Assembly (NCBI GenBank): GCA_964412025.1
Contig: CAYPLY010000001.1
Span: forward strand, 134,922-198,921
DNA: 64,000 nucleotides
From: Candidatus Woesearchaeota archaeon
GTDB lineage: Archaea > Nanobdellota > Nanobdellia > Pacearchaeales > GW2011-AR1
Direction of reading: 5' to 3'
Shown here: positions 1-64,000 of the stretch, one piece after another
Position numbering within the stretch: position 1 is the first letter of the stretch
How the letters are laid out: every line of letters begins with the position of its first letter
Made by a program: the position numbers and the translations under genes
The notes under the pieces: generated by a model
The model's input: only the letters and a program-made list of their open reading frames with translations
Database searches by the model: none
What the model was told of the DNA's origin: nothing

Positions 1-429
1 AAGAGCAGATTAGAATTAGAGATAGAAAATCTTAATCCTGATGGTAGTCGTAACAGACCTCTTCCAGGGTGGCCTTCTCAGGAGAGTATTGATAAGTCAT
101 ACATAACTCTGGAAAAATTCAATAAAAAGTTATCTAATGACAGTTCCGTTGTTTACTTTTCACATTTAGTACCATATATTAAAGAACATCTTAAAAAAAT
201 TGGAAGTTTGTCTGGAGTTATTAAATACGGTTCTCCAAAGCATTATCATGAGGGGGAATATCTTGTCGAGAATATTTATAGCTTTTTAGGAAAAGATGTC
301 AAGGGAAGCATAAAACTAGATAAAGAAGAGTTTTCAAATTTAAAATCTTTAGTTTTTGAGGATTTTACTTCTTATTTTCCAAATAACACTGTTCAGGATC
401 TTGGGGATGGAAATGTAATCCTCAGATAA
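1..429 (+). CDS. Hypothetical protein, 5'-truncated by the window edge
   Basis: Frame 1 is open from base 1 (KSRLELEIENLNPDG...) through the track ORF at 208 to the TAA at 427-429. Confidence 0.6.
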   Translation, partial: KSRLELEIENLNPDGSRNRPLPGWPSQESIDKSYITLEKFNKKLSNDSSVVYFSHLVPYIKEHLKKIGSLSGVIKYGSPKHYHEGEYLVENIYSFLGKDVKGSIKLDKEEFSNLKSLVFEDFTSYFPNNTVQDLGDGNVILR

Positions 430-475
430 ATATTTATATTTCTTAAACTTTGGATTTCGAATATTTTAAGTTAAA

Positions 476-1516
476 ATGGGACTAAATATTCGAGAGATAA
501 TACCAAGAAGAGAGCTTGAACCAGGAGAGCTTCAGGACAAAGTTCTTTGTGTAGATGCATTTAATGCATTATATCAGTTTTTATCTTCAATAAGGCAACC
601 AGATGGAACCCCTTTAATGGATAATAAAAAAAGAATTACCAGTCATCTTTCTGGAATTTTTTATAGAAATATTAATCTTTTAGAAGAAGGCATGAAACTT
701 ATTTATGTGTTTGATGGAAGAGCTCCAGATTTAAAGGAAAAAATTTACAAGAAAAGAAGTGAGGCAAGAGATGTTGCCAGAGATAGATATGAGACTGCAA
801 AAGATGAATCTGATTTGGAAGGTATGAAAAGATATAGTTCTCAATTATTGAGGCTTAATGATCAAATGATAGAGGAGAGTAAGGAGTTATTAACAGCAAT
901 GGGGATTCCGGTTATTCAAGCTCCGTCTGAGGGAGAGGCACAAGCAGCACAGATGACGAGAATGAATACCAAGGTTTATGCTTCTGTAAGCCAGGATTAT
1001 GATAGTCTTCTTTTTGGGGCATCAAAGTTGATAAGGAACTTAACTGTATCCAGGAAAAGAAAAACATATAATGGATATATTGAAATAAGACCAGAGGTCA
1101 TAGAACTTGAAAAGGTATTTAACGTTTTGGAGATAAATCTTGAACAATTAATCTGTTTAGGTATCCTTGTTGGAACAGATTACAACCCAAAAGGTATTCC
1201 TAGGATAGGGCAAAAAAAGGCTTTGGATATCGTTAAAAAATATAAAGTTCCATATGAGATATTTAAAAGTGTTGAAGAGCAAATATTAAGTTTACCTAAG
1301 GAGGATAGATTTAACTGGCAGGAAATTTTTGCTTTATTCTATAAACCAAATGTCTCTAATTCAGAGTTTGAATTTAATTCTTTTAATGAAGATGCTATAA
1401 AAGAAATTCTTGTAGATAGACATGATTTTTCTGAGGAAAGAGTTCAAAGACAGATAGATAGGTTAAAAGAATTGAAAAGGAAAAATCAGCAGAAAAGTTT
1501 AGGTAGGTGGTTTTGA
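476..1516 (+). CDS. fen: Flap endonuclease 1
   Basis: DAFNALYQFLSSIRQPDGTPL, VFDG, EGEAQAA, SQDYDSLLFG, GTDYNPKG motifs; C-terminal PIP box QKSLGRWF. Confidence 0.97.
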   Translation: MGLNIREIIPRRELEPGELQDKVLCVDAFNALYQFLSSIRQPDGTPLMDNKKRITSHLSGIFYRNINLLEEGMKLIYVFDGRAPDLKEKIYKKRSEARDVARDRYETAKDESDLEGMKRYSSQLLRLNDQMIEESKELLTAMGIPVIQAPSEGEAQAAQMTRMNTKVYASVSQDYDSLLFGASKLIRNLTVSRKRKTYNGYIEIRPEVIELEKVFNVLEINLEQLICLGILVGTDYNPKGIPRIGQKKALDIVKKYKVPYEIFKSVEEQILSLPKEDRFNWQEIFALFYKPNVSNSEFEFNSFNEDAIKEILVDRHDFSEERVQRQIDRLKELKRKNQQKSLGRWF

Positions 1517-1598
1517 TGATATTATTTCTAGATAATGTTACTTTTAATAAATGGTAACAAATAGAAAGATTTATAAATAAAGAGTTCTCTAAAAACAT

Positions 1599-2024
1599 AT
1601 GTCAGAAGAATCAAATTTAAACAATAAAGTTCTTAGAAAGTCTCTAGTTTACGGAGCAAGCTATCTATCAAGAATAGTTGGAAATTTATGTCAATATGGT
1701 CTTGAAAAAGTCCCTGATGAAGGGGGGTTGAATCTTGGTTATCCTGGTGCCGCGTTAGGATTTGCTGCGTTGGATATAATTGCAGAAAACTTGGATCCGG
1801 TTAAACAAAGCGGGTACTATAAGTTGGCTAAGATTGGCGGGGCTGCTACATTTTCAGCTTTAGCTTTATCAAATTTTATTGGAGCAATTAAAGGAGATTA
1901 TGAAGGAATAAAAAATCTTCCATTTAATTTGTCTATGGCTGCAAGTTTAGGATATGATTTGAAAGAACCTGGAAAAGATTTCCTTAAAAAGTGGGATTGG
2001 ACTTTTGGGTTGAATAAAAAATAG
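1599..2024 (+). CDS. Hypothetical protein, possibly membrane-associated
   Basis: 141-aa ORF with Gly/Ala-rich hydrophobic segments; no family recognised. Confidence 0.6.
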   Translation: MSEESNLNNKVLRKSLVYGASYLSRIVGNLCQYGLEKVPDEGGLNLGYPGAALGFAALDIIAENLDPVKQSGYYKLAKIGGAATFSALALSNFIGAIKGDYEGIKNLPFNLSMAASLGYDLKEPGKDFLKKWDWTFGLNKK

Positions 2025-2036
2025 AGATTCTAGAAT

Positions 2037-2714
2037 TTATACTATACCATACTTGTTGAAGATATTTGTCATATCTCCCTGACTCACACCTAATGTCTGG
2101 CATATTGCTGCCTCACTATTTCCCCAGTTTCTATACTTCTTAAGGTAATTTATAAAATATGTATATCCTCCAACAAACTTTGGATTTGATTGTCTTTTTG
2201 CCCATCTTCTAAACTTCTTTGCAGCTCTTATCAGTTCGTTTCTTCTATCTGGAGGATTTACGTTTCCTCCTTGCCCAAGATTCCCTTTTTTTTTACGTCT
2301 TATCCATAGAATAAATCCTAGTATTACAAGAGCTATTCCCAGGATAAGGACAAATGCCTTTTCATAAACGAAGAAACTTGCTATTATAAGTAATCCGCCA
2401 ATTATCATAAGTGCTCTTGATATCCCTAATTTCCATATTATCCAGATTATCCCTATAATAATTATGAACGGGATAACCCCATAGATTATTCCATCCCCTA
2501 TACCCCAATTGTAAAAAACTCCGCTTATGTCAAAATTCGTTCTGTTAAGTCCATAAACTGCAAGGAGAGATACACAGAAAGCGATTATGTTCGAAGACAT
2601 TTTGTCTCTTAAACTTCTTCCAAGCAATAGTTGTATGAGTACAAAGAAGATTATAAACAACAATCCTAAGATCATTGTATTTGGATCTATATTGTAAAGC
2701 ACCTCTCTTAACAT
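2037..2714 (-). CDS. Multi-pass membrane protein with basic C-terminal domain
   Basis: About 5 hydrophobic helices followed by RRKKK and a soluble tail. Confidence 0.7.
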   Translation of the reverse strand: MLREVLYNIDPNTMILGLLFIIFFVLIQLLLGRSLRDKMSSNIIAFCVSLLAVYGLNRTNFDISGVFYNWGIGDGIIYGVIPFIIIIGIIWIIWKLGISRALMIIGGLLIIASFFVYEKAFVLILGIALVILGFILWIRRKKKGNLGQGGNVNPPDRRNELIRAAKKFRRWAKRQSNPKFVGGYTYFINYLKKYRNWGNSEAAICQTLGVSQGDMTNIFNKYGIV

Positions 2715-2797
2715 AATCCTGTATAGGTATTTTTGGTTTATAAATTTATTTTTTTAATTTTAGGAAGGTTTAAAATGTTTTTCTGATTTTATCTTAG

Positions 2798-3586
2798 ATG
2801 AAATCCCATCGTTCTTTTAATGTACTTGGCAATATAGCGGTCGTTAACTTTTCGGATAATACTAGTTTGTTAAATAAGAAAAAATTTGCTCAAGAGATAA
2901 TGAATAATAATAACTCTATTAAGACTGTTTTAGAAAAATCTGGGAAGTTTTCTGGTAGATTAAGAAAGATGGAGACAAAACATCTTTTAGGAGAAAGAAA
3001 TAAAGAAGTCCTGTATAGAGAAAATAATTGTTCTTTTAGGTTTAATATAGACACCACCTATTTTTCTCCAAGATTAAGTAATGAGAGGAAAGAAGTTTCT
3101 TCGTTTATAAAAAAGGATTCAAGTGTTTTAGTTATGTTTGCAGGTGTTGCTCCCTTTTCAATCGTTGTTGCAAAAAATTCAAATCCCAAGGAGGTTTATT
3201 CTAATGAAATAAACCGAGAAGCGAATAAGTACGCAGAATTAAATGTTCAGCTAAATAAAGTAAAGGATAAGATAAAATTTGTTAACGGAGATATAAAGAG
3301 AGTTGCTATTAAATTGAAAGAACAAAATAAAAAATTTGATTTTATTTTGATGCCTAGGCCAAATCTTAAGGAGAGTTTTCTAGAGCAGGCATTTATGTTA
3401 AGTAAAAGAGGAACAACCGTTTTTTATTACGATTTTTGTAAGATTGAAGAAAAAGATGAGATTATTCAGAAAGTACAAGATGAGGCTAAACTTTTTAAGA
3501 AAAAAATTAAAATATTAAATGTTAAAAATGCAGGAGAAACTGCCCCTTATAAAGTGCGTGTTAGAATTGATTTCAGGGTATTATAA
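2798..3586 (+). CDS. Trm5/Taw22 (Met-10+ like) tRNA methyltransferase
   Basis: YFSPRLSNER, VLVMFAGVAPFSI SAM motif, NEINREA, MPRP. Confidence 0.88.
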   Translation: MKSHRSFNVLGNIAVVNFSDNTSLLNKKKFAQEIMNNNNSIKTVLEKSGKFSGRLRKMETKHLLGERNKEVLYRENNCSFRFNIDTTYFSPRLSNERKEVSSFIKKDSSVLVMFAGVAPFSIVVAKNSNPKEVYSNEINREANKYAELNVQLNKVKDKIKFVNGDIKRVAIKLKEQNKKFDFILMPRPNLKESFLEQAFMLSKRGTTVFYYDFCKIEEKDEIIQKVQDEAKLFKKKIKILNVKNAGETAPYKVRVRIDFRVL

Positions 3587-4205
3587 CAATTTTGAACCCT
3601 TTTCCGTTTCTTTTTTTATACTCCTCAAAATTTTGTATATCATTATCTTTATTTAATCTGCTGATATTTTTTTCTAAAGAGAATCCATTAAATTTGTCTT
3701 TTATTAATTCCTGCAGACTGTTATACCCAAGAGTCTCATATATTGGTTTGTCTGGACTTAGATTTTTCCCATTTATTATTGTTAGAGACGATCTTTGGAT
3801 ATCTTCTCTTCCAGCATATCCTCCCTTTAAGATATAAACTTCATTTTCTCGCCTGTAGTCAATTCCCCATTTTTCTTTGTTATACAGGAAGTCAATTCCA
3901 AAGTGTAATCTGTAGTCAAAATCCTTGATTACTTTTTTTGACTTATCAAAGTTAAAGTCTTTTGAGGGAGAATGTTCTTCAATAATTAAATCGTGTTCAA
4001 TTCCTTTTAAGTTCATTAGATGCGAGGATGCTAAAGTTAAATCTAAGCAAGGGTTCATAAATCCGGTTTCTCCACTTAATAATATCTGGTTTACTGGACG
4101 TCTTCCAAAATATTTGTTTATCTCTTCGTTTGTCCAATATACTCGTTTTACTTTTTTGTCAACTTCCGAGATTATTTCCTTTGCTGAATTAATTGCATTG
4201 TTCAT
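3573..4205 (-). CDS. Hypothetical protein
   Basis: 210-aa ORF; no family confidently recognised. Confidence 0.65.
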   Translation of the reverse strand: MNNAINSAKEIISEVDKKVKRVYWTNEEINKYFGRRPVNQILLSGETGFMNPCLDLTLASSHLMNLKGIEHDLIIEEHSPSKDFNFDKSKKVIKDFDYRLHFGIDFLYNKEKWGIDYRRENEVYILKGGYAGREDIQRSSLTIINGKNLSPDKPIYETLGYNSLQELIKDKFNGFSLEKNISRLNKDNDIQNFEEYKKRNGKGFKIVIIP

Positions 4206-4243
4206 TAAAAAATAGTATTATTTGGGTTTAAAAGAGTTACTAA

Positions 4244-5554
4244 TTATAATTTTTTATCCGCTTTTATTGCAGTAGGAGCCTCTCCTCCATGCCAGGTGAA
4301 TCTTGGACGTACACGCATAGGATAAATTCTTTCAGAATTATCATCAAGCACAATAGCAGATCCGTTTAATGAAGGGAGGTCATCCATATATTGCTTTATA
4401 CTTTCCAGAAGATAACTTTGCATTATTCTATTCAGGGCTTCTAAGTCTGTTGCAGAAGTTACTCTATGGGAGATTACTATATCTGATTGAGTCATAACAT
4501 CTTTATGGATTTGACCAGGTTGTTGTGTTGCAAGTACTAACGATATTCCTGGTTGTCTGCCCTCTCTTAACAATTGAGTTAGCGCATCTGTTGCTATCGT
4601 TTTTCCTTCTAAAGGAAGGAATTCATGTGCTTCATCTATAAATAGCCATATTAAAGGGGTTTCTTTTTTTTCGGAGTAAGAAGAGTATTCAAGTCCCTTT
4701 GAAACGGCTTTGATTTCCTCTTTTTTTCTTGCATCCATTCTTTGGTTAAATAATTTTCTTGATATTAGGCTAATTACCAATGCTCTTACATTAAAACTTC
4801 CTACTGAATTATATATGCTTAAATCAAGTATTGTGGTTATTCCCGCATTAACAAGATGAGTTATCTTAGTTGGAGATATTCCTTTTTTAGAGAATATTCC
4901 CCAGGTATTCACAGCCTCAAATAACCCCACCGCAGCATTTTTTATCTCTCTGTCTGTTTTTTGATCTTTTTCAATTTCTTCTATTATATCTTCTATATCA
5001 AAACTCTTTTTGCTTTTTATTTTGCTTATTGTCCTTTCAATAAGTACTGCAACCGGGTTTATTATGTCCAATCCGAAAGTCAGAATCCAATCTTCTGCAT
5101 TCATTTCACAAACATCCAAAGCAAATTTTTCATCTGCAGGAATTCCTCTTCTTACATATTCATCATAGAATCCATAAGGTATGAATACTTTTACTTTCAG
5201 ACTTTTTGGTTTTAAATCCCATTCATGAAGCAATTCTTTGTCTTTTTCATTGGGATATTTCATTGTCCAGTATATTCCCATTGTGTCAAATATTAGTGAG
5301 GCTATATTTTGTGAGACTTCTTTTGGTAAGTTTGAAAGTTCTTCCGCAAGAACACCTAAGGTGTATGATTTTCCCGAACCACGTTTTCCAGCCACCAATA
5401 CAACATGACTTCTTATAACGTCCATGAACATTTTATTGCTTAAAGAGGTGTATTGTCCCATTTTGACAAATCCTTTTCCAATATATGCTAATCCCTTGTT
5501 TCCAAATCCTTTCTTGTCAGAGGAATTTCTCCCGGTTATAATATCATATGGCAT
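4244..5554 (-). CDS. HerA/FtsK-like (DUF87) P-loop ATPase
   Basis: Walker A GKRGSGKS, Walker B LFIDEAH, LREGRQPGISLVLATQQP. Confidence 0.88.
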   Translation of the reverse strand: MPYDIITGRNSSDKKGFGNKGLAYIGKGFVKMGQYTSLSNKMFMDVIRSHVVLVAGKRGSGKSYTLGVLAEELSNLPKEVSQNIASLIFDTMGIYWTMKYPNEKDKELLHEWDLKPKSLKVKVFIPYGFYDEYVRRGIPADEKFALDVCEMNAEDWILTFGLDIINPVAVLIERTISKIKSKKSFDIEDIIEEIEKDQKTDREIKNAAVGLFEAVNTWGIFSKKGISPTKITHLVNAGITTILDLSIYNSVGSFNVRALVISLISRKLFNQRMDARKKEEIKAVSKGLEYSSYSEKKETPLIWLFIDEAHEFLPLEGKTIATDALTQLLREGRQPGISLVLATQQPGQIHKDVMTQSDIVISHRVTSATDLEALNRIMQSYLLESIKQYMDDLPSLNGSAIVLDDNSERIYPMRVRPRFTWHGGEAPTAIKADKKL

Positions 5555-5667
5555 TTAATCTTTAATTCCTTTTAATTTTTAATTGTTTGTTTTTTTCTGA
5601 TTGTCTAATTTGCTTTAATGGATTTGGGAACCACAATCTTTTTAAATGTCTTTTTCATGATTTCAAA

Positions 5668-6723
5668 ATGGATAATGAACATCATGAACACGCAGAGCAT
5701 GTTCACAAGGTGCATATAGCTAAAAAGAGACACTCTTTGAGAGATAAACCTTGGGTTATTTCAACTGTTGTTTTGTTACTTCTTGTTGTTTTGCTTCTTC
5801 TTGGTAATGTTTTCAATGTTTTTGGTAAATGTGTTGTTACGGGGAAATCTGTTTCAGCGGATAAAGCTGGAGAGAATCTTCTTAACTTTGCATTAGACCA
5901 GGGATTAGATGCTGAAGTGTCTAGCGTTGAAGAAGAGGGTAGTTTTTATTTGGTTACTCTTTCTATAGGGGGACAAGATGTGCCTATTTATGTTACTAGA
6001 GATGGAAAGTACTTCGCTAACTCTTTGATACCTTTGGAGGTAGAAGAAGGAACAAATGAAGAGCCTAATACTGAAACTCAAACTGAAATTCCTAAGACTA
6101 CTAAACCAACCGTTGATTTATTTGTAATGAGTCATTGTCCTTATGGAACTCAAGCAGAAAAAGGAATAATTCCTGCTATTGAAGCTTTAGGAGATAATAT
6201 TGATTTCAATCTTAGATTTGTGTATTATGCTATGCATCCTTCTGCAGGGGAAGTTGAAGAGCAAACAAGACAGTATTGTATACAAAAAGAACAGGAAGCT
6301 AAATTACTTCCATATTTGACATGTTTCTTAGGAAAAACAGGAACTGCTGCTGATTCAGAAGCTTGTTTGACAGAAGTTAAGATAGATAAGACTAAACTTA
6401 ATGCTTGTGTCACAAAGACAGACAAGGAATTCCAGATTTCAGAAAACAAAGATGATCAGACAAAGTGGTTGAGTGGAAATTATCCTCTCTTTAATATTGA
6501 TAAACAGTTAAATGAAATGTATGATATTGGGGGAAGTCCAACATTGGTAATCAATGGAGTTCAGGTTAGTAGTGCTAGATCTCCTGCTGCATACTTAGAC
6601 TCAATTTGTAAAGCCTTTGCTGATGGAAGTGTTCCTGAAGAATGTGGAGAACAGCTTTCAACAGCATCATACAGCGCTGGATTTGGGTATAACCCTGGGA
6701 CTTCAACAACTGCCCAGTGTTAA
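5668..6723 (+). CDS. Membrane-anchored thioredoxin/DsbA-like protein
   Basis: His-rich N-terminus, one TM helix, FVMSHCPYG and GSPTLVING motifs; ATG at 5668 preferred over the track start at 5587. Confidence 0.75.
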   Translation: MDNEHHEHAEHVHKVHIAKKRHSLRDKPWVISTVVLLLLVVLLLLGNVFNVFGKCVVTGKSVSADKAGENLLNFALDQGLDAEVSSVEEEGSFYLVTLSIGGQDVPIYVTRDGKYFANSLIPLEVEEGTNEEPNTETQTEIPKTTKPTVDLFVMSHCPYGTQAEKGIIPAIEALGDNIDFNLRFVYYAMHPSAGEVEEQTRQYCIQKEQEAKLLPYLTCFLGKTGTAADSEACLTEVKIDKTKLNACVTKTDKEFQISENKDDQTKWLSGNYPLFNIDKQLNEMYDIGGSPTLVINGVQVSSARSPAAYLDSICKAFADGSVPEECGEQLSTASYSAGFGYNPGTSTTAQC

Positions 6724-6753
6724 TTAGATTTTTTATTTTGTTTCTATATCGGT

Positions 6754-7455
6754 TTAGAAAAAGAAGCTAGAGTATCCTACAACTTGAGACTTGTCTTTTG
6801 TGATATCTCCCGAATTTTTATATTCTATCAATCTTGGCCTCCAGCCTTTAATCTTGCACATATTAAATAAAATTAAAAGAGGATAAAAACCACATGCGTC
6901 TATATTTTTTAATCGGTCTTCTTTTAGATTTGAGATTATATTTATAGTTATCTTGTCCTTTTTTACTGCTTCTTTATACTCAAGAAGGTGACTTAAATCT
7001 GTTGAAAAGATGAAGATTGCATTCTCATTTATGAATTGTTTTGCTATTTCTTCTGCTTCTTGTATATTTATAATACCTACAGCTAGAGGTAAAACTTCAC
7101 TAATTCCTATTTTCTGCAAGAATGGTATTTGATTTTCAATTGAATGTTCATGAGATATCTTGTTGAAGTTATTTTTTGGGATACTTACTTTTCCTAAGGG
7201 AGTTTCAAAACTATCTAAAGAATTGATTCCCCTGAAGGTTTTATAGTGAGAAGGACCAAAGATGATTGCTTTTTTTATATTTTTATCTTTTAGATATGAG
7301 AATGCTTTTCCGGCTATTTCTCCAGAATAAGAATATCCTGCATGAGGAACTATTAAACCATGAATCTCATTTATATCTACGCCCTCCTTTTTAGAAAGTA
7401 AATAATTTAACATACTTTCCAGTTCTTTTTTTTCTTGAGGAAACCATTCTTTCAT
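6754..7455 (-). CDS. amrB: AmmeMemoRadiSam system protein B (MEMO1 family)
   Basis: IVPHAGYSYSG, GPSH, HEHSIENQIPFLQ, STDLSH, DACG, NSGD, VVGY. Confidence 0.92.
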   Translation of the reverse strand: MKEWFPQEKKELESMLNYLLSKKEGVDINEIHGLIVPHAGYSYSGEIAGKAFSYLKDKNIKKAIIFGPSHYKTFRGINSLDSFETPLGKVSIPKNNFNKISHEHSIENQIPFLQKIGISEVLPLAVGIINIQEAEEIAKQFINENAIFIFSTDLSHLLEYKEAVKKDKITINIISNLKEDRLKNIDACGFYPLLILFNMCKIKGWRPRLIEYKNSGDITKDKSQVVGYSSFFF

Positions 7456-7488
7456 AAGTTATTTAACTTATAAATTATTATTAAATTT

Positions 7489-8343
7489 ATGCGTGAATGT
7501 ATCTTATATAATAAACTCCCAGATGAAGAAGTTCAATGTATTGCTTGTAATCATAGATGTTTAATTGATGAGCACAAAAGGGGAATATGCGGGGTTAGAG
7601 AGAATATAAACGGGAAATTATATCTTTTAGTGTATGGATTAATTGTCTCTGAAAATATTGATCCAATTGAAAAAAAACCCTTGTATCATTTTATGCCTAA
7701 GACTAAAACTTATTCTATTGGAACTGTAGGATGTAATTTTAAGTGTTCTTTTTGTCAGAATCATCGTATATCTCAAATGAAAGAGATTATTGGAAATCAT
7801 GTAACTCCGGAAGAAATAGTTGAGAGAGCTTTAGCTTTTGGATGCAAAAGCATTTCCTATACCTATAATGAGCCTACAATTTTTGCTGAGTTTGTTAAAG
7901 ATACTGCAGTTCTTGCTAAAAAAAGAGGACTTAAGAATATCCTTGTTACAAATGGGTATATGACTAAGGAGTGTTTGGATTTTCTTGGAGATTATATTGA
8001 TGCAATGAATATCGATTTGAAATCTTTTAAGGACAAATTTTACAACAAGTTATGCCGGGCAAAATTAAATCCGGTATTAAATACTATAAAACTTGCTTAT
8101 GAAAAGAAGATACATATAGAAATAACTACTTTGGTTATCCCAGGGGAAAACAATTCTATTGAGGAGTTTGAGGGTATTTCAAAGTTTATTTCCGGATTAG
8201 ATAGAGATATTCCCTGGCACATCTCAAGATTTTTTCCTTTATATAAAATGAGAGATAAGCAGCTAACTGCTTTAGAATCATTAGAGAAAGCAGAGAAGAT
8301 AGGCAAAAAGTATTTGAATAATGTTTATTTGGATAATATTTAG
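7489..8343 (+). CDS. amrS: AmmeMemoRadiSam system radical SAM enzyme
   Basis: CxxCxxxC-like N-terminus (CIACNHRC), DPIEKKPLYHF, GCNFKCSFCQN radical SAM motif, YTYNEP. Confidence 0.93.
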   Translation: MRECILYNKLPDEEVQCIACNHRCLIDEHKRGICGVRENINGKLYLLVYGLIVSENIDPIEKKPLYHFMPKTKTYSIGTVGCNFKCSFCQNHRISQMKEIIGNHVTPEEIVERALAFGCKSISYTYNEPTIFAEFVKDTAVLAKKRGLKNILVTNGYMTKECLDFLGDYIDAMNIDLKSFKDKFYNKLCRAKLNPVLNTIKLAYEKKIHIEITTLVIPGENNSIEEFEGISKFISGLDRDIPWHISRFFPLYKMRDKQLTALESLEKAEKIGKKYLNNVYLDNI

Positions 8344-8346
8344 AAT

Positions 8347-8880
8347 ATGGCGATAAAGTTAACTGATATTGCAAGAAAAACTCTTGAAGAGTATTTTAAA
8401 GGTAAAACGTTTATCCCAGATGATCATACTAAAACGATTTACAATCAAAAACAGGCATGTTTTGTTACCTTGACTATTCATGGAAATCTCCGGGGATGTA
8501 TTGGCTCCCTTACTCCACAAAGAGAACTGTGGAAAGATGTTCAAAATAATGCTATTAATGCGGCAATTCATGATTTTAGGTTTTCTAGATTGAGTAAAGA
8601 AGAGTTAGGTGAAGTTAAGATTGAGGTTTCTGTTTTATCTCTTCCTAAAAAAATAAATTTTGTTAATGAGAAAGATTTACTTATGAGGGTGTCTCCCGGT
8701 AAAGGTTTTATATTGAAGAAGGGGACTTCTTCTGCTACTTTTTTACCTCAAGTCTGGGAGCAAATTAAGGATAAGGTTGAATTTTTGGAACAATTGTCTT
8801 TGAAAGCAGGATTGAATAGGAATTCTTGGAGAACAGGAGAGCTTTGGTCTTATACTGTTAATAGCGAAAAGGAAAATTAA
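8347..8880 (+). CDS. amrA: AmmeMemoRadiSam system protein A (AMMECR1 family)
   Basis: ACFVTL, LRGCIG, DFRF, EVSVLS, ATFLPQVW, LSLKAG. Confidence 0.93.
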   Translation: MAIKLTDIARKTLEEYFKGKTFIPDDHTKTIYNQKQACFVTLTIHGNLRGCIGSLTPQRELWKDVQNNAINAAIHDFRFSRLSKEELGEVKIEVSVLSLPKKINFVNEKDLLMRVSPGKGFILKKGTSSATFLPQVWEQIKDKVEFLEQLSLKAGLNRNSWRTGELWSYTVNSEKEN

Positions 8881-10055
8881 CTTTTTAGATATTCCATTTC
8901 TTCTTCATCTAGTTTAAGTTCTTTTGATATCAGAGGATTTGAATTTATTATTTGTTTTATTATTGGAAACTCCCTCATCGCTCTTTTTTGTCCAAGGTGA
9001 GAATATTGTGCATATTTTTCTGCAATTGATTTCTTTTTGGCGGTTCTTTGATTATTCATCCACATCTTTAATATTCTTGTTGGTTTCTTGTACGTTGTAA
9101 AACCCGGTTTGGATTTTGTTTTTGAAGAAGAAATTCCATAACTTAAAAATATATTTTCATAAACTAAAAATCTCCAATATTGTTGTTTGTATATTCTTCC
9201 TCTAAATACATCGGTTTTGCTTAATAAGTCATATGCTCTTGCTAGTTCTACTCCCTTATATTCTTGTGGAATATTTTCTTCTACCCACAATATTATTTCA
9301 TCTATGGGGGTTTTTACAGAGTCGAATATTTTTAGGGTTTCATCACTTGCTTTTTCTTTAAATATATATTTTAATGCGTTAAATATATCTACCTCTTTGT
9401 TTCTCTCATCAAAGTCTATACCTGTCAAATCCTTTAGTTTTGATATTGTTTGTAAATCATTTATTGCAGCTCTCAAATCCCCTTTTGATTTTACTGCTAT
9501 TCTTGTAAGAACTTCATCTTCTATAAACCCTTTTTCTTTTTTTATTATATCTGCGAGTACATCTTTTATTATTCTGTAATCTATATTTCTTAATTGAATT
9601 AGTTCTGCCTGCTTCCTTAGAGGATTTAAAGATTTATCCCATATATCGTTTGCAGTGACTATCACAGGATATTTAGAAGATTCAAGTAGTTCAACAAATT
9701 CTCCAAGTCCTCCCCTATCTACAGTTGATATCCCATCAACTTCATCAACCAGGATTATTTTTCCCTGATTTATTAATGATTTTTGTTCCATAGCTGGTCT
9801 TAAAACCTCTTCCAATCTTTTTTTGTCTCTTAAATCTGAGGCGTTCAGTTCAAAAATCTCCGAATTTGTTTCTTTTCCAATAACATGCGCTATTGTGGTC
9901 TTACCGGTTCCAGGAGGCCCATGTAGAACTATTGCTTTTTTTGAACCTTTTTTATTGAAATCCTCTAAGAATTTTCTAACTTTATCTATTACCTCATTCT
10001 GCCCCTTTATATCTCTAAAATTCTTTGGCCTATATTTTTCAACCCAGGGGCTCAT
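8877..10055 (-). CDS. rfcL: Replication factor C large subunit
   Basis: PWVEKYRPK, GPPGTGKT, ELNASD, DEVD, GDLRAAINDLQ. Confidence 0.92.
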   Translation of the reverse strand: MSPWVEKYRPKNFRDIKGQNEVIDKVRKFLEDFNKKGSKKAIVLHGPPGTGKTTIAHVIGKETNSEIFELNASDLRDKKRLEEVLRPAMEQKSLINQGKIILVDEVDGISTVDRGGLGEFVELLESSKYPVIVTANDIWDKSLNPLRKQAELIQLRNIDYRIIKDVLADIIKKEKGFIEDEVLTRIAVKSKGDLRAAINDLQTISKLKDLTGIDFDERNKEVDIFNALKYIFKEKASDETLKIFDSVKTPIDEIILWVEENIPQEYKGVELARAYDLLSKTDVFRGRIYKQQYWRFLVYENIFLSYGISSSKTKSKPGFTTYKKPTRILKMWMNNQRTAKKKSIAEKYAQYSHLGQKRAMREFPIIKQIINSNPLISKELKLDEEEMEYLKS

Positions 10056-10056
10056 T

Positions 10057-10287
10057 TTAATTTAATTTTATTCCTCTTTTTAATTGTTTTACAATATCTA
10101 ATAAGTCAGATATTTCTCTTTTTGCTCTTGTAGGAGATATCTCTTCATTTAGTGCATCTAATGCAGTATTTCTTATCTTTGAAGAATAATAACTTATGTC
10201 TTTCAGATATTTAGTAGGAGTTAACTCATTTACTCTAGGTTTATAATTTAGTAATTTGTTAAAATATATCTTTTCTTCTATTTCCAT
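10057..10287 (-). CDS. Small hypothetical protein
   Basis: 76-aa ORF tightly packed between co-oriented genes. Confidence 0.55.
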   Translation of the reverse strand: MEIEEKIYFNKLLNYKPRVNELTPTKYLKDISYYSSKIRNTALDALNEEISPTRAKREISDLLDIVKQLKRGIKLN

Positions 10288-10288
10288 T

Positions 10289-10732
10289 TTAAATATAAGG
10301 GTTATAATTTTGTTTAATTAAATTTTGAATTGGTAGAAATAAAGGATCTCTTTTTCCATTAATAATATTGTCCCAGTGAGTATATTCCCAGCATTTACAT
10401 TTATCTTTTTCTTTTACCTCTGCAAATTTTCCAGATATCTGTTCTGCTTTTAAGAATAGAGTTATATAATGTTCTCCTTCTTTTTTAAAGAAGTCATTAG
10501 TTATTGCAATTGGTTCTTTACTTATATATGTTACATCTATATCTTCTAACAATCCTGTTTCTTCATATAATTCTCTTTTAGCACAATCAAAGAAAGATTC
10601 ATATTTTTCTAATTTTCCTCCGGGAAATGACCAAGTCCCATTCCCATGAGAATTTATCCTCTTTCCTAGAAGTATTAATCCTCCAGCCTTAACAATTGTT
10701 GCTATTCCTATCTTAGGGAACTCATTATTCAT
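10289..10732 (-). CDS. NUDIX hydrolase (MutT/NUDT15-like)
   Basis: Nudix box PGGKLEKYESFFDCAKRELYEETG; ILLGKR. Confidence 0.88.
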   Translation of the reverse strand: MNNEFPKIGIATIVKAGGLILLGKRINSHGNGTWSFPGGKLEKYESFFDCAKRELYEETGLLEDIDVTYISKEPIAITNDFFKKEGEHYITLFLKAEQISGKFAEVKEKDKCKCWEYTHWDNIINGKRDPLFLPIQNLIKQNYNPYI

Positions 10733-10734
10733 TT

Positions 10735-11706
10735 TTACTCCTTGCCTAGACCTGCAAGTACAAAACTTGCAAGAAGAGCCTGAAGTTGTATAAATGGATC
10801 ACTTCCTTCGACAATCCTAAATTCTGATTCTCCTGTTTTTTCTGTAAGCTTTACTTTTAACTCTGGTTCTACAGGCAAATTCCATATCTCTTTTTGTATT
10901 GCTTTTATGACATCCTGTCCAGATATAGATTCTTTTAACATCACATCTAGAAGTTTTTCTCTTGCCCTTTGGAAATCTCCTGCGAGGGCGTAATCTAATA
11001 CTACTTTGATATCTTTAGGTTTTGCATTCGATATTATTGTTGAAACCAATTCTGGAGTTATATTTGGAGATATAGATGCTGTTGCTTGAAGAAGGTTTGT
11101 TGCACGTCTACAATCTCCTTCACTCCCTTCATATAATATCTCTATTGCCTCAGGTTTTATTGTAAGATTTTCTCTTTTTCCTATATCTAAAATATACTTT
11201 TCAATATCTTTTTTCTCTAGTAGTTTAAATCTAAATATACTACAACGAGATTGTATTGGATCAATTACCTTGCTTGAATAATTGCATGAAAGTATAAATC
11301 TACATGTAGAAGAGTAATTTTCCATCGTTCTTCTAAGAGCTTGCTGGGCTTCAGGAGTTAGGGCATCAGCCTCATCAAGGAAGATTATTTTGAATGGAAC
11401 ATTCCCTATGGATTTAGTTCTTGCAAAGTTTTTTACTTTTTCTCTTACTATATTTATACCTCTTTCATCGGAAGCATTTAATTCAAGATAGTTCTCTTTC
11501 CAAGAGTTTCCATACAATTCTTTAACTATAATAAGTGCCAGACTCGATTTACCTGTTCCTGCAGGTCCTGCAAATAGTAAATGCGGAATATTCATTGAGT
11601 TTGTTAAACCTTCAATTCTTTTTACTATCTCATCTTGTCCAACAAGTTCATAGAATCTAGAAGGTCTGTATTTTTCCGTCCAAATAGAGCTCACCATCAT
11701 TTCCAA
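10735..11706 (-). CDS. rfcS: Replication factor C small subunit
   Basis: WTEKYRP, GPAGTGKS, LELNASDERGI, DEADALT, IQSRC. Confidence 0.96.
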   Translation of the reverse strand: MEMMVSSIWTEKYRPSRFYELVGQDEIVKRIEGLTNSMNIPHLLFAGPAGTGKSSLALIIVKELYGNSWKENYLELNASDERGINIVREKVKNFARTKSIGNVPFKIIFLDEADALTPEAQQALRRTMENYSSTCRFILSCNYSSKVIDPIQSRCSIFRFKLLEKKDIEKYILDIGKRENLTIKPEAIEILYEGSEGDCRRATNLLQATASISPNITPELVSTIISNAKPKDIKVVLDYALAGDFQRAREKLLDVMLKESISGQDVIKAIQKEIWNLPVEPELKVKLTEKTGESEFRIVEGSDPFIQLQALLASFVLAGLGKE

Positions 11707-11798
11707 AAATCATATTGGTTAATAAAGGTTATTGTGGTAAAATATTCATGTAATCTTTAGGGAGTTTAATTAAATTTAAGAAGCCATTTTTCGTATTA

Positions 11799-12590
11799 TT
11801 GCTTATGGGTGTGATATCCTATTTAGTATTCATTTTTGCAGGTTTTATCACCGGAATTATAACAGGATTAGTTGGGGCTTCAGCTATTGTGGTATTTGTT
11901 CCACTTGTGCTCCTCTTTATCAATTATAATCTTTTTGTGCTAATTGGAGTTAGTCTGTCTGTTGATGCATTTGTCTCTTTATTAGCTATCTTTATATATA
12001 AAAAATTTAATAATATAGATTTTAAAACCGGATTTTATTTGGCAATTCCTGCTATTGTGGGGGCAGTATTGGGAGGGTATTTCTCAAAATTTCTTCCTAA
12101 TGCTAATCTTCTATGGATAAGTTCGTTACTTACGATGTTTACAGGTATAATTTTGTATAGAAGAAAGGCTAATGTTAAGGAAGTTCATAGTAGGAAGGAC
12201 TATTCTAAAAAAAAGTTTATTATTGGATTAATATTAGCGTTTTTTGTGGGCTTATTAGGAGGGTCATTTGGAGCGGCAGGAGGTATAGCAGTATTTCTTC
12301 TGCTTGTTTTCTTCTTGAATTTTGAAACTCATATTGCTATTGGGACTTCTATACTCGTTATGTTTTTTATTGCTGTTTTTGGTTCTATTGCCCATATTCC
12401 TCGTATAGATGCAATGGGCTTTCATTGGGAACTTTTGTGGTTTGCAGTATTGGGAGGGGTTTTAGGAGCCCTGTTTTCTTCCAAACTTGCTAACAAGATA
12501 AGTGAGAAAAAACTGAACAAAATGGTAGGTACAATTTTATTTTTCCTGGGTTTTTTGACTTTTATAAACAATTTGTTAGGTAACTATTAG
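11799..12590 (+). CDS. TauE/SafE-family (sulfite exporter-like) membrane protein
   Basis: About 8 TM helices with duplicated Gly-rich GLVG/GSFGAAGG and AIGTS motifs. Confidence 0.8.
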   Translation: MLMGVISYLVFIFAGFITGIITGLVGASAIVVFVPLVLLFINYNLFVLIGVSLSVDAFVSLLAIFIYKKFNNIDFKTGFYLAIPAIVGAVLGGYFSKFLPNANLLWISSLLTMFTGIILYRRKANVKEVHSRKDYSKKKFIIGLILAFFVGLLGGSFGAAGGIAVFLLLVFFLNFETHIAIGTSILVMFFIAVFGSIAHIPRIDAMGFHWELLWFAVLGGVLGALFSSKLANKISEKKLNKMVGTILFFLGFLTFINNLLGNY

Positions 12591-12592
12591 AA

Positions 12593-12700
12593 CTATCCAC
12601 GTTTAAGCTTACGCTTGTGCTTTTCCTTCTTTAATCTTTTTCTTTGCCATTTCCATCTCATCTGGCCGTCTTTTTTCCATCTTCTACTTGATCTTTTCAT
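12593..12700 (-). CDS. rpl41e: Ribosomal protein eL41 (eS32); not in the ORF track
   Basis: Hand translation MKRSSRRWKKDGQMRWKWQRKRLKKEKHKRKLKRG* (35 aa) has the archaeal eL41 pattern KRSSRRWKKxGxMRWKW. Confidence 0.88.
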   Translation of the reverse strand: MKRSSRRWKKDGQMRWKWQRKRLKKEKHKRKLKRG

Positions 12701-12753
12701 AGTTTGAGATAGATAAAATTGATTTATAAAAGTTTGGTTTGTAATTTTTGGGG

Positions 12754-13407
12754 TTATCTGCTTCTTTCAATGCCGACTCTTTTGCAATATTTTTTTATTG
12801 GGCAGGTAGAACATTTTGGAGAAACAGGTTGGCAGATATCTCTCCCAAACTGAACAAATATAGCATTAACATCTGCCCAATAGAGTTTAGGTAGGATTTT
12901 CATTAATTCTTGTTCTGTTTGTTCTGGTTTTTTTGTCTTAACCCAACCGATTCTATTTGGTATTCTATGGACATGCGTATCTACAGGTATAACTGGCTGA
13001 TTGAATGCAAATGCAAGAACTATGTTTGCTGTTTTTGGACCTATTCCTTTTATACTAAGTAATTCGTCTTTTTTCTCAGGAACTTTAGAGTTAAATCTTG
13101 TTATTAGTTCGTTTGATACTGATTGGAGTACCAGTGCCTTCTTTTTGTAATGTCCTGAAGAAAAAATAATCTTTTCTAGTGTTTGTATAGGTATTTTAAC
13201 AAGTTGTTCGGGAGTATCGACAACTTCAAATAATTGTTTTGAAACCTTTTCTGTGTTTTCATCTCTTGCTCTTAGTGAGAGAAGGCAGGAAATCAGAACT
13301 TTAAAAGGATCGGGTTTTGTTCTCATCCTGTTTAAAGTGGTTTTATCTGTTGAAGGATATATTTTCTTCAATTGCTCCATTATCTCTTTGAAATGTGCTT
13401 CTTGCAT
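12754..13407 (-). CDS. nth: Endonuclease III
   Basis: HhH motif IKGIGPKTAN, PVDTHVHR, C-terminal CQPVSPKCSTCPIKKYC Fe-S motif. Confidence 0.95.
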   Translation of the reverse strand: MQEAHFKEIMEQLKKIYPSTDKTTLNRMRTKPDPFKVLISCLLSLRARDENTEKVSKQLFEVVDTPEQLVKIPIQTLEKIIFSSGHYKKKALVLQSVSNELITRFNSKVPEKKDELLSIKGIGPKTANIVLAFAFNQPVIPVDTHVHRIPNRIGWVKTKKPEQTEQELMKILPKLYWADVNAIFVQFGRDICQPVSPKCSTCPIKKYCKRVGIERSR

Positions 13408-13424
13408 TTTTATGGGTTATTTCT

Positions 13425-14015
13425 TTATTTAATTAATTCACCAAATGTCTTTTCAGAAATTCCAGCAGCATTTGCTTCGTCTGTGTCTAAATGTACAGCT
13501 AAATCATAATTCTTAGATATTCTTACAAGAGTATTATGGAAAGTTATTTTCCTTTGTCCGGGTATTCTTATGGATACAATTTGGTGATTCTTAAGTTTTA
13601 TTTTCTTTGCTTGTTCTTCTGAACAATGCAAATGTCTTTGAGCAATTATTACAGGTATCTTTGTTTTTCCTTTTGGACCTCTGACCAATACATGTGTTGT
13701 CCCATGTATATCTCCCGAGAGTCTTACTTTAGGTAAGGGTTTAATATTTAATTGATATGCATCTGTAAGTGACATTTCTATCTGGGAAAATTCTCTTAAA
13801 GGTCCCAATACCCTTGCACCTAACTTTTCTTTTCCGTTTATTATCTCTACTTTATTTTTTGATGCAAATTCCCCTGGTTGAGATAGTTTTTTTATAGACT
13901 CTAATTTTTTATTCTTCCCAAATAATTTTCCGAAATCTTCTTTGGATAAATGAATGTGTCTTGCAGATGTCTCTATAGGTACCTTTAAACTTGTTTTTAT
14001 TTTCTTAAACTTCAT
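13425..14015 (-). CDS. pduL: PduL-type phosphotransacylase
   Basis: SARHIHLS, QPGEFA, VLGPLR, RLSGD, IAQRHLH, HLDTDEANAA. Confidence 0.92.
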   Translation of the reverse strand: MKFKKIKTSLKVPIETSARHIHLSKEDFGKLFGKNKKLESIKKLSQPGEFASKNKVEIINGKEKLGARVLGPLREFSQIEMSLTDAYQLNIKPLPKVRLSGDIHGTTHVLVRGPKGKTKIPVIIAQRHLHCSEEQAKKIKLKNHQIVSIRIPGQRKITFHNTLVRISKNYDLAVHLDTDEANAAGISEKTFGELIK

Positions 14016-15058
14016 TTTAATTTTTTTAAAACCTCTTCAGCAGCCATGCTCTCTTCATCTGCTTTTATTACATATACTTTTATCTTTGAGAATATTGATG
14101 ATATTTTTCTCTGGTTGTTTTCATTTTTAGTTTTATTCAATCTTAATCCTAAGAATCTTAATTGTGAGCATATATCTTTTCTTAGCTTTGGTACGTTTTC
14201 TCCTATTGCTGCAGTAAATACCAAATTATCTAATCCGTTTAGTACAGTAATATATGACCCAATTACTTTTGTTATTCTATACACAAATAAGTCATAAGCG
14301 AGTTTGCACTCCTTTCGTTCTCCCATTTCCTTTAATATGTCTCTAAAATCATTATATCCAGATATTCCCTTTAATCCTGATTCATTTGTTAGAATATCTT
14401 CTACATTATACTTTTTTTTATGCAAGAAAAAGATTATCCCCGGATCTATGCTTCCTGAACGAGTTCCCATCATTATACCCTCCAAAGGAGTTAAGCCCAT
14501 GCTTATATCGAGAGGTTTCCCTTCTTTTATGGCTGATATACTTGAACCAGAACCTAAATGACATACTATTGTTCTACCCTTTAGCCCCTTTGAGGAATAT
14601 TCATGAGATAATCCATGGAAACCATATCTTCTTATATTATATTTTTCAGTTATTTCTCTTGGTATTGCATATGTTTTTGCAACCTCAGGTATATTTGAAA
14701 AAAACATTGTATCAAATACTGCATACTGGGGTTTTTTGAATTTTTCACATAATTCTATTACCATCAATTGTTTTGGATTGTGTAATGGTGCAAATTCGGA
14801 GAAGGTTCTTATTTTATTTTTTACCTCGTTATCTATTATTGAAGTCTCCTTTAGCTCTCCTCCATGTACTACCCTATGTGCAAGAACGTCAATATTTTTA
14901 TCCTTAAATTGGATGAATATTTCTTGTACTGCGTTTTCGTAATCTTTTTTTGATTTTAATTTTTCTTTATTTCCATACTCCAATAATTTTAAATCTTCAA
15001 ATAAACTATACTTTATACTTGAACTTCCAACGTTAAACACTAATATTTTTTTTTGCAT
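14012..15058 (-). CDS. ackA: Acetate kinase
   Basis: NVGSSSIKY, HRVVHGG, APLHN, VFDT, RRYGFHGLSH, CHLGSGSS, TPLEG, GTRSG, IGEN; likely ATG at 15058. Confidence 0.95.
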   Translation of the reverse strand: MQKKILVFNVGSSSIKYSLFEDLKLLEYGNKEKLKSKKDYENAVQEIFIQFKDKNIDVLAHRVVHGGELKETSIIDNEVKNKIRTFSEFAPLHNPKQLMVIELCEKFKKPQYAVFDTMFFSNIPEVAKTYAIPREITEKYNIRRYGFHGLSHEYSSKGLKGRTIVCHLGSGSSISAIKEGKPLDISMGLTPLEGIMMGTRSGSIDPGIIFFLHKKKYNVEDILTNESGLKGISGYNDFRDILKEMGERKECKLAYDLFVYRITKVIGSYITVLNGLDNLVFTAAIGENVPKLRKDICSQLRFLGLRLNKTKNENNQRKISSIFSKIKVYVIKADEESMAAEEVLKKLK

Positions 15059-15285
15059 AGAATTTTTCCCCACATTATTTTTTTCCATATTCTTTCATGG
15101 AAATATAAAAATATAACTTTTATAATCGCAAGGATTAATGTAAACATCAAAGACATTTTGATATCTCCATAAACTAAATAAACTGCAGATAATGTTATCA
15201 AGAAAGCGATTATTTCCCAACTTAATGCCTTAAGAAGACTTCTTTCTGTTGTTGATGTAATATATTCTCCTCTCTTTTTTTCCAT
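15040..15285 (-). CDS. DUF2061-family small membrane protein
   Basis: RSLLKALSW... two helices ...YFHERIW. Confidence 0.8.
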   Translation of the reverse strand: MEKKRGEYITSTTERSLLKALSWEIIAFLITLSAVYLVYGDIKMSLMFTLILAIIKVIFLYFHERIWKKIMWGKILCKKKY

Positions 15286-15344
15286 TGTATTTATAATAAG
15301 GTAATGTTTTTAAGCTTTAATAATTGTACTTTTATACGAATAAA

Positions 15345-15413
15345 TGATGCCCCGATAGTTCAAAAGATATAAATATCTAGAACTCTCGGAAACGCTGATG
15401 CCCCGATAGTTCA
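15345..15413 (+). repeat. 18-bp direct repeat TGATGCCCCGATAGTTCA (15345-15362 and 15396-15413); duplicated tRNA-Glu 5' end
   Basis: Exact match read from the sequence; the second copy overlaps tRNA positions 1-14. Confidence 0.9.
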
Positions 15414-15571
15414 GAGGCCAAGAACGCCACCCTCTCAAATCATGCCGGAGTTCAATCGATGAGATAATAATTCCAGCCTTCTCTAAGGCAGGCTAGTTAG
15501 TTTTATCGCCTTATATTTTCTTAGGGCGATGGAGTACGGTGGTAACCCGAGTTCGAATCTCGGCCGGGGCG
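15400..15571 (+). tRNA. tRNA-Glu(CTC) with a 99-nt intron (15438-15536) at position 37/38
   Basis: Cloverleaf with anticodon stem CCACC/GGTGG, anticodon CTC at 15434-15436, T arm CCGAG-TTCGAAT-CTCGG; BHB with central helix CTCT/GGAG and 3-nt bulges; near-identical to tRNA-Glu(TTC) at 63550. Confidence 0.92.
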
Positions 15572-15744
15572 TTTATCCTTAGGTTTAACATAGCTATATA
15601 AAACGAATAATTCTGCGTAGAAATGATGCAGTTTTTGAACAGAGAGGTGAAATAAATGGTTTGGTGCTTAGAAAGGGAGGTGAACTAGTTAAATTCTTAA
15701 AAGCTAAACAAAATATTTATAAATTACATATATATCTAATATAT

Positions 15745-15897
15745 ATGCCTAAAAAGCAGATAATTGTAAAATTTGAGGGGTCTGAGATTCTTGAGAGAAA
15801 AGCTTCTAAGTTTGGAACTGGTGCTCATGTAATTATTCCTAAAGAATACATAAACAAAAAAGTAAAAATTATTATGGAGGATGAAGATGACAAGTAA
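15745..15897 (+). CDS. DUF2080-like (AbrB-like) small protein
   Basis: ERKASKFGTGAHVIIPKEYINKKVKII motif; ATG at 15745 preferred. Confidence 0.75.
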   Translation: MPKKQIIVKFEGSEILERKASKFGTGAHVIIPKEYINKKVKIIMEDEDDK

Positions 15898-18800
15898 AAA
15901 ATATTTTTTTGCTTTAATCAGCATAATTTTGATAACACTCTTATCCTATGAGGTTTTAGCAGGGACTAATGTTCCAGATTGTGGAATAACAATCAATATC
16001 TCAGGACAATATGAATTAAACGCGGGAATTTCTGGGACAGCAACTTGTCTAACAATTAATACAAGTAATATAGAACTAGATTGCAAAGGAAATACTATTT
16101 CTTATGGTTCAGATGGAGTTAATGGAAGAATTGGAATATCTGTTGCCCTTGGAACAGTTTATCTTGAAAATATCACAATAAAAAATTGCATAATTCAAGA
16201 CACAAATCCTGCTGGAACCACGGGGTATGGAATATATGCATTAAGAACATCTAATTCATATATAATTAACAATACAATTAATACAAGCGGAACTGCTACA
16301 AATCACGGGATTTATTTATCTACTGCAAGTCAAAATAATCTTCTTGAAAATAATACCATAAATGCTTATGGAAGCACTACAGGAAACTATGGGATTTATT
16401 TAATTTATCAATCAAATAATAACACAATTAGAAACAATGAAGTAAAGGCAACAGGAACAACAACAAGCTATGCACTCATGCTTTATAGCTCAGAATATAA
16501 TTTAATAGAAAACAACAATTTTTCAAGTTACACTCTTTTAACAACAGGAAATTCAGATATGAATGTAGTTTATTTATACTATGGTTCAAGATATAATATT
16601 TTAAGAAATAATTACATTTATTCAGATGCTGAAGCAAGAAATTACCATATTTATCTAAATTTAAATAATAATTATAATATCATTGCAAATAATACTATAA
16701 TTCCAAATGATGATGAAGGAACAAACCCTGGAATTTATATTCTTGGTTCTGATTACAATCTTGTAGAGAATAATACCATTAGAACAAATGGAACAACAGC
16801 CAATTATGGGGTTTGGTTAGGAGCATCTTCAACAGGAAATATGATTAATAAAAATAATATTATCACAAATGGAACTACAACCAACAATTACGGAATTTAT
16901 TTGGTAAGTGCACTTTACAATAATATAACAGAAAATCAGATCTCCTCAAATGGATTAACAACAGGTAATGCAGGAATAACTTTATCAAGTGCCCAAAGAA
17001 ATTACCTTGCAAGAAATAATATTTCTACAAGTGGGACAACAACAGGATATGGAATTTATTTGACTGGTTCTGATTATGACACAGTAGAAGATAATGATAT
17101 TTCTACATTTGGAACAAGCACTGCAAATGATGGAATCTATTTAATCTCTTCTACAAACAATAACATAATAAACAACAGAATAACTGCAAATAGCACCTCT
17201 TCTGGAAATATTGGTATTGCTTTATATACCTCAACAGGAAATTCTTATGTTTATAATAATACTATAAAAACTGATGGAACAACTACAAATTATGGTATTT
17301 TATTACAGACTGCAAATAATAATTCGATAGTAAATAATCAAATATCAACCAGTGGAACAACTACAACAAATCATGGAATTTATCTTTATATAAGTGCAAA
17401 TGCAAACAAAATCTACTATAATAATATCTCTACATATGGCACAACAACAAATCATGGGATTTCACTTAGCACAACTTCAGATGGAAATGAAATTGTTGGA
17501 AATTATATAATAGCTAATGGCTCAACAACAGCCTCCGCAACAACAACAAATAATTTTGGAATTGCTGCTGCTACAAGTTGTTATAATAATCTTATGGAAA
17601 ATAATACAATACTAAATTCCGGAGGAAGGTATAACTATGGTATATATATTTCAGTAGAATCTGGATATTCTACAATTAGAGGAAATAATATTACTACTGG
17701 AGGAAGTGGGGCCACAAATGCAGGAATTTATCTTTCAGAAAGCAGAAACAACCTTCTAGAAGAAAATATAATCTCTACTTCAGGTTCTGCTACAGATTAC
17801 GGTATTTATCTGTATTCTAATGCAAAATATAATTTTGTTAAGAAAAATAATATTACAACCTCAGGAAGTACTAATTCTTATGGAATTCTTCTTGATGCAG
17901 TAATTCCAAACTTCCCCCACAATAATTCTTTTCAAGAAAATAATTTTATTAGTATTGCTGGAACAGAATTTAGATTTGCTGATGCAGAAATAGATGAAAA
18001 TTATTTAATTAGCCAGATTATTGACAGTTACTTATTTACTGGAATTGGAAGCAAAATGATTGTTAGAAATGACTCTGCAGGAGAAATAAAATTCTTAGAT
18101 AGATTAACTGGTTCTGGAACAGGATTTAGTGATGATGTATACATTTTAGAGAATTATGCTTTTATTGATTCGAGTATCCCAGGATTAAACAAGTCAGCAG
18201 AGATAACCATTTATAATTTACCAACAACTTCAAATGAATTACAAATTTACAGGAATGGTATAATCTGCAGTGATTGTTTTAATTTAACTTCAATGCAAGC
18301 AGGAAATGTAACATTTAATGTAACACAAGGAGGAGGATACTCAATTAATTCCTCAAGTTCATCTCCTTTAATAGAATTAGATTTCCCTGAAAATGATTAT
18401 TTAACAAATCAGCAAAATATTAATTTTAATTTTACAGCTAGAGATGATTCTGTAGGAGATTTAAATTGTAGCATTTATATTGATTCTATTTTAAATCAAA
18501 CCAATTCAACAACTCAAAATAATACTCTAACTAATTTTGCTGCTAGTGGATTAACTGAAGGAAATCATAACTGGAATATTGAATGTTTTGATTCAGCAGG
18601 AAATAGAAATATTTCTGAAACAATAAATTTTACAATAACAATTTCACAATCATCCTCATTATTTAATTATCCAGAGAATAAATCTTATTTTAATAATTTA
18701 GACTTTATATTGTTAAATTATACTGTTTTAGATTTAGATTTAAAGATAATGACTGCTTGGATTTATGGGGATGAAATTCTTCTAAATACAACTTCAGGAT

Positions 18801-21800
18801 TAACTAATGGTTCATCTTTAGTTTACAATTGGACAAGTTTAGATTTAGGACAATATAACTGGTCTATAATAATCTGGAATGGAATAAAGAACTCTTCTAT
18901 TGAATATTCTTACTTTAATAATATTAATTTAACAATAAATTGTGAAGCAGGAGGAGATTATCTTGAAGATCCAACTGTTTTAATTCAAGGAAGAATAAAT
19001 GACAGTAGCGGGATAGTTTCATTAAGTTCACAAATAATTAATATTTCTATTTACAATGATTCCACAGAGGAAATAATCACTTCTTCAAATATAACCACAG
19101 AATCAAATGGTGTATTTAATAGTATATTTCCTGGATTGGAAATAGGAAATTACACTGTTTATACAAAAGTTAATTATCAAGGAATTGAAATAAATAGTTC
19201 AGACTCATTTAAAATTTCTCTTGGATATGAAGCAGGTTACAATGCAGGATTTATTGCTGGAAATGAATCAGGATATATTTCTGGATTTGATTATGGTAAT
19301 ATCACAGGATTTAATTTAGGAAATATCACAGGATTTATACTTGGAAACAATACTGGTTTCACATTAGGAAATACAACTGGATTTGTATACGGTAACCTCA
19401 CAGGATTTGTTTTAGGAAATTCAACTGGTTACATTTTAGGTAATGCAACTGGATTTACATTAGGAAATTATACCGGGTTTATATTAGGAAATCAAACAGG
19501 ATTTATAATAGGAAATATTTCAGGTTTCAATCTTGGTAATTCAACCGGTTTTACACTTGGAAATTATACTGGATTCATATTAGGAAACATTTCAGGATTC
19601 TACTTTGGAAACCAGACAGGTTATACTACAGGTTACAATGCAGGATTTATTGCTGGAAATGAATCAGGATATATTTCTGGATTTGATTATGGTAATATCA
19701 CAGGATTTAATTTAGGAAATATCACAGGATTTATACTTGGAAACAATACTGGTTTCACATTGGGCAACTCAACTGGTTATACCTTGGGATTTAACACAGG
19801 TAATATAACCGGATTTACTCTAGGTAATACTACCGGCTTTGTATACGGAAATAATACTGGTTATATTTTAGGATTTAATACAGGCAACTTAACAGGCTTC
19901 ACATTAGGAAACACAACTGGCTTCGTTCTTGGCAACTCTACAGGTTATGTTTTAGGAAATGCAACTGGCTTTGTATATGGTAACACAACAGGATTCATAT
20001 TAGGAAACACAACGGGATTTGTATATGGAAATATCACTGGATTTGCTTTGGGTAATTCAACAGGATTTACACTTGGAAATTTAACAGGTTATATTCTTGG
20101 AAATCAAACAGGTTATAACGCAGGATTTACAACAGGAAACACAACTGGATTTAATCTAGGAAATACTACAGGTTTCACATTGGGCAACTCAACTGGTTAT
20201 ACCTTGGGATTTAACACAGGTAATATAACCGGATTTACTCTAGGTAATACTACCGGCTTTGTATACGGAAATAATACTGGTTATATTTTAGGATTTAATA
20301 CAGGCAACTTAACAGGCTTCACATTAGGAAACACAACTGGCTTCGTTCTTGGCAACTCTACAGGTTATGTTTTAGGAAATGCAACTGGCTTTGTATATGG
20401 TAACACAACAGGATTCATATTAGGAAACACAACGGGATTTGTATATGGAAATATCACTGGATTTGCTTTGGGTAATTCAACAGGATTTACACTTGGAAAT
20501 TTAACAGGTTATATTCTTGGAAATCAAACAGGTTATAACGCAGGATTCAGCACAGGAAACACAACTGGATTTAATCTAGGAAATACTACAGGTTTCACAT
20601 ACGGAAATCTTTCAGGATTTGATCTAGGTAATGCCACGGGTTATACCTTGGGTTATAATGCTGGTGTTAATGTTAGCAATCGCACTTCAGCATCCCTAGT
20701 CTTGGATAAGATTGCAAGTTTGCAAAATATAACAAATGGAACTATTTCATATAATGTAACTTTAAGATTAACAAACAAAGGAGGAAGCAATTCAACAAAT
20801 GTTAACATAACAGATTTAGATTATGGTTCTAACTTTACAATTGGAAATTTAACAGCAGGAGAATCAATTACAAGAAGCTATCTTATTAATTTCACAAGAA
20901 ATATGACAACATATTCAAATGCAACATCAATTGCTCATGCATATGGTATTGATTCTTATTCATCTGGACAAATTTTGGCAAACTCTAGCTCAATGAATTT
21001 ACCTGTCCCATCAAATGAATCTGGGCAGCAATTAACTTTGATTAAGAATGTATTTTATATTAATCAAACATTCACAGATGTAAATTATACTGTTAGTTTT
21101 GAAGTTATTAATTCCGGAGGATCAGATTTAACAGGGATTACAATAATTGATGACGATTTGGGTATTTCTGATGTAATAAGCTTGAGTAAAACACAAAGTT
21201 ATACCTACTCGGGATCATTAATAATATCTAAGAATCAGGATAATAAAGAGCAAATATTTTCAATAGCAAGAGGAACTGTAAATGCTGTTATTTATTCTTC
21301 AAATCAAATAAAAGTTTTAATTCCAGGATATGGTGGAGGTCCAAATGATGTAAGCATTAATGCTCCTACATCTGTTTTTAATAACACCAATTTCAATGTG
21401 GATATAACTGTGAAGAATAAAAATAAAGACATAGGCCAGGACTTTGTTGTAACTTATTGGCTCTTGAGCAATGACGAGATTTCAATATATTCAACTGGAG
21501 CTCAAACTCTTTATGTTGGAGGAAATGATAATACCAATGCAACTACAATTGTATTCTTATCTCCTGCAATTAATGGAACATATAAAATAAGGGCAAATGT
21601 GAGCGGAACAGGAGTAAGTGTTCAAGCTACTGCTTTTTCAACAATTCTTGTTACGTATCCTTCAAATGAAACTGCAAATGAAACTCCAGTAAATCCTCCG
21701 CACGGAGGAGGTGGAGGTAGCAGAATAAGCTGTGTATATATCTGGGAGTGTGGTTCTTGGAGCCTATGTGCAGATGATGGAACTCAATCAAGAACATGTA

Positions 21801-22510
21801 CTAATACAGGAACCTGTACAGGAATAGAAGGAAAACCAGCAGAAAAAATGAATTGCTTAGAGGTTTCTTCTGATATTGTATTAAAATTAAGTCAATTAAA
21901 TTTAACTGAAAATCAAAGTTTAGAATTTAATATTGATTTGATTGAGAAGAAATCCTATGAAAACAAAGATATACAGATAACATATTCTATCTTTAATAAA
22001 ACAAATATAGAGGTATTCACTAAAACAGAGACTCGTTCACTTGAGACAAATATAAGTTATAAGGAGATTTTGGATGAATTAATGCTTACTCCAGGAGAAT
22101 ATACATTAAAAGTACATATATTCTATGGCAACTCTCAAAGTTCAGAAGAGGTACAATCATTTATTATAAAAGAAGAAGGTAAAAATAATATTGGAAGTAA
22201 ATTACTTCTTGAGTTAACACCCGAAACAAATTTTTTAACTTACTTGGCAATATTTGTAATCCTTATCTTATTAATATCGCTGTTTGTGATTATGAAAAAG
22301 AAGAGAGATGTTGATGAAGTTGACTTATTGATAAAAGAAGGAAAAAGGAATATTGACAATGAAAATTTTGATGAAGCATTAGATGTCTATCCTGTTCTTA
22401 AGAGCTTATATAAACACAAATATAAAGGGGACCCATCTGCTTATGAAAAGATTACTTCTTACTCTCAATTTATTTTAAAAAGTATTAAGGATAAATTAAA
22501 AAAAGACTAG
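15881..22510 (+). CDS. Giant (2,209 aa) membrane-anchored surface protein: signal peptide, parallel beta-helix (NosD/pectin-lyase-like) repeats, Ig-like segments, ~480-aa GxxxG repeat, TSP1-like Cys motif, C-terminal TM
   Basis: Repeats GIYL...N.I.NN.I; G[FY]xxGNxT repeats at residues ~1115-1595; CGSWSLC...QSRTC; hydrophobic LAIFVILILLISLFVIM followed by KKKR. Confidence 0.85.
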   Translation: MKMTSKKYFFALISIILITLLSYEVLAGTNVPDCGITINISGQYELNAGISGTATCLTINTSNIELDCKGNTISYGSDGVNGRIGISVALGTVYLENITIKNCIIQDTNPAGTTGYGIYALRTSNSYIINNTINTSGTATNHGIYLSTASQNNLLENNTINAYGSTTGNYGIYLIYQSNNNTIRNNEVKATGTTTSYALMLYSSEYNLIENNNFSSYTLLTTGNSDMNVVYLYYGSRYNILRNNYIYSDAEARNYHIYLNLNNNYNIIANNTIIPNDDEGTNPGIYILGSDYNLVENNTIRTNGTTANYGVWLGASSTGNMINKNNIITNGTTTNNYGIYLVSALYNNITENQISSNGLTTGNAGITLSSAQRNYLARNNISTSGTTTGYGIYLTGSDYDTVEDNDISTFGTSTANDGIYLISSTNNNIINNRITANSTSSGNIGIALYTSTGNSYVYNNTIKTDGTTTNYGILLQTANNNSIVNNQISTSGTTTTNHGIYLYISANANKIYYNNISTYGTTTNHGISLSTTSDGNEIVGNYIIANGSTTASATTTNNFGIAAATSCYNNLMENNTILNSGGRYNYGIYISVESGYSTIRGNNITTGGSGATNAGIYLSESRNNLLEENIISTSGSATDYGIYLYSNAKYNFVKKNNITTSGSTNSYGILLDAVIPNFPHNNSFQENNFISIAGTEFRFADAEIDENYLISQIIDSYLFTGIGSKMIVRNDSAGEIKFLDRLTGSGTGFSDDVYILENYAFIDSSIPGLNKSAEITIYNLPTTSNELQIYRNGIICSDCFNLTSMQAGNVTFNVTQGGGYSINSSSSSPLIELDFPENDYLTNQQNINFNFTARDDSVGDLNCSIYIDSILNQTNSTTQNNTLTNFAASGLTEGNHNWNIECFDSAGNRNISETINFTITISQSSSLFNYPENKSYFNNLDFILLNYTVLDLDLKIMTAWIYGDEILLNTTSGLTNGSSLVYNWTSLDLGQYNWSIIIWNGIKNSSIEYSYFNNINLTINCEAGGDYLEDPTVLIQGRINDSSGIVSLSSQIINISIYNDSTEEIITSSNITTESNGVFNSIFPGLEIGNYTVYTKVNYQGIEINSSDSFKISLGYEAGYNAGFIAGNESGYISGFDYGNITGFNLGNITGFILGNNTGFTLGNTTGFVYGNLTGFVLGNSTGYILGNATGFTLGNYTGFILGNQTGFIIGNISGFNLGNSTGFTLGNYTGFILGNISGFYFGNQTGYTTGYNAGFIAGNESGYISGFDYGNITGFNLGNITGFILGNNTGFTLGNSTGYTLGFNTGNITGFTLGNTTGFVYGNNTGYILGFNTGNLTGFTLGNTTGFVLGNSTGYVLGNATGFVYGNTTGFILGNTTGFVYGNITGFALGNSTGFTLGNLTGYILGNQTGYNAGFTTGNTTGFNLGNTTGFTLGNSTGYTLGFNTGNITGFTLGNTTGFVYGNNTGYILGFNTGNLTGFTLGNTTGFVLGNSTGYVLGNATGFVYGNTTGFILGNTTGFVYGNITGFALGNSTGFTLGNLTGYILGNQTGYNAGFSTGNTTGFNLGNTTGFTYGNLSGFDLGNATGYTLGYNAGVNVSNRTSASLVLDKIASLQNITNGTISYNVTLRLTNKGGSNSTNVNITDLDYGSNFTIGNLTAGESITRSYLINFTRNMTTYSNATSIAHAYGIDSYSSGQILANSSSMNLPVPSNESGQQLTLIKNVFYINQTFTDVNYTVSFEVINSGGSDLTGITIIDDDLGISDVISLSKTQSYTYSGSLIISKNQDNKEQIFSIARGTVNAVIYSSNQIKVLIPGYGGGPNDVSINAPTSVFNNTNFNVDITVKNKNKDIGQDFVVTYWLLSNDEISIYSTGAQTLYVGGNDNTNATTIVFLSPAINGTYKIRANVSGTGVSVQATAFSTILVTYPSNETANETPVNPPHGGGGGSRISCVYIWECGSWSLCADDGTQSRTCTNTGTCTGIEGKPAEKMNCLEVSSDIVLKLSQLNLTENQSLEFNIDLIEKKSYENKDIQITYSIFNKTNIEVFTKTETRSLETNISYKEILDELMLTPGEYTLKVHIFYGNSQSSEEVQSFIIKEEGKNNIGSKLLLELTPETNFLTYLAIFVILILLISLFVIMKKKRDVDEVDLLIKEGKRNIDNENFDEALDVYPVLKSLYKHKYKGDPSAYEKITSYSQFILKSIKDKLKKD
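19233..19761 (+). repeat. 133-bp identical direct repeat (19233-19365 and 19629-19761), offset 396 bp
   Basis: Read directly from the sequence. Confidence 0.85.
19751..20600 (+). repeat. 420-bp tandem duplication (unit 19751-20170, repeated from 20171)
   Basis: Lines 19801-20100 equal 20221-20520; only 3 mismatches seen near 20128/20548. Confidence 0.9.
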
Positions 22511-22619
22511 TTTTCATAGATAAATATCACTAAGTTAAACCTTAAGTTGGATTTACAATTGATAAAAAGAAACATTTAAATAGTAATATCATTTGATATT
22601 ATAGTAATTTCGTGTTAAA

Positions 22620-22931
22620 ATGGAAACTCAAATAGTAAAAAAGAATAAAAGTTACATTGAAACAAATGATATAGCTAGAAGCCCAACACTTCAAACAGTC
22701 CTTATGGTTGAAAAATTCATAAAGGATAATTCAGGAGAATACAAAAAAACAGATTTATTCAAAAATCTCCCAAAAAAAGTAATGTGGCAAACTTTTCAGG
22801 TTATAATGGAGTATTTAGAAGAGAATTTGAGGGTAGCTTATGATAATGAAGGATACATTGTTTATATCTGGAATCCAGAGTTTGTGGAGAGATTCAGAAA
22901 TAAACCAGAATTAGAATGGAATGCAAAGTAA
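22620..22931 (+). CDS. Putative antitoxin / winged-helix-like protein
   Basis: 103 aa (RSPTLQTVLMVE...KKVMWQTF); overlaps the downstream RelE-like gene; role inferred from context. Confidence 0.6.
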   Translation: METQIVKKNKSYIETNDIARSPTLQTVLMVEKFIKDNSGEYKKTDLFKNLPKKVMWQTFQVIMEYLEENLRVAYDNEGYIVYIWNPEFVERFRNKPELEWNAK

Positions 22932-23236
22932 ATTTTATTGATTTGGAATTGAAGAATGCCTTTGAATATTTAGAAAAATCAGATCCAAGACTCTTCAAAG
23001 ACGTAAATAAAGCAATACAAGAAATATGCCAAAATTCTTTTTGTGGAAGAAATGTAAAGAAAAAATTAATTCCTAAAGAGCTTGTTCAAAAGCATAAAAT
23101 AGACAATCTTTGGATTTATAACTTGAGGAAAGACTGGAGACTTTTATATTCTGTTGGTAGAGACGAAATTGAACTTATAGCAGTTATTCTTGATTGGATG
23201 GATCATAAAGATTATGAAAAATTATTCAAATTCTAA
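22916..23236 (+). CDS. RelE/ParE-like toxin
   Basis: 106 aa; basic GRNVKKKLIPK, LWIYNLRKDWRLLYS, ILDWMDHKDYE pattern. Confidence 0.68.
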   Translation: MECKVNFIDLELKNAFEYLEKSDPRLFKDVNKAIQEICQNSFCGRNVKKKLIPKELVQKHKIDNLWIYNLRKDWRLLYSVGRDEIELIAVILDWMDHKDYEKLFKF

Positions 23237-23366
23237 ATTTTAACCAATCTGTTACTAAGTTAAACCTTAGGTTGAATTTACGGCCGGGGCGTGAAACCCT
23301 TCGAATTCCACGTCACTACACTCAGAGACAAGTATCTTTAAATAGGGCGTCCGAGATTAATACAGA

Positions 23367-23975
23367 ATGGAAAAAATAGCAATTGATGTTGTATTATTGC
23401 CCTCTGAAAAAATGATGGATAAAGCGATAGAAATAAATAGAGAATTACTTAAAAAACATGATAAAAAGATTATCTTGGATAAACAAAAATGTTTACCTCA
23501 TATTTCTTTATGTATGGGATGCATAGATAATAAAGATATACCTGAAATAGAAAAAGTTCTAAAAGATATCTCTTCTAAATTTTCAAAAATGAGCCTAATT
23601 ATTGATAGATTGGAACCAGAAACAATTCCAACAGGAAAAATAGTTTCAGGAATGGCAATTAAGAATACAAAAGAGTTACAATTATTTCATGAGATGGTAA
23701 TGAAAAGATTATGGAATTTTTTGTCTTATGATGTAAAGATACCTATGTTATTTAATCCCCCTGAAGTGGAAGAAGTCACTCTTTACTGGATAAAAGATTA
23801 TGCCAATAAATACAATAATCCCTCTTCTTTTCATCCACATATAACTGCTGGATTTGGAGAAACAGATGAATTTCAATTTCCAATTCAGTTTACTGCTTCA
23901 AAATTAGCTGTGTGTCAGCTGGGTAATTATTGTACTTGCAGAAAAGTTTTATTTTCTCATAACCTTAAAGAATAA
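23367..23975 (+). CDS. 2H phosphoesterase (2'-5' RNA ligase superfamily)
   Basis: Two HxS/T motifs: PHISL and PHITA. Confidence 0.78.
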   Translation: MEKIAIDVVLLPSEKMMDKAIEINRELLKKHDKKIILDKQKCLPHISLCMGCIDNKDIPEIEKVLKDISSKFSKMSLIIDRLEPETIPTGKIVSGMAIKNTKELQLFHEMVMKRLWNFLSYDVKIPMLFNPPEVEEVTLYWIKDYANKYNNPSSFHPHITAGFGETDEFQFPIQFTASKLAVCQLGNYCTCRKVLFSHNLKE

Positions 23976-23999
23976 ACTTGGGTATATTTTGGAAGATGG

Positions 24000-24605
24000 T
24001 TACTTTCCAAGCTTCCTTTTTATCTCTTTTCCTAAATAGTATGCAGAACCGAAGAATATAACTCCTGGAAGGAATGCAATCCCGAGAGTAGGAATTAACA
24101 AGCTTGTTCCTATTGTACCCACTGCTCCCGCTCCTATTGTTTCAAGCATCTTAACTGCTCCAGAAACATTTTGTTCAACATTTCTTTGGAGAGCATCAAT
24201 CTGCATTATCATCTTCCCTTTTTTCAGTATTCTTACTTTCTTGTCTTCTTCAGAGACTATTACTACTAAATTATCTCCTGTTGCAGCACTTATTGCTGCA
24301 GAGTGTCTTGTTCCAAAGTTTTTGAATACTTTTGTGGATTTTATTCTCACCCCGTATGCAGAAACAAATCCCTTTTTGTTTATTATTACTGCACCGTCCA
24401 TTAATGCCAATGATTCTAATAGCTTTGGATTTTCTGTTGCTTTAAATGGAGGAACAGATTGATTTATTAAAGGGGTGTATTTAACTTCTCCGACTACAAA
24501 AAGTGCTCCTTCTCCTCTTTTTGCAATTCTCAATCCTACCTGTATTAGAGTTTCTTCAAGTTTTTTGAAATTTTTGTCTTTTTTAGGAGTATTTTTTTCT
24601 TTCAT
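24000..24605 (-). CDS. Diadenylate cyclase (DisA_N/DAC domain) protein with hydrophobic C-terminus
   Basis: LMDGAVII, GTRHSAA, IVSEED motifs. Confidence 0.85.
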   Translation of the reverse strand: MKEKNTPKKDKNFKKLEETLIQVGLRIAKRGEGALFVVGEVKYTPLINQSVPPFKATENPKLLESLALMDGAVIINKKGFVSAYGVRIKSTKVFKNFGTRHSAAISAATGDNLVVIVSEEDKKVRILKKGKMIMQIDALQRNVEQNVSGAVKMLETIGAGAVGTIGTSLLIPTLGIAFLPGVIFFGSAYYLGKEIKRKLGK

Positions 24606-24688
24606 AAACCGAAAGTAATTCTTTGAATATATAAATTTTTCTTATAGTTAGGTTTTAATAGTGTTTTTTATTGGATTTTCTGTATTGC

Positions 24689-24761
24689 AGCCCCGTAGTA
24701 CAGTGGTCAAGTATACAAGCCTCTGGAGTTTGTGACCCAGGTTCGAATCCTGGCGGGGCTA
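24689..24761 (+). tRNA. tRNA-Gln(CTG)
   Basis: AGCCCCG/CGGGGCT acceptor, CAAGC-CTCTGGA-GTTTG anticodon arm, CCAGG-TTCGAAT-CCTGG T arm; CCA not encoded. Confidence 0.95.
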
Positions 24762-24798
24762 TAGAAATATTTTTATACTAAATTAAATTTAATCCCCT

Positions 24799-25131
24799 AT
24801 GGTGAATGCAACTCTTATTTTGCTTTTGGTATTTGTTGTGACTATTTGGTTATTTATTGAGTTTAAACGATTCAGACATAAGATAGTTGCTGTTTTTCTT
24901 ATATTGCTTATAGTTTTTACATATTTTAGTTTTGTTTCTGTGATAAAAGGTAAAAACTTAGATTTGATGAGTATGGATGGAGCTAAGGAAGCCGGAAGGT
25001 TATATTTGGTATGGCTTGGGCATGCTTTTAAGAATGTTAAGGTTGTTACATCTAATGTTATTAGTATGGATTGGAGAGGTAATGAAACTCTATATGAACC
25101 TTCTGAAGATAAAAATCTAACTCAAGAGTAA
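24799..25131 (+). CDS. Small membrane protein
   Basis: Two N-terminal hydrophobic helices. Confidence 0.65.
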   Translation: MVNATLILLLVFVVTIWLFIEFKRFRHKIVAVFLILLIVFTYFSFVSVIKGKNLDLMSMDGAKEAGRLYLVWLGHAFKNVKVVTSNVISMDWRGNETLYEPSEDKNLTQE

Positions 25132-25198
25132 TATTCAATTTTTCTTTTTAAAAATGTTTTAGAGTAATATTTATAAATAGTGTTTTATTATAAGTAAT

Positions 25199-25516
25199 AT
25201 GGCTAAGAAAAAGAGGGTTGTGAAGCGTAAGCCGGTGGTTAAATCTAAGTCTGTTGGTAAGTCTAAATCTTCAGTTAAGCCTCAATCAAGGATTGAAAGA
25301 ATATTCTCAAGATATAAGCTTAGTTTAGTTGTTAAAAATTTGATTATATTTGTGTTATTGTTCCTTATTTCTTTAATATTGTATTCTGTTGTTATTTCTG
25401 AAGAAAGCGCTTTTTCTAGTTTATTTGGTTTTCTTTGGGTGGTTTTTGCCTTTGTTGCTTTGGCTTTCTTTATAGCTATGCTTGTTTTATTATTGCTTAA
25501 GTGGATGAGAAGATAA
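25199..25516 (+). CDS. Small membrane protein with Lys-rich N-terminus
   Basis: Basic N-terminus plus two TM helices. Confidence 0.65.
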   Translation: MAKKKRVVKRKPVVKSKSVGKSKSSVKPQSRIERIFSRYKLSLVVKNLIIFVLLFLISLILYSVVISEESAFSSLFGFLWVVFAFVALAFFIAMLVLLLLKWMRR

Positions 25517-25549
25517 TTTCCTGTCTTTTTCTTTTAAATATGTTTTTTA

Positions 25550-25622
25550 AGCCACAGCCGAGGATTGAACTCGGGACCTTTACCTTACCAAGGTAACGCT
25601 CTACCAACTGAGCTACTGCGGC
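25550..25622 (-). tRNA. tRNA-Thr(GGT)
   Basis: Reverse complement GCCGCAGTAGCTCAGTTGGTAGAGCG-TTACC-TTGGTAA-GGTAA...GTTCAATCC...TGTGGC. Confidence 0.95.
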
Positions 25623-25684
25623 AGCGCTTTTTATTTTAATTTCAATCCCAACAGATTTATAAAACCTTTTTATTAATAACAAAC

Positions 25685-26173
25685 ATGGCAAAAAATGATT
25701 CTAAGCTTGAGGAGCTGAAGGAAAGCTATAAAAAAATACAGAAGCAGCATAATCTTCCGGACTTTGATAAACTTAATTTGGATTTTTCTATAGAAAAAGT
25801 TGCAGATACTGAAACAGATTTTCTGATTAGAGAGATAGGTAAAGCAATGGCAGAGAAGTTTTCTAGTTATCTAAGACTTGTTGAGCTTATGCTTAATCCA
25901 GTTAATTCTCCAATGTTTGTTTTTTCTTTAATAAAAAATTTGGGAGAGGATGAAAAAAAGAAACTTTCTGAATTTTATAAAGAATTAACCAAAATTGAAT
26001 TAAATTTAATTGAGCTGGATATTGATTTTTCTGAAGAAAAACAGGCATATTTTATAAATAATTCTTATGCTTTGTGGATTTCCATGAAAAAAGACTTTTT
26101 GATTATCATGGATAAAATAAAAGAGAATTGGAATAATAAAAAGGAAAATGGAAGTAAGGGATATTTTGGATGA
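25685..26173 (+). CDS. Hypothetical helical protein
   Basis: 162-aa ORF with normal composition. Confidence 0.7.
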   Translation: MAKNDSKLEELKESYKKIQKQHNLPDFDKLNLDFSIEKVADTETDFLIREIGKAMAEKFSSYLRLVELMLNPVNSPMFVFSLIKNLGEDEKKKLSEFYKELTKIELNLIELDIDFSEEKQAYFINNSYALWISMKKDFLIIMDKIKENWNNKKENGSKGYFG

Positions 26174-26179
26174 TTTTGT

Positions 26180-27838
26180 CTAATTCTCGTTAGTTAGTCT
26201 GTTAAAAACTTCTTTCAATTCTAATTCAAGTATTGCAACAGGCATTTTTATCTTCCAATTTCTTAATATTTTAGGATGTATCTCCCCTATAATCCCTATT
26301 TCCTTTCCTTCAAAGATAATATTTGCCGTTCTTCCATCAATTAGATGTTGAGGAGAGTTCTCTGTTTCTTTTAGTTCTATCTTTAAATCTAGAGATTTAA
26401 ATAAATAATTCAATATTTGTTTAATTTCTGTGAAATTCCCTGGAGTAATTGCTATTGCTAACTTTTCTATTTCATTTATCTCTTTTTTGATATCAAAAGT
26501 TGTTCCTATTTCAAATATCTTTTGAGGGTATTCTGAGTCTATATTTTCAGATAAATTTTTGAGTAGTAAAGAGGAGATATCTTTTCTCAGAAGGTTATAC
26601 TCTGTTTTTGAATTTTCTAACTCAACAAATTCAGTTTCTTGTTTTTCTGGAATTCCCATTCTTTTAAACTGATATTCTTTGTTAGTTAGGTGATAATTGG
26701 ATACTTCAAGAATATTTAATCCCGTAATTATCTCAGATATTTTTCTTTTGAGTATTTCTTCTGCGTTTTCCTGTCCTATAGTAGATATACTTGGAATTTC
26801 TGGGATAAAGTTTTCGTATCCATAAGCTATTGCTATATCTTCTATTATATCAATTTCGTGCAGGATATCTACCCTCCAAGGACCTATCTCAACCTCTTTT
26901 GTCTTTTGGTTATAGTTATGCCCCATATTTTCTAAAAGTTGTTTTAATCTTTTTTCATCTATATTTATTCCCAGAGTCTTGTTCGTGTTCTCTAAAGATA
27001 TTTTTATCTTCTCTGATTCAAGCGATGGAGATATTTTTTCTGGTGCTCCCTTCATTTCCATCTGGTATATTTTTCCTCCCATGTCTGCAAATACAAGTAC
27101 AAGTATATTCAAACATTTTTTAAGAACTTTAAAGTCGAATCCGGAACATTCAATAAATAAGTTTTTGGTTTCATTGGTTACTTTTCCTGTTAATTGAGAA
27201 TTTATTATTGGAGGCATGCTTAATACATTGTTGTCCGAATCTAAGAATACAGGGAATTTGGATTTACCTGCCAATAAATGTGAATATTCTTTTCCTGTGG
27301 GATGTTTTTGCAAAATCTGTAATCCCGACATCTCCCTGTCATACTCAAGAGGGATGAATTTAATGTAATCTGGTTCTAGGGCTTTGAGAGTTATGGGTAG
27401 TTTTATCTTTTCAAGAGGGTAAATCCCTATAGCCACCTTCTTTCTTTTTCTTCCAAGGGTAATATGTAGTTTTTCTTGTATTTCGATTATCTCCTTTATT
27501 TTATCATTGTCTAATTTTAAATCTTTTATAATTGCACAGGCAGTGTATGGGCGAACCTCTTTTGAAGACGAGTCAATTGTAACCTTGTAATCTTTTTCGG
27601 GTTTGTTTAATTCATATTTCTTTATACCTGGTTTTTTTCCAATGAATGCTAGGAAACTTCTTTTAAAACCTTGATATGAAAGTAAATCTGGACGATTTGG
27701 AAAAACTTCTATCTCTATCTCCTCTTCATCAAATTTTTCAAGAGGGGTCCCAAACATAGATATTCTCTCTTGCATTTTTTCATCTAGCTTTCCTATTTCT
27801 TTTTCAAATAATTTTCTGCTGAAAGTTATGTTTGCCAT
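26180..27838 (-). CDS. pheT: Phenylalanine-tRNA ligase beta subunit
   Basis: PNRPDLLS, RPYTACA, IQEKLH, GRKRKKVAIG, SMPPIINS, DIIEDIAIAYGY. Confidence 0.95.
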   Translation of the reverse strand: MANITFSRKLFEKEIGKLDEKMQERISMFGTPLEKFDEEEIEIEVFPNRPDLLSYQGFKRSFLAFIGKKPGIKKYELNKPEKDYKVTIDSSSKEVRPYTACAIIKDLKLDNDKIKEIIEIQEKLHITLGRKRKKVAIGIYPLEKIKLPITLKALEPDYIKFIPLEYDREMSGLQILQKHPTGKEYSHLLAGKSKFPVFLDSDNNVLSMPPIINSQLTGKVTNETKNLFIECSGFDFKVLKKCLNILVLVFADMGGKIYQMEMKGAPEKISPSLESEKIKISLENTNKTLGINIDEKRLKQLLENMGHNYNQKTKEVEIGPWRVDILHEIDIIEDIAIAYGYENFIPEIPSISTIGQENAEEILKRKISEIITGLNILEVSNYHLTNKEYQFKRMGIPEKQETEFVELENSKTEYNLLRKDISSLLLKNLSENIDSEYPQKIFEIGTTFDIKKEINEIEKLAIAITPGNFTEIKQILNYLFKSLDLKIELKETENSPQHLIDGRTANIIFEGKEIGIIGEIHPKILRNWKIKMPVAILELELKEVFNRLTNEN

Positions 27839-27840
27839 TT

Positions 27841-28254
27841 TTATTGTTTAATTTTTTTAATTATCTCTTCAAAATTTAATTCTTTGTAATTACTTTTGGG
27901 CCAGGTATTTAATCCATCATCTTTGTATCTTGGGATTATGTGTATATGAAAATGAAAAACGGATTGTTGTGCTTCTTTTCCACTTGCATGCAAAATATTT
28001 ACTCCATCCGCATTTAATTTATTTTTTAATAATATAGATATTTTTTTACTTGTACTTATTATTCCTTTTAACTCTGATTCTCCTATATCAAATATATTCT
28101 CGGAATGTTTTTTTGGGATAATTAAGGTATGCCCTTTTGATATTGGATTTATGTCTAAAAATGCTATGACTTTTTTGTCTTCATATATCTTTTTTGAAGG
28201 TATTTCTTTGTTTACTATCTTACAAAATATACAATTTTCGTTTGCTTTTATCAT
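27841..28254 (-). CDS. HIT family hydrolase
   Basis: CIFCKI, AFLDINP, GHTLIIPKKH, HFHIHIIPR. Confidence 0.93.
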   Translation of the reverse strand: MIKANENCIFCKIVNKEIPSKKIYEDKKVIAFLDINPISKGHTLIIPKKHSENIFDIGESELKGIISTSKKISILLKNKLNADGVNILHASGKEAQQSVFHFHIHIIPRYKDDGLNTWPKSNYKELNFEEIIKKIKQ

Positions 28255-28255
28255 C

Positions 28256-29770
28256 TTATTGTTTCATCCAAAATTTAATTTTTCTTAATTGGGTAATATT
28301 ATTTTTATACAGCTCTCTTAAATCTTTTATATCATAGTAATCCATAATTATTCTGTCGAATCCCTGTCCCCATGCAAGTACAGGAGTATGTTCTCCCAAT
28401 AATGGGACTGTTATCTCTGGTCTGAACATTCCAGCTCCTCCTAATTCAATCCATTTCTTTTTTTCCGGGTGGAATACTTCAACTTCTACGGATGGTTCTG
28501 TATAAGGAAAATAACTTGGTCTAAATCTTATATCTTTAAATCCCATTTTTTTATAGAATTGCTTTAAATATCCTAAGAGATGCCTAAAATTTGCATTTTT
28601 GTCAATTACTATCCCCTCTGTCTGATAGAATTCAAATCCATGGGACCAGTCAACAGTTTCATTTCTAAAACATTTTCCTATTGCAAAGAATTTTGCAGGT
28701 ATTTCTTCTTTTTTTAAATTTGCAAGTGTTTTTGAAGAGAGGCAGGTTGTATGTGTTCTTAGCACAATTTTTTTTGCTTCTTCTTCATCCCATAAATATT
28801 GCCAACCTTTACTTCCTGAAATTCCTTTTTCATGTGTTTCTTTTACTTTTGAAACGATTTTCTTATCAGGTAAATCCATTTTCTTATTTATAAAAAATGT
28901 GTCTTGCATCTCTCTTACTGGATGATCCTGTGCTGTGAATAATGCGTCAAATGTCCAGAAAGAACTCTGAACTATATTTCCTTTCATCTCTTTGAATCCC
29001 ATCTCTGTCCATATTTTTCTTGCATAATCAATAGATTGGTTTACAAAATGCCTTTTCCCTCCAATTATATCTGGAACCGGAGAGGTTATATCATATCTCC
29101 TAAACTTTTTACCTTTCCAGTTTGATTCTTTTTTTAAAATATCAGGGGTTATTTGTTCTATCAAATCTTGTGTGTTTAATTTTGATCTTATTATATCTTT
29201 TCCTAATTCTGTTATCTCAATATCTATTTTTTTATCTTCCTTTATTTCTATTATTTGTTTTCTTCCCTGCAAAATTTTTAATGCTAGCTGGTGTTCTGGA
29301 GCTAGAGAATTATAATCTGCTGGAAGAAGTTCCAAAAACTGTTCTTCAAGGGTTTTTTTTGATATTTCTGCTTTACTTGCATTAAGTATTATTTTTCCGT
29401 TTTTTAATTCTATAAGGGCTTTCTTTTTTAAAGCTCCAATAGATGCTTTGAATTCATCATCGGATAATGCGCTTTCTTTTTGTGCTTCCTGTAAAGAAAG
29501 AATATGCTTTTCATTTAATATGTTTAAAAGCCTTCTTTCAGGTAATCCTTTTTTTAGATAAAGAGCTCCATTGATATTGAGTTCAACTATTTTGCTCTTG
29601 ATGTAAGAGAGTTTCACTATTCCTTTATTTTGAAGGTATTCCAATGAACGGATTACAGAGGTATTATCTAGATTTGATTTTTTACATATATCAGATATTT
29701 TATCTCCTAAATGGGGCAAAATTCTTTTTTCATTGGGGCTTAAAGATTCTATTATTTTTTGGTTGTTCAT
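28256..29770 (-). CDS. pheS: Phenylalanine-tRNA ligase alpha subunit
   Basis: QDHPVREMQDTF, LRTHTT, FRNE, FYQTEG, YFPYTEPS, ELGGAGMFRPE. Confidence 0.96.
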   Translation of the reverse strand: MNNQKIIESLSPNEKRILPHLGDKISDICKKSNLDNTSVIRSLEYLQNKGIVKLSYIKSKIVELNINGALYLKKGLPERRLLNILNEKHILSLQEAQKESALSDDEFKASIGALKKKALIELKNGKIILNASKAEISKKTLEEQFLELLPADYNSLAPEHQLALKILQGRKQIIEIKEDKKIDIEITELGKDIIRSKLNTQDLIEQITPDILKKESNWKGKKFRRYDITSPVPDIIGGKRHFVNQSIDYARKIWTEMGFKEMKGNIVQSSFWTFDALFTAQDHPVREMQDTFFINKKMDLPDKKIVSKVKETHEKGISGSKGWQYLWDEEEAKKIVLRTHTTCLSSKTLANLKKEEIPAKFFAIGKCFRNETVDWSHGFEFYQTEGIVIDKNANFRHLLGYLKQFYKKMGFKDIRFRPSYFPYTEPSVEVEVFHPEKKKWIELGGAGMFRPEITVPLLGEHTPVLAWGQGFDRIIMDYYDIKDLRELYKNNITQLRKIKFWMKQ

Positions 29771-29798
29771 TTTAATAGTTTTATTATATGAAATGTCT

Positions 29799-30257
29799 TT
29801 AAAATTCTTTTGTCATCCAAGTAGGCATTCCTAGAACCAGTCCAAGAGATTTTAAATCATAAATTTCTCTTTTGTTTTTTTCTTTCTGTGGGATAAATCT
29901 CATTTTTATCCTATCTTTATTACATAATTTTATATTTTGTTTGATTCTTGCTAACATTTCTGCTTTTTTCTTAAAATCTTTTTCTTCAATAATCTCATCA
30001 AGGTTTATGCCAAGAGAAATATTGTTTTTTCTTAACACCTTTGCCATGACTTGGTTGAATCCAGAATTTCTTTGCTTTTGGAAGTCCTTTCTTTGATTCA
30101 GACTTATTAAAAGGAGATTTATTGGGAGTTTTTCTGCAACTTTTCTGTTTAGTTCATCATCTTCTGAAGTGAAGATTATCTCTTTTTTATCTTCTTTGGC
30201 TTTTTTAATTTCATTTTTTAATTTGCTAAAATCTTTTTCTTTTAAGATAGTTTTCAT
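29799..30257 (-). CDS. rnp3: RNase P protein component 3 (Rpp30-like), short form
   Basis: LNRKVAE, RNSGFNQVMAK...NNISLGIN pattern. Confidence 0.75.
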   Translation of the reverse strand: MKTILKEKDFSKLKNEIKKAKEDKKEIIFTSEDDELNRKVAEKLPINLLLISLNQRKDFQKQRNSGFNQVMAKVLRKNNISLGINLDEIIEEKDFKKKAEMLARIKQNIKLCNKDRIKMRFIPQKEKNKREIYDLKSLGLVLGMPTWMTKEF

Positions 30258-30787
30258 TTTTGTTTTTTTAATGCCTTTTCAATATCTGAAAAAACTTCTT
30301 TTATTGTTTGGTTTCCGTTTATTTTTATAAGTTTATTTTTAAAATGTTTAATTATTTTTGGAGAGTGTTGATAAAATAGTTTTAAACGGGTTTCTAGTGC
30401 TTTCTCCCCATCATCCGTTCTCTTTTCTAGCTTTCGTCTTTTTGCTATTCTTTTATAGACTTCTTTTTTTGAAAGTGTTAGAAGAATAACTTTCTCTAAA
30501 TTTATACTGTCTGCTATTTTGAGTTGTTTTTCATCTCTCGGGAACCCATCTATTATAAAATTATCTTTTGGAGTATTTGTTAGAATTACTTTATTAACTA
30601 TTGAATTTGGAGCCATCAATCCTTTATCAAGATATTTTGCAAGAATTTTACTTTGCTTATTTTTCTTTTTTATTTCTTTTCTTAATATTTCTCCAACAGT
30701 TATTCTTTTGAGTTTGAATTTTCTTTCAATAAGTTTTGCTTGAGTTCCTTTTCCACTTCCCTGTATTCCAATTATTGCTAATCTCAT
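30254..30787 (-). CDS. adk: Adenylate kinase family NMP kinase
   Basis: GIQGSGKGTQA, GEILR, IIDGFPR, RTDD. Confidence 0.9.
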   Translation of the reverse strand: MRLAIIGIQGSGKGTQAKLIERKFKLKRITVGEILRKEIKKKNKQSKILAKYLDKGLMAPNSIVNKVILTNTPKDNFIIDGFPRDEKQLKIADSINLEKVILLTLSKKEVYKRIAKRRKLEKRTDDGEKALETRLKLFYQHSPKIIKHFKNKLIKINGNQTIKEVFSDIEKALKKQK

Positions 30788-30824
30788 GTTATATCTTTTA
30801 ATGATAAGAGCTTTTTATTTGTTT

Positions 30825-31106
30825 TTACTTAACAGTAAACAGCTTGTCATCTTTTACATCAAATACATCTAGTCTTACACCAGAATCAATCCAACCATGT
30901 GCATAATTGAGTGCTGCAAAGCAGTTCACGTAATCTTCTTGTTTTTTGAAATGTTTTGCATCTGAGAGGTAATTTTCAACCATTTCAATTATCTCTTTTG
31001 CATTGTTTTCTTTTCCTTTTAGGATATTCTTTTTAACTTCCTTTAGTGCCTTTTCTGTCAAATTGAAGTATTTTTCTATTTTTTCAAGAGTTATTACATT
31101 TTGCAT
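30825..31106 (-). CDS. DUF357 family protein
   Basis: YLSDAKHF...DYVNCFAALNYAHGWIDSG. Confidence 0.85.
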   Translation of the reverse strand: MQNVITLEKIEKYFNLTEKALKEVKKNILKGKENNAKEIIEMVENYLSDAKHFKKQEDYVNCFAALNYAHGWIDSGVRLDVFDVKDDKLFTVK

Positions 31107-31188
31107 TTTATTTATATTTCTTCAGGGTTTTTTTGTTTTTAAATTCTGGCATCATAATGTTTAAATATCTTTAATCAGTTATGTTTTT

Positions 31189-31896
31189 ATGAGAAAGGGG
31201 AGAAAAACAATTTATTTTGTGTTAGCTTTTGTGTTTGTGCTAATATTAGCTTCAAGCGTATTTGCCCAATCTCTTGGGTTATCTGGAAAAGCTAAAGAGG
31301 TTGTTGATGAGATTGTAGAGAGTCAAGGAATAGATAAAGAAAAAATTAAATCTGTTGAAAAAGTTGATTTAGATAGTCTTCCTGAACAGGTTGATTTAAA
31401 GAATATTGATACAACTAATCTTGCTATTTATGAAGTTGATTATGGAGGAGAATCTCCTGTTTTTGTTGTTACGGCTTCTGATGAGTTGTTAGAGGCTTCA
31501 ACAGAAGTTGTTCAGATTTATAAGATGTTATTAAATTTCGGGTTGAGTGGAGAATCTAGAGGTTCTGTTTTCCTCAACAGTGCCACAGGAGTTGAAGGAA
31601 GTATTGATAGCGGGTATGTTATGATGAGAGAGGGAAGTTTAACTGGTCTTTCTACTAATTTGAATGTTATTAGTGGAGAAGGGAGTGTGGAGGTTGTTGT
31701 GTATGTAAATAAACAACCTGTAGGATTTAGGAATACTTTTATTGTTGATTCTAATGGTGTGAAGAAGGATTATGATACACAATCTCTTGGGGTTGTTAAG
31801 TTTGAGAAAGGGGATGTTATATCTGCTTATTTGAATATTGAAGGAAATATAATTGTTGAGGATGTTATTAATCTTATTGAGATTTCTACAGAGTAA
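31189..31896 (+). CDS. Secreted/surface hypothetical protein
   Basis: N-terminal signal peptide followed by a beta-rich domain. Confidence 0.7.
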   Translation: MRKGRKTIYFVLAFVFVLILASSVFAQSLGLSGKAKEVVDEIVESQGIDKEKIKSVEKVDLDSLPEQVDLKNIDTTNLAIYEVDYGGESPVFVVTASDELLEASTEVVQIYKMLLNFGLSGESRGSVFLNSATGVEGSIDSGYVMMREGSLTGLSTNLNVISGEGSVEVVVYVNKQPVGFRNTFIVDSNGVKKDYDTQSLGVVKFEKGDVISAYLNIEGNIIVEDVINLIEISTE

Positions 31897-31965
31897 TTTT
31901 ATTTGAGTATGTTGTCTCAAAAAACTTTAAATAATATCTTTCTTTTAGTTTGGGGTATATAAAAG

Positions 31966-33483
31966 ATGGCGTACAAAAAATACATTAAAAGGAACGGAAA
32001 ACTTTATGGTCCATATTTATATGAGAGTAAAAGAGTTGACGGAAGAGTAGTTTCTGAATATCACGGAAGTGAGGAGCCAAAAAAAAGCAAAGGAGTGCAG
32101 GTTAGAGATTATAGAAAAACATTATTTATTTTTTTAGGAGTTTTCATCTTTGTAGGACTTATTTATTTTCTTGTAACGGTTCCAAACTACAATGGTTTTT
32201 CAGGAAAGGCAGTTTTAGATATAGAGTCTTTTTATGTTGACGGAGAGCCTCTTGAGGGTATTTTGAAGTTTTCTTTTAAGGAAGGAGAGTTCATCCCTGC
32301 TTCTTCTAAAGTAATTTTTGAAGGTTCTAACGAGAATTACTCATTTATCTTGAGTGATATCTTGAAAGAAGATTCTTTAGAAGGAAATTATTATGTCGAG
32401 GGAAAATCTTTTAGTGGAGAGGGATTGGGTTATGGAAAGGAGGGTGAAGTTAAGGTTTATCCAGAGGTTAGTTTTATTCTTCAGATTTATAAGGAATTAC
32501 CGGAAGAGGAGAATTTGGAGGAAGAGAATACCGAATTAATTGAAGATGATACAAATGTTAATCTTGATGAGGTAAATCAGGATGAGACAACTGAGGAAGA
32601 TACTTCAGTTCCAATAACCGGAGGGGTTATTAAGAATTCTGGAGGATTCTTAACTTCTTTATTCAATCCTACAGGGATGGTTTCTCTTGAACTTCAGGAT
32701 GAGATTCAGGGGGAGACATCTGCGAATGAATCATTTACTTATCTTTTAAATGAAGGGGAGAGGGTTGAGATAAAGCCCAAGAGCGTTTTTGTTGGGGATG
32801 AAGAGGTTAGTGATAATACTATCACTTTGGAAATTTTAGATGGAGAGGCAATTATAACTACAGATTACTCTGTTGTAAAAAAGGGTTATGGAGAGGAATA
32901 TCTTGGAGATAAAGATAAGGTATTTTCATTAGACCTATCAGATTTAAATTTAACATTTAAAGAAGGAGATTTAAATGTTAAATTGGTTTATGAAGAGGAA
33001 GAGATGATTCATTTGTCTACCTCTCTTAAGGAGGGGGAAGATGCTCTAGAAGAGATAATTGATGAAGAAACCGATGAAGAATCAGATATTGTTGAGGATA
33101 TTGTTGAGATCCCTAAAGAGTTGGAATCTCCAGAAGATATTGTTTTAGAAAACGAAACTGTTGATGAAATTACAAACTCTTCTGTGTGGGATATTGGAAG
33201 TTTCCTAACTTCTGAAGAGAGGGCAATTCTTAAATCAAATTTTGGAGAAATTGAACTTAAAACAGTTAAGTCAGAGTTATTTAAGGATAGGATTATTGTA
33301 GCATATGATTTTGGAGGATATAATGTGGAATACTCTTATGATTCCTCTACCGATAAAGATGTTTTAGATATTTATATGGAGAAGGATAGAATAAAATTCT
33401 TAAAAGATATAGCCGCTTCCGTTTCCAAAGAAGAAACTTCTTCTACCAAATTAGAAATACTTAATGAGAGTTATCTTCCCTGA
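31966..33483 (+). CDS. Membrane-anchored acidic surface protein with N-terminal cytoplasmic KRNGKLYGPY motif
   Basis: Basic N-terminal domain, one TM helix, long Glu/Asp-rich extracellular part. Confidence 0.75.
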   Translation: MAYKKYIKRNGKLYGPYLYESKRVDGRVVSEYHGSEEPKKSKGVQVRDYRKTLFIFLGVFIFVGLIYFLVTVPNYNGFSGKAVLDIESFYVDGEPLEGILKFSFKEGEFIPASSKVIFEGSNENYSFILSDILKEDSLEGNYYVEGKSFSGEGLGYGKEGEVKVYPEVSFILQIYKELPEEENLEEENTELIEDDTNVNLDEVNQDETTEEDTSVPITGGVIKNSGGFLTSLFNPTGMVSLELQDEIQGETSANESFTYLLNEGERVEIKPKSVFVGDEEVSDNTITLEILDGEAIITTDYSVVKKGYGEEYLGDKDKVFSLDLSDLNLTFKEGDLNVKLVYEEEEMIHLSTSLKEGEDALEEIIDEETDEESDIVEDIVEIPKELESPEDIVLENETVDEITNSSVWDIGSFLTSEERAILKSNFGEIELKTVKSELFKDRIIVAYDFGGYNVEYSYDSSTDKDVLDIYMEKDRIKFLKDIAASVSKEETSSTKLEILNESYLP

Positions 33484-34313
33484 TTCATTTGTTCTTCATG
33501 AGTCATTTTTTTTATTACAAATTTAGATCCAACTACTTCAGATATTATAGCTAATAATATTAATCTTCCTGCAACAACTTTGAATACTCCCTCTTGAACA
33601 GGTATTCTTGTTTCTCTGGAGAATCTATCTATTGTATCATTTACTTCTTCTTTTGTTAATATTATTGGGGTTTTTTTGATTCCCATCCTTCCTTTTACAA
33701 CGATGTTTTCTTCCGGACCATAACATTCTATAGCATTAACCATAGGATCGTTTATTAATGGATTTAGTTTTGCTAAGTCTATATCTTTATTTGTAGGGGT
33801 AGGTTTCAGGTATTGTATATGTTCCGGTAACTGCGAATCATATACCCAAAATCCTAGTTTTTTGAATGGATCTGGTTGATATTCCCCTCTTTGAGGAACT
33901 CTTTGGGTGATGTTTTGCTGGATTATTGGGGTTCTTGTAATTATTGGACTTATCTTTTTTGGTTGTGTTTTTGATTGTTCTTTTTTTATAAAATCTTTGA
34001 ATAGGTTGCTTTCAGGTATAGCCTGTGATTCGAACATCCCTATTGAAGGTCGCATTATTGAACGTATTCTTTCTTCTTTTTCTTCTTCATATCTAGAGGA
34101 TATATTCTCTTCTCTAATTCTTATCTTTTGTTTTATTCTTTCTTTTTTGTCTTCCTCTTGAACTACATTTTCCTTTTCTACTATTGTTTGGAGTTTTGAT
34201 ATATCCGCTGAAGAAGAATTTTTTATTAATTGCCTCGTGAATTCTAGTAAAAATATCTTCTTGAACTTTATAAAATTCGGTTCTTCTTTTAGAGATTTTA
34301 AATTACTGTTCAT
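33471..34313 (-). CDS. Protein with C-terminal domain resembling the N2 region of VirB11/TadA/FlaI ATPases, no ATPase domain
   Basis: LAKLNPLINDPMVNAIECYGP...SKFVIKK; no Walker A; ATG 34313 preferred (overlaps the upstream stop). Confidence 0.6.
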   Translation of the reverse strand: MNSNLKSLKEEPNFIKFKKIFLLEFTRQLIKNSSSADISKLQTIVEKENVVQEEDKKERIKQKIRIREENISSRYEEEKEERIRSIMRPSIGMFESQAIPESNLFKDFIKKEQSKTQPKKISPIITRTPIIQQNITQRVPQRGEYQPDPFKKLGFWVYDSQLPEHIQYLKPTPTNKDIDLAKLNPLINDPMVNAIECYGPEENIVVKGRMGIKKTPIILTKEEVNDTIDRFSRETRIPVQEGVFKVVAGRLILLAIISEVVGSKFVIKKMTHEEQMNQGR

Positions 34314-34869
34314 TTGAAGAGATGGGCCTATGAAATTCTTCAGTTGAATTTCCGCCCAGAGAAATTCTTTGAGGGGGTCTAAATATCTTTTGTTGCGGTG
34401 GTTGTGGTACTCTTGGTATTTGCTGTTGAGGAATATATGGATTTTGGGGTTCATTTATTTTATCGTGCATCAAAGTAAGTCCTCTTGCAATGGTTTTGTT
34501 TTGTTCTAGAACATTTTCTATCTTTTCAAGAATCTTTGCGTTCTCTCTTGTGTTTTTTTCAGCATCAAAATCTTTTTCAGCAAGAGTTTTTGCAGATATC
34601 TCAAATAGGTCAAGTAACTTTGCAATTTGTCCTGCAAGGTCATCAAATCTGGTTGACAGATTTACCATAACTTTTTGTAGAGATACAAAATTATCTACTA
34701 AGATATCTTCTACCTCTTTGTTTCTGTGAGCATGTATTACTTTTTTTCTAGCTCTTTTTTTTCTAGGAGGTTTTTCACTTGTTGTTTCTTTGATAATTGT
34801 CTTCTTCGGAGATTTATCACTGATTACTTCACGAATAATTGTTTTTTTCTCCACACTCTTTTTTGTCAT
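34303..34869 (-). CDS. Hypothetical coiled-coil protein
   Basis: Heptad region LVDNFVSLQKVMVNLSTRFDDL...; Pro/Gln-rich tail. Confidence 0.7.
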   Translation of the reverse strand: MTKKSVEKKTIIREVISDKSPKKTIIKETTSEKPPRKKRARKKVIHAHRNKEVEDILVDNFVSLQKVMVNLSTRFDDLAGQIAKLLDLFEISAKTLAEKDFDAEKNTRENAKILEKIENVLEQNKTIARGLTLMHDKINEPQNPYIPQQQIPRVPQPPQQKIFRPPQRISLGGNSTEEFHRPISSNEQ

Positions 34870-34911
34870 GTTTTATACAGGAATTAAATATTTATAAATA
34901 TTTATAATGCT

Positions 34912-37029
34912 CTATTCTTGGTCTTTATGATTGTTTAATTTTTCTATTCCCTTAATAGGTAATATCTCTTCTCTTATACTCTCCTTAGGAATATATTTTC
35001 TTGGCTCTTTATCAGTTCCTTTTATTAAAATATCTTCTAGCTCTTTAATATCTTTTGTTAATTCTTCTGCGTATTCTGGAGAGATACTTATGCTATTAAT
35101 TTCGTTTTCAATTAAAAATTTTATAAGTTCTTTATTTGCTTCATTGTCAGTGTAAATGTTACTTTCTATATTTTTTCTTCTGCAAACTCTTATTACATAT
35201 GAAATCTGATAAAGCACTGCTGGATTTAGTTCGTCATACATCTCCTTAACTTCTGGATTTTCTCTATCTATAGAAAGTATATTTTGGGTTAGACAATTGA
35301 TTCCAATCGTTACTAGTTCCAGATTTTCATCACAAATTTGATTTATTAATTGTACAGCCGAGGGGGTTTCAATCGAAACTCCTACTTTTGCTTCATTAAA
35401 TTCTATTTCATCCAGTATTTCTTTGAATTTTCTAATTTCATCGATTAAAGTGATATTAGGTATTATTATCACTATCTTCTTTCCTAGCTGGCTTATTCTT
35501 TTTAGTGCATTTAACTCTGCTTTCAGTATTTCAGCATTTTTTAGAAGGAATCTTATACCATGTAATCCCATTTTAGGGTTAGTTTCTTTTTCTTTTGGAG
35601 AACCTTCTAATAATAAAAGTTCGTCACTTTTTATATCAGAATTTTTTACCCAAATTTCATTGAAATCTTCTGATATTTTTCTCACTCCCTGGAAGATTAT
35701 CTCTTCGTACTCTTGAATATTTCCGGTTTCTATGAAGTAATTTGGATGTTTCCCAGATTTGGATATTATTTCTTCAATCCTTATTAATCCTATAGATTTT
35801 ATGTTGGTCTCTAAATAGTTCTCTGCTATTTCTTTTGGACCCATAATTAATTTTACTTTTGTTTTTGTTTGTTGCATCTCCATCTTTTGTTTTTTCTCTG
35901 TCTCAGGAGATTCTTCAATTAGTTCAGTATTCTCTTCCTCCAAATTCTCCTCTTCCGGTAATTTCTCTTCAATTTTATTATCTTCCTTACTCTCTTTTGC
36001 TTCTATTATTTCTTCTATTTCTTTTGTTTGTACAAGGTATATATCTTCTCCCTCAATTGCAAACTCTATCTCCTGGGGTTTTTTATAATATTCTTCAATA
36101 TTTAGTGCTAGCTGTGAGAGTTTTATAATCTCGCTTTTTGTAAGTGTTTGTTGTCGGGATTTTTCCTCTCTCAATCTAATTGCAGTCTTGTTGCCAGATG
36201 AGTCTCTTGTTATTGCTATTTTCTTCTCTCCTTCTTTTACGTTAGTTATTTCCAAATTTCTATTGAGAGTATATTCATCTGGGTTTATCTCTTCAAAAGA
36301 CATTCCTTCTCCAAGACCCCATATGGATTTTATGATTATATTGTTTTCTTTGTTGCTTATGTCTTTAGATAAAATTATCCCGGATTTTGTAGAGTCAACC
36401 ATTTTTTGAACAACGATTGCTATTTCAGAAGGATAAGGATTTAATCCTTTTTTATTTCTGTATATAATTGCATTGGGAGAAAATAGGGATGCAAAGCATC
36501 TTTTTATATATTCTAGGAGCTGATAAGTACCCTTTATATTTAAAAAAGAATCAGGTTTTTCTTGAGAATTTTTTGTTCTAGTACTCCCTCTTACTGCAAC
36601 AAAAATTGGTTCGTGTGCATTTTGTAATATATCTAGTGCAGAGCCGTATACCTCGCTCAAATCGCTTGCGCTAAGAGTCTCGTACGCTTCTATTATCTCT
36701 TCCTCCAAGTTATTTGGCATTCTTGCTTCAATTATGTTATTTCTTATTACCTCAGAAATATCTTTTAATTGATTTTCATTTTGATAATTTATTTTTTCTA
36801 ATTGTCCCTTTATGAGATTCGTTAATCCGGAGTTTTCAATAAAGTACTCATAAGCCTGTGAGGATATAATAAATCCTGGAGGCACAGGAAATTTTAAATT
36901 ATATATTTCGCTTAGATTTGCTCCTTTTTCTCCTGCAATTGTACCAGAATTCTTATTTAGCTCAGAAAACCACTTTATAAAACAAGTTTCATCACTAGGA
37001 TTATTCCCTTTATTCCCCTTTTGGATCAT
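34912..37029 (-). CDS. Degenerate PEP synthase (PpsA)-like protein lacking the phospho-histidine domain
   Basis: GEKGANL, PVPPGF, AVRGS, VQKMV in the N-domain; IGLIRIEE, IETPSA in the C-domain; no TSHAAI motif between them. Confidence 0.8.
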   Translation of the reverse strand: MIQKGNKGNNPSDETCFIKWFSELNKNSGTIAGEKGANLSEIYNLKFPVPPGFIISSQAYEYFIENSGLTNLIKGQLEKINYQNENQLKDISEVIRNNIIEARMPNNLEEEIIEAYETLSASDLSEVYGSALDILQNAHEPIFVAVRGSTRTKNSQEKPDSFLNIKGTYQLLEYIKRCFASLFSPNAIIYRNKKGLNPYPSEIAIVVQKMVDSTKSGIILSKDISNKENNIIIKSIWGLGEGMSFEEINPDEYTLNRNLEITNVKEGEKKIAITRDSSGNKTAIRLREEKSRQQTLTKSEIIKLSQLALNIEEYYKKPQEIEFAIEGEDIYLVQTKEIEEIIEAKESKEDNKIEEKLPEEENLEEENTELIEESPETEKKQKMEMQQTKTKVKLIMGPKEIAENYLETNIKSIGLIRIEEIISKSGKHPNYFIETGNIQEYEEIIFQGVRKISEDFNEIWVKNSDIKSDELLLLEGSPKEKETNPKMGLHGIRFLLKNAEILKAELNALKRISQLGKKIVIIIPNITLIDEIRKFKEILDEIEFNEAKVGVSIETPSAVQLINQICDENLELVTIGINCLTQNILSIDRENPEVKEMYDELNPAVLYQISYVIRVCRRKNIESNIYTDNEANKELIKFLIENEINSISISPEYAEELTKDIKELEDILIKGTDKEPRKYIPKESIREEILPIKGIEKLNNHKDQE

Positions 37030-37081
37030 ATTTCATTCAACCCTTTTATGTTAATAAATGTTTGGGGTTATTTGGGCATAA

Positions 37082-37264
37082 TTAGTTTGAAATTGCTTCT
37101 ACCGGACAATTACTTATTGCTTCTTTTATGCACTTTGCATTCTTTTTAATATCTGCTCCAGATTTTACTCCAGCTTTCCCATCATCTTCCATTTGAAAAA
37201 CTTCAGGACAGGTGGCAGAACATGCTCCGCATCCAATACATTTGTTTTTGTCTATTTTCACCAT
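37082..37264 (-). CDS. Ferredoxin
   Basis: CIGCGACSATCP...CPVEAI. Confidence 0.92.
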   Translation of the reverse strand: MVKIDKNKCIGCGACSATCPEVFQMEDDGKAGVKSGADIKKNAKCIKEAISNCPVEAISN

Positions 37265-37370
37265 TTTGTTTTATGAATTAGTAAAATTTAGTTAAGTTTA
37301 TAAATATAATGCCGGAGGGGGAGTTTAGTTTAATATAAAATATTATAAATCTTCTTAATTTTAATATAGT

Positions 37371-38084
37371 ATGGATAAAAGAGGGCAGATTACTGTATTT
37401 ATAATATTATCTTTGTTAATTGTTGCCATTGTTGCTCTAATCTTTCTTTTTATTAAACCCCCAAAAGAAACTCCTGGAGTTTATACAGCTTCAATATATA
37501 ATTTTGTTGATGAATGCATACAAGAGACAGCAGAAGATGCAATCTATGAAATTGGACAGAATGGGGGATATTACTTTCCTGCTAATATATCAACTCCAAC
37601 AGGAATAGCTTATTATTATGAAAATGGAAGGAATTTAATTCCTAAAAAAGAAAGAGTAGAAGAGCAGATTTCATTATATATAAAAGAAAATCTTTTCTTT
37701 TGCACAAAAAACTTTGTGCAATTTACTAATTATAATATTTCTCAAAGAGAAATAAATGTTGAAACTACAATTTCTAATGATAAAGTAATCTTAGAAATAA
37801 ATTATCCAATAATAATCTCACAAGGAGAGGAAAGTGCTATTATAGAAGATTTCGAAAAAGAAATAAATGTAAGGATTGGACTTATTTATTCTTCAATAAT
37901 TGAATTCTTAAATTATAGCAAACAGGAAATTTGTTTAAGTTGTTTATTTGATATCTCAGAAACAAATGACCTAATTGTAGAAATGGTAGATTATGATAAC
38001 AAAACTGTTATTTTTATATTTAGAGATGAAAATTCAAAACTAAATGAACAACCTTTCGAATGGGTTTTCGCAAATAAATATTAA
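37371..38084 (+). CDS. Class III signal-peptide (pilin-like) protein
   Basis: MDKRG|QITVFIILSLLIVAIVALIFLFI. Confidence 0.75.
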   Translation: MDKRGQITVFIILSLLIVAIVALIFLFIKPPKETPGVYTASIYNFVDECIQETAEDAIYEIGQNGGYYFPANISTPTGIAYYYENGRNLIPKKERVEEQISLYIKENLFFCTKNFVQFTNYNISQREINVETTISNDKVILEINYPIIISQGEESAIIEDFEKEINVRIGLIYSSIIEFLNYSKQEICLSCLFDISETNDLIVEMVDYDNKTVIFIFRDENSKLNEQPFEWVFANKY

Positions 38085-38085
38085 G

Positions 38086-39756
38086 ATGAAATCAAAAATA
38101 ATTTTAATAATTGGTATCTTTATTTTATTTAATAATCTAACATTTTTTGTTTTAGCAGATGATTCTTCTGGCGGTATAATTCAAAATCTTGCCAGTTTTA
38201 ATTCAAGTGAGATTAGCTATAAACTTTCTGAAGATGGTAATTCAGCAATACTTACTTTCCTTAAAGAAGGTATTCTTAATATCAAAGGAATTAAGTTCGA
38301 GAATATCTCTCCCCAGGATGTGTATGGTGGTAAAAGTTATGTTAAGATAGACAATCAAGGAAAGATCCTTGAAAGTCACTTGAGCACTAATAAAAACGGA
38401 GGGGAATATAATATTAATGGAAATATTATTAAAGTTCCTCCAACTACAATTTTTAGTTACGATTCTAAAAATGGTTTTAAATGCCATAATGGTGCTGAAA
38501 TAAAAAAAATTGCTTCTACAAATATTACTGGTGGGGGGATAAAACTTTGGAGGAATGGAAAACTTTATGAAGGAATTTATGGGACTTTAAATTTTGATGA
38601 AAAAAGTCAGGCATATATAGATAACTCAGATAAAGAACTTGGTATTAATGGATTATATATAGCAAACACTGCGAATAAGAGAGTTAATTTATTTTTTGAT
38701 GAAAAAGAACATGAAGGAGATTACCTATCTTTTAATAAGACTTCTTTTATTCTTAATGGCCCATTAGATATAAGTTTTGGACCAAGAAATCCTTATATGA
38801 AATTATTAGGTAGTACGGCATTATCTATAAAAGGAAGCTCCAATTCTAAAGTGATTATAGAAAACAGAGAGGTTTCTGGTTTAATCCCAAAAATTACTCT
38901 GTTAGGTAATTCAGATGTAATTATTAATAATGGAAAAAAGGATATAACTTATGATTCAGGAGATAATAAATGGTATATTAGTAATAAAGGTTCATCTGGG
39001 TATTCTTCTCCAATGGAGATATATAAGTCAAATTCAAATGAAAAGATTTTTGTTGATAATTTAAATCGTGTTGTAATTGTTCCAAAAAATTATGGAGAAT
39101 ATATCTCAACAGATGAAATTAATGGGTATGACATTAGATTCTCTTCTAAGGTTTTTTATAATTATCCCACAGAAGAAGCAATAGAGAAATTAACTGGAAA
39201 AGATATACTCTTTGAGGAAGATTTACCTAATACTGCTAAACAAAATGATTTAATCCGATTACAAGATTATTGGGGAAGTTTAACACCAGAAACAAAAGAA
39301 GCAATAAAAAATATAGAATTTGTACAGAAAAATAAAGAATCTGGGATGTTTGGGCAATTAACTGGTTATGGTAAAGGTTCTCCAGCAGGAACTGCCAATC
39401 CTTTAACTAGAACTATTCGTATTGCACATAATTATATGGATTATTCTTTATTTAGACATGAAGCAGCTCATATGCGAGATTTTGATCTTCTTTTTACTTC
39501 CTTTCATAAAAGTTGGAGAGAAATTGAGGGTATACCTATAAATTCTTATGCAAAGACAAATATTTTTGAGGATGTTGCTTCAACTGTAGAAATTATTGCC
39601 AAAGATCCAGAAAAGTACGGAGTTTCTTCATATGATAAACCAGACCTTATTAAAAAATTAGATTTGTTATATAAAAATAAATTTATCTCAGAATATGAAT
39701 ATAATGCTGCAAAAGAAGGATATAATAGTACAGATAAAGTGTTAAATTTAAAATGA
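38086..39756 (+). CDS. Secreted protein with C-terminal zinc metallopeptidase (HExxH) domain
   Basis: Signal peptide; FRHEAAHMRD and SYAKTNIFEDVAS; ATG 38086 preferred. Confidence 0.7.
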   Translation: MKSKIILIIGIFILFNNLTFFVLADDSSGGIIQNLASFNSSEISYKLSEDGNSAILTFLKEGILNIKGIKFENISPQDVYGGKSYVKIDNQGKILESHLSTNKNGGEYNINGNIIKVPPTTIFSYDSKNGFKCHNGAEIKKIASTNITGGGIKLWRNGKLYEGIYGTLNFDEKSQAYIDNSDKELGINGLYIANTANKRVNLFFDEKEHEGDYLSFNKTSFILNGPLDISFGPRNPYMKLLGSTALSIKGSSNSKVIIENREVSGLIPKITLLGNSDVIINNGKKDITYDSGDNKWYISNKGSSGYSSPMEIYKSNSNEKIFVDNLNRVVIVPKNYGEYISTDEINGYDIRFSSKVFYNYPTEEAIEKLTGKDILFEEDLPNTAKQNDLIRLQDYWGSLTPETKEAIKNIEFVQKNKESGMFGQLTGYGKGSPAGTANPLTRTIRIAHNYMDYSLFRHEAAHMRDFDLLFTSFHKSWREIEGIPINSYAKTNIFEDVASTVEIIAKDPEKYGVSSYDKPDLIKKLDLLYKNKFISEYEYNAAKEGYNSTDKVLNLK

Positions 39757-40373
39757 AAAAGATAATCTTTTCTTTAATGTGTATTATATTTATAATTGGA
39801 ATTATATCTGCAGCAAGTATAAACACTTATTATACATTAAATATAAATTATAACAAAAGCAAATTAACTCTTTTGTCAAGCGAAATAGAACAATTGAGAG
39901 AATCAATTAATAATTCTTTTGGAGAATATAGCGCTAAAATTTATGATTACAATGGTAATTTATTGAAAGAACATTTATTTGGAATTCAAAGAGAAGTATT
40001 ATACGATGAAGTGGATGAAAATGGAACAATATATTTTGGGGGGGAGGTTATTTTAGATGAAGTAAATTTTACCTTATTTATCCCTTATTATGAAAATGCA
40101 AGTAAAATAATAATTTATTATAAAAATACAAGCAAAAAGCTGGAAATAGATGTTAGTTCCTACTCAAAAAATTATGAAGAGTATAAAGAATTTATTACAA
40201 CAAACCAAAATGTATCAAATGAAGAAGAATCAGCCAATAAAGGGAATGTATCCGTAAATGAGAGTGCAGTAAAAGAAAAAACATTTGTTGAAAAAATTTC
40301 TCATTATTGGTGGATATTATTGATAATCTTAATAATATTATTAGCTATACTTATAAATTCTATAAGAAAGTAG
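39753..40373 (+). CDS. Secreted protein with C-terminal membrane anchor
   Basis: Signal peptide, C-terminal WWILLIILIILLAILI-RK. Confidence 0.72.
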   Translation: MKKIIFSLMCIIFIIGIISAASINTYYTLNINYNKSKLTLLSSEIEQLRESINNSFGEYSAKIYDYNGNLLKEHLFGIQREVLYDEVDENGTIYFGGEVILDEVNFTLFIPYYENASKIIIYYKNTSKKLEIDVSSYSKNYEEYKEFITTNQNVSNEEESANKGNVSVNESAVKEKTFVEKISHYWWILLIILIILLAILINSIRK

Positions 40374-40463
40374 ACAGATAGATTATTTCCTCAAAATTCC
40401 CAAAATTAACATTTAATTTAACTTAATAGGTAAATTTATAAATATAATTATTCATATTTACTT

Positions 40464-41024
40464 ATGGCACTAGGAATAGGGTTATGGATTTTAATTGGGT
40501 TAGTTGCATTATTAATAATTGTTCTTATTGGATATTATAATCGTTTTACAGTATTGTCTAATAGAATAGAGAATTCACTTGGGCAGATTGATGTTCAGCT
40601 TAAAAGGAGAGCAGATTTAATTCCAAATCTTGTTGAGACTGTTAAAGGGTTTGCGAAGCATGAAAAAGAAGCCATAAAGGCTGTAACTGATGCTAGGAAG
40701 TCTTTGGTTGGTGCAACAGATTTACCTTCTAAGTTAAAAGCAGATAAAGGACTTGAAAGTGCTTTAGGAAGATTATTCGCAATTGCTGAGGGATATCCAG
40801 ATTTAAAGGCCAATACTAATTTCTTGGAATTACAGAGAGAATTGACTTCAACTGAAGATAAAGTTGCGTACTCAAGGCAATTTTATAATGACTCTATTTT
40901 GGATTACAACAACAAGTGTAAAACTTTTCCAGGAAAGGTGTTTGCAGGGGTGTTTGGATTTAAGGAAAAAGAATATATCAAGATAACTGAGGCTGAAAGA
41001 AAACCTGTTAATGTTAAGTTTTAA
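40464..41024 (+). CDS. lemA: LemA family protein
   Basis: IDVQLKRRADLIPNLVETVKG, EGYPDLKAN, TEDKVAYSRQFYND. Confidence 0.95.
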   Translation: MALGIGLWILIGLVALLIIVLIGYYNRFTVLSNRIENSLGQIDVQLKRRADLIPNLVETVKGFAKHEKEAIKAVTDARKSLVGATDLPSKLKADKGLESALGRLFAIAEGYPDLKANTNFLELQRELTSTEDKVAYSRQFYNDSILDYNNKCKTFPGKVFAGVFGFKEKEYIKITEAERKPVNVKF

Positions 41025-41081
41025 GTTTAAGTTTCAATGTTCTATATAAATATTTATTAATTTTACCTATGTGTTTTTTTT

Positions 41082-41369
41082 ATGATATGTAAATACCTAA
41101 CAAATAATATTTCTTTTGACCTTTTAGACAATAATCAGGCAAGGGATTTTAGAAATTTAAAAACTTATTTAGAAACTCAAAGCCCCCCATATTATATAAA
41201 TATTGAAAATATATCCAAACAGGAATTTCATTATTTTTGTTGTGATTCTCCCATTCTTATAACAAAATATCCTGAAAAGGCGGATATTAAGATAATCTCT
41301 CCAAGATTTTCTTCTTTAGAGCATATGAAGTCAAAACTTGGAAATGTATTAAATAAGGTTATTAGTTAA
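41082..41369 (+). CDS. Small hypothetical protein
   Basis: 95-aa ORF; no motif. Confidence 0.45.
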   Translation: MICKYLTNNISFDLLDNNQARDFRNLKTYLETQSPPYYINIENISKQEFHYFCCDSPILITKYPEKADIKIISPRFSSLEHMKSKLGNVLNKVIS

Positions 41370-42101
41370 TTTTCCATACTTCCCAAAATTATAAACCCCA
41401 TTTATTCCAATAACGTATGTTTCAAAAGATTTGAGTTTGTTTTGGGGTATTAATTGTTTGTAGGATTCTCCTTTACTGTACTCAGATATTTCTGTTCCTT
41501 CTGTTATACTAAAAAAACTTGGGAGAATTATACATTGTTTTTTCTTGTATTTTCCAACAAGAAAGCACTTATATTTTTCACGTTTTATATTGATTTTATC
41601 GCGGATTAAAACTGCAGGATGAATATGGCTTGTAACTATTATTTTTATCTTCTTATCATATAATTCTAGAAAATCTTTTTCCCCGTGAGTAAAGACAATA
41701 TCCTCTTCTATATGGAAATCTTTTAGTTTGTAGTCATTTAGTGTAAATGTATCATGATTTCCTTTGATGAGGATTATGTTCTCTTTTGAGATATATTTTT
41801 CTAGGAATCTAAGAAAGCTTTTTAGGTCTGAAACTTCCTGTTTTTGAAATTTAAAGTTGTGTTTTATATCTCCCAAAAGGATTATCTTTTTTAATGTGTA
41901 AATTGCTTTTATTCTTTTGATTATTATTTCAACTTCTTTCTTTGTGTCTTCAAGTTGATCAAATAAAATGTTTATTCCTTGATCTTTTAACATCGAATCA
42001 TATCCCAGGTGCAAATCTCCTATTACAAGAATTCCTTTCTTTGGAAGGAAGAGCGTTTTTGATATGAATATAAAATCTCTTGAGGATTTATTCATTTCCA
42101 A
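41349..42101 (-). CDS. Metallophosphoesterase (Lhr-associated type)
   Basis: GDLHLG, LGDIKH, KGNHD, THG, SHIHP. Confidence 0.88.
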   Translation of the reverse strand: MEMNKSSRDFIFISKTLFLPKKGILVIGDLHLGYDSMLKDQGINILFDQLEDTKKEVEIIIKRIKAIYTLKKIILLGDIKHNFKFQKQEVSDLKSFLRFLEKYISKENIILIKGNHDTFTLNDYKLKDFHIEEDIVFTHGEKDFLELYDKKIKIIVTSHIHPAVLIRDKINIKREKYKCFLVGKYKKKQCIILPSFFSITEGTEISEYSKGESYKQLIPQNKLKSFETYVIGINGVYNFGKYGKLTNNLI

Positions 42102-44736
42102 CCTCCCTTAAGAATTCATCATAGCTGAACTCTTCTGGATTCTTCCTTCTTTCAATTTCTTGCATGTAAACCTTGTGCATTCTTTGGAGAAAATCCTGCT
42201 TGTCTTCAATTTTCATTAAATCAAGATGTCCTTGAAGTATAAGGTTTAGCGAGAATGGAGAGGGTATTTTTACATGATTATAACTTAACTTAATTTTTCC
42301 TGTATTTATCCAATCAAGAACTAATTTAGCCCGTTGAATATCCATTAAATCTTCTAAAACTTCTCTTTTTGCTTCTTTGAGTATTGGGAATTCTTTTGAA
42401 ATCTTCTTAACCGAACTTATTAAAAAATGAGATTTCATTTGTTGTTTTTTGATAGACTTGGTCGCTCCCTTGTAAGTTCTTAATATCATTAATCCGCGTG
42501 TTGCACAATGCCTGAATTTTTTTGTTAGAACATCTGTTTTTTCTATTGCCTGTTTTAGTATCTCCTCTATATTATTCGAATTAAGTTGTTCAAATGCTTT
42601 TTCTATATTTGTGTTCTCAGAAGATAGGTAAAACCCTCTATCGGATATTCCTACTTCGACATCTCTTTTTGAAGAGCCTTTTGTTCCCATTAAGTATGCT
42701 AATGCACGAGAAAGTGCATCATTTACTCTTCTACCATACATTGAATTTACCAAAATGTATTTCTTATCATCTCTCTCATCAGTATATTTCTCTATCGATA
42801 TTGTATCTATATCTGGAATTTCTGAGAAATGGAACTGTTGATAAAAATACTGATAAATTTCCTCTGATACTTCTACAGAGGTATAGGTATATTTTTCTAT
42901 AAACTCTTTTATCTTTTCTTTGTCTAAATTCTTTTCAAATCTTTTTCTCAATTCTTTTCTAAATTTGGATATTTCCAAAGCAGAATCAAAACTTAAAGGT
43001 AGGGTTTCTGAGAACCAGGAAGGTATTGTTGGGTTTCTGTCTGGAGCAGGTCTAACTGTTAGATTCATTCCCTTAGTGTATAAATAAGCATACTTGCTTC
43101 CACCCAATACAAAGACATCTCCCTTATGCATTCTGTTCATGAAAGATTCATCAATAACTCCTATTTTATCTCCAGTTTGAAGCTTTACAGTTACAAATGA
43201 TTCTTCGGGTATTGTCCCAAGATTTGTTAAATATAATACTCTTGCAAGTTTTCCTCTTTTTCCTATTTCTTTTGTGTCATTATCATACCATATTTTTGCA
43301 TAGACTTTATCTTTTTCTAAATCATATTCTCCAGATAAATAACTTATAACAGAAAGAAAATCTTCTTTTGTTAAATCCTGATAACAATAACTTTTTCTTA
43401 TAAGGTTTAAAAGGTCTTCAAGTTTCCAGGGTTGGCTTATTGCCATTCCAAAAATTGTCTGTGAAAGAACATCTAATGCATTCTTTGGGAAATGTATTTT
43501 ATCGATTCGTGCTTCATACATTTCTTTTTGAATTACAGAACATTCAATTAAATCATCTCTGTCAAGAACAATGAACCTTCCTTTTGCTGTTTCATGCAAT
43601 TTATGTCCTGCTCTCCCAACTCTTTGTAGTGCTCTTGAAGAGGCTTTTGGACTTCCAAGAAGTATTACTAAATCTATATATCCTATGTCTATTCCTAATT
43701 CAAGGGATGTTGAACATACAACTACCTTTAGATTTCCTTTTCTTAAATTTTCTTCAATAGAAAATCGGTGCCCTTTGCTTAGGGAAGAGTGATGGGCTGC
43801 AATGTTTTCATCAGTGTAATCTACTGGAAATTTATCTTTTAAATAATTTACAATCCTCTCTGTAGCTGAGCGGGTATTTGTGAATATTAAAGTTGTCTTG
43901 TGTTCTTTTACTAAATCGTGTATTAATTGGTACATATAAATGTGGGGTTTGTTTTCCCAGATTAAGTTTTTCGCAGGTATTAAAACATCTAAATCTAGTT
44001 TTTTATGCGAGATGACTTTTGCAATATTGACTTTTCTTTCTTCAGATATTCCTACTAAGAATTTTGCAACTTCCTCAAGAGGTTCTATTGTTGCACTTAA
44101 TCCTATTTTTACAGGTATATTCTTTGCAATTGAGTTAAGCCTTTCAATATTTAAGCTTAAAAAAGAACCCCTTTTATTTCCTAAAGAGTGTATTTCGTCT
44201 ATTATGCAGTATTCTACCTCCTGGAAAGACTCTACAAATTTCTTTGTTGTTAAAACAATTGCGAGAGATTCAGGTGTTGTTATGAGAATATGTGGAGGAT
44301 TTTTTGCCATTTTTGCCTTTTCAGAGGGTGTTGTGTCTCCTGTTCTTAATCCCACAAGTATTTTTTGGAGGTTTATTCCCTTGGATTTTGCAATTTCATT
44401 TATTTCTTCAAGGGGCTCTATAAGGTTTTTGTGTATATCATTATTAAGTGCTTTTAATGGACTTACATAAACACAATAAACTTTCTTTTCTAATTTGTTT
44501 TTCTCTGACAAAGTCACTAGTTGATTTAATATAGAAAGGAATGCAGTTAAGGTTTTACCTCCTCCTGTTGGCGCAGATATGAGGATATCTTGTTTTTTGT
44601 GAATATTCATTACCCCAAATCTTTGAGATTCTGAAAAATCTTCAAATTTTGAGAAAAACCATTCTTTTACAAGTGGATGAAGTATCTCTTCTATTTCTTT
44701 TCTTGAATATTGGGTTGCTTCTGAAACATCAGTCAT
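42088..44736 (-). CDS. lhr: Lhr-type SF2 helicase
   Basis: APTGGGKT, SPLKAL, TTPES, DEIH, LSAT, HHSSL, STSLELGIDIG, QRVGRAGH. Confidence 0.94.
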   Translation of the reverse strand: MTDVSEATQYSRKEIEEILHPLVKEWFFSKFEDFSESQRFGVMNIHKKQDILISAPTGGGKTLTAFLSILNQLVTLSEKNKLEKKVYCVYVSPLKALNNDIHKNLIEPLEEINEIAKSKGINLQKILVGLRTGDTTPSEKAKMAKNPPHILITTPESLAIVLTTKKFVESFQEVEYCIIDEIHSLGNKRGSFLSLNIERLNSIAKNIPVKIGLSATIEPLEEVAKFLVGISEERKVNIAKVISHKKLDLDVLIPAKNLIWENKPHIYMYQLIHDLVKEHKTTLIFTNTRSATERIVNYLKDKFPVDYTDENIAAHHSSLSKGHRFSIEENLRKGNLKVVVCSTSLELGIDIGYIDLVILLGSPKASSRALQRVGRAGHKLHETAKGRFIVLDRDDLIECSVIQKEMYEARIDKIHFPKNALDVLSQTIFGMAISQPWKLEDLLNLIRKSYCYQDLTKEDFLSVISYLSGEYDLEKDKVYAKIWYDNDTKEIGKRGKLARVLYLTNLGTIPEESFVTVKLQTGDKIGVIDESFMNRMHKGDVFVLGGSKYAYLYTKGMNLTVRPAPDRNPTIPSWFSETLPLSFDSALEISKFRKELRKRFEKNLDKEKIKEFIEKYTYTSVEVSEEIYQYFYQQFHFSEIPDIDTISIEKYTDERDDKKYILVNSMYGRRVNDALSRALAYLMGTKGSSKRDVEVGISDRGFYLSSENTNIEKAFEQLNSNNIEEILKQAIEKTDVLTKKFRHCATRGLMILRTYKGATKSIKKQQMKSHFLISSVKKISKEFPILKEAKREVLEDLMDIQRAKLVLDWINTGKIKLSYNHVKIPSPFSLNLILQGHLDLMKIEDKQDFLQRMHKVYMQEIERRKNPEEFSYDEFLREVGNE

Positions 44737-44868
44737 TTTAAGTTACCTTTTATGTTTAGTTATATAGAAACCTCTCACAATCCTTGATTTAAATTAGTTG
44801 AGTGTCATTATTTAAGGGTTTTGGTTGTTTTTGGTTAATCTTAAAAAGTCTTTTTTCTATACTTGAAC

Positions 44869-45768
44869 ATGGAAAAGTATCAGAGAATTGACTTTAGGGA
44901 TCAGATATCAAACAACAAAAGAAAATCTTTTTTCTTGATTTTAAGTGTTTTTGCTGTTATTGTAGTGTTAGGGTATGTTATCTCTTTAGCTTTTGATCCC
45001 GTATGGTTTTGGTTTATAATGGTAATTTCAATTATATTTTCAATATCTTACACTCTTATTAGTTATTACAATTCTCATAAGATATCTGTTATGAGTGTTG
45101 GTGCTAAGAAAGCAGATAGGAGTAGATATAAAGATTATTATAATCTTGTTGAAGGGTTGACCCTTGCTTCAGGATTACCTATGCCGGAGTTATATATTAT
45201 GCCTTCCAATCAGATAAATGCTTTTGCCTCTGGGAGAGATCCGAAACATTCTGTTGTGTGTGTTACAGAGGGAGCATTACAAAAGTTAGATAGAAGGGAA
45301 TTGGAGGGAGTTTTGGCACATGAACTGGGACATATTGGGAATTATGATATAAGATATATGACCTTGGTTGCAGTTATGGTTGGGATGGTGGCAATTATCT
45401 CTGAGATGTTTTTGAGAAGTTTATGGTTAAAGGGAGGAGGAGATAGTGATAATAATAAAGCTGGATTGATATTATTAGTTATAGGTATTGTTTTGGCTAT
45501 TCTTGCTCCTATTGTTGTTCAATTAGTTCAGCTTTCAATCTCAAGGAAACACGAGTATTCAGCAGATGCAACCGCAGTTAAATTCACAAGGTATCCTCAG
45601 GGTTTAATAGGAGCTTTGAAAAAAATAAAGCAGGATTATTCATATGAATCTTCAGAAAAGAAAGTAAGCAAAGCCATTGCTCCTTTGTTTTTTGCAAGTC
45701 CTCTGAAAAATATTACAAGTACGCATCCTCCAATTGAGAAGAGAATAGCTGCTCTGGAAAGAATGTAA
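44869..45768 (+). CDS. htpX: HtpX-family M48 zinc protease
   Basis: NAFASG, VLAHELGH, SRKHEYSAD, STHPP. Confidence 0.93.
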   Translation: MEKYQRIDFRDQISNNKRKSFFLILSVFAVIVVLGYVISLAFDPVWFWFIMVISIIFSISYTLISYYNSHKISVMSVGAKKADRSRYKDYYNLVEGLTLASGLPMPELYIMPSNQINAFASGRDPKHSVVCVTEGALQKLDRRELEGVLAHELGHIGNYDIRYMTLVAVMVGMVAIISEMFLRSLWLKGGGDSDNNKAGLILLVIGIVLAILAPIVVQLVQLSISRKHEYSADATAVKFTRYPQGLIGALKKIKQDYSYESSEKKVSKAIAPLFFASPLKNITSTHPPIEKRIAALERM

Positions 45769-45816
45769 TTTTTAAATTTCAATTACTTTTAAAAACTCTT
45801 CTTATCTGATTTATTT

Positions 45817-46650
45817 ATGGGTTTTATAAGGGGGGTGGTTGTTACTTTTTTTAGCATCGTTCTTTTTTTATCTTTATTTCTTATGACATTTACTGCAATC
45901 CTATCTTTCTCATTAAATTATAATACTCTTCAACCCTCACTTAAGGACTCTGTTGGAAATGTTCTTTCAAGCTTTTTGGAAGGAGGCAGCATATTTACTG
46001 AAGAGGAGAAAGAAGTTATGAAGTACGATTGTCTTATAGAGGACGAGCACATATTTGTTTACGAAAATTATACATTTGTAATCCCTTGTCAGATTGTGGA
46101 ACAGGGGGAGGAGACAATAGTTGATTATGTTGTTGATAATTTTACAAATAAGATTTATTATGATGAATATAATTGTGAATTTTGGGATTGTGTTAAAAAT
46201 TCCGAGATGCCTTTTGTTCTGATATCAAAAAAAGCTTATGATTATTGGAATGGTAAATTTTTATTATTTTTGTCTCTTTCAATTTTAATATTTGCTTTGA
46301 TATTCTTTGTATCAAATAATCGCCCAGGAAGATTCATTGTTGGAGGCATTCTTTTAATTTCTTCTGCATTGCCTTTCAAGAAGTTAGATTGGTTGTTTAG
46401 ATTTATTCCAGAAAATATCTCTCAGGTATTTTTGGTGTTTTTTACAAAAGCTCATAGTGTATTTATTGTAGTGCTTGTTCTAGGAATTTTATTTATTTCA
46501 TTTGGGATTATTTGTAAAATCTTTGGATGGAAATTAAAAATTAAGAAAGATGAAGAAGTTTTAAAGAAAGAAGAGGTATTGAAAAAGGATTCTCCCGTTT
46601 TAAAAGTTAAAAAGAAAGCTGCAAATCAGTCTTTTAATAAAATCCTTTAA
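45817..46650 (+). CDS. Membrane protein with Cys-containing extracellular loop
   Basis: One N-terminal and three C-terminal TM helices. Confidence 0.72.
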   Translation: MGFIRGVVVTFFSIVLFLSLFLMTFTAILSFSLNYNTLQPSLKDSVGNVLSSFLEGGSIFTEEEKEVMKYDCLIEDEHIFVYENYTFVIPCQIVEQGEETIVDYVVDNFTNKIYYDEYNCEFWDCVKNSEMPFVLISKKAYDYWNGKFLLFLSLSILIFALIFFVSNNRPGRFIVGGILLISSALPFKKLDWLFRFIPENISQVFLVFFTKAHSVFIVVLVLGILFISFGIICKIFGWKLKIKKDEEVLKKEEVLKKDSPVLKVKKKAANQSFNKIL

Positions 46651-48817
46651 TAAGAGATTTAGGATCTGTACTTATGTTCTGGTTGTTAGGTGTATTTGTT
46701 TTAGAATTTGTGTTTTCAGGTTTTATTTTATTTCCTTCTTCCGCTTTTTTATTAAGGAAACTTTGGATATATCTTGAATGTCCTTCATCATGGTATTTAA
46801 TATCCTTTATCTTGTAAAAAATTATTCTTCCATTGTCCTGTTTCTCTGTTCTTACATTAATTAGCTTGTCCTTTATCTTTTCTCCAAGTAAGACTTCTCC
46901 TTGAGATGCAGAAGCAATTTTTCTGGCATTGGACATCAGGGTACCTAGACTCATAAATTCTAATATTCCTTTTTCTGTCTTTTCAACTATTGAACCATAT
47001 TCAATAGATATCCCAAAATCTAGTTTATACTTTGCAATTCTGTTATAATTTGATATTATTTCTTTTGCATCCTGTGCAATCTCCAAAGCAGTGTTCTCAT
47101 TTTTTAGAGTTCTAGTTTTTGAAGGTATAAGTATAAATGTTAAATTATTCTGATTTTCATATACAAATGCTTTCTTGTTTTCTGCTAGATTAATTATTTT
47201 TTGAAGAGGTTCCTCCGAATTCCCTTTTTTTGCCTGTACTTCTGCAAGGTTTTTTATGGTTAAATTTGCAACACTAACTTCCTGCTTGTTTCCTTTTATA
47301 GATAAAGATAAATTTGCTTTATTTGTTGTTTTTAATCTTGATTCTTTAGAAAGAGGTATTACTCTGTTTTCCCAAGCAACGTTTGATTTAGGTTGTTTGG
47401 TTATTTTTTTTTTAAAAAGCCCTTTTCCTGTAGTCCCTGTTTCTTTTCTTTTCTTTTTTATATTCCTAATCACTATGAATGCTATTCCAAGTATTATTAA
47501 GAGTATAAATATCCATACCAGAGGTCTTGAGAAAAAATCACTTAACCCTGCCTGAGAGGTATCTTTTATTCTTATGGCATTTCCAGTAATTGAAGCTCTT
47601 GTTATTATAATGCTCTCTTTGACTTTACTTTCCCCGTCTTTATCTAATAATTCAACTTCATATTCCCCCTTAGGAGCTATTAATTCATATCCTTTTTTTC
47701 CATCTACTGTTAAATAGATTGGATATTCTTTTGAATCATTTCCTATTCTTATTATTACAGTGCTGTTATAGGGCACATTTCCCAAGTTAGTTACAAATAT
47801 TGTTTCATTTATCACCTCTGCTTTTATTTCTTTATTTTCAGTTATGATAAAGTTTGTTTGTGAAGTTAGTTGTCCAGATATAGCAAATACAGTCCAGTTT
47901 CCAGGAGGCTCATTGTATGCAATCTCTAATCCCATGTATTCACCCGTGGATTTTTCTAGAGGTCCTCCTCCTTCAACAAGAGTTCCTTCTCCAACTCCCC
48001 TTTTTATTGTTATTATTGATTTTGAATCTATACTCTCCCCTGTCTGGTCATGTAATATTGTCTTTACTTTAACTTCTGTTCCGGGTTTAATTTCATCATC
48101 TTTTAGGACTAATTCAAGAGAGGTAGGTATTTGTTTTATTTCTATATTGTAATTTATGAATCCTTTATTTGTCTTAGAAGCGTCGAGTGCAACTTCATAG
48201 GCGTTTAGTTTTACTAGATATTTTCCGGCAGCAATCCTTTCGGGAAGAGTTATATTCATTGAATACATTCCATTATTTATTGTCCCTTTTTGTAAGATGC
48301 TGCTTCCTGATGAATTTTCTATTACTATTTCTAATTCTATAAATCCGTTTGCTAGTTGTCCATTTTCTTTTATTACATCTCCAAAGAATAGTACACTTTC
48401 ACCAGGTCCAAATTCTGTTATTTCTGTATTTGGTTTGACAGTAAGAAGATTTGAAATTTTAAACTCATTTGTTAGAATATACTCTGAGCCCAGAACTCCT
48501 TTTATCTTACACGTCCCTACATTGTCCCCCAGAATTTCTTTAGTCAGAACAAGTGAAGCATCCATTGTCTTTTCTTCTCCAGACAATAAATTTACTCCGT
48601 TTTTATAGAAATTAATTTGTTTGCTTCCGCACAATAAATCCATACTAAATACCCCTGACACTCCTCCTATTGTTTTTATTGTTATTGGGACACTTATAGA
48701 ATCTCCCAAGTTATATGCTTTGTTTGGTTGTTGATTGATAATCATTTCACCCGAAATAAAAGGAAATGTAATTAAGAACAGTAATATTATTAGTAAGGTA
48801 TTGGATATTCTTTTCAT
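46634..48817 (-). CDS. Single-pass membrane protein: Ig-like ectodomain plus cytoplasmic domain resembling a degenerate class III nucleotidyl cyclase
   Basis: Signal peptide, TM PLVWIFILLIILGIAFIVI, then ALEIAQ...FGISIEYG...MSNARKIAS...GEVLLGE. Confidence 0.6.
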   Translation of the reverse strand: MKRISNTLLIILLFLITFPFISGEMIINQQPNKAYNLGDSISVPITIKTIGGVSGVFSMDLLCGSKQINFYKNGVNLLSGEEKTMDASLVLTKEILGDNVGTCKIKGVLGSEYILTNEFKISNLLTVKPNTEITEFGPGESVLFFGDVIKENGQLANGFIELEIVIENSSGSSILQKGTINNGMYSMNITLPERIAAGKYLVKLNAYEVALDASKTNKGFINYNIEIKQIPTSLELVLKDDEIKPGTEVKVKTILHDQTGESIDSKSIITIKRGVGEGTLVEGGGPLEKSTGEYMGLEIAYNEPPGNWTVFAISGQLTSQTNFIITENKEIKAEVINETIFVTNLGNVPYNSTVIIRIGNDSKEYPIYLTVDGKKGYELIAPKGEYEVELLDKDGESKVKESIIITRASITGNAIRIKDTSQAGLSDFFSRPLVWIFILLIILGIAFIVIRNIKKKRKETGTTGKGLFKKKITKQPKSNVAWENRVIPLSKESRLKTTNKANLSLSIKGNKQEVSVANLTIKNLAEVQAKKGNSEEPLQKIINLAENKKAFVYENQNNLTFILIPSKTRTLKNENTALEIAQDAKEIISNYNRIAKYKLDFGISIEYGSIVEKTEKGILEFMSLGTLMSNARKIASASQGEVLLGEKIKDKLINVRTEKQDNGRIIFYKIKDIKYHDEGHSRYIQSFLNKKAEEGNKIKPENTNSKTNTPNNQNISTDPKSLIKGFY

Positions 48818-48878
48818 AAGAATATTAGTAAATATTTATTTATAAACATTTGTAAGGGATTTCAATTTTAGAAATTAT

Positions 48879-49586
48879 TTAATCGAGATAATCTTCAATT
48901 GTTTTTGCTATTGCTTTTTCTACTCTGGACTGGTTTAGAATCTTTTCTTCATCATCTTTGTTTAGTGGATATCCAATATCTATAAGTATAGCGGGACATT
49001 TAACATCTTTTAATACAAGATAATCCTCTTGATTCACCCACCTATTGGATATATTTGCTATATTTTCAAGGTTTTTTGCTGCTAATTTTGCCAGTTCATT
49101 ACTTTTATCTTTTAATTCCTTGCCATTTTTTTTTCTGTAATATACCTCAGAACCGCTTATGCTTTTCCAGCCTTTGTAGTCATTTGTATGTATACTAATA
49201 AAAATGTCTGCGTTGTTTTTATTTGCTATTTCTGGTCTTGATTCAATTGGACAGGAAGTTGTATTATCTTTTCTTGTTAAAATTACTTTATATTTTGTTG
49301 AATCTATGCTTTCTTTTATCTTCTTTGACTTTTCTAATACTATTTCTGCTTCTTTGTAATCTGGATAAATCATGCCCCAATCCATTAATTTCTTTACCCG
49401 ATTTCCCATGCCATGTCCCGGGTCAAGGATAACAACTTTCCTTGTATCTTCGGTTATTATTTCTGGTTTTTTAATCGGGATGTAATCTGTTCCGGGGGCA
49501 ATCGCATTTTTGTTTATATTAGAAAAGTAAAATAGGGGGACAAGAATGGCCATCTTTGCAATTTTTTTTATGTAATTGTTTTTCAT
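48879..49586 (-). CDS. Secreted N-acetylmuramoyl-L-alanine amidase (Amidase_3) homolog
   Basis: VILDPGHG, KEAEIV, LTR, ADIFISIHTN, GSEVY, YLVLK, PAILIDIGY. Confidence 0.87.
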   Translation of the reverse strand: MKNNYIKKIAKMAILVPLFYFSNINKNAIAPGTDYIPIKKPEIITEDTRKVVILDPGHGMGNRVKKLMDWGMIYPDYKEAEIVLEKSKKIKESIDSTKYKVILTRKDNTTSCPIESRPEIANKNNADIFISIHTNDYKGWKSISGSEVYYRKKNGKELKDKSNELAKLAAKNLENIANISNRWVNQEDYLVLKDVKCPAILIDIGYPLNKDDEEKILNQSRVEKAIAKTIEDYLD

Positions 49587-49635
49587 TTTGGTTTTTAAGG
49601 AGGTTTATTTTAAAATAATTTTTGTTTGAATATGC

Positions 49636-50439
49636 TTAATTAGATAACCTTTTTGTTGCCAGCTTAGCTAAATCTCGGTTCTGATTGTTTTCATACTGAG
49701 CTATAAACTCTTTTTCTGCTTTTCCAACTTCTAAAGAATCAATTGTATTTATTGCTTTATTGTAGGGAGTATCTAAAATTATGGTTGGTTTTAGATTTTT
49801 TCTGTTTTTGAAATCTTCAACAGTTATCTTTTCTCTTTGATTTATCCATTGATGTAAGAATTCTGGTTGCTTTTGGTCGTTTATTCCAAGATATAGTATT
49901 ACATGGGTCTCTTCTATCTTATTTCCTTTCTCATCTTTTCCAGGGGTTCCATAACTTTTGTATTTTCTGTACTCCTTCGGTCCCATGTCTCTTTTTGTAA
50001 TTATCATCATCCCAGGTTCCAATGTTCCATCTATAATTTTATTTTTTAGATTTTCATATATTGTTGAATCATTAGCTGTTTCTTCTTCTTTGAATTGGTA
50101 GACTATTGAGTTATCATACTTCAAATCCCAGGCATGTCCGGGGTTGTATTTTTTATCAAATATCTTATTTGCAGATAGTCTCGCATATTTTGAGCATGAG
50201 TTTGGAGATAATTTATAATACGGAACTTTTATCTCATCGGAGCTTTGTTTTTCTGCTTTCTCATTAAAAACTGCTTCTCTATTTTCTTTTAATATTCTTT
50301 CTAATCTTGATTTTTCATATACTTCATATCTTGTTTCTTTACTTTCTAAATTTTCTTCAACAAAACTTCCTCCTGTATATGAGCCTATCGCTAAGCTTGC
50401 CATTCCTGTAAGAGCTAGTTTTTTAAGATAGTTTTTCAT
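49636..50439 (-). CDS. Secreted CHAP/NlpC-P60-like cysteine hydrolase
   Basis: Signal-like N-terminus; SCSKYAR...GHAWD (Cys) and THVILYLG (His). Confidence 0.55.
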   Translation of the reverse strand: MKNYLKKLALTGMASLAIGSYTGGSFVEENLESKETRYEVYEKSRLERILKENREAVFNEKAEKQSSDEIKVPYYKLSPNSCSKYARLSANKIFDKKYNPGHAWDLKYDNSIVYQFKEEETANDSTIYENLKNKIIDGTLEPGMMIITKRDMGPKEYRKYKSYGTPGKDEKGNKIEETHVILYLGINDQKQPEFLHQWINQREKITVEDFKNRKNLKPTIILDTPYNKAINTIDSLEVGKAEKEFIAQYENNQNRDLAKLATKRLSN

Positions 50440-50792
50440 TTTAATTTATCACTATTCTGTAGTAACAATATTTAAATGTTTCGGTTGATGGTTATATGTA
50501 AAATTTAGGGTAAAATAAGTGAAACATTTAGAGTAGAACTTAGCATTATTTTCTAATAAATCAAGTCTCTTGGAAGAATTATTCACGAACAAAATTCTCG
50601 GGATCACTATCTGATTCTGGCATACTGTTCACCTCCCGATAAATTGGTTGTTTTGTTGAATATTTTTATATTTTTTTTCATGAAGTTTTTTAACAAATAC
50701 CCTTTAAAAGCTTTGTGTATATAGAGTACATATTTTCTTTGATTTTTGTTAAATAAAATTAGTTTTATAAACATCTATTTCTTAGAACCAGC

Positions 50793-52535
50793 ATGAAAAC
50801 TTTAAACCTGCATGTGGATTATATCAAGTTCAAACCTTTGAAAAAGGCGCTTAAAAGTATTGGGGAGTTGACTGAAAAAGACAAGAAGGAGAAGGAAGTG
50901 AAAGAGGCACTTGTTGTTTTGACTGCTATTGAGAAGTCTGATGTGGATGTTTCTGGGGTTGTGAAAAAGTTGGTTGAGAATGTAAAGGATATTGCTTCTC
51001 AGGTAAAAGCTAAGAATATTGTTCTTTATCCTTATGCTCATTTGTCCAAAGATTTAGGAAATCCGGATATAGCTCAGGAGGTTTTGGAGAGTGCTGAGAA
51101 AGCTTTAGTTAAGGAAAAGTTTAGCGTTACAAGAGCTCCTTTTGGATATTATAAAGAGTTTGAACTGAAGGTAAAAGGACATCCCTTAAGTGAATTGTCG
51201 AGAGAGATAAGGTTTGAAGATGGAGAAGGAAAAAAAGAAGGCAAATTGATTAAAGGTAAAGAATCTGAAGAAAAATATGATCCAAAACAGTTGCTTAGGG
51301 AGATTTCAAAATCAAAACTTGATTCTTCTAAATTGAAAGATAACGATCATAGGATAATTGGAAGACAAATGGATTTGTTCAGCTTTTCAGAAGTTGCTCC
51401 AGGGATGGTCTTCTGGCATAATAATGGTTTAATTATAAGGAATGAACTTATTAATTTTTGGAGAGAGGAACACCGTAAAGCAGGTTACCATGAAATTCTA
51501 ACTCCCCAGATTTTAGATAAAAAATTGTGGCAAATTTCAGGACATTGGGAAAAATATAAAGAGAATATATTCCTTACAGAATATGAAAAGAGAAGTTTTG
51601 CTGTTAAACCAATGAATTGTCCTGGAGGGATGCTTGTTTTTAAAAATTCCCCGAAATCTTATAAGGACTTGCCATTAAGAGTAGGAGAATTAGGTGTTGT
51701 TCATAGACAGGAATTGTCGGGTGTTTTGGGGGGACTGTTTAGAGTAATACAATTTACCCAAGATGATGCTCATATTTATTGTACTGAAGAACAATTAGAA
51801 GATGAGATTGTTAATATAATCGAACTTGTAAAAAGAGCATATGAGAAATTGGGGATTAACATAGATCATGTTGAATTATCTACAAGACCTGAAAAAAGAA
51901 TAGGAAGTGATGAGATTTGGGATAAAGCAGAAAAAGTATTAGAGAAGGTATTGAAAAAATTAAAATTAAAATATAAAATAAACGATGGAGATGGAGCATT
52001 TTATGGGCCTAAAATAGATTATCATGTTAAAGATTCTTTAGGAAGAACCTGGCAGACAGGAACTATACAGTTGGATATGGCAATGCCTGAAAGGTTCGAT
52101 TTGGAATATACGGATAAATTTAATTCCAAGAAAAGACCTATAATGTTGCATAGAACAATTTTAGGGTCACTAGAAAGATTCTTGGGAATTTTAATTGAGG
52201 ATAAGAATGGGAGACTTCCAACCTGGCTTGTACCTATACAAGTCAGAGTCTTAAGCTTTACAGATAGGAATGTTGAATATGCCGAAAAGATAATTGCTAG
52301 GATGAAAGAATTAATTCCTAATTTAAGGATTGATAGCGATTTTGACCAGAAAACTGTTCAGGCTAAAGTTAAGGAAGCTGAAGAAATGAAAATCCCTTAT
52401 ATAATTGTAATAGGAGATAAAGAAGAGAAGGAAGGAGTTGTTGCTGTGAGAAAGGGAGGGGATAAAGTTATTGAAACTTTAGATACAGATGAGTTCATTT
52501 TTGATTTGAAAACCAAAATTGAAAAGAGAATCTGA
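50793..52535 (+). CDS. thrS: Threonine-tRNA ligase with archaeal-type N-terminal editing domain
   Basis: YPYAHLS, RAPFGYYKEF, DHRIIG, KPMNCPG, HRQE, QDDAH, GAFYGPK, HRTILGSLERF. Confidence 0.97.
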   Translation: MKTLNLHVDYIKFKPLKKALKSIGELTEKDKKEKEVKEALVVLTAIEKSDVDVSGVVKKLVENVKDIASQVKAKNIVLYPYAHLSKDLGNPDIAQEVLESAEKALVKEKFSVTRAPFGYYKEFELKVKGHPLSELSREIRFEDGEGKKEGKLIKGKESEEKYDPKQLLREISKSKLDSSKLKDNDHRIIGRQMDLFSFSEVAPGMVFWHNNGLIIRNELINFWREEHRKAGYHEILTPQILDKKLWQISGHWEKYKENIFLTEYEKRSFAVKPMNCPGGMLVFKNSPKSYKDLPLRVGELGVVHRQELSGVLGGLFRVIQFTQDDAHIYCTEEQLEDEIVNIIELVKRAYEKLGINIDHVELSTRPEKRIGSDEIWDKAEKVLEKVLKKLKLKYKINDGDGAFYGPKIDYHVKDSLGRTWQTGTIQLDMAMPERFDLEYTDKFNSKKRPIMLHRTILGSLERFLGILIEDKNGRLPTWLVPIQVRVLSFTDRNVEYAEKIIARMKELIPNLRIDSDFDQKTVQAKVKEAEEMKIPYIIVIGDKEEKEGVVAVRKGGDKVIETLDTDEFIFDLKTKIEKRI

Positions 52536-52538
52536 TAT

Positions 52539-52937
52539 TTATTTTCTTAAATTTTCTTCAAGGGCGAGTCTTTCAAGTTTTTTGAATATATCTTCTTTTT
52601 TTTCACATATGCTTTGTCTATATACTAGTTCCCCAAATTGGCTTATTATCTCGTAGGGTAAATTATTCTCAGCATCTTTGTACAATCCCTTTGCAGATTC
52701 CAAGTTTAGATAAGTGAGGTTAACGTATGCATTTATTTCTATTGGTCTAAAATATTTGTATTCACCATTTTCTATTTTTTGCACTTTTGGTTTTATTTCT
52801 TTTAACTCTTCAGATTCCCTGCTTTTATATCTCCTGCCAACAGTAAACCATTTACCCTTTTCATCATCAAGTATGATTCCCCCCACTTTTACTACAGATA
52901 TTTCAGGTGGAGTATGATGAACTTTCATGTATTTCAA
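52539..52937 (-). CDS. Hypothetical protein
   Basis: 132-aa ORF. Confidence 0.55.
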   Translation of the reverse strand: MKYMKVHHTPPEISVVKVGGIILDDEKGKWFTVGRRYKSRESEELKEIKPKVQKIENGEYKYFRPIEINAYVNLTYLNLESAKGLYKDAENNLPYEIISQFGELVYRQSICEKKEDIFKKLERLALEENLRK

Positions 52938-53003
52938 AGTGAGTTTTCCTTTAAAACAATTTATATTCTAAAAACTTATAAATTGAAATATACTGGAATT
53001 TGT

Positions 53004-53504
53004 ATGAACTTTCAATTTTATTTTGAAAAGATGATGAAGTCAAAGGATTTTAGTAAGTTTACAAGTGATAACAAAGACGCTTTTCTTTGTTCTGCCTTTT
53101 TTTCAGTTGATAAAAAGGGAGAGGATAATAAACAGAATATTGATTACTTTGTTCCTTCTTTAAATAAGATGTTTAGTTTTAAGCTTAATAATACTGTTGA
53201 ATTAGTTCCAATTGAGGATTATGGGGAAAATTTTAAACCAGAAAAGATACCGGATAATATAGATTTTGACTTTAGCTATATTGAGAAACTTATTGAGGGG
53301 GAAATGTTTGAGAAGAAGATAAATAATAAGATTGAAAAGCTTCTTTTTAGCTTACAAGCAAAGGATAAAAAAAATTATCTTCTTGGGACAATTTTCTTGT
53401 CTGGATTGGCTCTTTTAAAAGTTAAAATTGATTTAAATGAAAAGAAGATTGTTGATTTTGACAAGAAAAGTTTTTTTGAGATGATGAAGATTGTGAAGAA
53501 ATGA
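53004..53504 (+). CDS. Hypothetical protein
   Basis: In-frame ATG at 53004 avoids overlap with the divergent ORF; no motif. Confidence 0.6.
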   Translation: MNFQFYFEKMMKSKDFSKFTSDNKDAFLCSAFFSVDKKGEDNKQNIDYFVPSLNKMFSFKLNNTVELVPIEDYGENFKPEKIPDNIDFDFSYIEKLIEGEMFEKKINNKIEKLLFSLQAKDKKNYLLGTIFLSGLALLKVKIDLNEKKIVDFDKKSFFEMMKIVKK

Positions 53505-53618
53505 AATTAGTTATCTGTAACAGCAGAGATATACTAACCAATATAAGCTATAAGATAATATAATTAGTTGCTCAATATTTTTGAAAATTGTTTTTTAGAT
53601 AATTACAATAAATCAAAA

Positions 53619-54224
53619 TCACTTCTCCACAATAAAGTTAATCATCATTTCGCTATTGTGTGTTGAGAGAATTTTAAATCCTGTAGATTTGAATAATTTA
53701 TGTATTTCATCTTCTTCAAAAAGATAATAGTATCTTTCTCCCTTGTCAGTCCATTTTATTAGTTTTTCTTTTCCTTGTTTTTGGTTGAATCGTTTGGACT
53801 GGAAATTCCAAACTCCAATAAGTACTTTCCCTTTTTTCTTCATAACTCTGTATAATTCAGCAATTGCTTTTTTATGATATTCTGGAGGTAAGCAGTGAAG
53901 TGCAGATATTGAGATTGCGTAATCAAAAAAATTGTCTTTAAATGGTAAGTTTTTGGATATATCTGCAACTATAAATTCTCCAGGAACCTTTAATTTAGTT
54001 GCTTTCTTTTTTGCAAGTTTAATCATTTCTTCTGAAAAATCAACTAGATACATTTTCCCTCCTTTTATCTTTGTGAGGTGTCTTCCTGAACCAGATCCCA
54101 AATCTAAGACATTTCCTGTGCAACAGGTTAGGAATTCTTTGCTGAATTCTGAAGGGGTTTCTTTGAACTCATGCCATTCTTTTGCAATGTTGTTCCAGAC
54201 TTGTTGTTGAGTTGGAGTTTCCAT
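53619..54224 (-). CDS. Class I SAM-dependent methyltransferase
   Basis: VLDLGSGSGRH, VDFS, LPFKDNFFD, ALHCL. Confidence 0.88.
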   Translation of the reverse strand: METPTQQQVWNNIAKEWHEFKETPSEFSKEFLTCCTGNVLDLGSGSGRHLTKIKGGKMYLVDFSEEMIKLAKKKATKLKVPGEFIVADISKNLPFKDNFFDYAISISALHCLPPEYHKKAIAELYRVMKKKGKVLIGVWNFQSKRFNQKQGKEKLIKWTDKGERYYYLFEEDEIHKLFKSTGFKILSTHNSEMMINFIVEK

Positions 54225-54225
54225 T

Positions 54226-55053
54226 TTATAAGCTATCCAAGGGGGATTTTATCTTTGATAAATCTTTTGTGGATACATGTGTGTATACCTCAGTTGTTTT
54301 TAAATCAGAATGTCCTAGCAATTTTTGTATATGTCTTATATCTGTGCCCTGCTCTAATAAATGTGTTGCAAAACTATGCCTTAACATATGTGGAGTTGCT
54401 TTAATTCCTGCTTTTTTTCCAGCTTCATCCAAAACTTTCTGGACGGACTTTTTTGTGTATTTTCCATCACGTCCTTCAAAAACATATTCTGTGTGGAAAG
54501 TATTATTACTGTAGTATTTCAGTAAATCTAATTTTAATGCATCTGAAATAATAGTTACCCTATCCTTTTTCCCTTTTCCCTTTTTGACATTAAGAATATT
54601 TCTCTCAAAGTCAATATCTTTTCTCTTTAAATCAATTAGCTCCTGAAGCCTCAGTCCTGAAGAGTAAAGAAGTTTTATTATCAGTTTATGCTTTAAATTG
54701 TCTGTTAAATTAATCATTTCTTTAATTTTTTCTTTTGAGATAACTTTTGGAAGTTGTTTTTCTTTTTTCTTTATAGGAACTTCCTCAAATGAAAAAGATT
54801 TTCTTAATATCTCTCTGAAAAAGAAACTTATGGAGGCATACTGCAACCTTGAGGAGTTTATACTCAAATTTTGTGATAATAAATATAATTTAACACTGTC
54901 ATTTGATAGATTAAGTCTACTTTTGGAAAGAAAATCTAAAAATTTTCCTGTGTGATATACATAAGATTTGATTGTTTGGTTAGAAAATCCCTTTAAAATA
55001 CATGTTTCTTTTAGTTTTTTTAGATATTCTTCTTTATCTGAAGTATAATTCAT
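54226..55053 (-). CDS. Tyrosine recombinase, XerA/integron-integrase-like, 275 aa
   Basis: N-terminal GFSNQTIKSY SAM-like domain; catalytic R (GLRLQE), K (KGKKDR), HxxR (HMLRHSFATH), H (LGH), Y (EVYTHV). Confidence 0.95.
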   Translation of the reverse strand: MNYTSDKEEYLKKLKETCILKGFSNQTIKSYVYHTGKFLDFLSKSRLNLSNDSVKLYLLSQNLSINSSRLQYASISFFFREILRKSFSFEEVPIKKKEKQLPKVISKEKIKEMINLTDNLKHKLIIKLLYSSGLRLQELIDLKRKDIDFERNILNVKKGKGKKDRVTIISDALKLDLLKYYSNNTFHTEYVFEGRDGKYTKKSVQKVLDEAGKKAGIKATPHMLRHSFATHLLEQGTDIRHIQKLLGHSDLKTTEVYTHVSTKDLSKIKSPLDSL

Positions 55054-55093
55054 AAAGGAACTTTAACTTCATTTTATTTAAAGATATATGTGT

Positions 55094-55121
55094 AAGATAA
55101 TAACCTTTGGGTTATAATCTA
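55094..55121. promoter_or_regulatory. 11-6-11 inverted-repeat site AAGATAATAAC-CTTTGG-GTTATAATCTA (putative recombinase binding site)
   Basis: Arms 9/11 complementary; 41 bp upstream of the recombinase ATG. Confidence 0.6.
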
Positions 55122-55128
55122 CTTTTCA

Positions 55129-55156
55129 AGTAGATATAATAGATGTTATATTCAAT
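55129..55156 (+). other. dif/attI-like recombination junction AGTAGATATAA-TAGATG-TTATATTCAAT (left cassette boundary)
   Basis: TATAA-N6-TTATA core of Xer-type sites; GATGTTAT repeated at the right boundary (59070-59077). Confidence 0.75.
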
Positions 55157-55293
55157 TTTTGGATTACTCAAGACGGAAAAGAGAGAGGGGCTTAGTCCTT
55201 CGGACATTTTGCCTTTTACTTCGTAAAAGAATTTATAGGAAGGAGCGTCAAGATAGTCTTTTTCTACGAAAAAGAAATTTACTAGGTGGCGTC
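55156..55293 (-). repeat. Structured GACGC-hairpin repeat element after the M1 stop codon (inverted homolog of 58696-58849)
   Basis: Shared AGTAATCCAAAAA (13 bp), GCCCCTCTCTC (11 bp), GACGC units with T/A-rich hairpins, GTCC-TTCG-GAC. Confidence 0.75.
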
Positions 55294-56079
55294 TTAACAA
55301 TAATCCTTTAATTTAGTATTCTTTTTATGTTTACTTATTCTTTTATTCGCTAACTCGATGTATTCCTTATTATTATCTATGCCAATCCAATTTCGATTTA
55401 ATTGCATGGATGCCAAAGCAGTTGTTCCACTTCCCATAAAGGGGTCAATAACAATGTCTCCTTCATCTGTTGCCATCTCAATTAATCTTGTAAATAATTC
55501 TAAGGGTTTTTGAGTTGGATGTGCTGCTCTCCCATTTTCTCCTTTAATTCTTTCAGAACCTTGACAAACTGGAAACTCCCAAACATCTTTTAACTGCTTA
55601 CCTTGATTATACTTTTTCATATTGTTATAATTAAATTTCCATCCTTTCCCCTTTGCAAACCATGCAATAAATTCCGTAGAATGAGTTAATGTTCTTTTCG
55701 TAATACTTGGCATAGGATTTGTTTTTCTCCATGTTATCAGATTAATAAATTTGTATCCTTTATCTTTTAAAGCTACAATTACTTCTCCTATATTATGTAA
55801 AGAACCACAAACCATCATCGAACCATTTGGAGCAAGAATCTTATCAGCCTCATCAATCCATTTTTTTGTAAAGTCCATATAATCTTCATAAGAGAATTTA
55901 TCCCATTTTTCATTTACTTTGTAATATGCTCCACCTGTTTTATTATCTGGCAGATTTACTCCACCATTTGATGCATTATATGGTGGGTCAGTTAATACTA
56001 AATGAATTTTTCCTTTAGGAAAATCCCCCATTATCTTTATACAATCTCCTTCATGATTTTTATTTATTACATTATTCAT
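55294..56079 (-). CDS. N6A/N4C DNA methyltransferase, beta class (M1)
   Basis: TDPPY, HPTQKP, DPFMGSGTT in beta-class order. Confidence 0.93.
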   Translation of the reverse strand: MNNVINKNHEGDCIKIMGDFPKGKIHLVLTDPPYNASNGGVNLPDNKTGGAYYKVNEKWDKFSYEDYMDFTKKWIDEADKILAPNGSMMVCGSLHNIGEVIVALKDKGYKFINLITWRKTNPMPSITKRTLTHSTEFIAWFAKGKGWKFNYNNMKKYNQGKQLKDVWEFPVCQGSERIKGENGRAAHPTQKPLELFTRLIEMATDEGDIVIDPFMGSGTTALASMQLNRNWIGIDNNKEYIELANKRISKHKKNTKLKDYC

Positions 56080-57908
56080 GCTAAAATACCTTCTTTTTCA
56101 TATTTTTGAAGAATTGTATTAGATTTTCTCGCCCAATCATCAACATCTTTGGAATCTATTGCGACATTATGTAGTGTTAATAATAATTCTTTAAACTCGT
56201 TATGAGTAATTGGTTTATTTTCTAATTTTTTTATTAACACTCTTTTTAATATTTTTAAAAATTGAGTTATGCTCAGAGGAATTATTTTTTGTTTTTCTCC
56301 CTCATACTCATATTTGTTTGAAAAGCTAAATGTGTTAAAAGTATCTCTGTGAATTCTTGGGGCAATAAACAAACAAAAAGAATTATCATTATTTTTAATT
56401 TCAAAATCTCTTAAATGCCTCATAACTGGTTGTCCTTCATTAATCCATTGACTTCTACTTACTAACATAGTAACTTCACAAATCATATTGAAAGATTCAT
56501 AAACACATTCTATATCTGGAACATTGGCTGGTGCTGTAAAAGTTGGTCTGTTATCATCTCCTACAGGATAATTAGGCTGTATTTTCAAGGCGTCATTAAT
56601 CGCATGTAAGCATAACGTTGTTAGGTGTTCTAGTTCTATTGATTGGCTTTTATCACTTCCATGAATATTTTCAAGAGTTTTGATTACTTCCTTAAAATTA
56701 TCAGCATTAGCTAATTCTGTATGATTAATATACTCCTGCACTCTTCGCCTAAGAATTCTTAAATCTGCCATTATTGGTTTTAATTCATTAACTCTCAATG
56801 ATTCAATGTTTACTTCAAATAATTTTTTCTCTAAAGTTAATGGTTTGCTTAGAGATTTGTTTAATTCAAATATTTCTTTTCTAAGGTTCACAATAATATT
56901 TTTTAATTTGTCTTGTGTATCCCATGGATAGATTACATCAGAATCCATATAATCAAGGTATTCCTCAAGAGTTTTGAATTTCAAACCTTCACCATTACTA
57001 TATTCCAGAAGAGAGGTTATTTCAACATTTCTTCTCGGTTCTAAATCAATATAGAAACCACCACCACGAATATAAAAGAATCTTGTTATCTTAAAATATC
57101 GGATTGCATTATCACCATAATCTTTTAAATTATGAAAGTTTATATCGAGATGTTTTCCTTCGGGATCTTCAAAGAATTTTTTAGTTTTATCTGTAAAACA
57201 ATCTTTTTTTATTGCAGTTTGTTCTTTTTTGTCTTTACCTTTTAATTTATTTCTTAATGCAATAATTTCATTAACTGTTTTAGGGATGTCATCATAATTA
57301 ATTGTAGTTGGCACAAAATAACAAAATTCATGTTTAGAAATTCCGACAGGTTCATTCCCTAATTTTTTCCATTTCTTGTTTACTTCATTGATAATATGAA
57401 GAGTTGTAATAAATGGTCTTACATTAAAACCATTTTTTTCAGAAAACTCTTCATTATCTGGATTTGGTAAAGTCCATTTAAAGAAATATTCTAAGAAAAT
57501 TTCTCCCATGTCGAAATCTTTTTGTAAAAATTTCTTTCCAAAATTTGTGATGTATAGTTTACTTACTGTTTGTTTAGATACAACCAAACCCATTTTACTA
57601 AGCGGGGCAATAGATGTCCTTCCTCTTAGCCCAGGGTCATCTTTTAAAACAGTAGATTTTTCTTTCATATGTTCAAAAATTTCTTTTGCTTCTTTTTCTG
57701 ACATATCAGAAGGAGAATTATAATAGCCCGATAATTTTTCATTAAGGCCTGTTGGTTTATACAGCTTTCTTTTAATCAATGCTATTTGAAATTTTATCTG
57801 TTGATTCTCATTAAATTCAACACCCTCAAAATCTTTAAGAACTTCCAAAAACCCCCTAATTCTATCGGGATTTCTTACAGTAGTTGAAATTGACCATGCT
57901 CTTTTCAT
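56076..57908 (-). CDS. AlwI-family type IIS restriction endonuclease
   Basis: WSISTTVRNPDRI N-terminus, DYGDNAIRYF, APANVPDIE...EVT, EGQPVMRH, FIAP; flanked by two MTases. Confidence 0.8.
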   Translation of the reverse strand: MKRAWSISTTVRNPDRIRGFLEVLKDFEGVEFNENQQIKFQIALIKRKLYKPTGLNEKLSGYYNSPSDMSEKEAKEIFEHMKEKSTVLKDDPGLRGRTSIAPLSKMGLVVSKQTVSKLYITNFGKKFLQKDFDMGEIFLEYFFKWTLPNPDNEEFSEKNGFNVRPFITTLHIINEVNKKWKKLGNEPVGISKHEFCYFVPTTINYDDIPKTVNEIIALRNKLKGKDKKEQTAIKKDCFTDKTKKFFEDPEGKHLDINFHNLKDYGDNAIRYFKITRFFYIRGGGFYIDLEPRRNVEITSLLEYSNGEGLKFKTLEEYLDYMDSDVIYPWDTQDKLKNIIVNLRKEIFELNKSLSKPLTLEKKLFEVNIESLRVNELKPIMADLRILRRRVQEYINHTELANADNFKEVIKTLENIHGSDKSQSIELEHLTTLCLHAINDALKIQPNYPVGDDNRPTFTAPANVPDIECVYESFNMICEVTMLVSRSQWINEGQPVMRHLRDFEIKNNDNSFCLFIAPRIHRDTFNTFSFSNKYEYEGEKQKIIPLSITQFLKILKRVLIKKLENKPITHNEFKELLLTLHNVAIDSKDVDDWARKSNTILQKYEKEGILA

Positions 57909-57977
57909 AATATTTTACCCCTCATACTATCTTAAAAGCCAACATATTTAAATATTATGCGTTTTAGGGGTTATATT

Positions 57978-58697
57978 ATGGCAAAAAAGAATGTTGATTT
58001 GAAAAAAGGGGAATGTGTAAGTATTCTTAAGAAAATGCCAGACAATTCCGTAGATATGATATTTGCAGACCCTCCTTATAATCTTTCTGGAAAAAATCAT
58101 ATTACTTGTGTTAATGGAAGAAAAGTAAAATGTGATAAAGGTATTTGGGACATGGTCGCAGATATTGATAAATTTAATTATGATTGGATAAAAGAGTGTA
58201 TGCGTGTTCTAAAGGATGATGGAACTATCTGGATTTCAGGAACATTACATAACCATCCTTCTGTTGGCTTTTTACTTAAAAAAATGGGATACTGGATAAT
58301 AAATGATATTGTTTGGTTTAAACCAAATGCTCCCCCTCAATTACAACCTAATAGACTTGCTCCATCTACCGAGATGATTTGGTTAGCGAGTAAGACAAAA
58401 AAATATTATTTTGATTATAAAAAAGCAAAGGAAATTAATGACGGAAAACAAATGAGAAACCTTTGGACTATTAATGCTCAAAGACATATCACAAATCACC
58501 CTACTGAAAAGCCAGAACTTCTTTTAGAAAGGATAATTCTTCTTGGAAGTAAAGAAGGCGATGTTATCTTAGATCCTTTTATGGGTTCAGGAACAACAGG
58601 AGCAGTCGCTAAAAAGTTAAATAGAAGTTTTATAGGGATTGAACTTGACGATGAATTCTTTGAAATTGCAAAAGATAGAATAAATAATACTAAATGA
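57978..58697 (+). CDS. N6A/N4C DNA methyltransferase, beta class (M2)
   Basis: FADPPY, HPTEKP, DPFMGSGTT; ATG 57978. Confidence 0.93.
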   Translation: MAKKNVDLKKGECVSILKKMPDNSVDMIFADPPYNLSGKNHITCVNGRKVKCDKGIWDMVADIDKFNYDWIKECMRVLKDDGTIWISGTLHNHPSVGFLLKKMGYWIINDIVWFKPNAPPQLQPNRLAPSTEMIWLASKTKKYYFDYKKAKEINDGKQMRNLWTINAQRHITNHPTEKPELLLERIILLGSKEGDVILDPFMGSGTTGAVAKKLNRSFIGIELDDEFFEIAKDRINNTK

Positions 58698-58849
58698 CGC
58701 CCCTAAATGTTCTTTTTAGAAAAGAACCAAAACAAGACGCCCCTTCTATCTTCTTTTTTAGAAAAAAGAAGCAAAAAATCTGACGCCCCTCTCTCGTCCT
58801 TCGGACATATTCACTCGCCTTTGGCTCGAATTTATCAGTAATCCAAAAA
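58696..58849 (+). repeat. Three GACGCCCC units (58696, 58736, 58782) with intervening hairpins, after the M2 stop codon
   Basis: Hairpins GTTCTTTT/AAAAGAAC and CTTCTTTTT/AAAAAGAAG; TTCG-loop hairpin at 58796. Confidence 0.8.
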
Positions 58850-58909
58850 CTCTAAAATTTTGCCTTCGGCATCGTTGCACTAAATTTTAGGTCTTCCCGT
58901 TGGTCAGAC

Positions 58910-59080
58910 GAATATAACAGGGCTTAACCGACTACGAAACCTTGCAGGTTTCTCCGTCCAAATTTTGCCCCATCTCTGAAAAAATTCTCAGCTCTGTTTC
59001 GGTTTTGTGGGTTGCCTCAAAACCTCACGAGGAGAATTTTTTCGAGGGGTCAAAACTTCGTTTAAGCCCGATGTTATGTG
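58910..59080 (+). other. attC-like ssDNA hairpin recombination site (~170 nt)
   Basis: ATAAC/GTTAT outer stem, GGGCTTAA/TTAAGCCC, TTTTGCCCC/GGGG-T-CAAAA with an extrahelical T, GAAAAAATTCTC/GAGAATTTTTTC, GGTTTTG/CAAAACC. Confidence 0.78.
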
Positions 59081-59110
59081 CAATCTAGAAATATCTTGTT
59101 TATTCAATCA

Positions 59111-60388
59111 TCATTCTCCCTCAAACTTAATAAGGCTAAAGAAAGGATATTTTGAAATCTTTTCTTTTCCTTTTAATTCCGGAAGTTCCATAACAAACAT
59201 ACACCCAATAATTTGTCCCCCTACTTTTTCAATAAGGTTTACAGCTGCTTTAACTGTTCCACCTGTTGCAATTAAATCGTCAACAAGTAATACTTTTTGT
59301 CCTGGTTTTATAGAGTCTTTATGTATTTCAACTGCATCCTCTCCATACTCCAAAGAATAACTTTCTTTTACTGTTTCGTAGGGTAATTTTCCTGGCTTTC
59401 TTATTAAAGCTAATCCTGCATTTAACTTTTCAGCTAAAAGGCCTGCAATGATAAAACCCCTTGATTCAATTCCTGCAACTATATCTATTGGTATTTCATA
59501 ACATTTTTCGTAAAGTATTTCTGTAAGTTTTTTAAGAGATTCTCTATCTTGAAGGAGAGGAGTCACATCTTTAAACATAATTCCTTCTTTTGGAAAGTTT
59601 GGAATTGTACGTACTTTTTCTTTTAGTTTTTGAATTTCTTGTTCTCTTGAAAAAGAGTTTATCGCATCAAAAATAACTTTTTTGACACGTTCAGCATTTT
59701 CCTTCATATTATTTTTTATTGTTAACCAATCTACTGGTTCTTCATCTTCTTTCCAGCAGTCATAATCCGTTGACATTGCTATTGTTGCATATTGTACTTC
59801 TGCCTCGTTTGCAAGAATGGCTTCAGGAGATGTAGACATATTTATTATATCTCCTCCCCATTGTCTGAAAAGGTGGCTTTCTGCTTTGGTTGAGAATCTT
59901 GGCCCTTCTATTGTTATAACTGTTCCAGTTTTATGGTATGAGAATTTTAATTTTTCACAGCTTTCAGTTAGCTTTTTTCTTAATTCTTCCGAAAAAGGAT
60001 TTGCCATGGGAGTGTGGATTGGACCAAATTCAAACTTATCAAAAAAGGTTAGTTTTCTGTTTTTTGTAAAATCAATAAATTGATCTGGAATAATAAAATC
60101 TCCTCTCTTTATTTCTTCTCTAAGTGAGCCCGCGGCTGTTGTTGAGATTATAAATTTACAACCTTCATTTTTTAGTGCAAATATATTTGCACGATTGTTT
60201 ACTTCTGTTGGAGGGATTTCATGTTTTATCCCATGCCTTGAAATTATAAAGACATCTATGCTCCCTATCTTTCCAATTGTCAATGGAGAAGATGGTTTTC
60301 CAAAAGGGGTTTCTACTTCTTTTGTTTTGTAATCTGTAAGAATCTCTGGATTCTCAAGCCCAGAACCACCTATTATACCAATTTTCAT
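59111..60388 (-). CDS. Fused methylthioadenosine phosphorylase (MTAP) - adenine phosphoribosyltransferase (APRT)
   Basis: IGIIGGSG, RHG, IEGPRFSTKAES, TDYD, then PNFPKEGIMFKD, GIESRGF, RKPGKLP, LLVDDLIATGGT; ATG 60388. Confidence 0.92.
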   Translation of the reverse strand: MKIGIIGGSGLENPEILTDYKTKEVETPFGKPSSPLTIGKIGSIDVFIISRHGIKHEIPPTEVNNRANIFALKNEGCKFIISTTAAGSLREEIKRGDFIIPDQFIDFTKNRKLTFFDKFEFGPIHTPMANPFSEELRKKLTESCEKLKFSYHKTGTVITIEGPRFSTKAESHLFRQWGGDIINMSTSPEAILANEAEVQYATIAMSTDYDCWKEDEEPVDWLTIKNNMKENAERVKKVIFDAINSFSREQEIQKLKEKVRTIPNFPKEGIMFKDVTPLLQDRESLKKLTEILYEKCYEIPIDIVAGIESRGFIIAGLLAEKLNAGLALIRKPGKLPYETVKESYSLEYGEDAVEIHKDSIKPGQKVLLVDDLIATGGTVKAAVNLIEKVGGQIIGCMFVMELPELKGKEKISKYPFFSLIKFEGE

Positions 60389-60441
60389 AATAAATATTGG
60401 AGAGGAAAAGATTTTATAAGTATTTTTGTAATGAAAGATAC

Positions 60442-61890
60442 ATGTTAAACCCATCGAAAAATGAGGTTCGTAAACCTACAAAAACAATCTCAGGTATAAC
60501 TCCTGTAGCAGTTATGTTGCCTCCTAGAAAATGCAAGCATGGTAATTGTATTTATTGCCCTTCAATGGATGTCCCCCAAAGTTATACCCCAAAAAGTCCT
60601 GTTGTGTTAAGGGCTAAATCTCTGGATTATAATTCTTACAAACAGGTTGTTTCTCGTCTTAAGGCATTTGAAGTTATGAATCATCCAACTGAAAAAATTG
60701 AGTTGATAATTATGGGAGGAACTTTTTTGGAATATCCTGAAAAATTTCAGTACAAATTTATAAAAGGATTGTATGATGGATTAAATGGTAAGGTTTCTAA
60801 TAATCTGAGCGAGGCAAAAAAATTAAATGAAAATTCAAAACATAGATGTGTTGCGCTTTGTATTGAAACTAGGCCAGATGTTTGTTGTGAATTTATCTCA
60901 AGAATGAGAGAATTTGGATGTACAAGGGTGGAGTTGGGTGTGCAATTAATAGATGATAAAGTGTATAAATTTGTAAAAAGAGGACATCTAGTTAAAGATG
61001 TTGTTTTAGCTACAAAATGTTTGAGAGATGCAGGTTTTAAGATAGGTTATCATTTAATGCCTGGGCTTCCTGGAAGTAATTTAAAGAAAGATTTGGAATT
61101 ATTTAAGAAGATTTTTTCTGATGAAAGATTTAAACCCGATCAGATTAAAATTTATCCTTGTCAAGTATTGCCCAATTCTGAACTTGAAAAAATTTATTGG
61201 GAAGGAAAATACAAACCTTATACTCCGGAGGAGATTCAGAAACTTTTAGTTAGTATGTTAAAAGTTATTCCAAGATATTGTAGGGTAATGAGGATTATGA
61301 GAGAAATTCCATTGGAATATTTAATTGCTGGAAGCAAAGATATTGGAATAAGGAAAGATGTTGAAGATGAGTTAAGAAAAGAAAAAGTTAAATTGAAAGA
61401 AATTAGATATAGAGAGGTTGGTTTTAATAAAGAAGGAATGAATTTAGATTTGAAATTAAAAGCAACCCCTTATAAAGCTTCAGGAGGAAAAGAGTATTTT
61501 TTGGAGATTGTTAATAAAGATAATGTGCTTTTTGGGTTACTTCGTTTGAGAATAGTTAGCAGTAATCTCGTTAAGAGGGGTTCGAGGAGTAATAAGCTTG
61601 GTTCAACGGGTAATAAGCTGAAAACTGTTGTTACAGATAATAAAATAGGATTAGTAAGAGAACTGCATGTTTATGGGCAGAGTTTGAAATTGGGAGAACT
61701 TGGAAAAGTTGGTCAACACACTGGTTTGGGAAAATGGTTAATGGAGGAAGCTGAAAAAATTGCGAAAAAAGAAAAATGCTCTGAGATTAAAGTGATTTCA
61801 GGAGTGGGGGTTAGGGAGTATTACAGGAAGTTAGGTTATGAATTGGAGAAAGGAAAAGGTAAAGGAGAATATATGAGAAAGCTTTTATAG
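60442..61890 (+). CDS. elp3: Elp3 tRNA wobble-uridine acetyltransferase (radical SAM plus GNAT)
   Basis: CKHGNCIYCP, MGGTF, ETRPD, VELGVQ, RELHVYG, QHTGLG, ISGVGVREYY. Confidence 0.94.
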   Translation: MLNPSKNEVRKPTKTISGITPVAVMLPPRKCKHGNCIYCPSMDVPQSYTPKSPVVLRAKSLDYNSYKQVVSRLKAFEVMNHPTEKIELIIMGGTFLEYPEKFQYKFIKGLYDGLNGKVSNNLSEAKKLNENSKHRCVALCIETRPDVCCEFISRMREFGCTRVELGVQLIDDKVYKFVKRGHLVKDVVLATKCLRDAGFKIGYHLMPGLPGSNLKKDLELFKKIFSDERFKPDQIKIYPCQVLPNSELEKIYWEGKYKPYTPEEIQKLLVSMLKVIPRYCRVMRIMREIPLEYLIAGSKDIGIRKDVEDELRKEKVKLKEIRYREVGFNKEGMNLDLKLKATPYKASGGKEYFLEIVNKDNVLFGLLRLRIVSSNLVKRGSRSNKLGSTGNKLKTVVTDNKIGLVRELHVYGQSLKLGELGKVGQHTGLGKWLMEEAEKIAKKEKCSEIKVISGVGVREYYRKLGYELEKGKGKGEYMRKLL

Positions 61891-61910
61891 AAAAGCTATC
61901 TGTTAAAATA

Positions 61911-62318
61911 ATGAAAAAATTAGTTGCTTCTGGTCCGGTTATTCTTGAAAAGGGAAAATTACTTGTTATTATGAATGATAAAGATAATTTTTATAAGATT
62001 CCTGGTGGAAAGTTAGTGGAAGGAGAAAGTTTGGAGGGTTGTGCAATTAGAGAACTGGAGGAAGAAGCTGGACTTTCATGTAAGTTGATTAAAAAAATCG
62101 ATACTTATGAAATTAACCAAAAACCTGGAACAGGAGAGAAGATGAAAATAGAATTGCATCATTATTTAGCTAAATTAACTAATCCTGTTAAAAATTATGA
62201 ATCTTTTAATCATAATGGACATTTTGTTGCATGGATTGATATTGGGTATATTAGAGATGAGAAGTGTTTTGTTGCACCAAATATTAAATTCTTATTGGAA
62301 AAAGGAGTTATAGCTTAA
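61911..62318 (+). CDS. NUDIX hydrolase
   Basis: PGGKLVEGESLEGCAIRELEEEAG. Confidence 0.85.
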   Translation: MKKLVASGPVILEKGKLLVIMNDKDNFYKIPGGKLVEGESLEGCAIRELEEEAGLSCKLIKKIDTYEINQKPGTGEKMKIELHHYLAKLTNPVKNYESFNHNGHFVAWIDIGYIRDEKCFVAPNIKFLLEKGVIA

Positions 62319-63144
62319 TTTTCCCTTCCTGCCAGTCCTTTAAAATTAATCTTGCAGTTGCATCCTCGTTTACTTCCCCCTTCTTTTTCAAAAAGCCTTT
62401 TCTTTTTCCAAGTTCTTCAAGTAGAACTTCTGGGTCTCCTTTTGATTCTATCTTGTAAAATTTCTCCAGTAAATTAGGGTAGCTTTTCATTATATTAACA
62501 ACTACAAGTTCTGGTTCTTTTACTTGACTGTAACTTCTTGCTCCTAGTTTGGCATGTGCTGAAATTTTTTCCCTGTCTTGTGAGGAGTACTCTTTTTCTG
62601 GTATTATGCCAGGAGAGTCAAGTAAAACTAAATCTTGCGAGAGTTTTATCTTTTGCATGCTCTTTGTGAATCCTGCATCAGAACCAACTCCTGCAGAGCT
62701 TTTTCCTATAAGCGAATTAATTAATGAGCTTTTTCCTGTATTTGGATAACCAATTATTCCTACAATTATTTTGTGGTAATCTTCTGGTTTTTTTTCAACT
62801 TTTTTTGCTTCTATTTTTATTCTATCTCTTAGTTCTCTTATTCCTTTTCTGTTTGTTGCGGAAACAAGAACATACGGGAACATTTCTTCTTGTAGTTTTA
62901 AGTTATTTTTATCGATTAAGTCTGCCTTATTTAGAACATAAATTATTCTCTTCTTTTTATTTTTTATATCCTGTTCAATTTCTTGGTTTCTTGTTTCCTG
63001 AATAAACCTTGCATCAAGTATTTCTAAAATTACATCTGATTCTTGCACTACCTTTTTTGCTATTGAAGGATATTTTCCTCTTTGTTTTCTGATATTTTTT
63101 ATATTTCCTGTGTGTCTTGAAGAAAAACTATATCTTGGTTTCAT
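62308..63144 (-). CDS. Circularly permuted RbgA/YlqF-family GTPase
   Basis: LDAR, NKAD, VSA before GYPNTGKS and DSPG. Confidence 0.92.
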   Translation of the reverse strand: MKPRYSFSSRHTGNIKNIRKQRGKYPSIAKKVVQESDVILEILDARFIQETRNQEIEQDIKNKKKRIIYVLNKADLIDKNNLKLQEEMFPYVLVSATNRKGIRELRDRIKIEAKKVEKKPEDYHKIIVGIIGYPNTGKSSLINSLIGKSSAGVGSDAGFTKSMQKIKLSQDLVLLDSPGIIPEKEYSSQDREKISAHAKLGARSYSQVKEPELVVVNIMKSYPNLLEKFYKIESKGDPEVLLEELGKRKGFLKKKGEVNEDATARLILKDWQEGKIKL

Positions 63145-63183
63145 GTTACTTACAGGAAAATAGAGTTTAAAAAATAGAGGATA

Positions 63184-63498
63184 TTAATGGATCAGGTTTA
63201 TGAGAATTATAAATGCGATTATAGTTACCATAGAAAATATAATTAAAGTGTTAAATAATAAATAAATCGCTTCCTTTTTTTCTCCATCCAAGTACCAGAG
63301 AAGAGGTTTACCAAAGACTAAAAGTCCAGTAAATGCTGCTGAGAATACAAAGAGCAATAACATCGCTATAGGTATAAAGATGTTGTCTTTTTGGGTAATT
63401 GAGCTATTTCCAAGATAATAAATGAAAGAAGCTATTAAAATCACATATAATGAAGTTCCAAGCCCGTTAAGTAGAGAGTATTTTAGTGTATTCTTCAT
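63184..63498 (-). CDS. Small membrane protein
   Basis: Three TM helices; start at MKNTLKYS preferred because the longer track start overlaps a tRNA. Confidence 0.65.
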   Translation of the reverse strand: MKNTLKYSLLNGLGTSLYVILIASFIYYLGNSSITQKDNIFIPIAMLLLFVFSAAFTGLLVFGKPLLWYLDGEKKEAIYLLFNTLIIFSMVTIIAFIILINLIH

Positions 63499-63549
63499 GT
63501 TTAAGCTAATTCTCATTAATTTAATAAGATTATTGTGATTAAAATTAAG

Positions 63550-63622
63550 CGCCCCGACCGAGATTCGAACTCGGGTCACGGCCGTGAAAGGGCCGCATTC
63601 TTGGCCTCTGAACTATCGGGGC
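63550..63622 (-). tRNA. tRNA-Glu(TTC), intronless
   Basis: GCCCCGA/TCGGGGC acceptor, CGGCC-CTTTCAC-GGCCG anticodon arm. Confidence 0.96.
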
Positions 63623-63726
63623 TTATGCAGCAAACTATTTGCTAAAAACTTAAGATTAAATCACTTTTTAAAGATAACTAAATTAAAAAAAGAAAAAAGG
63701 CCCGTTAAGAGCCAAATTTAACTGGT

Positions 63727-64000
63727 TTATTCTTTACTCCAAGCTGCAATACCAATTAGTATAAATCCTACTATTGGTATCAAGCAAAGTAAAGCCCACC
63801 ATCCAGGTCTATTTATAACTTCAAACATCTTCCATTGCCAGATTACCATAAATACTGCAAAAGCGAGACTGAATACAAAGCCTACAACTGGAATTAATGT
63901 TCCGATTATAAGAAGCCAGGGCCACCAGTGCATTTTTGATGCCTGGAATGCTATTATTGCAGGACCAACTCCAGGTATCCAAGATAATTCTGGTGTCTTT
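63727..64000 (-). CDS. Membrane protein, 5'-truncated by the window edge
   Basis: Frame open to the window end (KTPELSWIPGVG...); hydrophobic helices and WKMFE..NRPGWWAL. Confidence 0.6.
   Translation of the reverse strand, partial: KTPELSWIPGVGPAIIAFQASKMHWWPWLLIIGTLIPVVGFVFSLAFAVFMVIWQWKMFEVINRPGWWALLCLIPIVGFILIGIAAWSKE

Follow-up and report, generated by a model that had tools for sequence, protein, structure and literature searches.

What are the hairpin-rich tracts that bound a restriction-modification (RM) cassette of a Candidatus Woesearchaeota archaeon at both ends, in inverted orientation, and do they belong to the genes or to a system that carries them? We addressed this question in the 64,000 nucleotides of DNA around the cassette (hereafter the window) and in relatives of the tracts in other genomes and metagenomes. 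The tracts are probably the two arms of an attachment (junction) module of mobile DPANN cassettes, which integrate at a dif-like site adjoining a xerA-type gene.

Results

Anatomy of the Cassette and Its Arms

The features of the locus are listed in Table 1. The tracts, GACGC units, hairpins and half-sites reported by a first-pass annotation were all found where it had placed them, and well above chance. GACGCYCC occurs four times in 64 kb, always inside the two tracts (0.21 expected; 0 of 100 shuffles), and the inverted local alignment of the tracts scored 31 (shuffles 10.8 ± 1.9, maximum 24 in 1000), compared with 17 for the direct-orientation control. Exact copies of GAATATAACA are confined to its two tract sites within the 64-kb window, where no enrichment was seen when one mismatch was allowed. 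The length of about 140-150 bp given for both tracts applies to the left one (arm B) but not to the right one (arm A), which measures about 224 bp with a 60-nt hairpin insertion at 58850-58909, between AGTAATCCAAAAA and GAATATAACA.

Read on the minus strand, arm B begins with two units of GACGCYMC plus hairpin, followed by a GTCC-GAA-GGAC mini-hairpin, and ends with GCCCCTCTCTC, AGTAATCCAAAAATT and GAATATAACA. Arm A begins with three copies of GACGCCCC and two T/A hairpins, followed by GCCCCTCTCTC, continues through GTCC-TTC-GGAC and GCC-TTT-GGC to AGTAATCCAAAAA, and ends with a long hairpin, CTAAAATTT...AAATTTTAG, around TGCC-TTC-GGCA, then GTCT...AGAC and GAATATAACA. The arm B blocks GACGCCAC and GACGCTCC are imperfectly complementary to arm A. 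Each unit has a T5-T7 run on both strands, and T5-T7 runs lie 13-25 nt past both stops. Among the cargo genes, M1 matched the NCBIfam CcrM-like model at 6e-74, under the equivalog cut-off, M2 probably starts at 57978, and homologues of R (94-67% identity) are present in Nanoarchaeota-type contigs.

Table 1. Coordinates of the cassette, its neighbouring recombinase gene and the elements of its arms in the window.
Feature	Position	Strand	Basis or remark
Cassette	55142-59069		Borders from empty-site comparison
xerA-type tyrosine recombinase gene, 275 aa	54226-55053	-	Reads away from cassette
Occupied left junction	55129-55156	+	Read from sequence
Arm B (left tract)	55144-55293	-	Sequence and alignment to other B arms
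M1, N6/N4 DNA methyltransferase, CcrM-like	55294-56079	-	Pfam N6_N4_Mtase, 3.9e-62
M1 stop, TAA	55294-55296	-	Abuts arm B
R, AlwI-family type IIS restriction endonuclease, 610 aa	56076-57908	-	Pfam RE_AlwI, 5.9e-87
M2, second N6/N4 methyltransferase	57957-58697	+	Pfam N6_N4_Mtase, 1.3e-58
M2 stop, TGA	58695-58697		Overlaps first GACGCCCC at 58696-58703
Arm A (right tract)	58696-58919	+	Sequence and alignment to other A arms
Central imperfect palindrome, attC-like	58920-59069	+	DNA fold; architecture repeated in relatives
Right junction GATG|TTATGTGCAAT, crossover region and chromosomal right arm of dif-like site	59070-59084	+	X2 empty-site contig
First arm B unit, GACGCCAC	55286-55293	-	Directly after M1 stop
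Second arm B unit, GACGCTCC	55242-55249	-	
Further arm A units	58736-58743 and 58782-58789	+	
Perfect hairpin GTTCTTTT/AAAAGAAC	58709-58727		Arm A
Perfect hairpin CTTCTTTTTT/AAAAAAGAAG	58750-58771		Arm A
Perfect hairpin TCTTTTTC/GAAAAAGA	55257-55275		Arm B
Perfect hairpin CTTTTAC/GTAAAAG	55213-55229		Arm B
Shared block GCCCCTCTCTC	58785-58795 and 55181-55191	+ and -	
Shared block AGTAATCCAAAAA	58837-58849 and 55156-55168	+ and -	
Shared block GAATATAACA	58910-58919 and 55144-55153	+ and -	
GTCCTTCGGACAT	55195-55207 and 58796-58808		Direct orientation

Arms Shared by Unrelated Cargo

In roughly 40 DPANN MAGs and in many metagenomes, unrelated cargo lies between arm copies of about 90% identity. 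The window arm B aligns to 25 other B arms (about 90% conservation, with unrelated cargo alongside) and arm A to 24 other A arms (about 90% conserved). Scanning a single genome of each species for the unit pattern, we obtained 77 loci; 40 carry the label of DPANN-type archaea, and in these the units form outward-pointing pairs 2-5 kb apart. The arms are common to unrelated cargo; they are part of the cassette system, as first annotated, rather than of the genes, and it is well supported that they are two conserved end types rather than a private feature of this RM operon.

The cargos measure 1-7 kb and hold 1-6 genes, often on both strands. According to Pfam they include other RM systems, helicase-nuclease, OLD, TIR, transporters and radical SAM genes, and cargos without RM genes behind the same arms include P-type ATPase, ABC transporter and radical SAM genes. 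Next to arm A there are TATA-like boxes and a small ORF of RHH type. The number of GACGC units per arm varies from 0 to 3, and several unit-less B arms carry another T-rich hairpin, GTTTCTTTTTCTAAAAGAAAGG. Copy number of the arms is very high in groundwater metagenomes; an excess of RNA contigs over the core-proximal part also appears in DNA metagenomes, contig depth mirroring DNA copy number, and is therefore uninformative on transcription.

Mobility at Exact Borders and Linkage to xerA

In run X2, an exact empty site, AGTAGATATAA-TAGATG-TTATGTGCAAT, was present beside xerA on a contig that joins 55126-55141 straight to 59070 (junction TCAAGTAGATATAATA|GATGTTATGTGC), with no target duplication and no footprint. 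In the occupied form, the left junction consists of the dif-like left arm AGTAGATATAA, the spacer TAGATG and the cassette-borne right arm TTATATTCAAT. The occupied junctions share GATGTTAT, the left crossover falls within it at 55142-55149, and the 11-6-11 dif-like site is restored on loss of the cassette. This geometry of the left junction is that described for archaeal dif (PMC2958812). The cassette is mobile at these exact borders, and the tracts do lead toward recombination half-sites, as had been noticed. In runs X1-X3, the window cassette is joined at 55142 to the palindrome of another cassette, arrays are present in loci L001 and L048, and a reverse-complement central palindrome comes after at least 42 of the 77 B arms from metagenome loci. 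Every central palindrome ends in a conserved CGATG|TT.

The xerA product (Pfam Phage_integrase and Phage_int_SAM_4) scored 224.9 bits against NCBIfam recomb_XerA_Arch, passing the cut-off of 220, and 203.6 bits against the integron-integrase model TIGR02249, failing the cut-off of 265. The latter match falls into two stretches: residues 11-183 correspond to model positions 2-179, and the IntI equivalog PRK15417 resumes at residues 201-275 (model positions 254-330). The IntI-specific additional domain near patch III is absent from the product, about 57 model positions being missing there. XerA homologues occupy the same position and polarity beside B arms in L057, L062, L078, L081, L116, L136, L141, L166 and L171. 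They lie 113-161 nt beyond the B arm in five loci and one cassette farther in five more, with constant polarity across these 10 metagenome loci, and the order in the window (xerA, site, cassette) is that of a polar array. Scans of the window cassette and of 20 other cargo proteins detected no recombinase, and XerA is the putative catalyst.

Folding and Strand Polarity

The central palindrome is composed of an L''/L' stem (GGGCTTAAC/GTTTAAGCCC), a conserved CTTGCAG hairpin, TCCNYCCAAATT and a variable hairpin with loop GGGTTGCCTC. This architecture recurs in nineteen relatives, whose stems differ in sequence and follow the pattern ...ATAAC-A/stem...stem/CGATG|TTAT. With R''/R' boxes and flanks the palindrome is 150-183 nt long, more than a typical attC site; nor are the tracts described by a plain attC, as first annotated. 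The DNA fold of 58900-59105 reached -39.8 kcal/mol against -19.4 ± 3.2 (z = -6.4), the single-stranded fold of arm A, palindrome and arm B joined reached -112.2 kcal/mol against -55.9 ± 5.05 (z = -11.2), and a natural contiguous junction in L048 gave z = -5.4, although such scores are no proof of function, as any long imperfect inverted repeat would score strongly. In the fold of the joined module, the shared blocks pair mutually and the hairpins form side arms.

The covariance analysis that the first-pass annotation had called for agrees with its view of the tracts as structured, with compensatory changes in the hairpin stems. In the arm A alignment, 95.7% of cells are paired and 26 cells carry double-sided changes (7.9 in shuffles), and double-sided changes also back the arm B hairpins; this covariation evidence is small, and the copies are closely related rather than independent. 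On one strand of 149 modules, the triloop hairpins comprise 296 C-GNA-G and 2 C-TNC-G loops (63 vs 2 distinct sequences), and GTCCTTCGGACAT therefore appears in "direct" orientation at both ends. This polarity suggests a single-stranded DNA form: because the C-GNA-G triloops are on that strand only, the module may act, at least in part, as DNA of one strand that is folded in single-stranded form or extruded.

Discussion

The first-pass annotation had proposed stop-codon-first capture of genes against a templated structured element. In such a scheme, capture could for example pass through an RNA intermediate, and the tracts would be its scars. The stop-codon junctions are indeed precise for four terminal genes (M2, M1, GmrSD and TIR), the first arm B unit mostly follows TAA(A), even at some ends where no long ORF terminates, and accessory genes have been exchanged exactly between the M1 stop and arm B. 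However, identical arm types flank unrelated cargo, and a stop lies within about ±12 nt of the arm only if the terminal gene points outward; the arrays do not always start at stop codons, which abut half of the A arms (12 of 24) and just over half of the B arms (12 of 22). At about every second end the arm is faced by a gene start, and a spacer of 30-230 bp that may bear a promoter, or a small ORF, lies in between. The inner homology edge is not always the first GACGC, and about one third of B arms, chosen by their core-proximal 23-mer, have no GACGC unit. Multi-gene cargos on two strands, each with its own putative promoter, misfit capture of a single transcript, and the cassettes have neither a reverse transcriptase nor an intron linked to them. 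We consider such capture very improbable, and the adjacency to stop codons reflects compaction. It is harder still to see the tracts as terminal inverted repeats of a transposon or MITE, or as REP/BIME selfish repeats moved by a transposase or RAYT, in spite of the inverted ends around variable cargo, the many hairpins and the high copy number in groundwater metagenomes: the Pfam scan detected no transposase or RAYT in any cargo, the empty site shows a restored 11-6-11 site without duplication or footprint, the borders coincide with tyrosine-recombinase-type cores, and the dispersed repeats once envisaged are not found, there being no solo copies elsewhere in the 64-kb window and, in relatives, outward-pointing pairs at cassette ends beside the core sites. 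That GACGC is the recognition site of this RM system, clustered at the borders for self-regulation, has practically no standing, as it is already contradicted by the same tracts flanking cassettes without RM genes; GACGC shares the asymmetry of type IIS sites and 5 of its 11 window copies lie in the tracts, but CcrM-like (GANTC type) methyltransferases with an AlwI-family nuclease point to a GAGTC- or GGATC-like site.

Two other explanations concern what the arms do. They might be only transcription terminators or insulators, in which tandem oligo-T hairpins stop archaeal RNA polymerase after the last codon and block read-through both ways between cassettes, the likeness of the ends reflecting one reused terminator module. 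The start of the tracts a few nucleotides from the stop whenever the end gene faces outward, the T5-T7 runs on both strands of each unit, the unit number of 0 to 3 expected of a redundant accessory and the alternative T-rich hairpin of several B arms without units all agree with this. Nevertheless, arm A also lies upstream of cargo promoters, hairpin variants in L027 (CTTGAC-GAA-GTCAAG) and L047 (GGC-GAA-GCC) keep the C-GAA-G loop and lose the T run, and a terminator accounts neither for GC blocks that are invariant and mirrored about the core nor for the one-strand GNA polarity (296 vs 2). As a full account this is conceivable though not likely; termination as an additional function is possible. 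We also think it unlikely that the arms are double-stranded accessory sequences bound by protein, like cer/psi (roughly 180 bp) or lambda attP P/P', in which the copies of GACGCCCC would serve as binding sites and determine directionality or XerA synapse topology. An invariant GC-rich 8-mer in a genome of 30% GC, with 2-3 copies in each arm spaced 40-55 bp apart and their order mirrored across the core, would suit such binding. The constant adjoining of arms and core site fits it as well, as does the remark of Cortez et al. (PMC2958812) on conserved inverted flanks of Thermococcales dif sites, to which a partner might bind. Against it, the cassettes come with no candidate binding protein, arms often lack the units, and duplex binding predicts neither one-strand GNA polarity nor compensatory stem changes.

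Considering the arms as parts of an attachment module, we propose the following model. Cassettes integrate singly or in arrays. In an array or excised circle, arm A, the central palindrome (100-180 nt) and arm B adjoin as one imperfect palindrome of ~0.5 kb, the arm B of an array junction belonging to the next cassette. Crossover at GATG|TT, at the base of the central palindrome, splits this module asymmetrically, so that an integrated cassette begins with arm B and ends with arm A plus palindrome, its arms facing each other as inverted repeats. The GC-rich shared blocks GACGCCCC, GCCCCTCTCTC, AGTAATCCAAAAA and GAATATAACA are complementary rungs of the long palindrome; the T/A hairpins and GC mini-hairpins fold locally, and their sequence may therefore differ between arms with pairing kept. 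On folding, GAATATAA and TTATRTKC could meet and offer XerA a dif mimic, GAATATAA-CAGATG-TTATRTKC. The fold would be stabilised and held in register by the arms, whose oligo-T stems may block transcription between cassettes; the arms would then be folding aids, terminator-insulators or both. As folding aids, the GACGC units would not be essential, given 0-3 per arm and their absence from ~1/3 of B arms.

These results point to an integron-like gene-shuffling system, of which we found no description in the searchable literature; some central palindromes may already be among the attC sites that a survey of archaeal integrons (PMC9668308) counted in integrase-less arrays. More tentatively, DPANN archaea may possess an integron-analogous gene-capture platform derived from Xer/dif and not IntI, with xerA and a dif-like attI, arrays of self-expressed, mostly-defence cassettes, and ~0.5 kb modules that recombine as folded single-stranded DNA of strand-polarised C-GNA-G mini-hairpins, the GACGC tracts being the outer rungs.

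Several known systems share parts of this organisation. Val et al. reportedly described in 2005 the folded single-stranded attP(+) of CTXphi, an IMEX exploiting Xer/dif. Such elements also have no recombinase of their own, use an 11-6-11 dif-like integration site and form tandem arrays, and two inverted dif-like halves with a palindrome between them could assemble a site on folding. In contrast, the present host is archaeal, presumably with a single XerA instead of XerC/D, the elements are cargo cassettes with a common backbone and not phages, the arms are long and hairpin-rich, and excision is evident from coexisting empty and occupied forms, whereas CTXphi integration is irreversible. The d(GCGAAGC)/d(C-GNA-G) DNA mini-hairpins of Hirao, Yoshizawa and co-workers are said to be extraordinarily stable; the mini-hairpins of arms and palindrome are C-GNA-G triloops, and GTGCGAAGCAC contains GCGAAGC exactly. 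These mini-hairpins are known as isolated motifs, for example in phage origins, but to our knowledge not as a building block of a recombination module. The cer/psi and lambda attP sites also have 150-250 bp of non-core DNA by the crossover, split between the ends of an integrated element. Their arms work as duplex DNA with proteins (PepA/ArgR/ArcA; Int/IHF/Xis), whereas the present arms are built of strand-polarised hairpins.

The pdif/dif modules of Acinetobacter (PMC6449649, PMC12907356) are likewise discrete accessory-gene modules bounded by Xer sites, have no recombinase of their own and are reshuffled between replicons, but their borders are plain 28 bp sites, inverted relative to each other and located on plasmids, and they have no central palindrome, conserved structured arms or array next to a xer gene. 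In integrons (IntI + attI + attC), including those of archaea (Ghaly et al., 2022; PMC9668308), a recombinase gene at one end is also transcribed outward and followed by an insertion site and a polar cassette array, each cassette ends in an imperfect palindrome of variable sequence and kept structure, the crossover G|TT falls just before the conserved GTT at the 3' foot, and one strand is apparently singled out. Instead of mostly promoterless single-ORF cassettes with a common Pc, we found cargos of 1-6 genes with TATA-like boxes by arm A. The present system further differs from integrons in its XerA-type recombinase without the IntI-specific insertion, in cassettes of 1-7 kb, often multi-gene on both strands, with promoter regions of their own (sequence-predicted), in a palindrome of 100-180 nt flanked by conserved arms of 150-225 bp shared between cassettes, in about 150 bp beyond the crossover compared with 6 bp, and in a primary site that looks like chromosomal dif.

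Results

Anatomy of the tracts and their surroundings

Re-reading of the sequence confirmed in place every element that the first-pass annotation had listed at the two ends of the cassette, while its tract length of about 140-150 bp was corrected to ~224 bp for the right tract, owing to an additional 60-nt hairpin. The two tracts hold five GACGC units in total, and among these units lie four perfect T/A-rich hairpins, each of different sequence. GCCCCTCTCTC, AGTAATCCAAAAA and GAATATAACA are present in both tracts with their order inverted, and GTCCTTCGGACAT has two directly oriented copies, at 55195 and 58796. GACGCYCC has four copies in the 64 kb against 0.21 expected, every copy within the tracts, and the inverted alignment of tract against tract scored 31 (shuffles, 10.8 ± 1.9). 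Neither tract nor the central palindrome matched an Rfam family at gathering thresholds, and permissive thresholds gave chance-level matches only. RNA folding of each complete arm alone was no better than shuffles (z = -1.0 and -0.6), with signal above shuffles confined to the local hairpins and to the module obtained by joining the arms.

The cargo is a triad of an AlwI-family type IIS nuclease (R) and two CcrM-like methyltransferases (M1 and M2). The window recombinase scored below the integron-integrase model cut-off and is without the segment that holds the extra domain of IntI. The 11-6-11 geometry of the site beside its gene, xerA, is of the kind reported for archaeal dif (PMC2958812). 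An exact-protein look-up of the window's proteins found no record.

Features of the cassette, its surroundings and related loci (window positions unless a locus is named)
Feature	Position	Strand	Remarks
Largest ORF of the window	15881-22510	+	2209 aa
Tyrosine recombinase gene (xerA)	left of cassette		275 aa; reads away from cassette; passes NCBIfam XerA cut-off
Perfect 8-bp hairpin ATCTACTT/AAGTAGAT	55117-55135		overlaps dif-like left arm; xerA promoter region
11-6-11 site AGTAGATATAA-TAGATG-TTATATTCAAT	between xerA and left tract
Insertion site	55126-55149, 59070-59084
M1 stop TAA	55294-55296	-	then GACGCCAC at 55286-55293
M2 stop TGA	58695-58697	+	overlaps GACGCCCC at 58696-58703
High-depth region	58850-58966		core-proximal arm-A hairpin and first part of central palindrome
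Central palindrome, imperfect	right of right tract		150 nt; DNA fold z = -6.4; terminates in CGATG, then TTATGTGCAAT
Palindrome motif 1	58936-58952		hairpin, loop TTGC(A), then TCCNYCCAAATT
Palindrome motif 2	58999-59025		hairpin, stem co-varying, loop GGGTTGCCTC fixed
MTAP/APRT fusion, housekeeping gene	59111-60454	-	PNP_UDP_1 + Pribosyltran, 447 aa; adjoins insertion site
Inserts between M1 stop and arm B	L001:3852-6720, L004:2341-5212, L006:3295-4751, L012:3844-5190, L037:5847-7463
Related RM cassette with other arms	L012:1-315, 5170-5370		also L013, L014; arms AGTGCCTCTC, GATTTACGG, GTGTCTAAAAAAGT
DNA neighbouring the L012 cassette	L012:6865-10584		ribonucleotide reductase gene with intein bearing LAGLIDADG endonuclease domain
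M2-R-M1 triad	L015:511-6280		R 85% identical; 7 kb contig with Rep_1 rolling-circle replication gene; arms absent
RHH-like ORF and TATA-like box	L048:3190-3330	-	ORF ~55 aa; between arm A and first long cargo gene

The same arms enclose unrelated cargo

Near relatives of the RM triad have the same right tract after M2, and the left tract adjoins whichever gene ends the cassette, namely M1 in the window, GmrSD in two related loci (L001, L004) and a TIR gene in a third (L008); three further copies of the triad (L003, L006, L015) are tract-free. Scanning one genome per species for the unit pattern gave 77 loci, 40 of which were labelled as Woese-, Pace- or Nanoarchaeota-type archaea. The others are mostly lone matches in GC-richer bacteria (~20 chance matches are expected by a rough estimate), and a few low-GC contigs with other taxonomic labels also carry arms. 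At the DPANN loci the units are paired, outward-pointing and 2-5 kb apart, enclosing differing cargo: other RM systems (TdeIII, HaeIII, ResIII), a DUF4011 helicase-nuclease of 1504 aa, an OLD-family nuclease, a P-type ATPase, a MacB-type ABC transporter, and radical SAM enzymes and Lgt. The tracts are thus not private to this RM operon, since the same arms surround unrelated genes. Two end types recur with ~90% identity between copies: arm A, the right tract of the window, always has the central palindrome next to it, and arm B, the left tract, always lies at the opposite end. Cargos with a single direction mostly read from A to B. We consider it very probable that a family of mobile, Xer-linked cassettes has the tracts as its conserved arms. 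A virus-borne origin was unsupported, as a scan of IMG/VR with the arm motif gave two chance matches without any other motif.

In RM cassettes that are otherwise near-identical, defence genes (GmrSD, two ThsB-type TIR genes, a 448-aa protein and an OLD/AAA_15 nuclease) are inserted precisely between the M1 stop (…GATTATTGTTAA) and arm B; the window cassette has no gene at this position. The presence of the triad beside Rep_1 on the armless L015 contig indicates that it also moves on a plasmid-like replicon. The arms of the L012 type are mirror images around GAATATAACA with loop polarity unchanged, which suggests that mirroring of the arms is a design rule in the cassette system.

Mobility of the cassette

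Evidence on mobility came from Logan contigs of sequencing runs containing window sequence. One contig from run X2, in which TCAAGTAGATATAATA is joined to GATGTTATGTGC, fuses 55141 to 59070 and gives the empty site AGTAGATATAA-TAGATG-TTATGTGCAAT. Other contigs, from X1-X3, connect 55142 with the foot of another palindrome (...CGCCTTCGGCGACTTCGTTAAATTCC followed by GATGTTATATTC), so the window cassette also occurs within an array. Because GATGTTAT is common to both junctions, the crossover was placed in it. The cassette is mobile with exactly the mapped borders. In this one sample series the insertion site is present both occupied and empty, and the RM cassette reaches ~5-fold greater depth within an array, behind another cassette's palindrome.

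Array layout and the joined module

In arrays, the next cassette's arm B directly follows arm A and its own central palindrome (L001, L048 and at least 42 of the 77 metagenome B arms). XerA homologues, 40-61% identical, were located in ten metagenome loci, 113-161 nt past a B arm in five and one cassette farther in the other five, always with the polarity of the window; several genome loci are arranged likewise. As XerA homologues adjoin B arms with constant polarity, the layout of the platform is xerA, a dif-like attI, and then n repeats of arm B, cargo, arm A and palindrome.

The arm A and palindrome of the window were joined to its arm B, mimicking a circle or array, and folded as DNA. The joined module reached -112.2 kcal/mol against -55.9 ± 5.05 (z = -11.2), with predicted pairs GACGCCCC/GGNGCGTC, GCCCCTCTCTC/GAGAGAGGGGC, AGTAATCCAAAAA/TTTTTGGATTACT and GAATATAACA/TGTTATATTC, and every hairpin becomes a side arm in this fold. 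Mutual pairing of the blocks and folding of the hairpins as side arms would explain why the former are shared in inverted order and the latter are divergent. When the central palindrome alone is looped out, its flanks, GAATATAA-CAGATG-TTATRTKC, are a near mimic of the empty dif-like site. Both conserved motifs of the palindromes stand at the same positions in L001, L010, L025, L033, L054, L078 and L082, and they look like a specific recognition element within variable palindromes.

Strand polarity

Simple inverted duplication does not describe the arms. Their GC-closed mini-hairpins nearly always have C-GNA-G triloops on the strand running through arm A (as its reverse complement), cargo and arm B, with 296 GNA against 2 TNC loops in 149 modules (63 against 2 distinct sequences). 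The direct GTCCTTCGGACAT at both ends, which the first-pass annotation had remarked on, is real and is accounted for by this one-strand polarity of the loops. C-GNA-G and GCGAAGC are exceptionally stable DNA mini-hairpins, as is known from the work of Hirao and Yoshizawa. In the covariance analysis, proposed earlier as a check, double-sided changes in local helices exceeded shuffles and slid controls, with modest counts drawn from related copies. Loop polarity and double-sided changes together suggest that one strand would act as single-stranded or extruded DNA, like integron attC or CTXphi attP(+). Such a single-strand folding mechanism is offered tentatively and may well be wrong; conserved Xer-linked arms combined with such a mechanism are an account that we cautiously favor.

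Discussion

Stop adjacency and the GACGC units

One reading in the first-pass annotation was stop-codon-first gene capture, to be checked by asking whether arrays always begin at stop codons. An outward-facing end gene has its stop codon no farther than about ±12 nt from the arm, as is the case at 12 of 24 A arms and 12 of 22 B arms, and a second set of loci gave a similar share. An arm that faces a gene start is separated from it by a spacer of 30-230 bp; the spacer of L048 contains a small RHH-type ORF and a TATA-like box. Homology often, though not always, has the first GACGC as its inner edge, and about one third of B arms, chosen solely by the core-proximal 23-mer, are without any GACGC unit. 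With stop contact limited to outward genes, spacers elsewhere, and edge and units variable, stop adjacency reflects extreme compaction of the cargo between two fixed arms and is no obligatory signature of capture. The 190-230 bp arm-A spacers of other cassettes may hold similar small regulators. A TATA-like box just inside arm A was considered as an outward promoter, but in L048 the box precedes the inward small ORF, so it more likely serves the cargo.

The units may have one or more of three non-exclusive roles. As outer rungs and side hairpins they would stabilize the fold and keep register; as bidirectional oligo-T terminators they would insulate self-expressed, often toxic, cargo; and as duplex sites they would bind a putative factor. 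A purely terminator role is opposed by variants in which the T run is gone and the GNA hairpin persists. The metatranscriptome depth profile over the module equals the DNA copy-number profile. Variation in unit number argues that the units are accessory. GACGC as an RM recognition site was rejected, with no window-wide enrichment (11 against 7.9 expected) and identical arms also enclosing non-RM cargo. Metatranscriptome contigs peak over 58850-59075, but a specific small RNA at this place was set aside as unsupported, since DNA metagenomes show an equal depth profile. In groundwater metagenomes X8, X10 and X11, summed k-mer depth rose to 8,000-16,000 over the high-depth region against ~140-1,600 over the GACGC units. 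Far more cassette families share the inner module than carry the GACGC arms.

Significance and comparison with known systems

The hosts of the platform are ultra-small DPANN archaea, dominant in many groundwater communities, and junction modules reach summed k-mer depths in the thousands in single groundwater metagenomes. If our reading is correct, it represents a second route to integron-like gene shuffling, from housekeeping Xer/dif machinery, and would explain both the circulation of defence systems and transporters among reduced DPANN genomes and the assembly breaks at cassette loci. The conserved arms would then be a simple sequence handle for finding cassettes and listing the genes that they carry. 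With its strict one-strand C-GNA-G loops, the system also provides a concrete test of whether structure-specific recombination of single strands is peculiar to integrons or a general solution.

Searches of the literature for a Xer-linked cassette system in archaea yielded no description, only the archaeal integron survey (PMC9668308) and bacterial dif modules; some central palindromes may be among the attC sites that the survey counted in integrase-less arrays. The cassette system works like an integron and like IMEX. In contrast to integrons, it has a recombinase without the IntI domain, large cassettes that are self-expressed, and 150 bp of DNA past the crossover; the central palindrome, the structured arms and the array next to xerA set it apart from pdif modules.

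Follow-up and report, generated by a model that had tools for sequence, protein, structure and literature searches.

A hairpin beside a XerA-family recombinase in a Woesearchaeota genome as the probable recombination site of an integron-like gene cassette

We describe a hairpin of ~170 bases on the plus strand of a Woesearchaeota contig (58910-59081; all coordinates are those of the window, the whole 64-kb stretch of DNA that was analysed) and conclude, with a probability of roughly 0.8, that it is the recombination site that closes a mobile gene cassette, in an integron-like system whose recombinase is the XerA-family enzyme encoded next to it. The hairpin belongs to a family that forms arrays and whose stems covary, the crossover maps to GATGTT(A), one and the same recombinase can have different cassettes beside it, and the enzyme is devoid of the IntI-specific domain. 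A first-pass annotation, made from the letters of the window, had proposed a long archaeal attC-like site tied to variable genes, and this proposal is borne out by the arrays, by the covariation, by a rule of complementarity between neighboring elements and by the GATGTT breakpoints beside identical recombinases.

Results

A 4.9-kb insertion carries the recombinase gene, AlwI-type restriction-modification genes and 413 nt of non-coding DNA, with the hairpin at its far end; close relatives lack it. In relatives whose MTAP-APRT is 80-92% identical, this gene lies 30-93 nt from a SAM-methyltransferase gene, which identifies 54225-59110 as inserted DNA. Here, the SAM-methyltransferase gene (53619-54224) adjoins the left edge of the insertion, and the MTAP-APRT fusion gene occupies 59111-60388 on the minus strand. 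The recombinase gene (54226-55053, minus strand) encodes a tyrosine recombinase of 275 aa and of the XerA family, with Pfam Phage_integrase and SAM_4 domains and with its catalytic motifs present. Because the closest relatives retain the synteny of recombinase, methyltransferase and ThrRS, we regard the recombinase as resident in that lineage and as lying outside the cassette; six other relatives (L001-L006) are without the whole platform at this locus. We rejected the idea that a single integrative element spans the entire island, its att repeats lying at 54225 and 59110, as the left edge gives only a weak match (10/15).

The gene cassette within this insertion measures ~3.9 kb (55148-59075, plus strand) and is bounded by GATGTT motifs at 55142-55147 and 59070-59075. 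These belong to a 15-mer direct repeat, GATGTTATATTCAAT at 55142-55156 and GATGTTATGTGCAAT at 59070-59084, the second copy lying in the 3' foot of the hairpin, and GATGTT(A) is the finest interval to which the crossover can be assigned. The cargo is a complete three-gene type IIS restriction-modification system with both divergent and convergent genes: the N6/N4 DNA methyltransferase M1 (55294-56079, minus strand; Pfam N6_N4_Mtase, E 3.9e-62), an AlwI-family type IIS restriction endonuclease (56076-57908, minus strand; Pfam RE_AlwI, E 5.9e-87) and a second N6/N4 DNA methyltransferase, M2 (57957-58697, plus strand; Pfam N6_N4_Mtase, E 1.3e-58). Three such genes in one cassette are unusual. Other cassettes encode a GNAT acetyltransferase, methyltransferases, a peptidase C39 protein and many ORFs without a Pfam match, contents of the accessory or unknown kind that is typical of cassette arrays.

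Downstream of M2, the hairpin lies within a non-coding stretch of 413 nt (58698-59110) with 40-45% GC in a genome of ~30%. Three GACGCCCCT units, each with a small palindrome (two of them T-rich), start at the M2 stop codon (58696-58810, plus strand), and a degenerate mirror copy follows the M1 stop (55160-55293, minus strand), such that the restriction-modification genes are flanked by degenerate inverted units of the form 'GACGCnnCn plus small palindrome' that begin at methylase stop codons. Since T-rich palindromes recur behind genes in related loci, these units are most simply read as transcription terminators, which they probably are, ahead of the hairpin. In viral contigs, the pattern GACGCCCCT-N-GACGCCCCT has 71 matches, probably by chance given only 18 specified bases, and the hairpin-foot pattern has 0 matches. 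The thought that GACGC is the recognition site of the restriction-modification system was pure speculation, and we dropped it.

The nested pairings that the first-pass annotation had listed, with their GA bulge and C.T mismatch, could all be located in the sequence, and the MFE DNA fold reproduces them. An outer stem pairs ATAACA (58914-58919) with TGTTAT (59072-59077), and a GA bulge (59070-59071) separates it from the pairing of GGGCTTAA (58920-58927) with TTAAGCCC (59062-59069), which is followed by a C.T mismatch (58928/59061) and then by CGA/TCG. Farther up, the stems are TTTTGCCCC with GGGG(T)CAAAA, GAAAAAATTCTC with GAGAATTTTTTC, and GGTTTTG with CAAAACC. The stem pairs are 100% Watson-Crick with zero G.T. 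Folded as DNA, the plus strand reaches -39.6 kcal/mol (z -6.5) and the minus strand -43.1 kcal/mol (z -8.4), in each case with 0/200 shuffles as good, and folding energy favors neither strand. The hairpin was also said to be more GC-rich than its surroundings, and it is (42-45% versus ~30% in the flanks). The extrahelical T to which the annotation had drawn attention is present in GGGG(T)CAAAA, but it sits in the variable upper stem and is no conserved feature of the family.

Read along the plus strand, the element starts with an R'' foot, GAATATAACA (58910-58919), composed of six variable nucleotides and an AACA that is invariant in 18/18 elements. There follow a paired central spacer and L'' box, GGGC-TTAA-C-CGA (58920-58931), which covaries with 59058-59069 across the family, and a side hairpin, GAAACCT-TGC-AGGTTTC (58936-58952), which occurs on the 5' arm only and is conserved in position, with 7/7 pairs compensated among 13 elements. 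An unpaired CCCAAA-type motif (58957-58962; TCCAAA in the window), whose columns C49, C50, A51, A52 and A53 are invariant or nearly so, marks a three-way junction. The terminal stem-loop (58963-59055) is variable, with 0-90 nt in other members, and recurs with near-identical sequence at another locus, L137, where it is combined with different L boxes. On the 3' side, a conserved ACTTC precedes the L' box and paired spacer, TCG-T-TTAA-GCCC (59058-59069), and the element ends with the GA bulge and R' foot, TGTTATGTGC (59070-59081), whose GATGTT is the crossover motif. An accessory 5' hairpin, CTAAAATTT...AAATTTTAG, with an inner GCC-TTCG-GC hairpin (58852-58891, plus strand), precedes some family members; 55 nt of it are 96% identical in L096 and 83% identical in L102, where they likewise lie ahead of elements.

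The comparative sample, which consists throughout of metagenome assemblies, comprised 57 loci of species-representative genomes, 46 metagenomic loci and 12 contigs for two near-identical proteins. The names attached to homologous proteins and loci point to a DPANN archaeon of the Woese-/Pacearchaeota (GTDB Nanoarchaeota); exact look-ups of three proteins encoded in the window returned no record. Recombinase homologs at 70-95% identity number in the hundreds, and L102, L096, L082, L137 and others have pieces of the window hairpin ahead of their recombinase genes. Homologous hairpins stand in one orientation, in arrays of up to seven, upstream of orthologous 275-aa XerA-family genes in Woese- and Pacearchaeota MAGs. 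In L102 (Archaeon BMS3Abin17), there are seven same-orientation elements with one ORF between each, and their fold resembles that of the window element. The family consensus reads n6-AACA, paired spacer plus L'', stem, side hairpin, CCCAAA, variable stem-loop, ACTTC, L' plus spacer, GA-TGTT-n6-AAT, over a length of ~85-172 nt, and its conserved unpaired features are the GA bulge, the CCCAAA motif and a frequent mismatch at position 9 of the L box (10/23 elements).

Covariation supports the pairing across this family. The basal stem is 92% paired in 18 distinct elements, with changes on both sides in 10/16 pairs (43 cells); 0/500 shuffles match this, and slid controls are 39-46% paired. Elements were partly chosen for complementarity at L-box positions 1-7, a choice that bears on the L-box statistics. 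RNAalifold on 13 full elements recovers 28 pairs, of which 20/28 are compensated, including the side hairpin and positions that played no part in element selection. The spacer and L boxes covary through variants such as GGGC/GCCC, GCGA/TCGC, AGGG/CCCY and GGAAT/ATTCC.

A covariance model built from the 13 full elements (R1), a step that the first-pass annotation had recommended together with the folding of both strands, finds one match in the window, at 58910-59081 on the plus strand (71 bits, E 1e-16), and gives 14.8 bits on the opposite strand. The repeat search and R1 agree that the 64-kb window holds no second copy. Across 677 kb of related loci, R1 finds 33 matches at E<1e-3; not one of the 33 shares a strand with the recombinase gene, and 31/33 lie upstream of it. 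R1 has no match in the recombinase-less relatives L001-L005, and no copies were found in ~355 kb downstream of recombinase genes. An independent pattern scan gave 16 matches, in plus orientation, in 111 kb of upstream sequence and 10 in all other sequence and orientations. The hairpin architecture is thus strand-asymmetric (R1 71 bits on the plus strand, ~15 bits on the minus strand).

The other end of the cassette lies at an attI-like or dif-like insertion site of 28 bp with the 11+6+11 layout of a Xer core, AGTAGATATAA / TAGATG / TTATATTCAAT (55129-55156, plus strand). The TAA-N6-TTA likeness between this site and the left half of the hairpin, which had been pointed out in the first-pass annotation, is real: ATATAA-CAGGGC-TTA at 58912-58926 compares with ATATAA-TAGATG-TTATAT at 55134-55151. 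The two arms of the insertion site share TAA/TTA plus a few bases only, and the right arm changes with the first cassette. Nearly all of the >40 related loci with enough upstream sequence to score the insertion site have the motif AGAynTAATAnaTGTT 87-93 nt ahead of the recombinase start codon; a variable TTAnnnnnAAT comes next. The right arm is cassette-derived, and the left arm and GATGTT are conserved. Originally, the insertion site probably had as its right arm the sequence TTATGTGCAAT, now the tail of the hairpin; L084 has this arm at its recombinase-proximal site. A small conserved palindrome, ATCTACTT-TTC-AAGTAGAT (55117-55135), overlaps the left arm and recurs in front of orthologous recombinase genes; it may act either as an operator within the recombinase promoter region or as a second binding site.

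One recombinase (P0124) is present without change on nine contigs from different samples, and the 95 bases upstream of it are identical too, ending in GATGTT; beyond that motif, the nine contigs take at least five unrelated continuations with different genes. BLAST alignments of the window with several relatives likewise end right after GATGTT. Moreover, ~25 contigs break off 35-230 nt ahead of the recombinase gene, which is the expected mark of a polymorphic site.

The recombinase passes the NCBIfam model recomb_XerA_Arch (NF040815; 224.9 bits, cut-off 220) and fails the integron-integrase model TIGR02249 (203.6 bits in two stretches, against a cut-off of 265). Its best PDB match is P. abyssi XerA (4A8E, E 1e-47), with which it is colinear. 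Alignment with V. cholerae IntI4 (2A3V) falls into two blocks, 9-173/4-173 and 204-274/247-319, and because 30 aa occupy the place of 73 in IntI4, the IntI-specific insert is absent (~43 aa missing). Judged by its sequence, then, the enzyme falls outside the definition of an integron integrase. We nonetheless presume it to be the integrase of the cassettes, a role that is supported by the fixed 90-nt linkage between gene and site in nearly all of >40 loci.

In integrons, the crossover lies inside R' (G|TT), and the bases after the GTT of one attC belong to the next cassette. From this position of the crossover, it follows that the bases after GTT should complement the R'' of the next cassette. 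The elements obey this next-foot rule. At 32 junctions between R1-defined elements, with the recombinase-proximal site counted as first, the six nucleotides after TGTT match the foot of the next element at 5.22/6 positions and that of their own element at 2.84/6; the next-foot match is at least 5 at 27/32 junctions, and 0/20000 permutations reach the observed total. An earlier, pattern-defined set of elements had given much the same values (5.17 for the next foot, 2.87 for the own foot). The few junctions that violate the rule (L082) are probably mis-registered or decayed elements. The window junction obeys it, with a match of 6/6 between the recombinase-side site and the hairpin foot, and the agreement extends farther. 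The dif-like site GATGTTATATTC beside the recombinase complements the hairpin foot at 10/10 positions. At the left junction, TGTTATATTC is a 10/10 complement of the 5' foot of the hairpin (58910-58919 being the complement of 55144-55153), whereas the hairpin's own right foot reaches 7/10. A circularized cassette would accordingly carry a perfectly paired 10-bp foot. The cassette boundaries are thus of integron type, with the R' tail of each cassette complementing its own R''.

The junction rule would be predicted equally well by conventional double-stranded Xer/dif recombination of the IMEX or pdif-module kind, in which circular double-stranded cassettes bearing a dif-like site L'-GATG-TTAnnnnnCAAT are recombined by XerA with the chromosomal dif-like site, and in which the potential to form a hairpin is either a by-product of an inverted second site copy or serves only as a cruciform or protein-binding platform. 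We consider such a reaction unlikely, although it draws on several of the same observations: the recombinase is bona fide XerA-type, XerA of P. abyssi recombines double-stranded dif without partners (PMC2958812), the gene-side site has the 11+6+11 dif layout, and the stems are all Watson-Crick and fold equally well on both strands. The duplex at the cassette end, however, has no recognizable left arm (TTCGTTTAAGC agrees with AGTAGATATAA at ~2-3/11 positions), and the inverted 5' copy is kept in every element, with an L box and spacer that covary through many sequences, which argues for selection on intra-strand pairing rather than on a fixed protein-binding sequence. Moreover, the one-sided GA bulge, the side hairpin and the unpaired CCCAAA make sense only in a folded strand. 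On this covariation and these one-sided features, we favor the strand-paired hairpin as the functional form of a cassette recombination site.

Covariation by itself fits pairing in RNA as well as in DNA, and the model is strand-asymmetric, such that the element might primarily be a structured RNA (a 3'-UTR element, a terminator or insulator, or an sRNA of the restriction-modification operon) with only a secondary link to the recombinase. Its high GC content and strong structure stand out in an AT-rich genome, and cUUCGg-type loops lie just upstream on the plus strand. Even so, we think an RNA very improbable. Rfam 15 at the gathering score returned three tRNAs and nothing else, with no match to the hairpin, and no family emerges at E<=10, where matches within 58600-59200 are at chance level. 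SRP RNA, RNase P RNA and other large RNAs were rejected on the same grounds, and a by-eye likeness of ACAGGGCTTAAC to the CR-V/P4 region of RNase P has the wrong strand order. Two T-rich, terminator-like palindromes already lie between the M2 stop and the hairpin. From cassette to cassette, the neighboring ORFs point at the element from one side or the other, which leaves it without a constant position in a transcript, and an RNA would leave the next-foot rule and the GATGTT breakpoints unexplained. As the outcome that would tell against its proposal, the first-pass annotation had named a conserved ncRNA or terminator unconnected with variable genes and lacking R''/R' covariation; the elements that we find are linked to variable genes, and their R'' and R' sides covary.

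Least credible of all is a selfish palindromic repeat of the MITE or REP type that accumulates in a variable region, for although the element is an imperfect palindrome of MITE-like size with many copies per locus in some genomes, it is single in the 64-kb window, absent from ~355 kb downstream of recombinases and from L001-L005, strictly uniform in orientation and devoid of target-site duplications, with feet exchanged between neighbors instead.

Discussion

Our preferred model is that of a folded cassette-end site recombined beside the gene for its recombinase. A cassette (~55148-59075) would have been inserted at the dif-like or attI-like site 90 nt upstream of the XerA-family gene. In the folded strand, the feet GAATATAAC and GTTAT... 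would pair, as would the boxes GGGCTTAA and TTAAGCCC, and the resulting duplex would imitate a Xer core site, with an arm on either side of a 6-nt central region, one strand of which carries the 2-nt GA bulge. Atop this duplex would sit the three-way junction formed by the side hairpin, the unpaired CCCAAA and the variable stem. The recombinase would cut within GATG|TTA and exchange strands with the same motif in the site by its gene, thereby inserting a cassette or excising it as a circle. The model predicts a circular-cassette junction ...TTAAGCCCGATG|TTATATTCAATTTTTGG, with 59073 joined to 55146, and an empty site ...ATAATAGATG|TTATGTGCAATC. By analogy with integrons, in which the bottom strand of attC recombines in folded, single-stranded form, and with CTXphi, the substrate would be folded single-stranded DNA (or a cruciform) that is resolved by replication.

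If the recombinase is indeed the catalyst, the extra IntI domain is not required for cassette capture, the evolutionary link that has been proposed to join Xer/dif, CTX-type single-strand integration and integrons can be put to a direct test, and a major route of accessory- and defense-gene turnover in the tiny-genome DPANN archaea has been identified. The covariance model together with the next-foot rule offers a way to annotate arrays that now break metagenome assemblies, and the recombinase with its site is a candidate for a compact site-specific insertion tool. A search of full-text literature that covers few subscription journals turned up no account of attC-like arrays combined with a Xer-type recombinase in DPANN archaea.

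The system shares parts with several known ones. pdif modules on Acinetobacter plasmids are resistance modules flanked by XerC/D sites, which are single 28-bp duplex sites in alternating orientation. Both systems move discrete gene modules that are bounded by Xer-type sites and need no dedicated recombinase, but pdif modules are without covarying hairpins of one polarity. As in IMEX, the cassettes of the window and of L102 encode no recombinase and sit at a site beside xerA. Filamentous phage CTXphi provides a second parallel: according to Val and colleagues (2005), its folded single-stranded attP(+) is reportedly recombined at dif by the XerCD of the host. That system likewise combines a Xer-family recombinase with a ~150-nt hairpin in which the stem mimics a dif core whose central region is imperfect. 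Further points in common are integration beside a dif-like site, mobile DNA without a recombinase of its own and tandem arrays at the site, whereas CTXphi is a phage genome and the DNA described here is a cassette array whose site lies beside the recombinase gene. With archaeal XerA/dif, which resolves chromosome dimers at a site in the replication terminus, the present system has in common the recombinase family (4A8E) and the 11+6+11 bp core layout. In Thermococcales, however, dif is a single conserved 11+6+11 site that is not adjacent to xerA (Cortez et al. 2010; PMC2958812), and here the right arm changes with whichever cassette comes first, and cassettes enter the array at this site.

The closest comparison is with integrons. 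The elements resemble attC in their imperfect inverted repeats (R''-L''...L'-R'), AAC...GTT core and variable terminal structure, in the crossover at a G|TT-type position and in cassettes that each start with an R' tail matching their own R''. As in integrons, arrays of one polarity lead away from a divergent tyrosine recombinase gene with an adjacent insertion site, which on computational evidence is a fixed point of insertion, and what the cassettes carry is accessory or unknown (GNAT, methylases, a restriction-modification system). Ghaly et al. (2022; PMC9668308) used bacterial attC models to detect integrons in archaea, among them six IntIs with the additional domain, and found most arrays to be integrase-less. 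Their tested Nanoarchaeota attC is a 60-nt site of bacterial type with unpaired spacers (PMC9668308). One of their CALIN contigs stems from the same assembly as one of our loci (L081), and the motifs GATGTTA and CCCAAATT are absent from their supplement (PMC9668308). In the window family, the AAC-5/6 nt-TTAA spacing is at most 1 nt off that of canonical attC, for example attC_Nanoarchaeota, ACATAAC-AAATCA-TTCAACCGG. A XerA-type cassette system may account for the integrase-less 'CALIN' arrays reported in archaea.

The differences from integrons are equally specific. Integron integrases have a special domain that reads the extrahelical bases of the folded attC and that defines integrons, whereas the recombinase here scores as XerA and is without this domain around patch III. 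The spacer of canonical attC is unpaired, which matters for its function, and here GGGC/GCCC and its variants form a paired, covarying spacer; a GA bulge of 2 nt and the frequent mismatch at L-box position 9 are the sole departures from pairing. The elements are also longer, with a conserved three-way junction (side hairpin plus unpaired CCCAAA) and a strongly sequence-conserved flank, ACTTC ... CAAT. Typical integron cassettes are mostly promoterless, co-oriented and Pc-driven; here, ORFs run both ways (the window, L102 and L082), and several genes per cassette are possible. Taken with the likenesses, these differences lead us to think, with somewhat less assurance than we have in the recombination site itself, that a XerA-type recombinase without the IntI domain runs true cassette capture in Woese- and Pacearchaeota, with long attC-like sites of its own (paired spacer, three-way junction) and a dif-like attI, and that it represents either a living model of the transition from Xer to integron or an independent invention of the integron principle.

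Mosaic elements and irregular arrays

Among the related loci from metagenome assemblies that we compared with the window, two carry between them three hybrid hairpin elements (L102, 6969–7096 and 3476–3596; L137, 79–250) whose L boxes, the covarying paired boxes of the 5′ and 3′ arms, are of differing types and pair poorly. The L137 element has an upper stem almost wholly in common with that of the attC-like hairpin at the cassette end in the window (58910–59081, forward strand) and different L boxes. These mismatched boxes, together with the stem shared between L137 and the window, suggest that recombination occurs inside the elements.

Successive elements can also lie very close together, separated by "cassettes" of 100–200 nt that contain no ORF (L135, 33–506; L183, 473–584), and L135 has three elements inside 500 nt. 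At three further loci, the XerA-family tyrosine recombinase gene is present only as fragments adjoining hairpin elements (L101, 7774–8370; L126, 1094–1255; L129, 10001–10135). Such loci may represent either platforms that have decayed or arrays that were rearranged.

Other repeats and an interrupted tRNA-like gene in the window

The two methyltransferase genes of the AlwI-type restriction–modification cargo are each followed by repeat units. An exact motif, GACGCCCCT, occurs three times at 58696–58810, first at the stop codon of M2 (57957–58697, forward strand), with a small palindrome after each copy; past the stop codon of M1 (55294–56079, reverse strand), a degenerate mirror image of these motif-plus-palindrome units lies on the opposite strand (55160–55293). 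The T-rich palindromes look like bidirectional terminators.

Elsewhere, a 62-nt inverted repeat (90% complementary; 32485–32546 versus 35912–35973) lies within two opposite-strand genes. One product is a protein of 505 aa, the other a PEP-utilising-type enzyme of 705 aa, and the acidic peptide LPEEENLEEENTELIE is encoded by both genes. A very large ORF region at 16300–20700, apparently a beta-helix or surface-protein gene, has periodic repeats of 81 nt and 24 nt (repeat families D1–D5). Nearby, a tRNA-Glu(CUC)-like gene (15400–15572, forward strand) is split directly past the anticodon loop by an insert of ~95 nt, and both of its halves are 88–89% like the tRNA-Glu(UUC) gene at 63549–63622. 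ARAGORN and Rfam (at gathering score) both missed it when scanning the window; it is therefore probably an archaeal tRNA gene with an intron.

Taxonomic distribution

The recombinase–hairpin system also occurs on contigs whose bins are labeled Pseudomonadales, Methanosarcinales or "bacterium" (L112, L105, L108 and L126). Either these are DPANN contigs in the wrong bins or the system has reached genomes outside DPANN. For the recombinases of L108 and L112, identity is just 42–45%, yet the same site and the same element are present at both loci.
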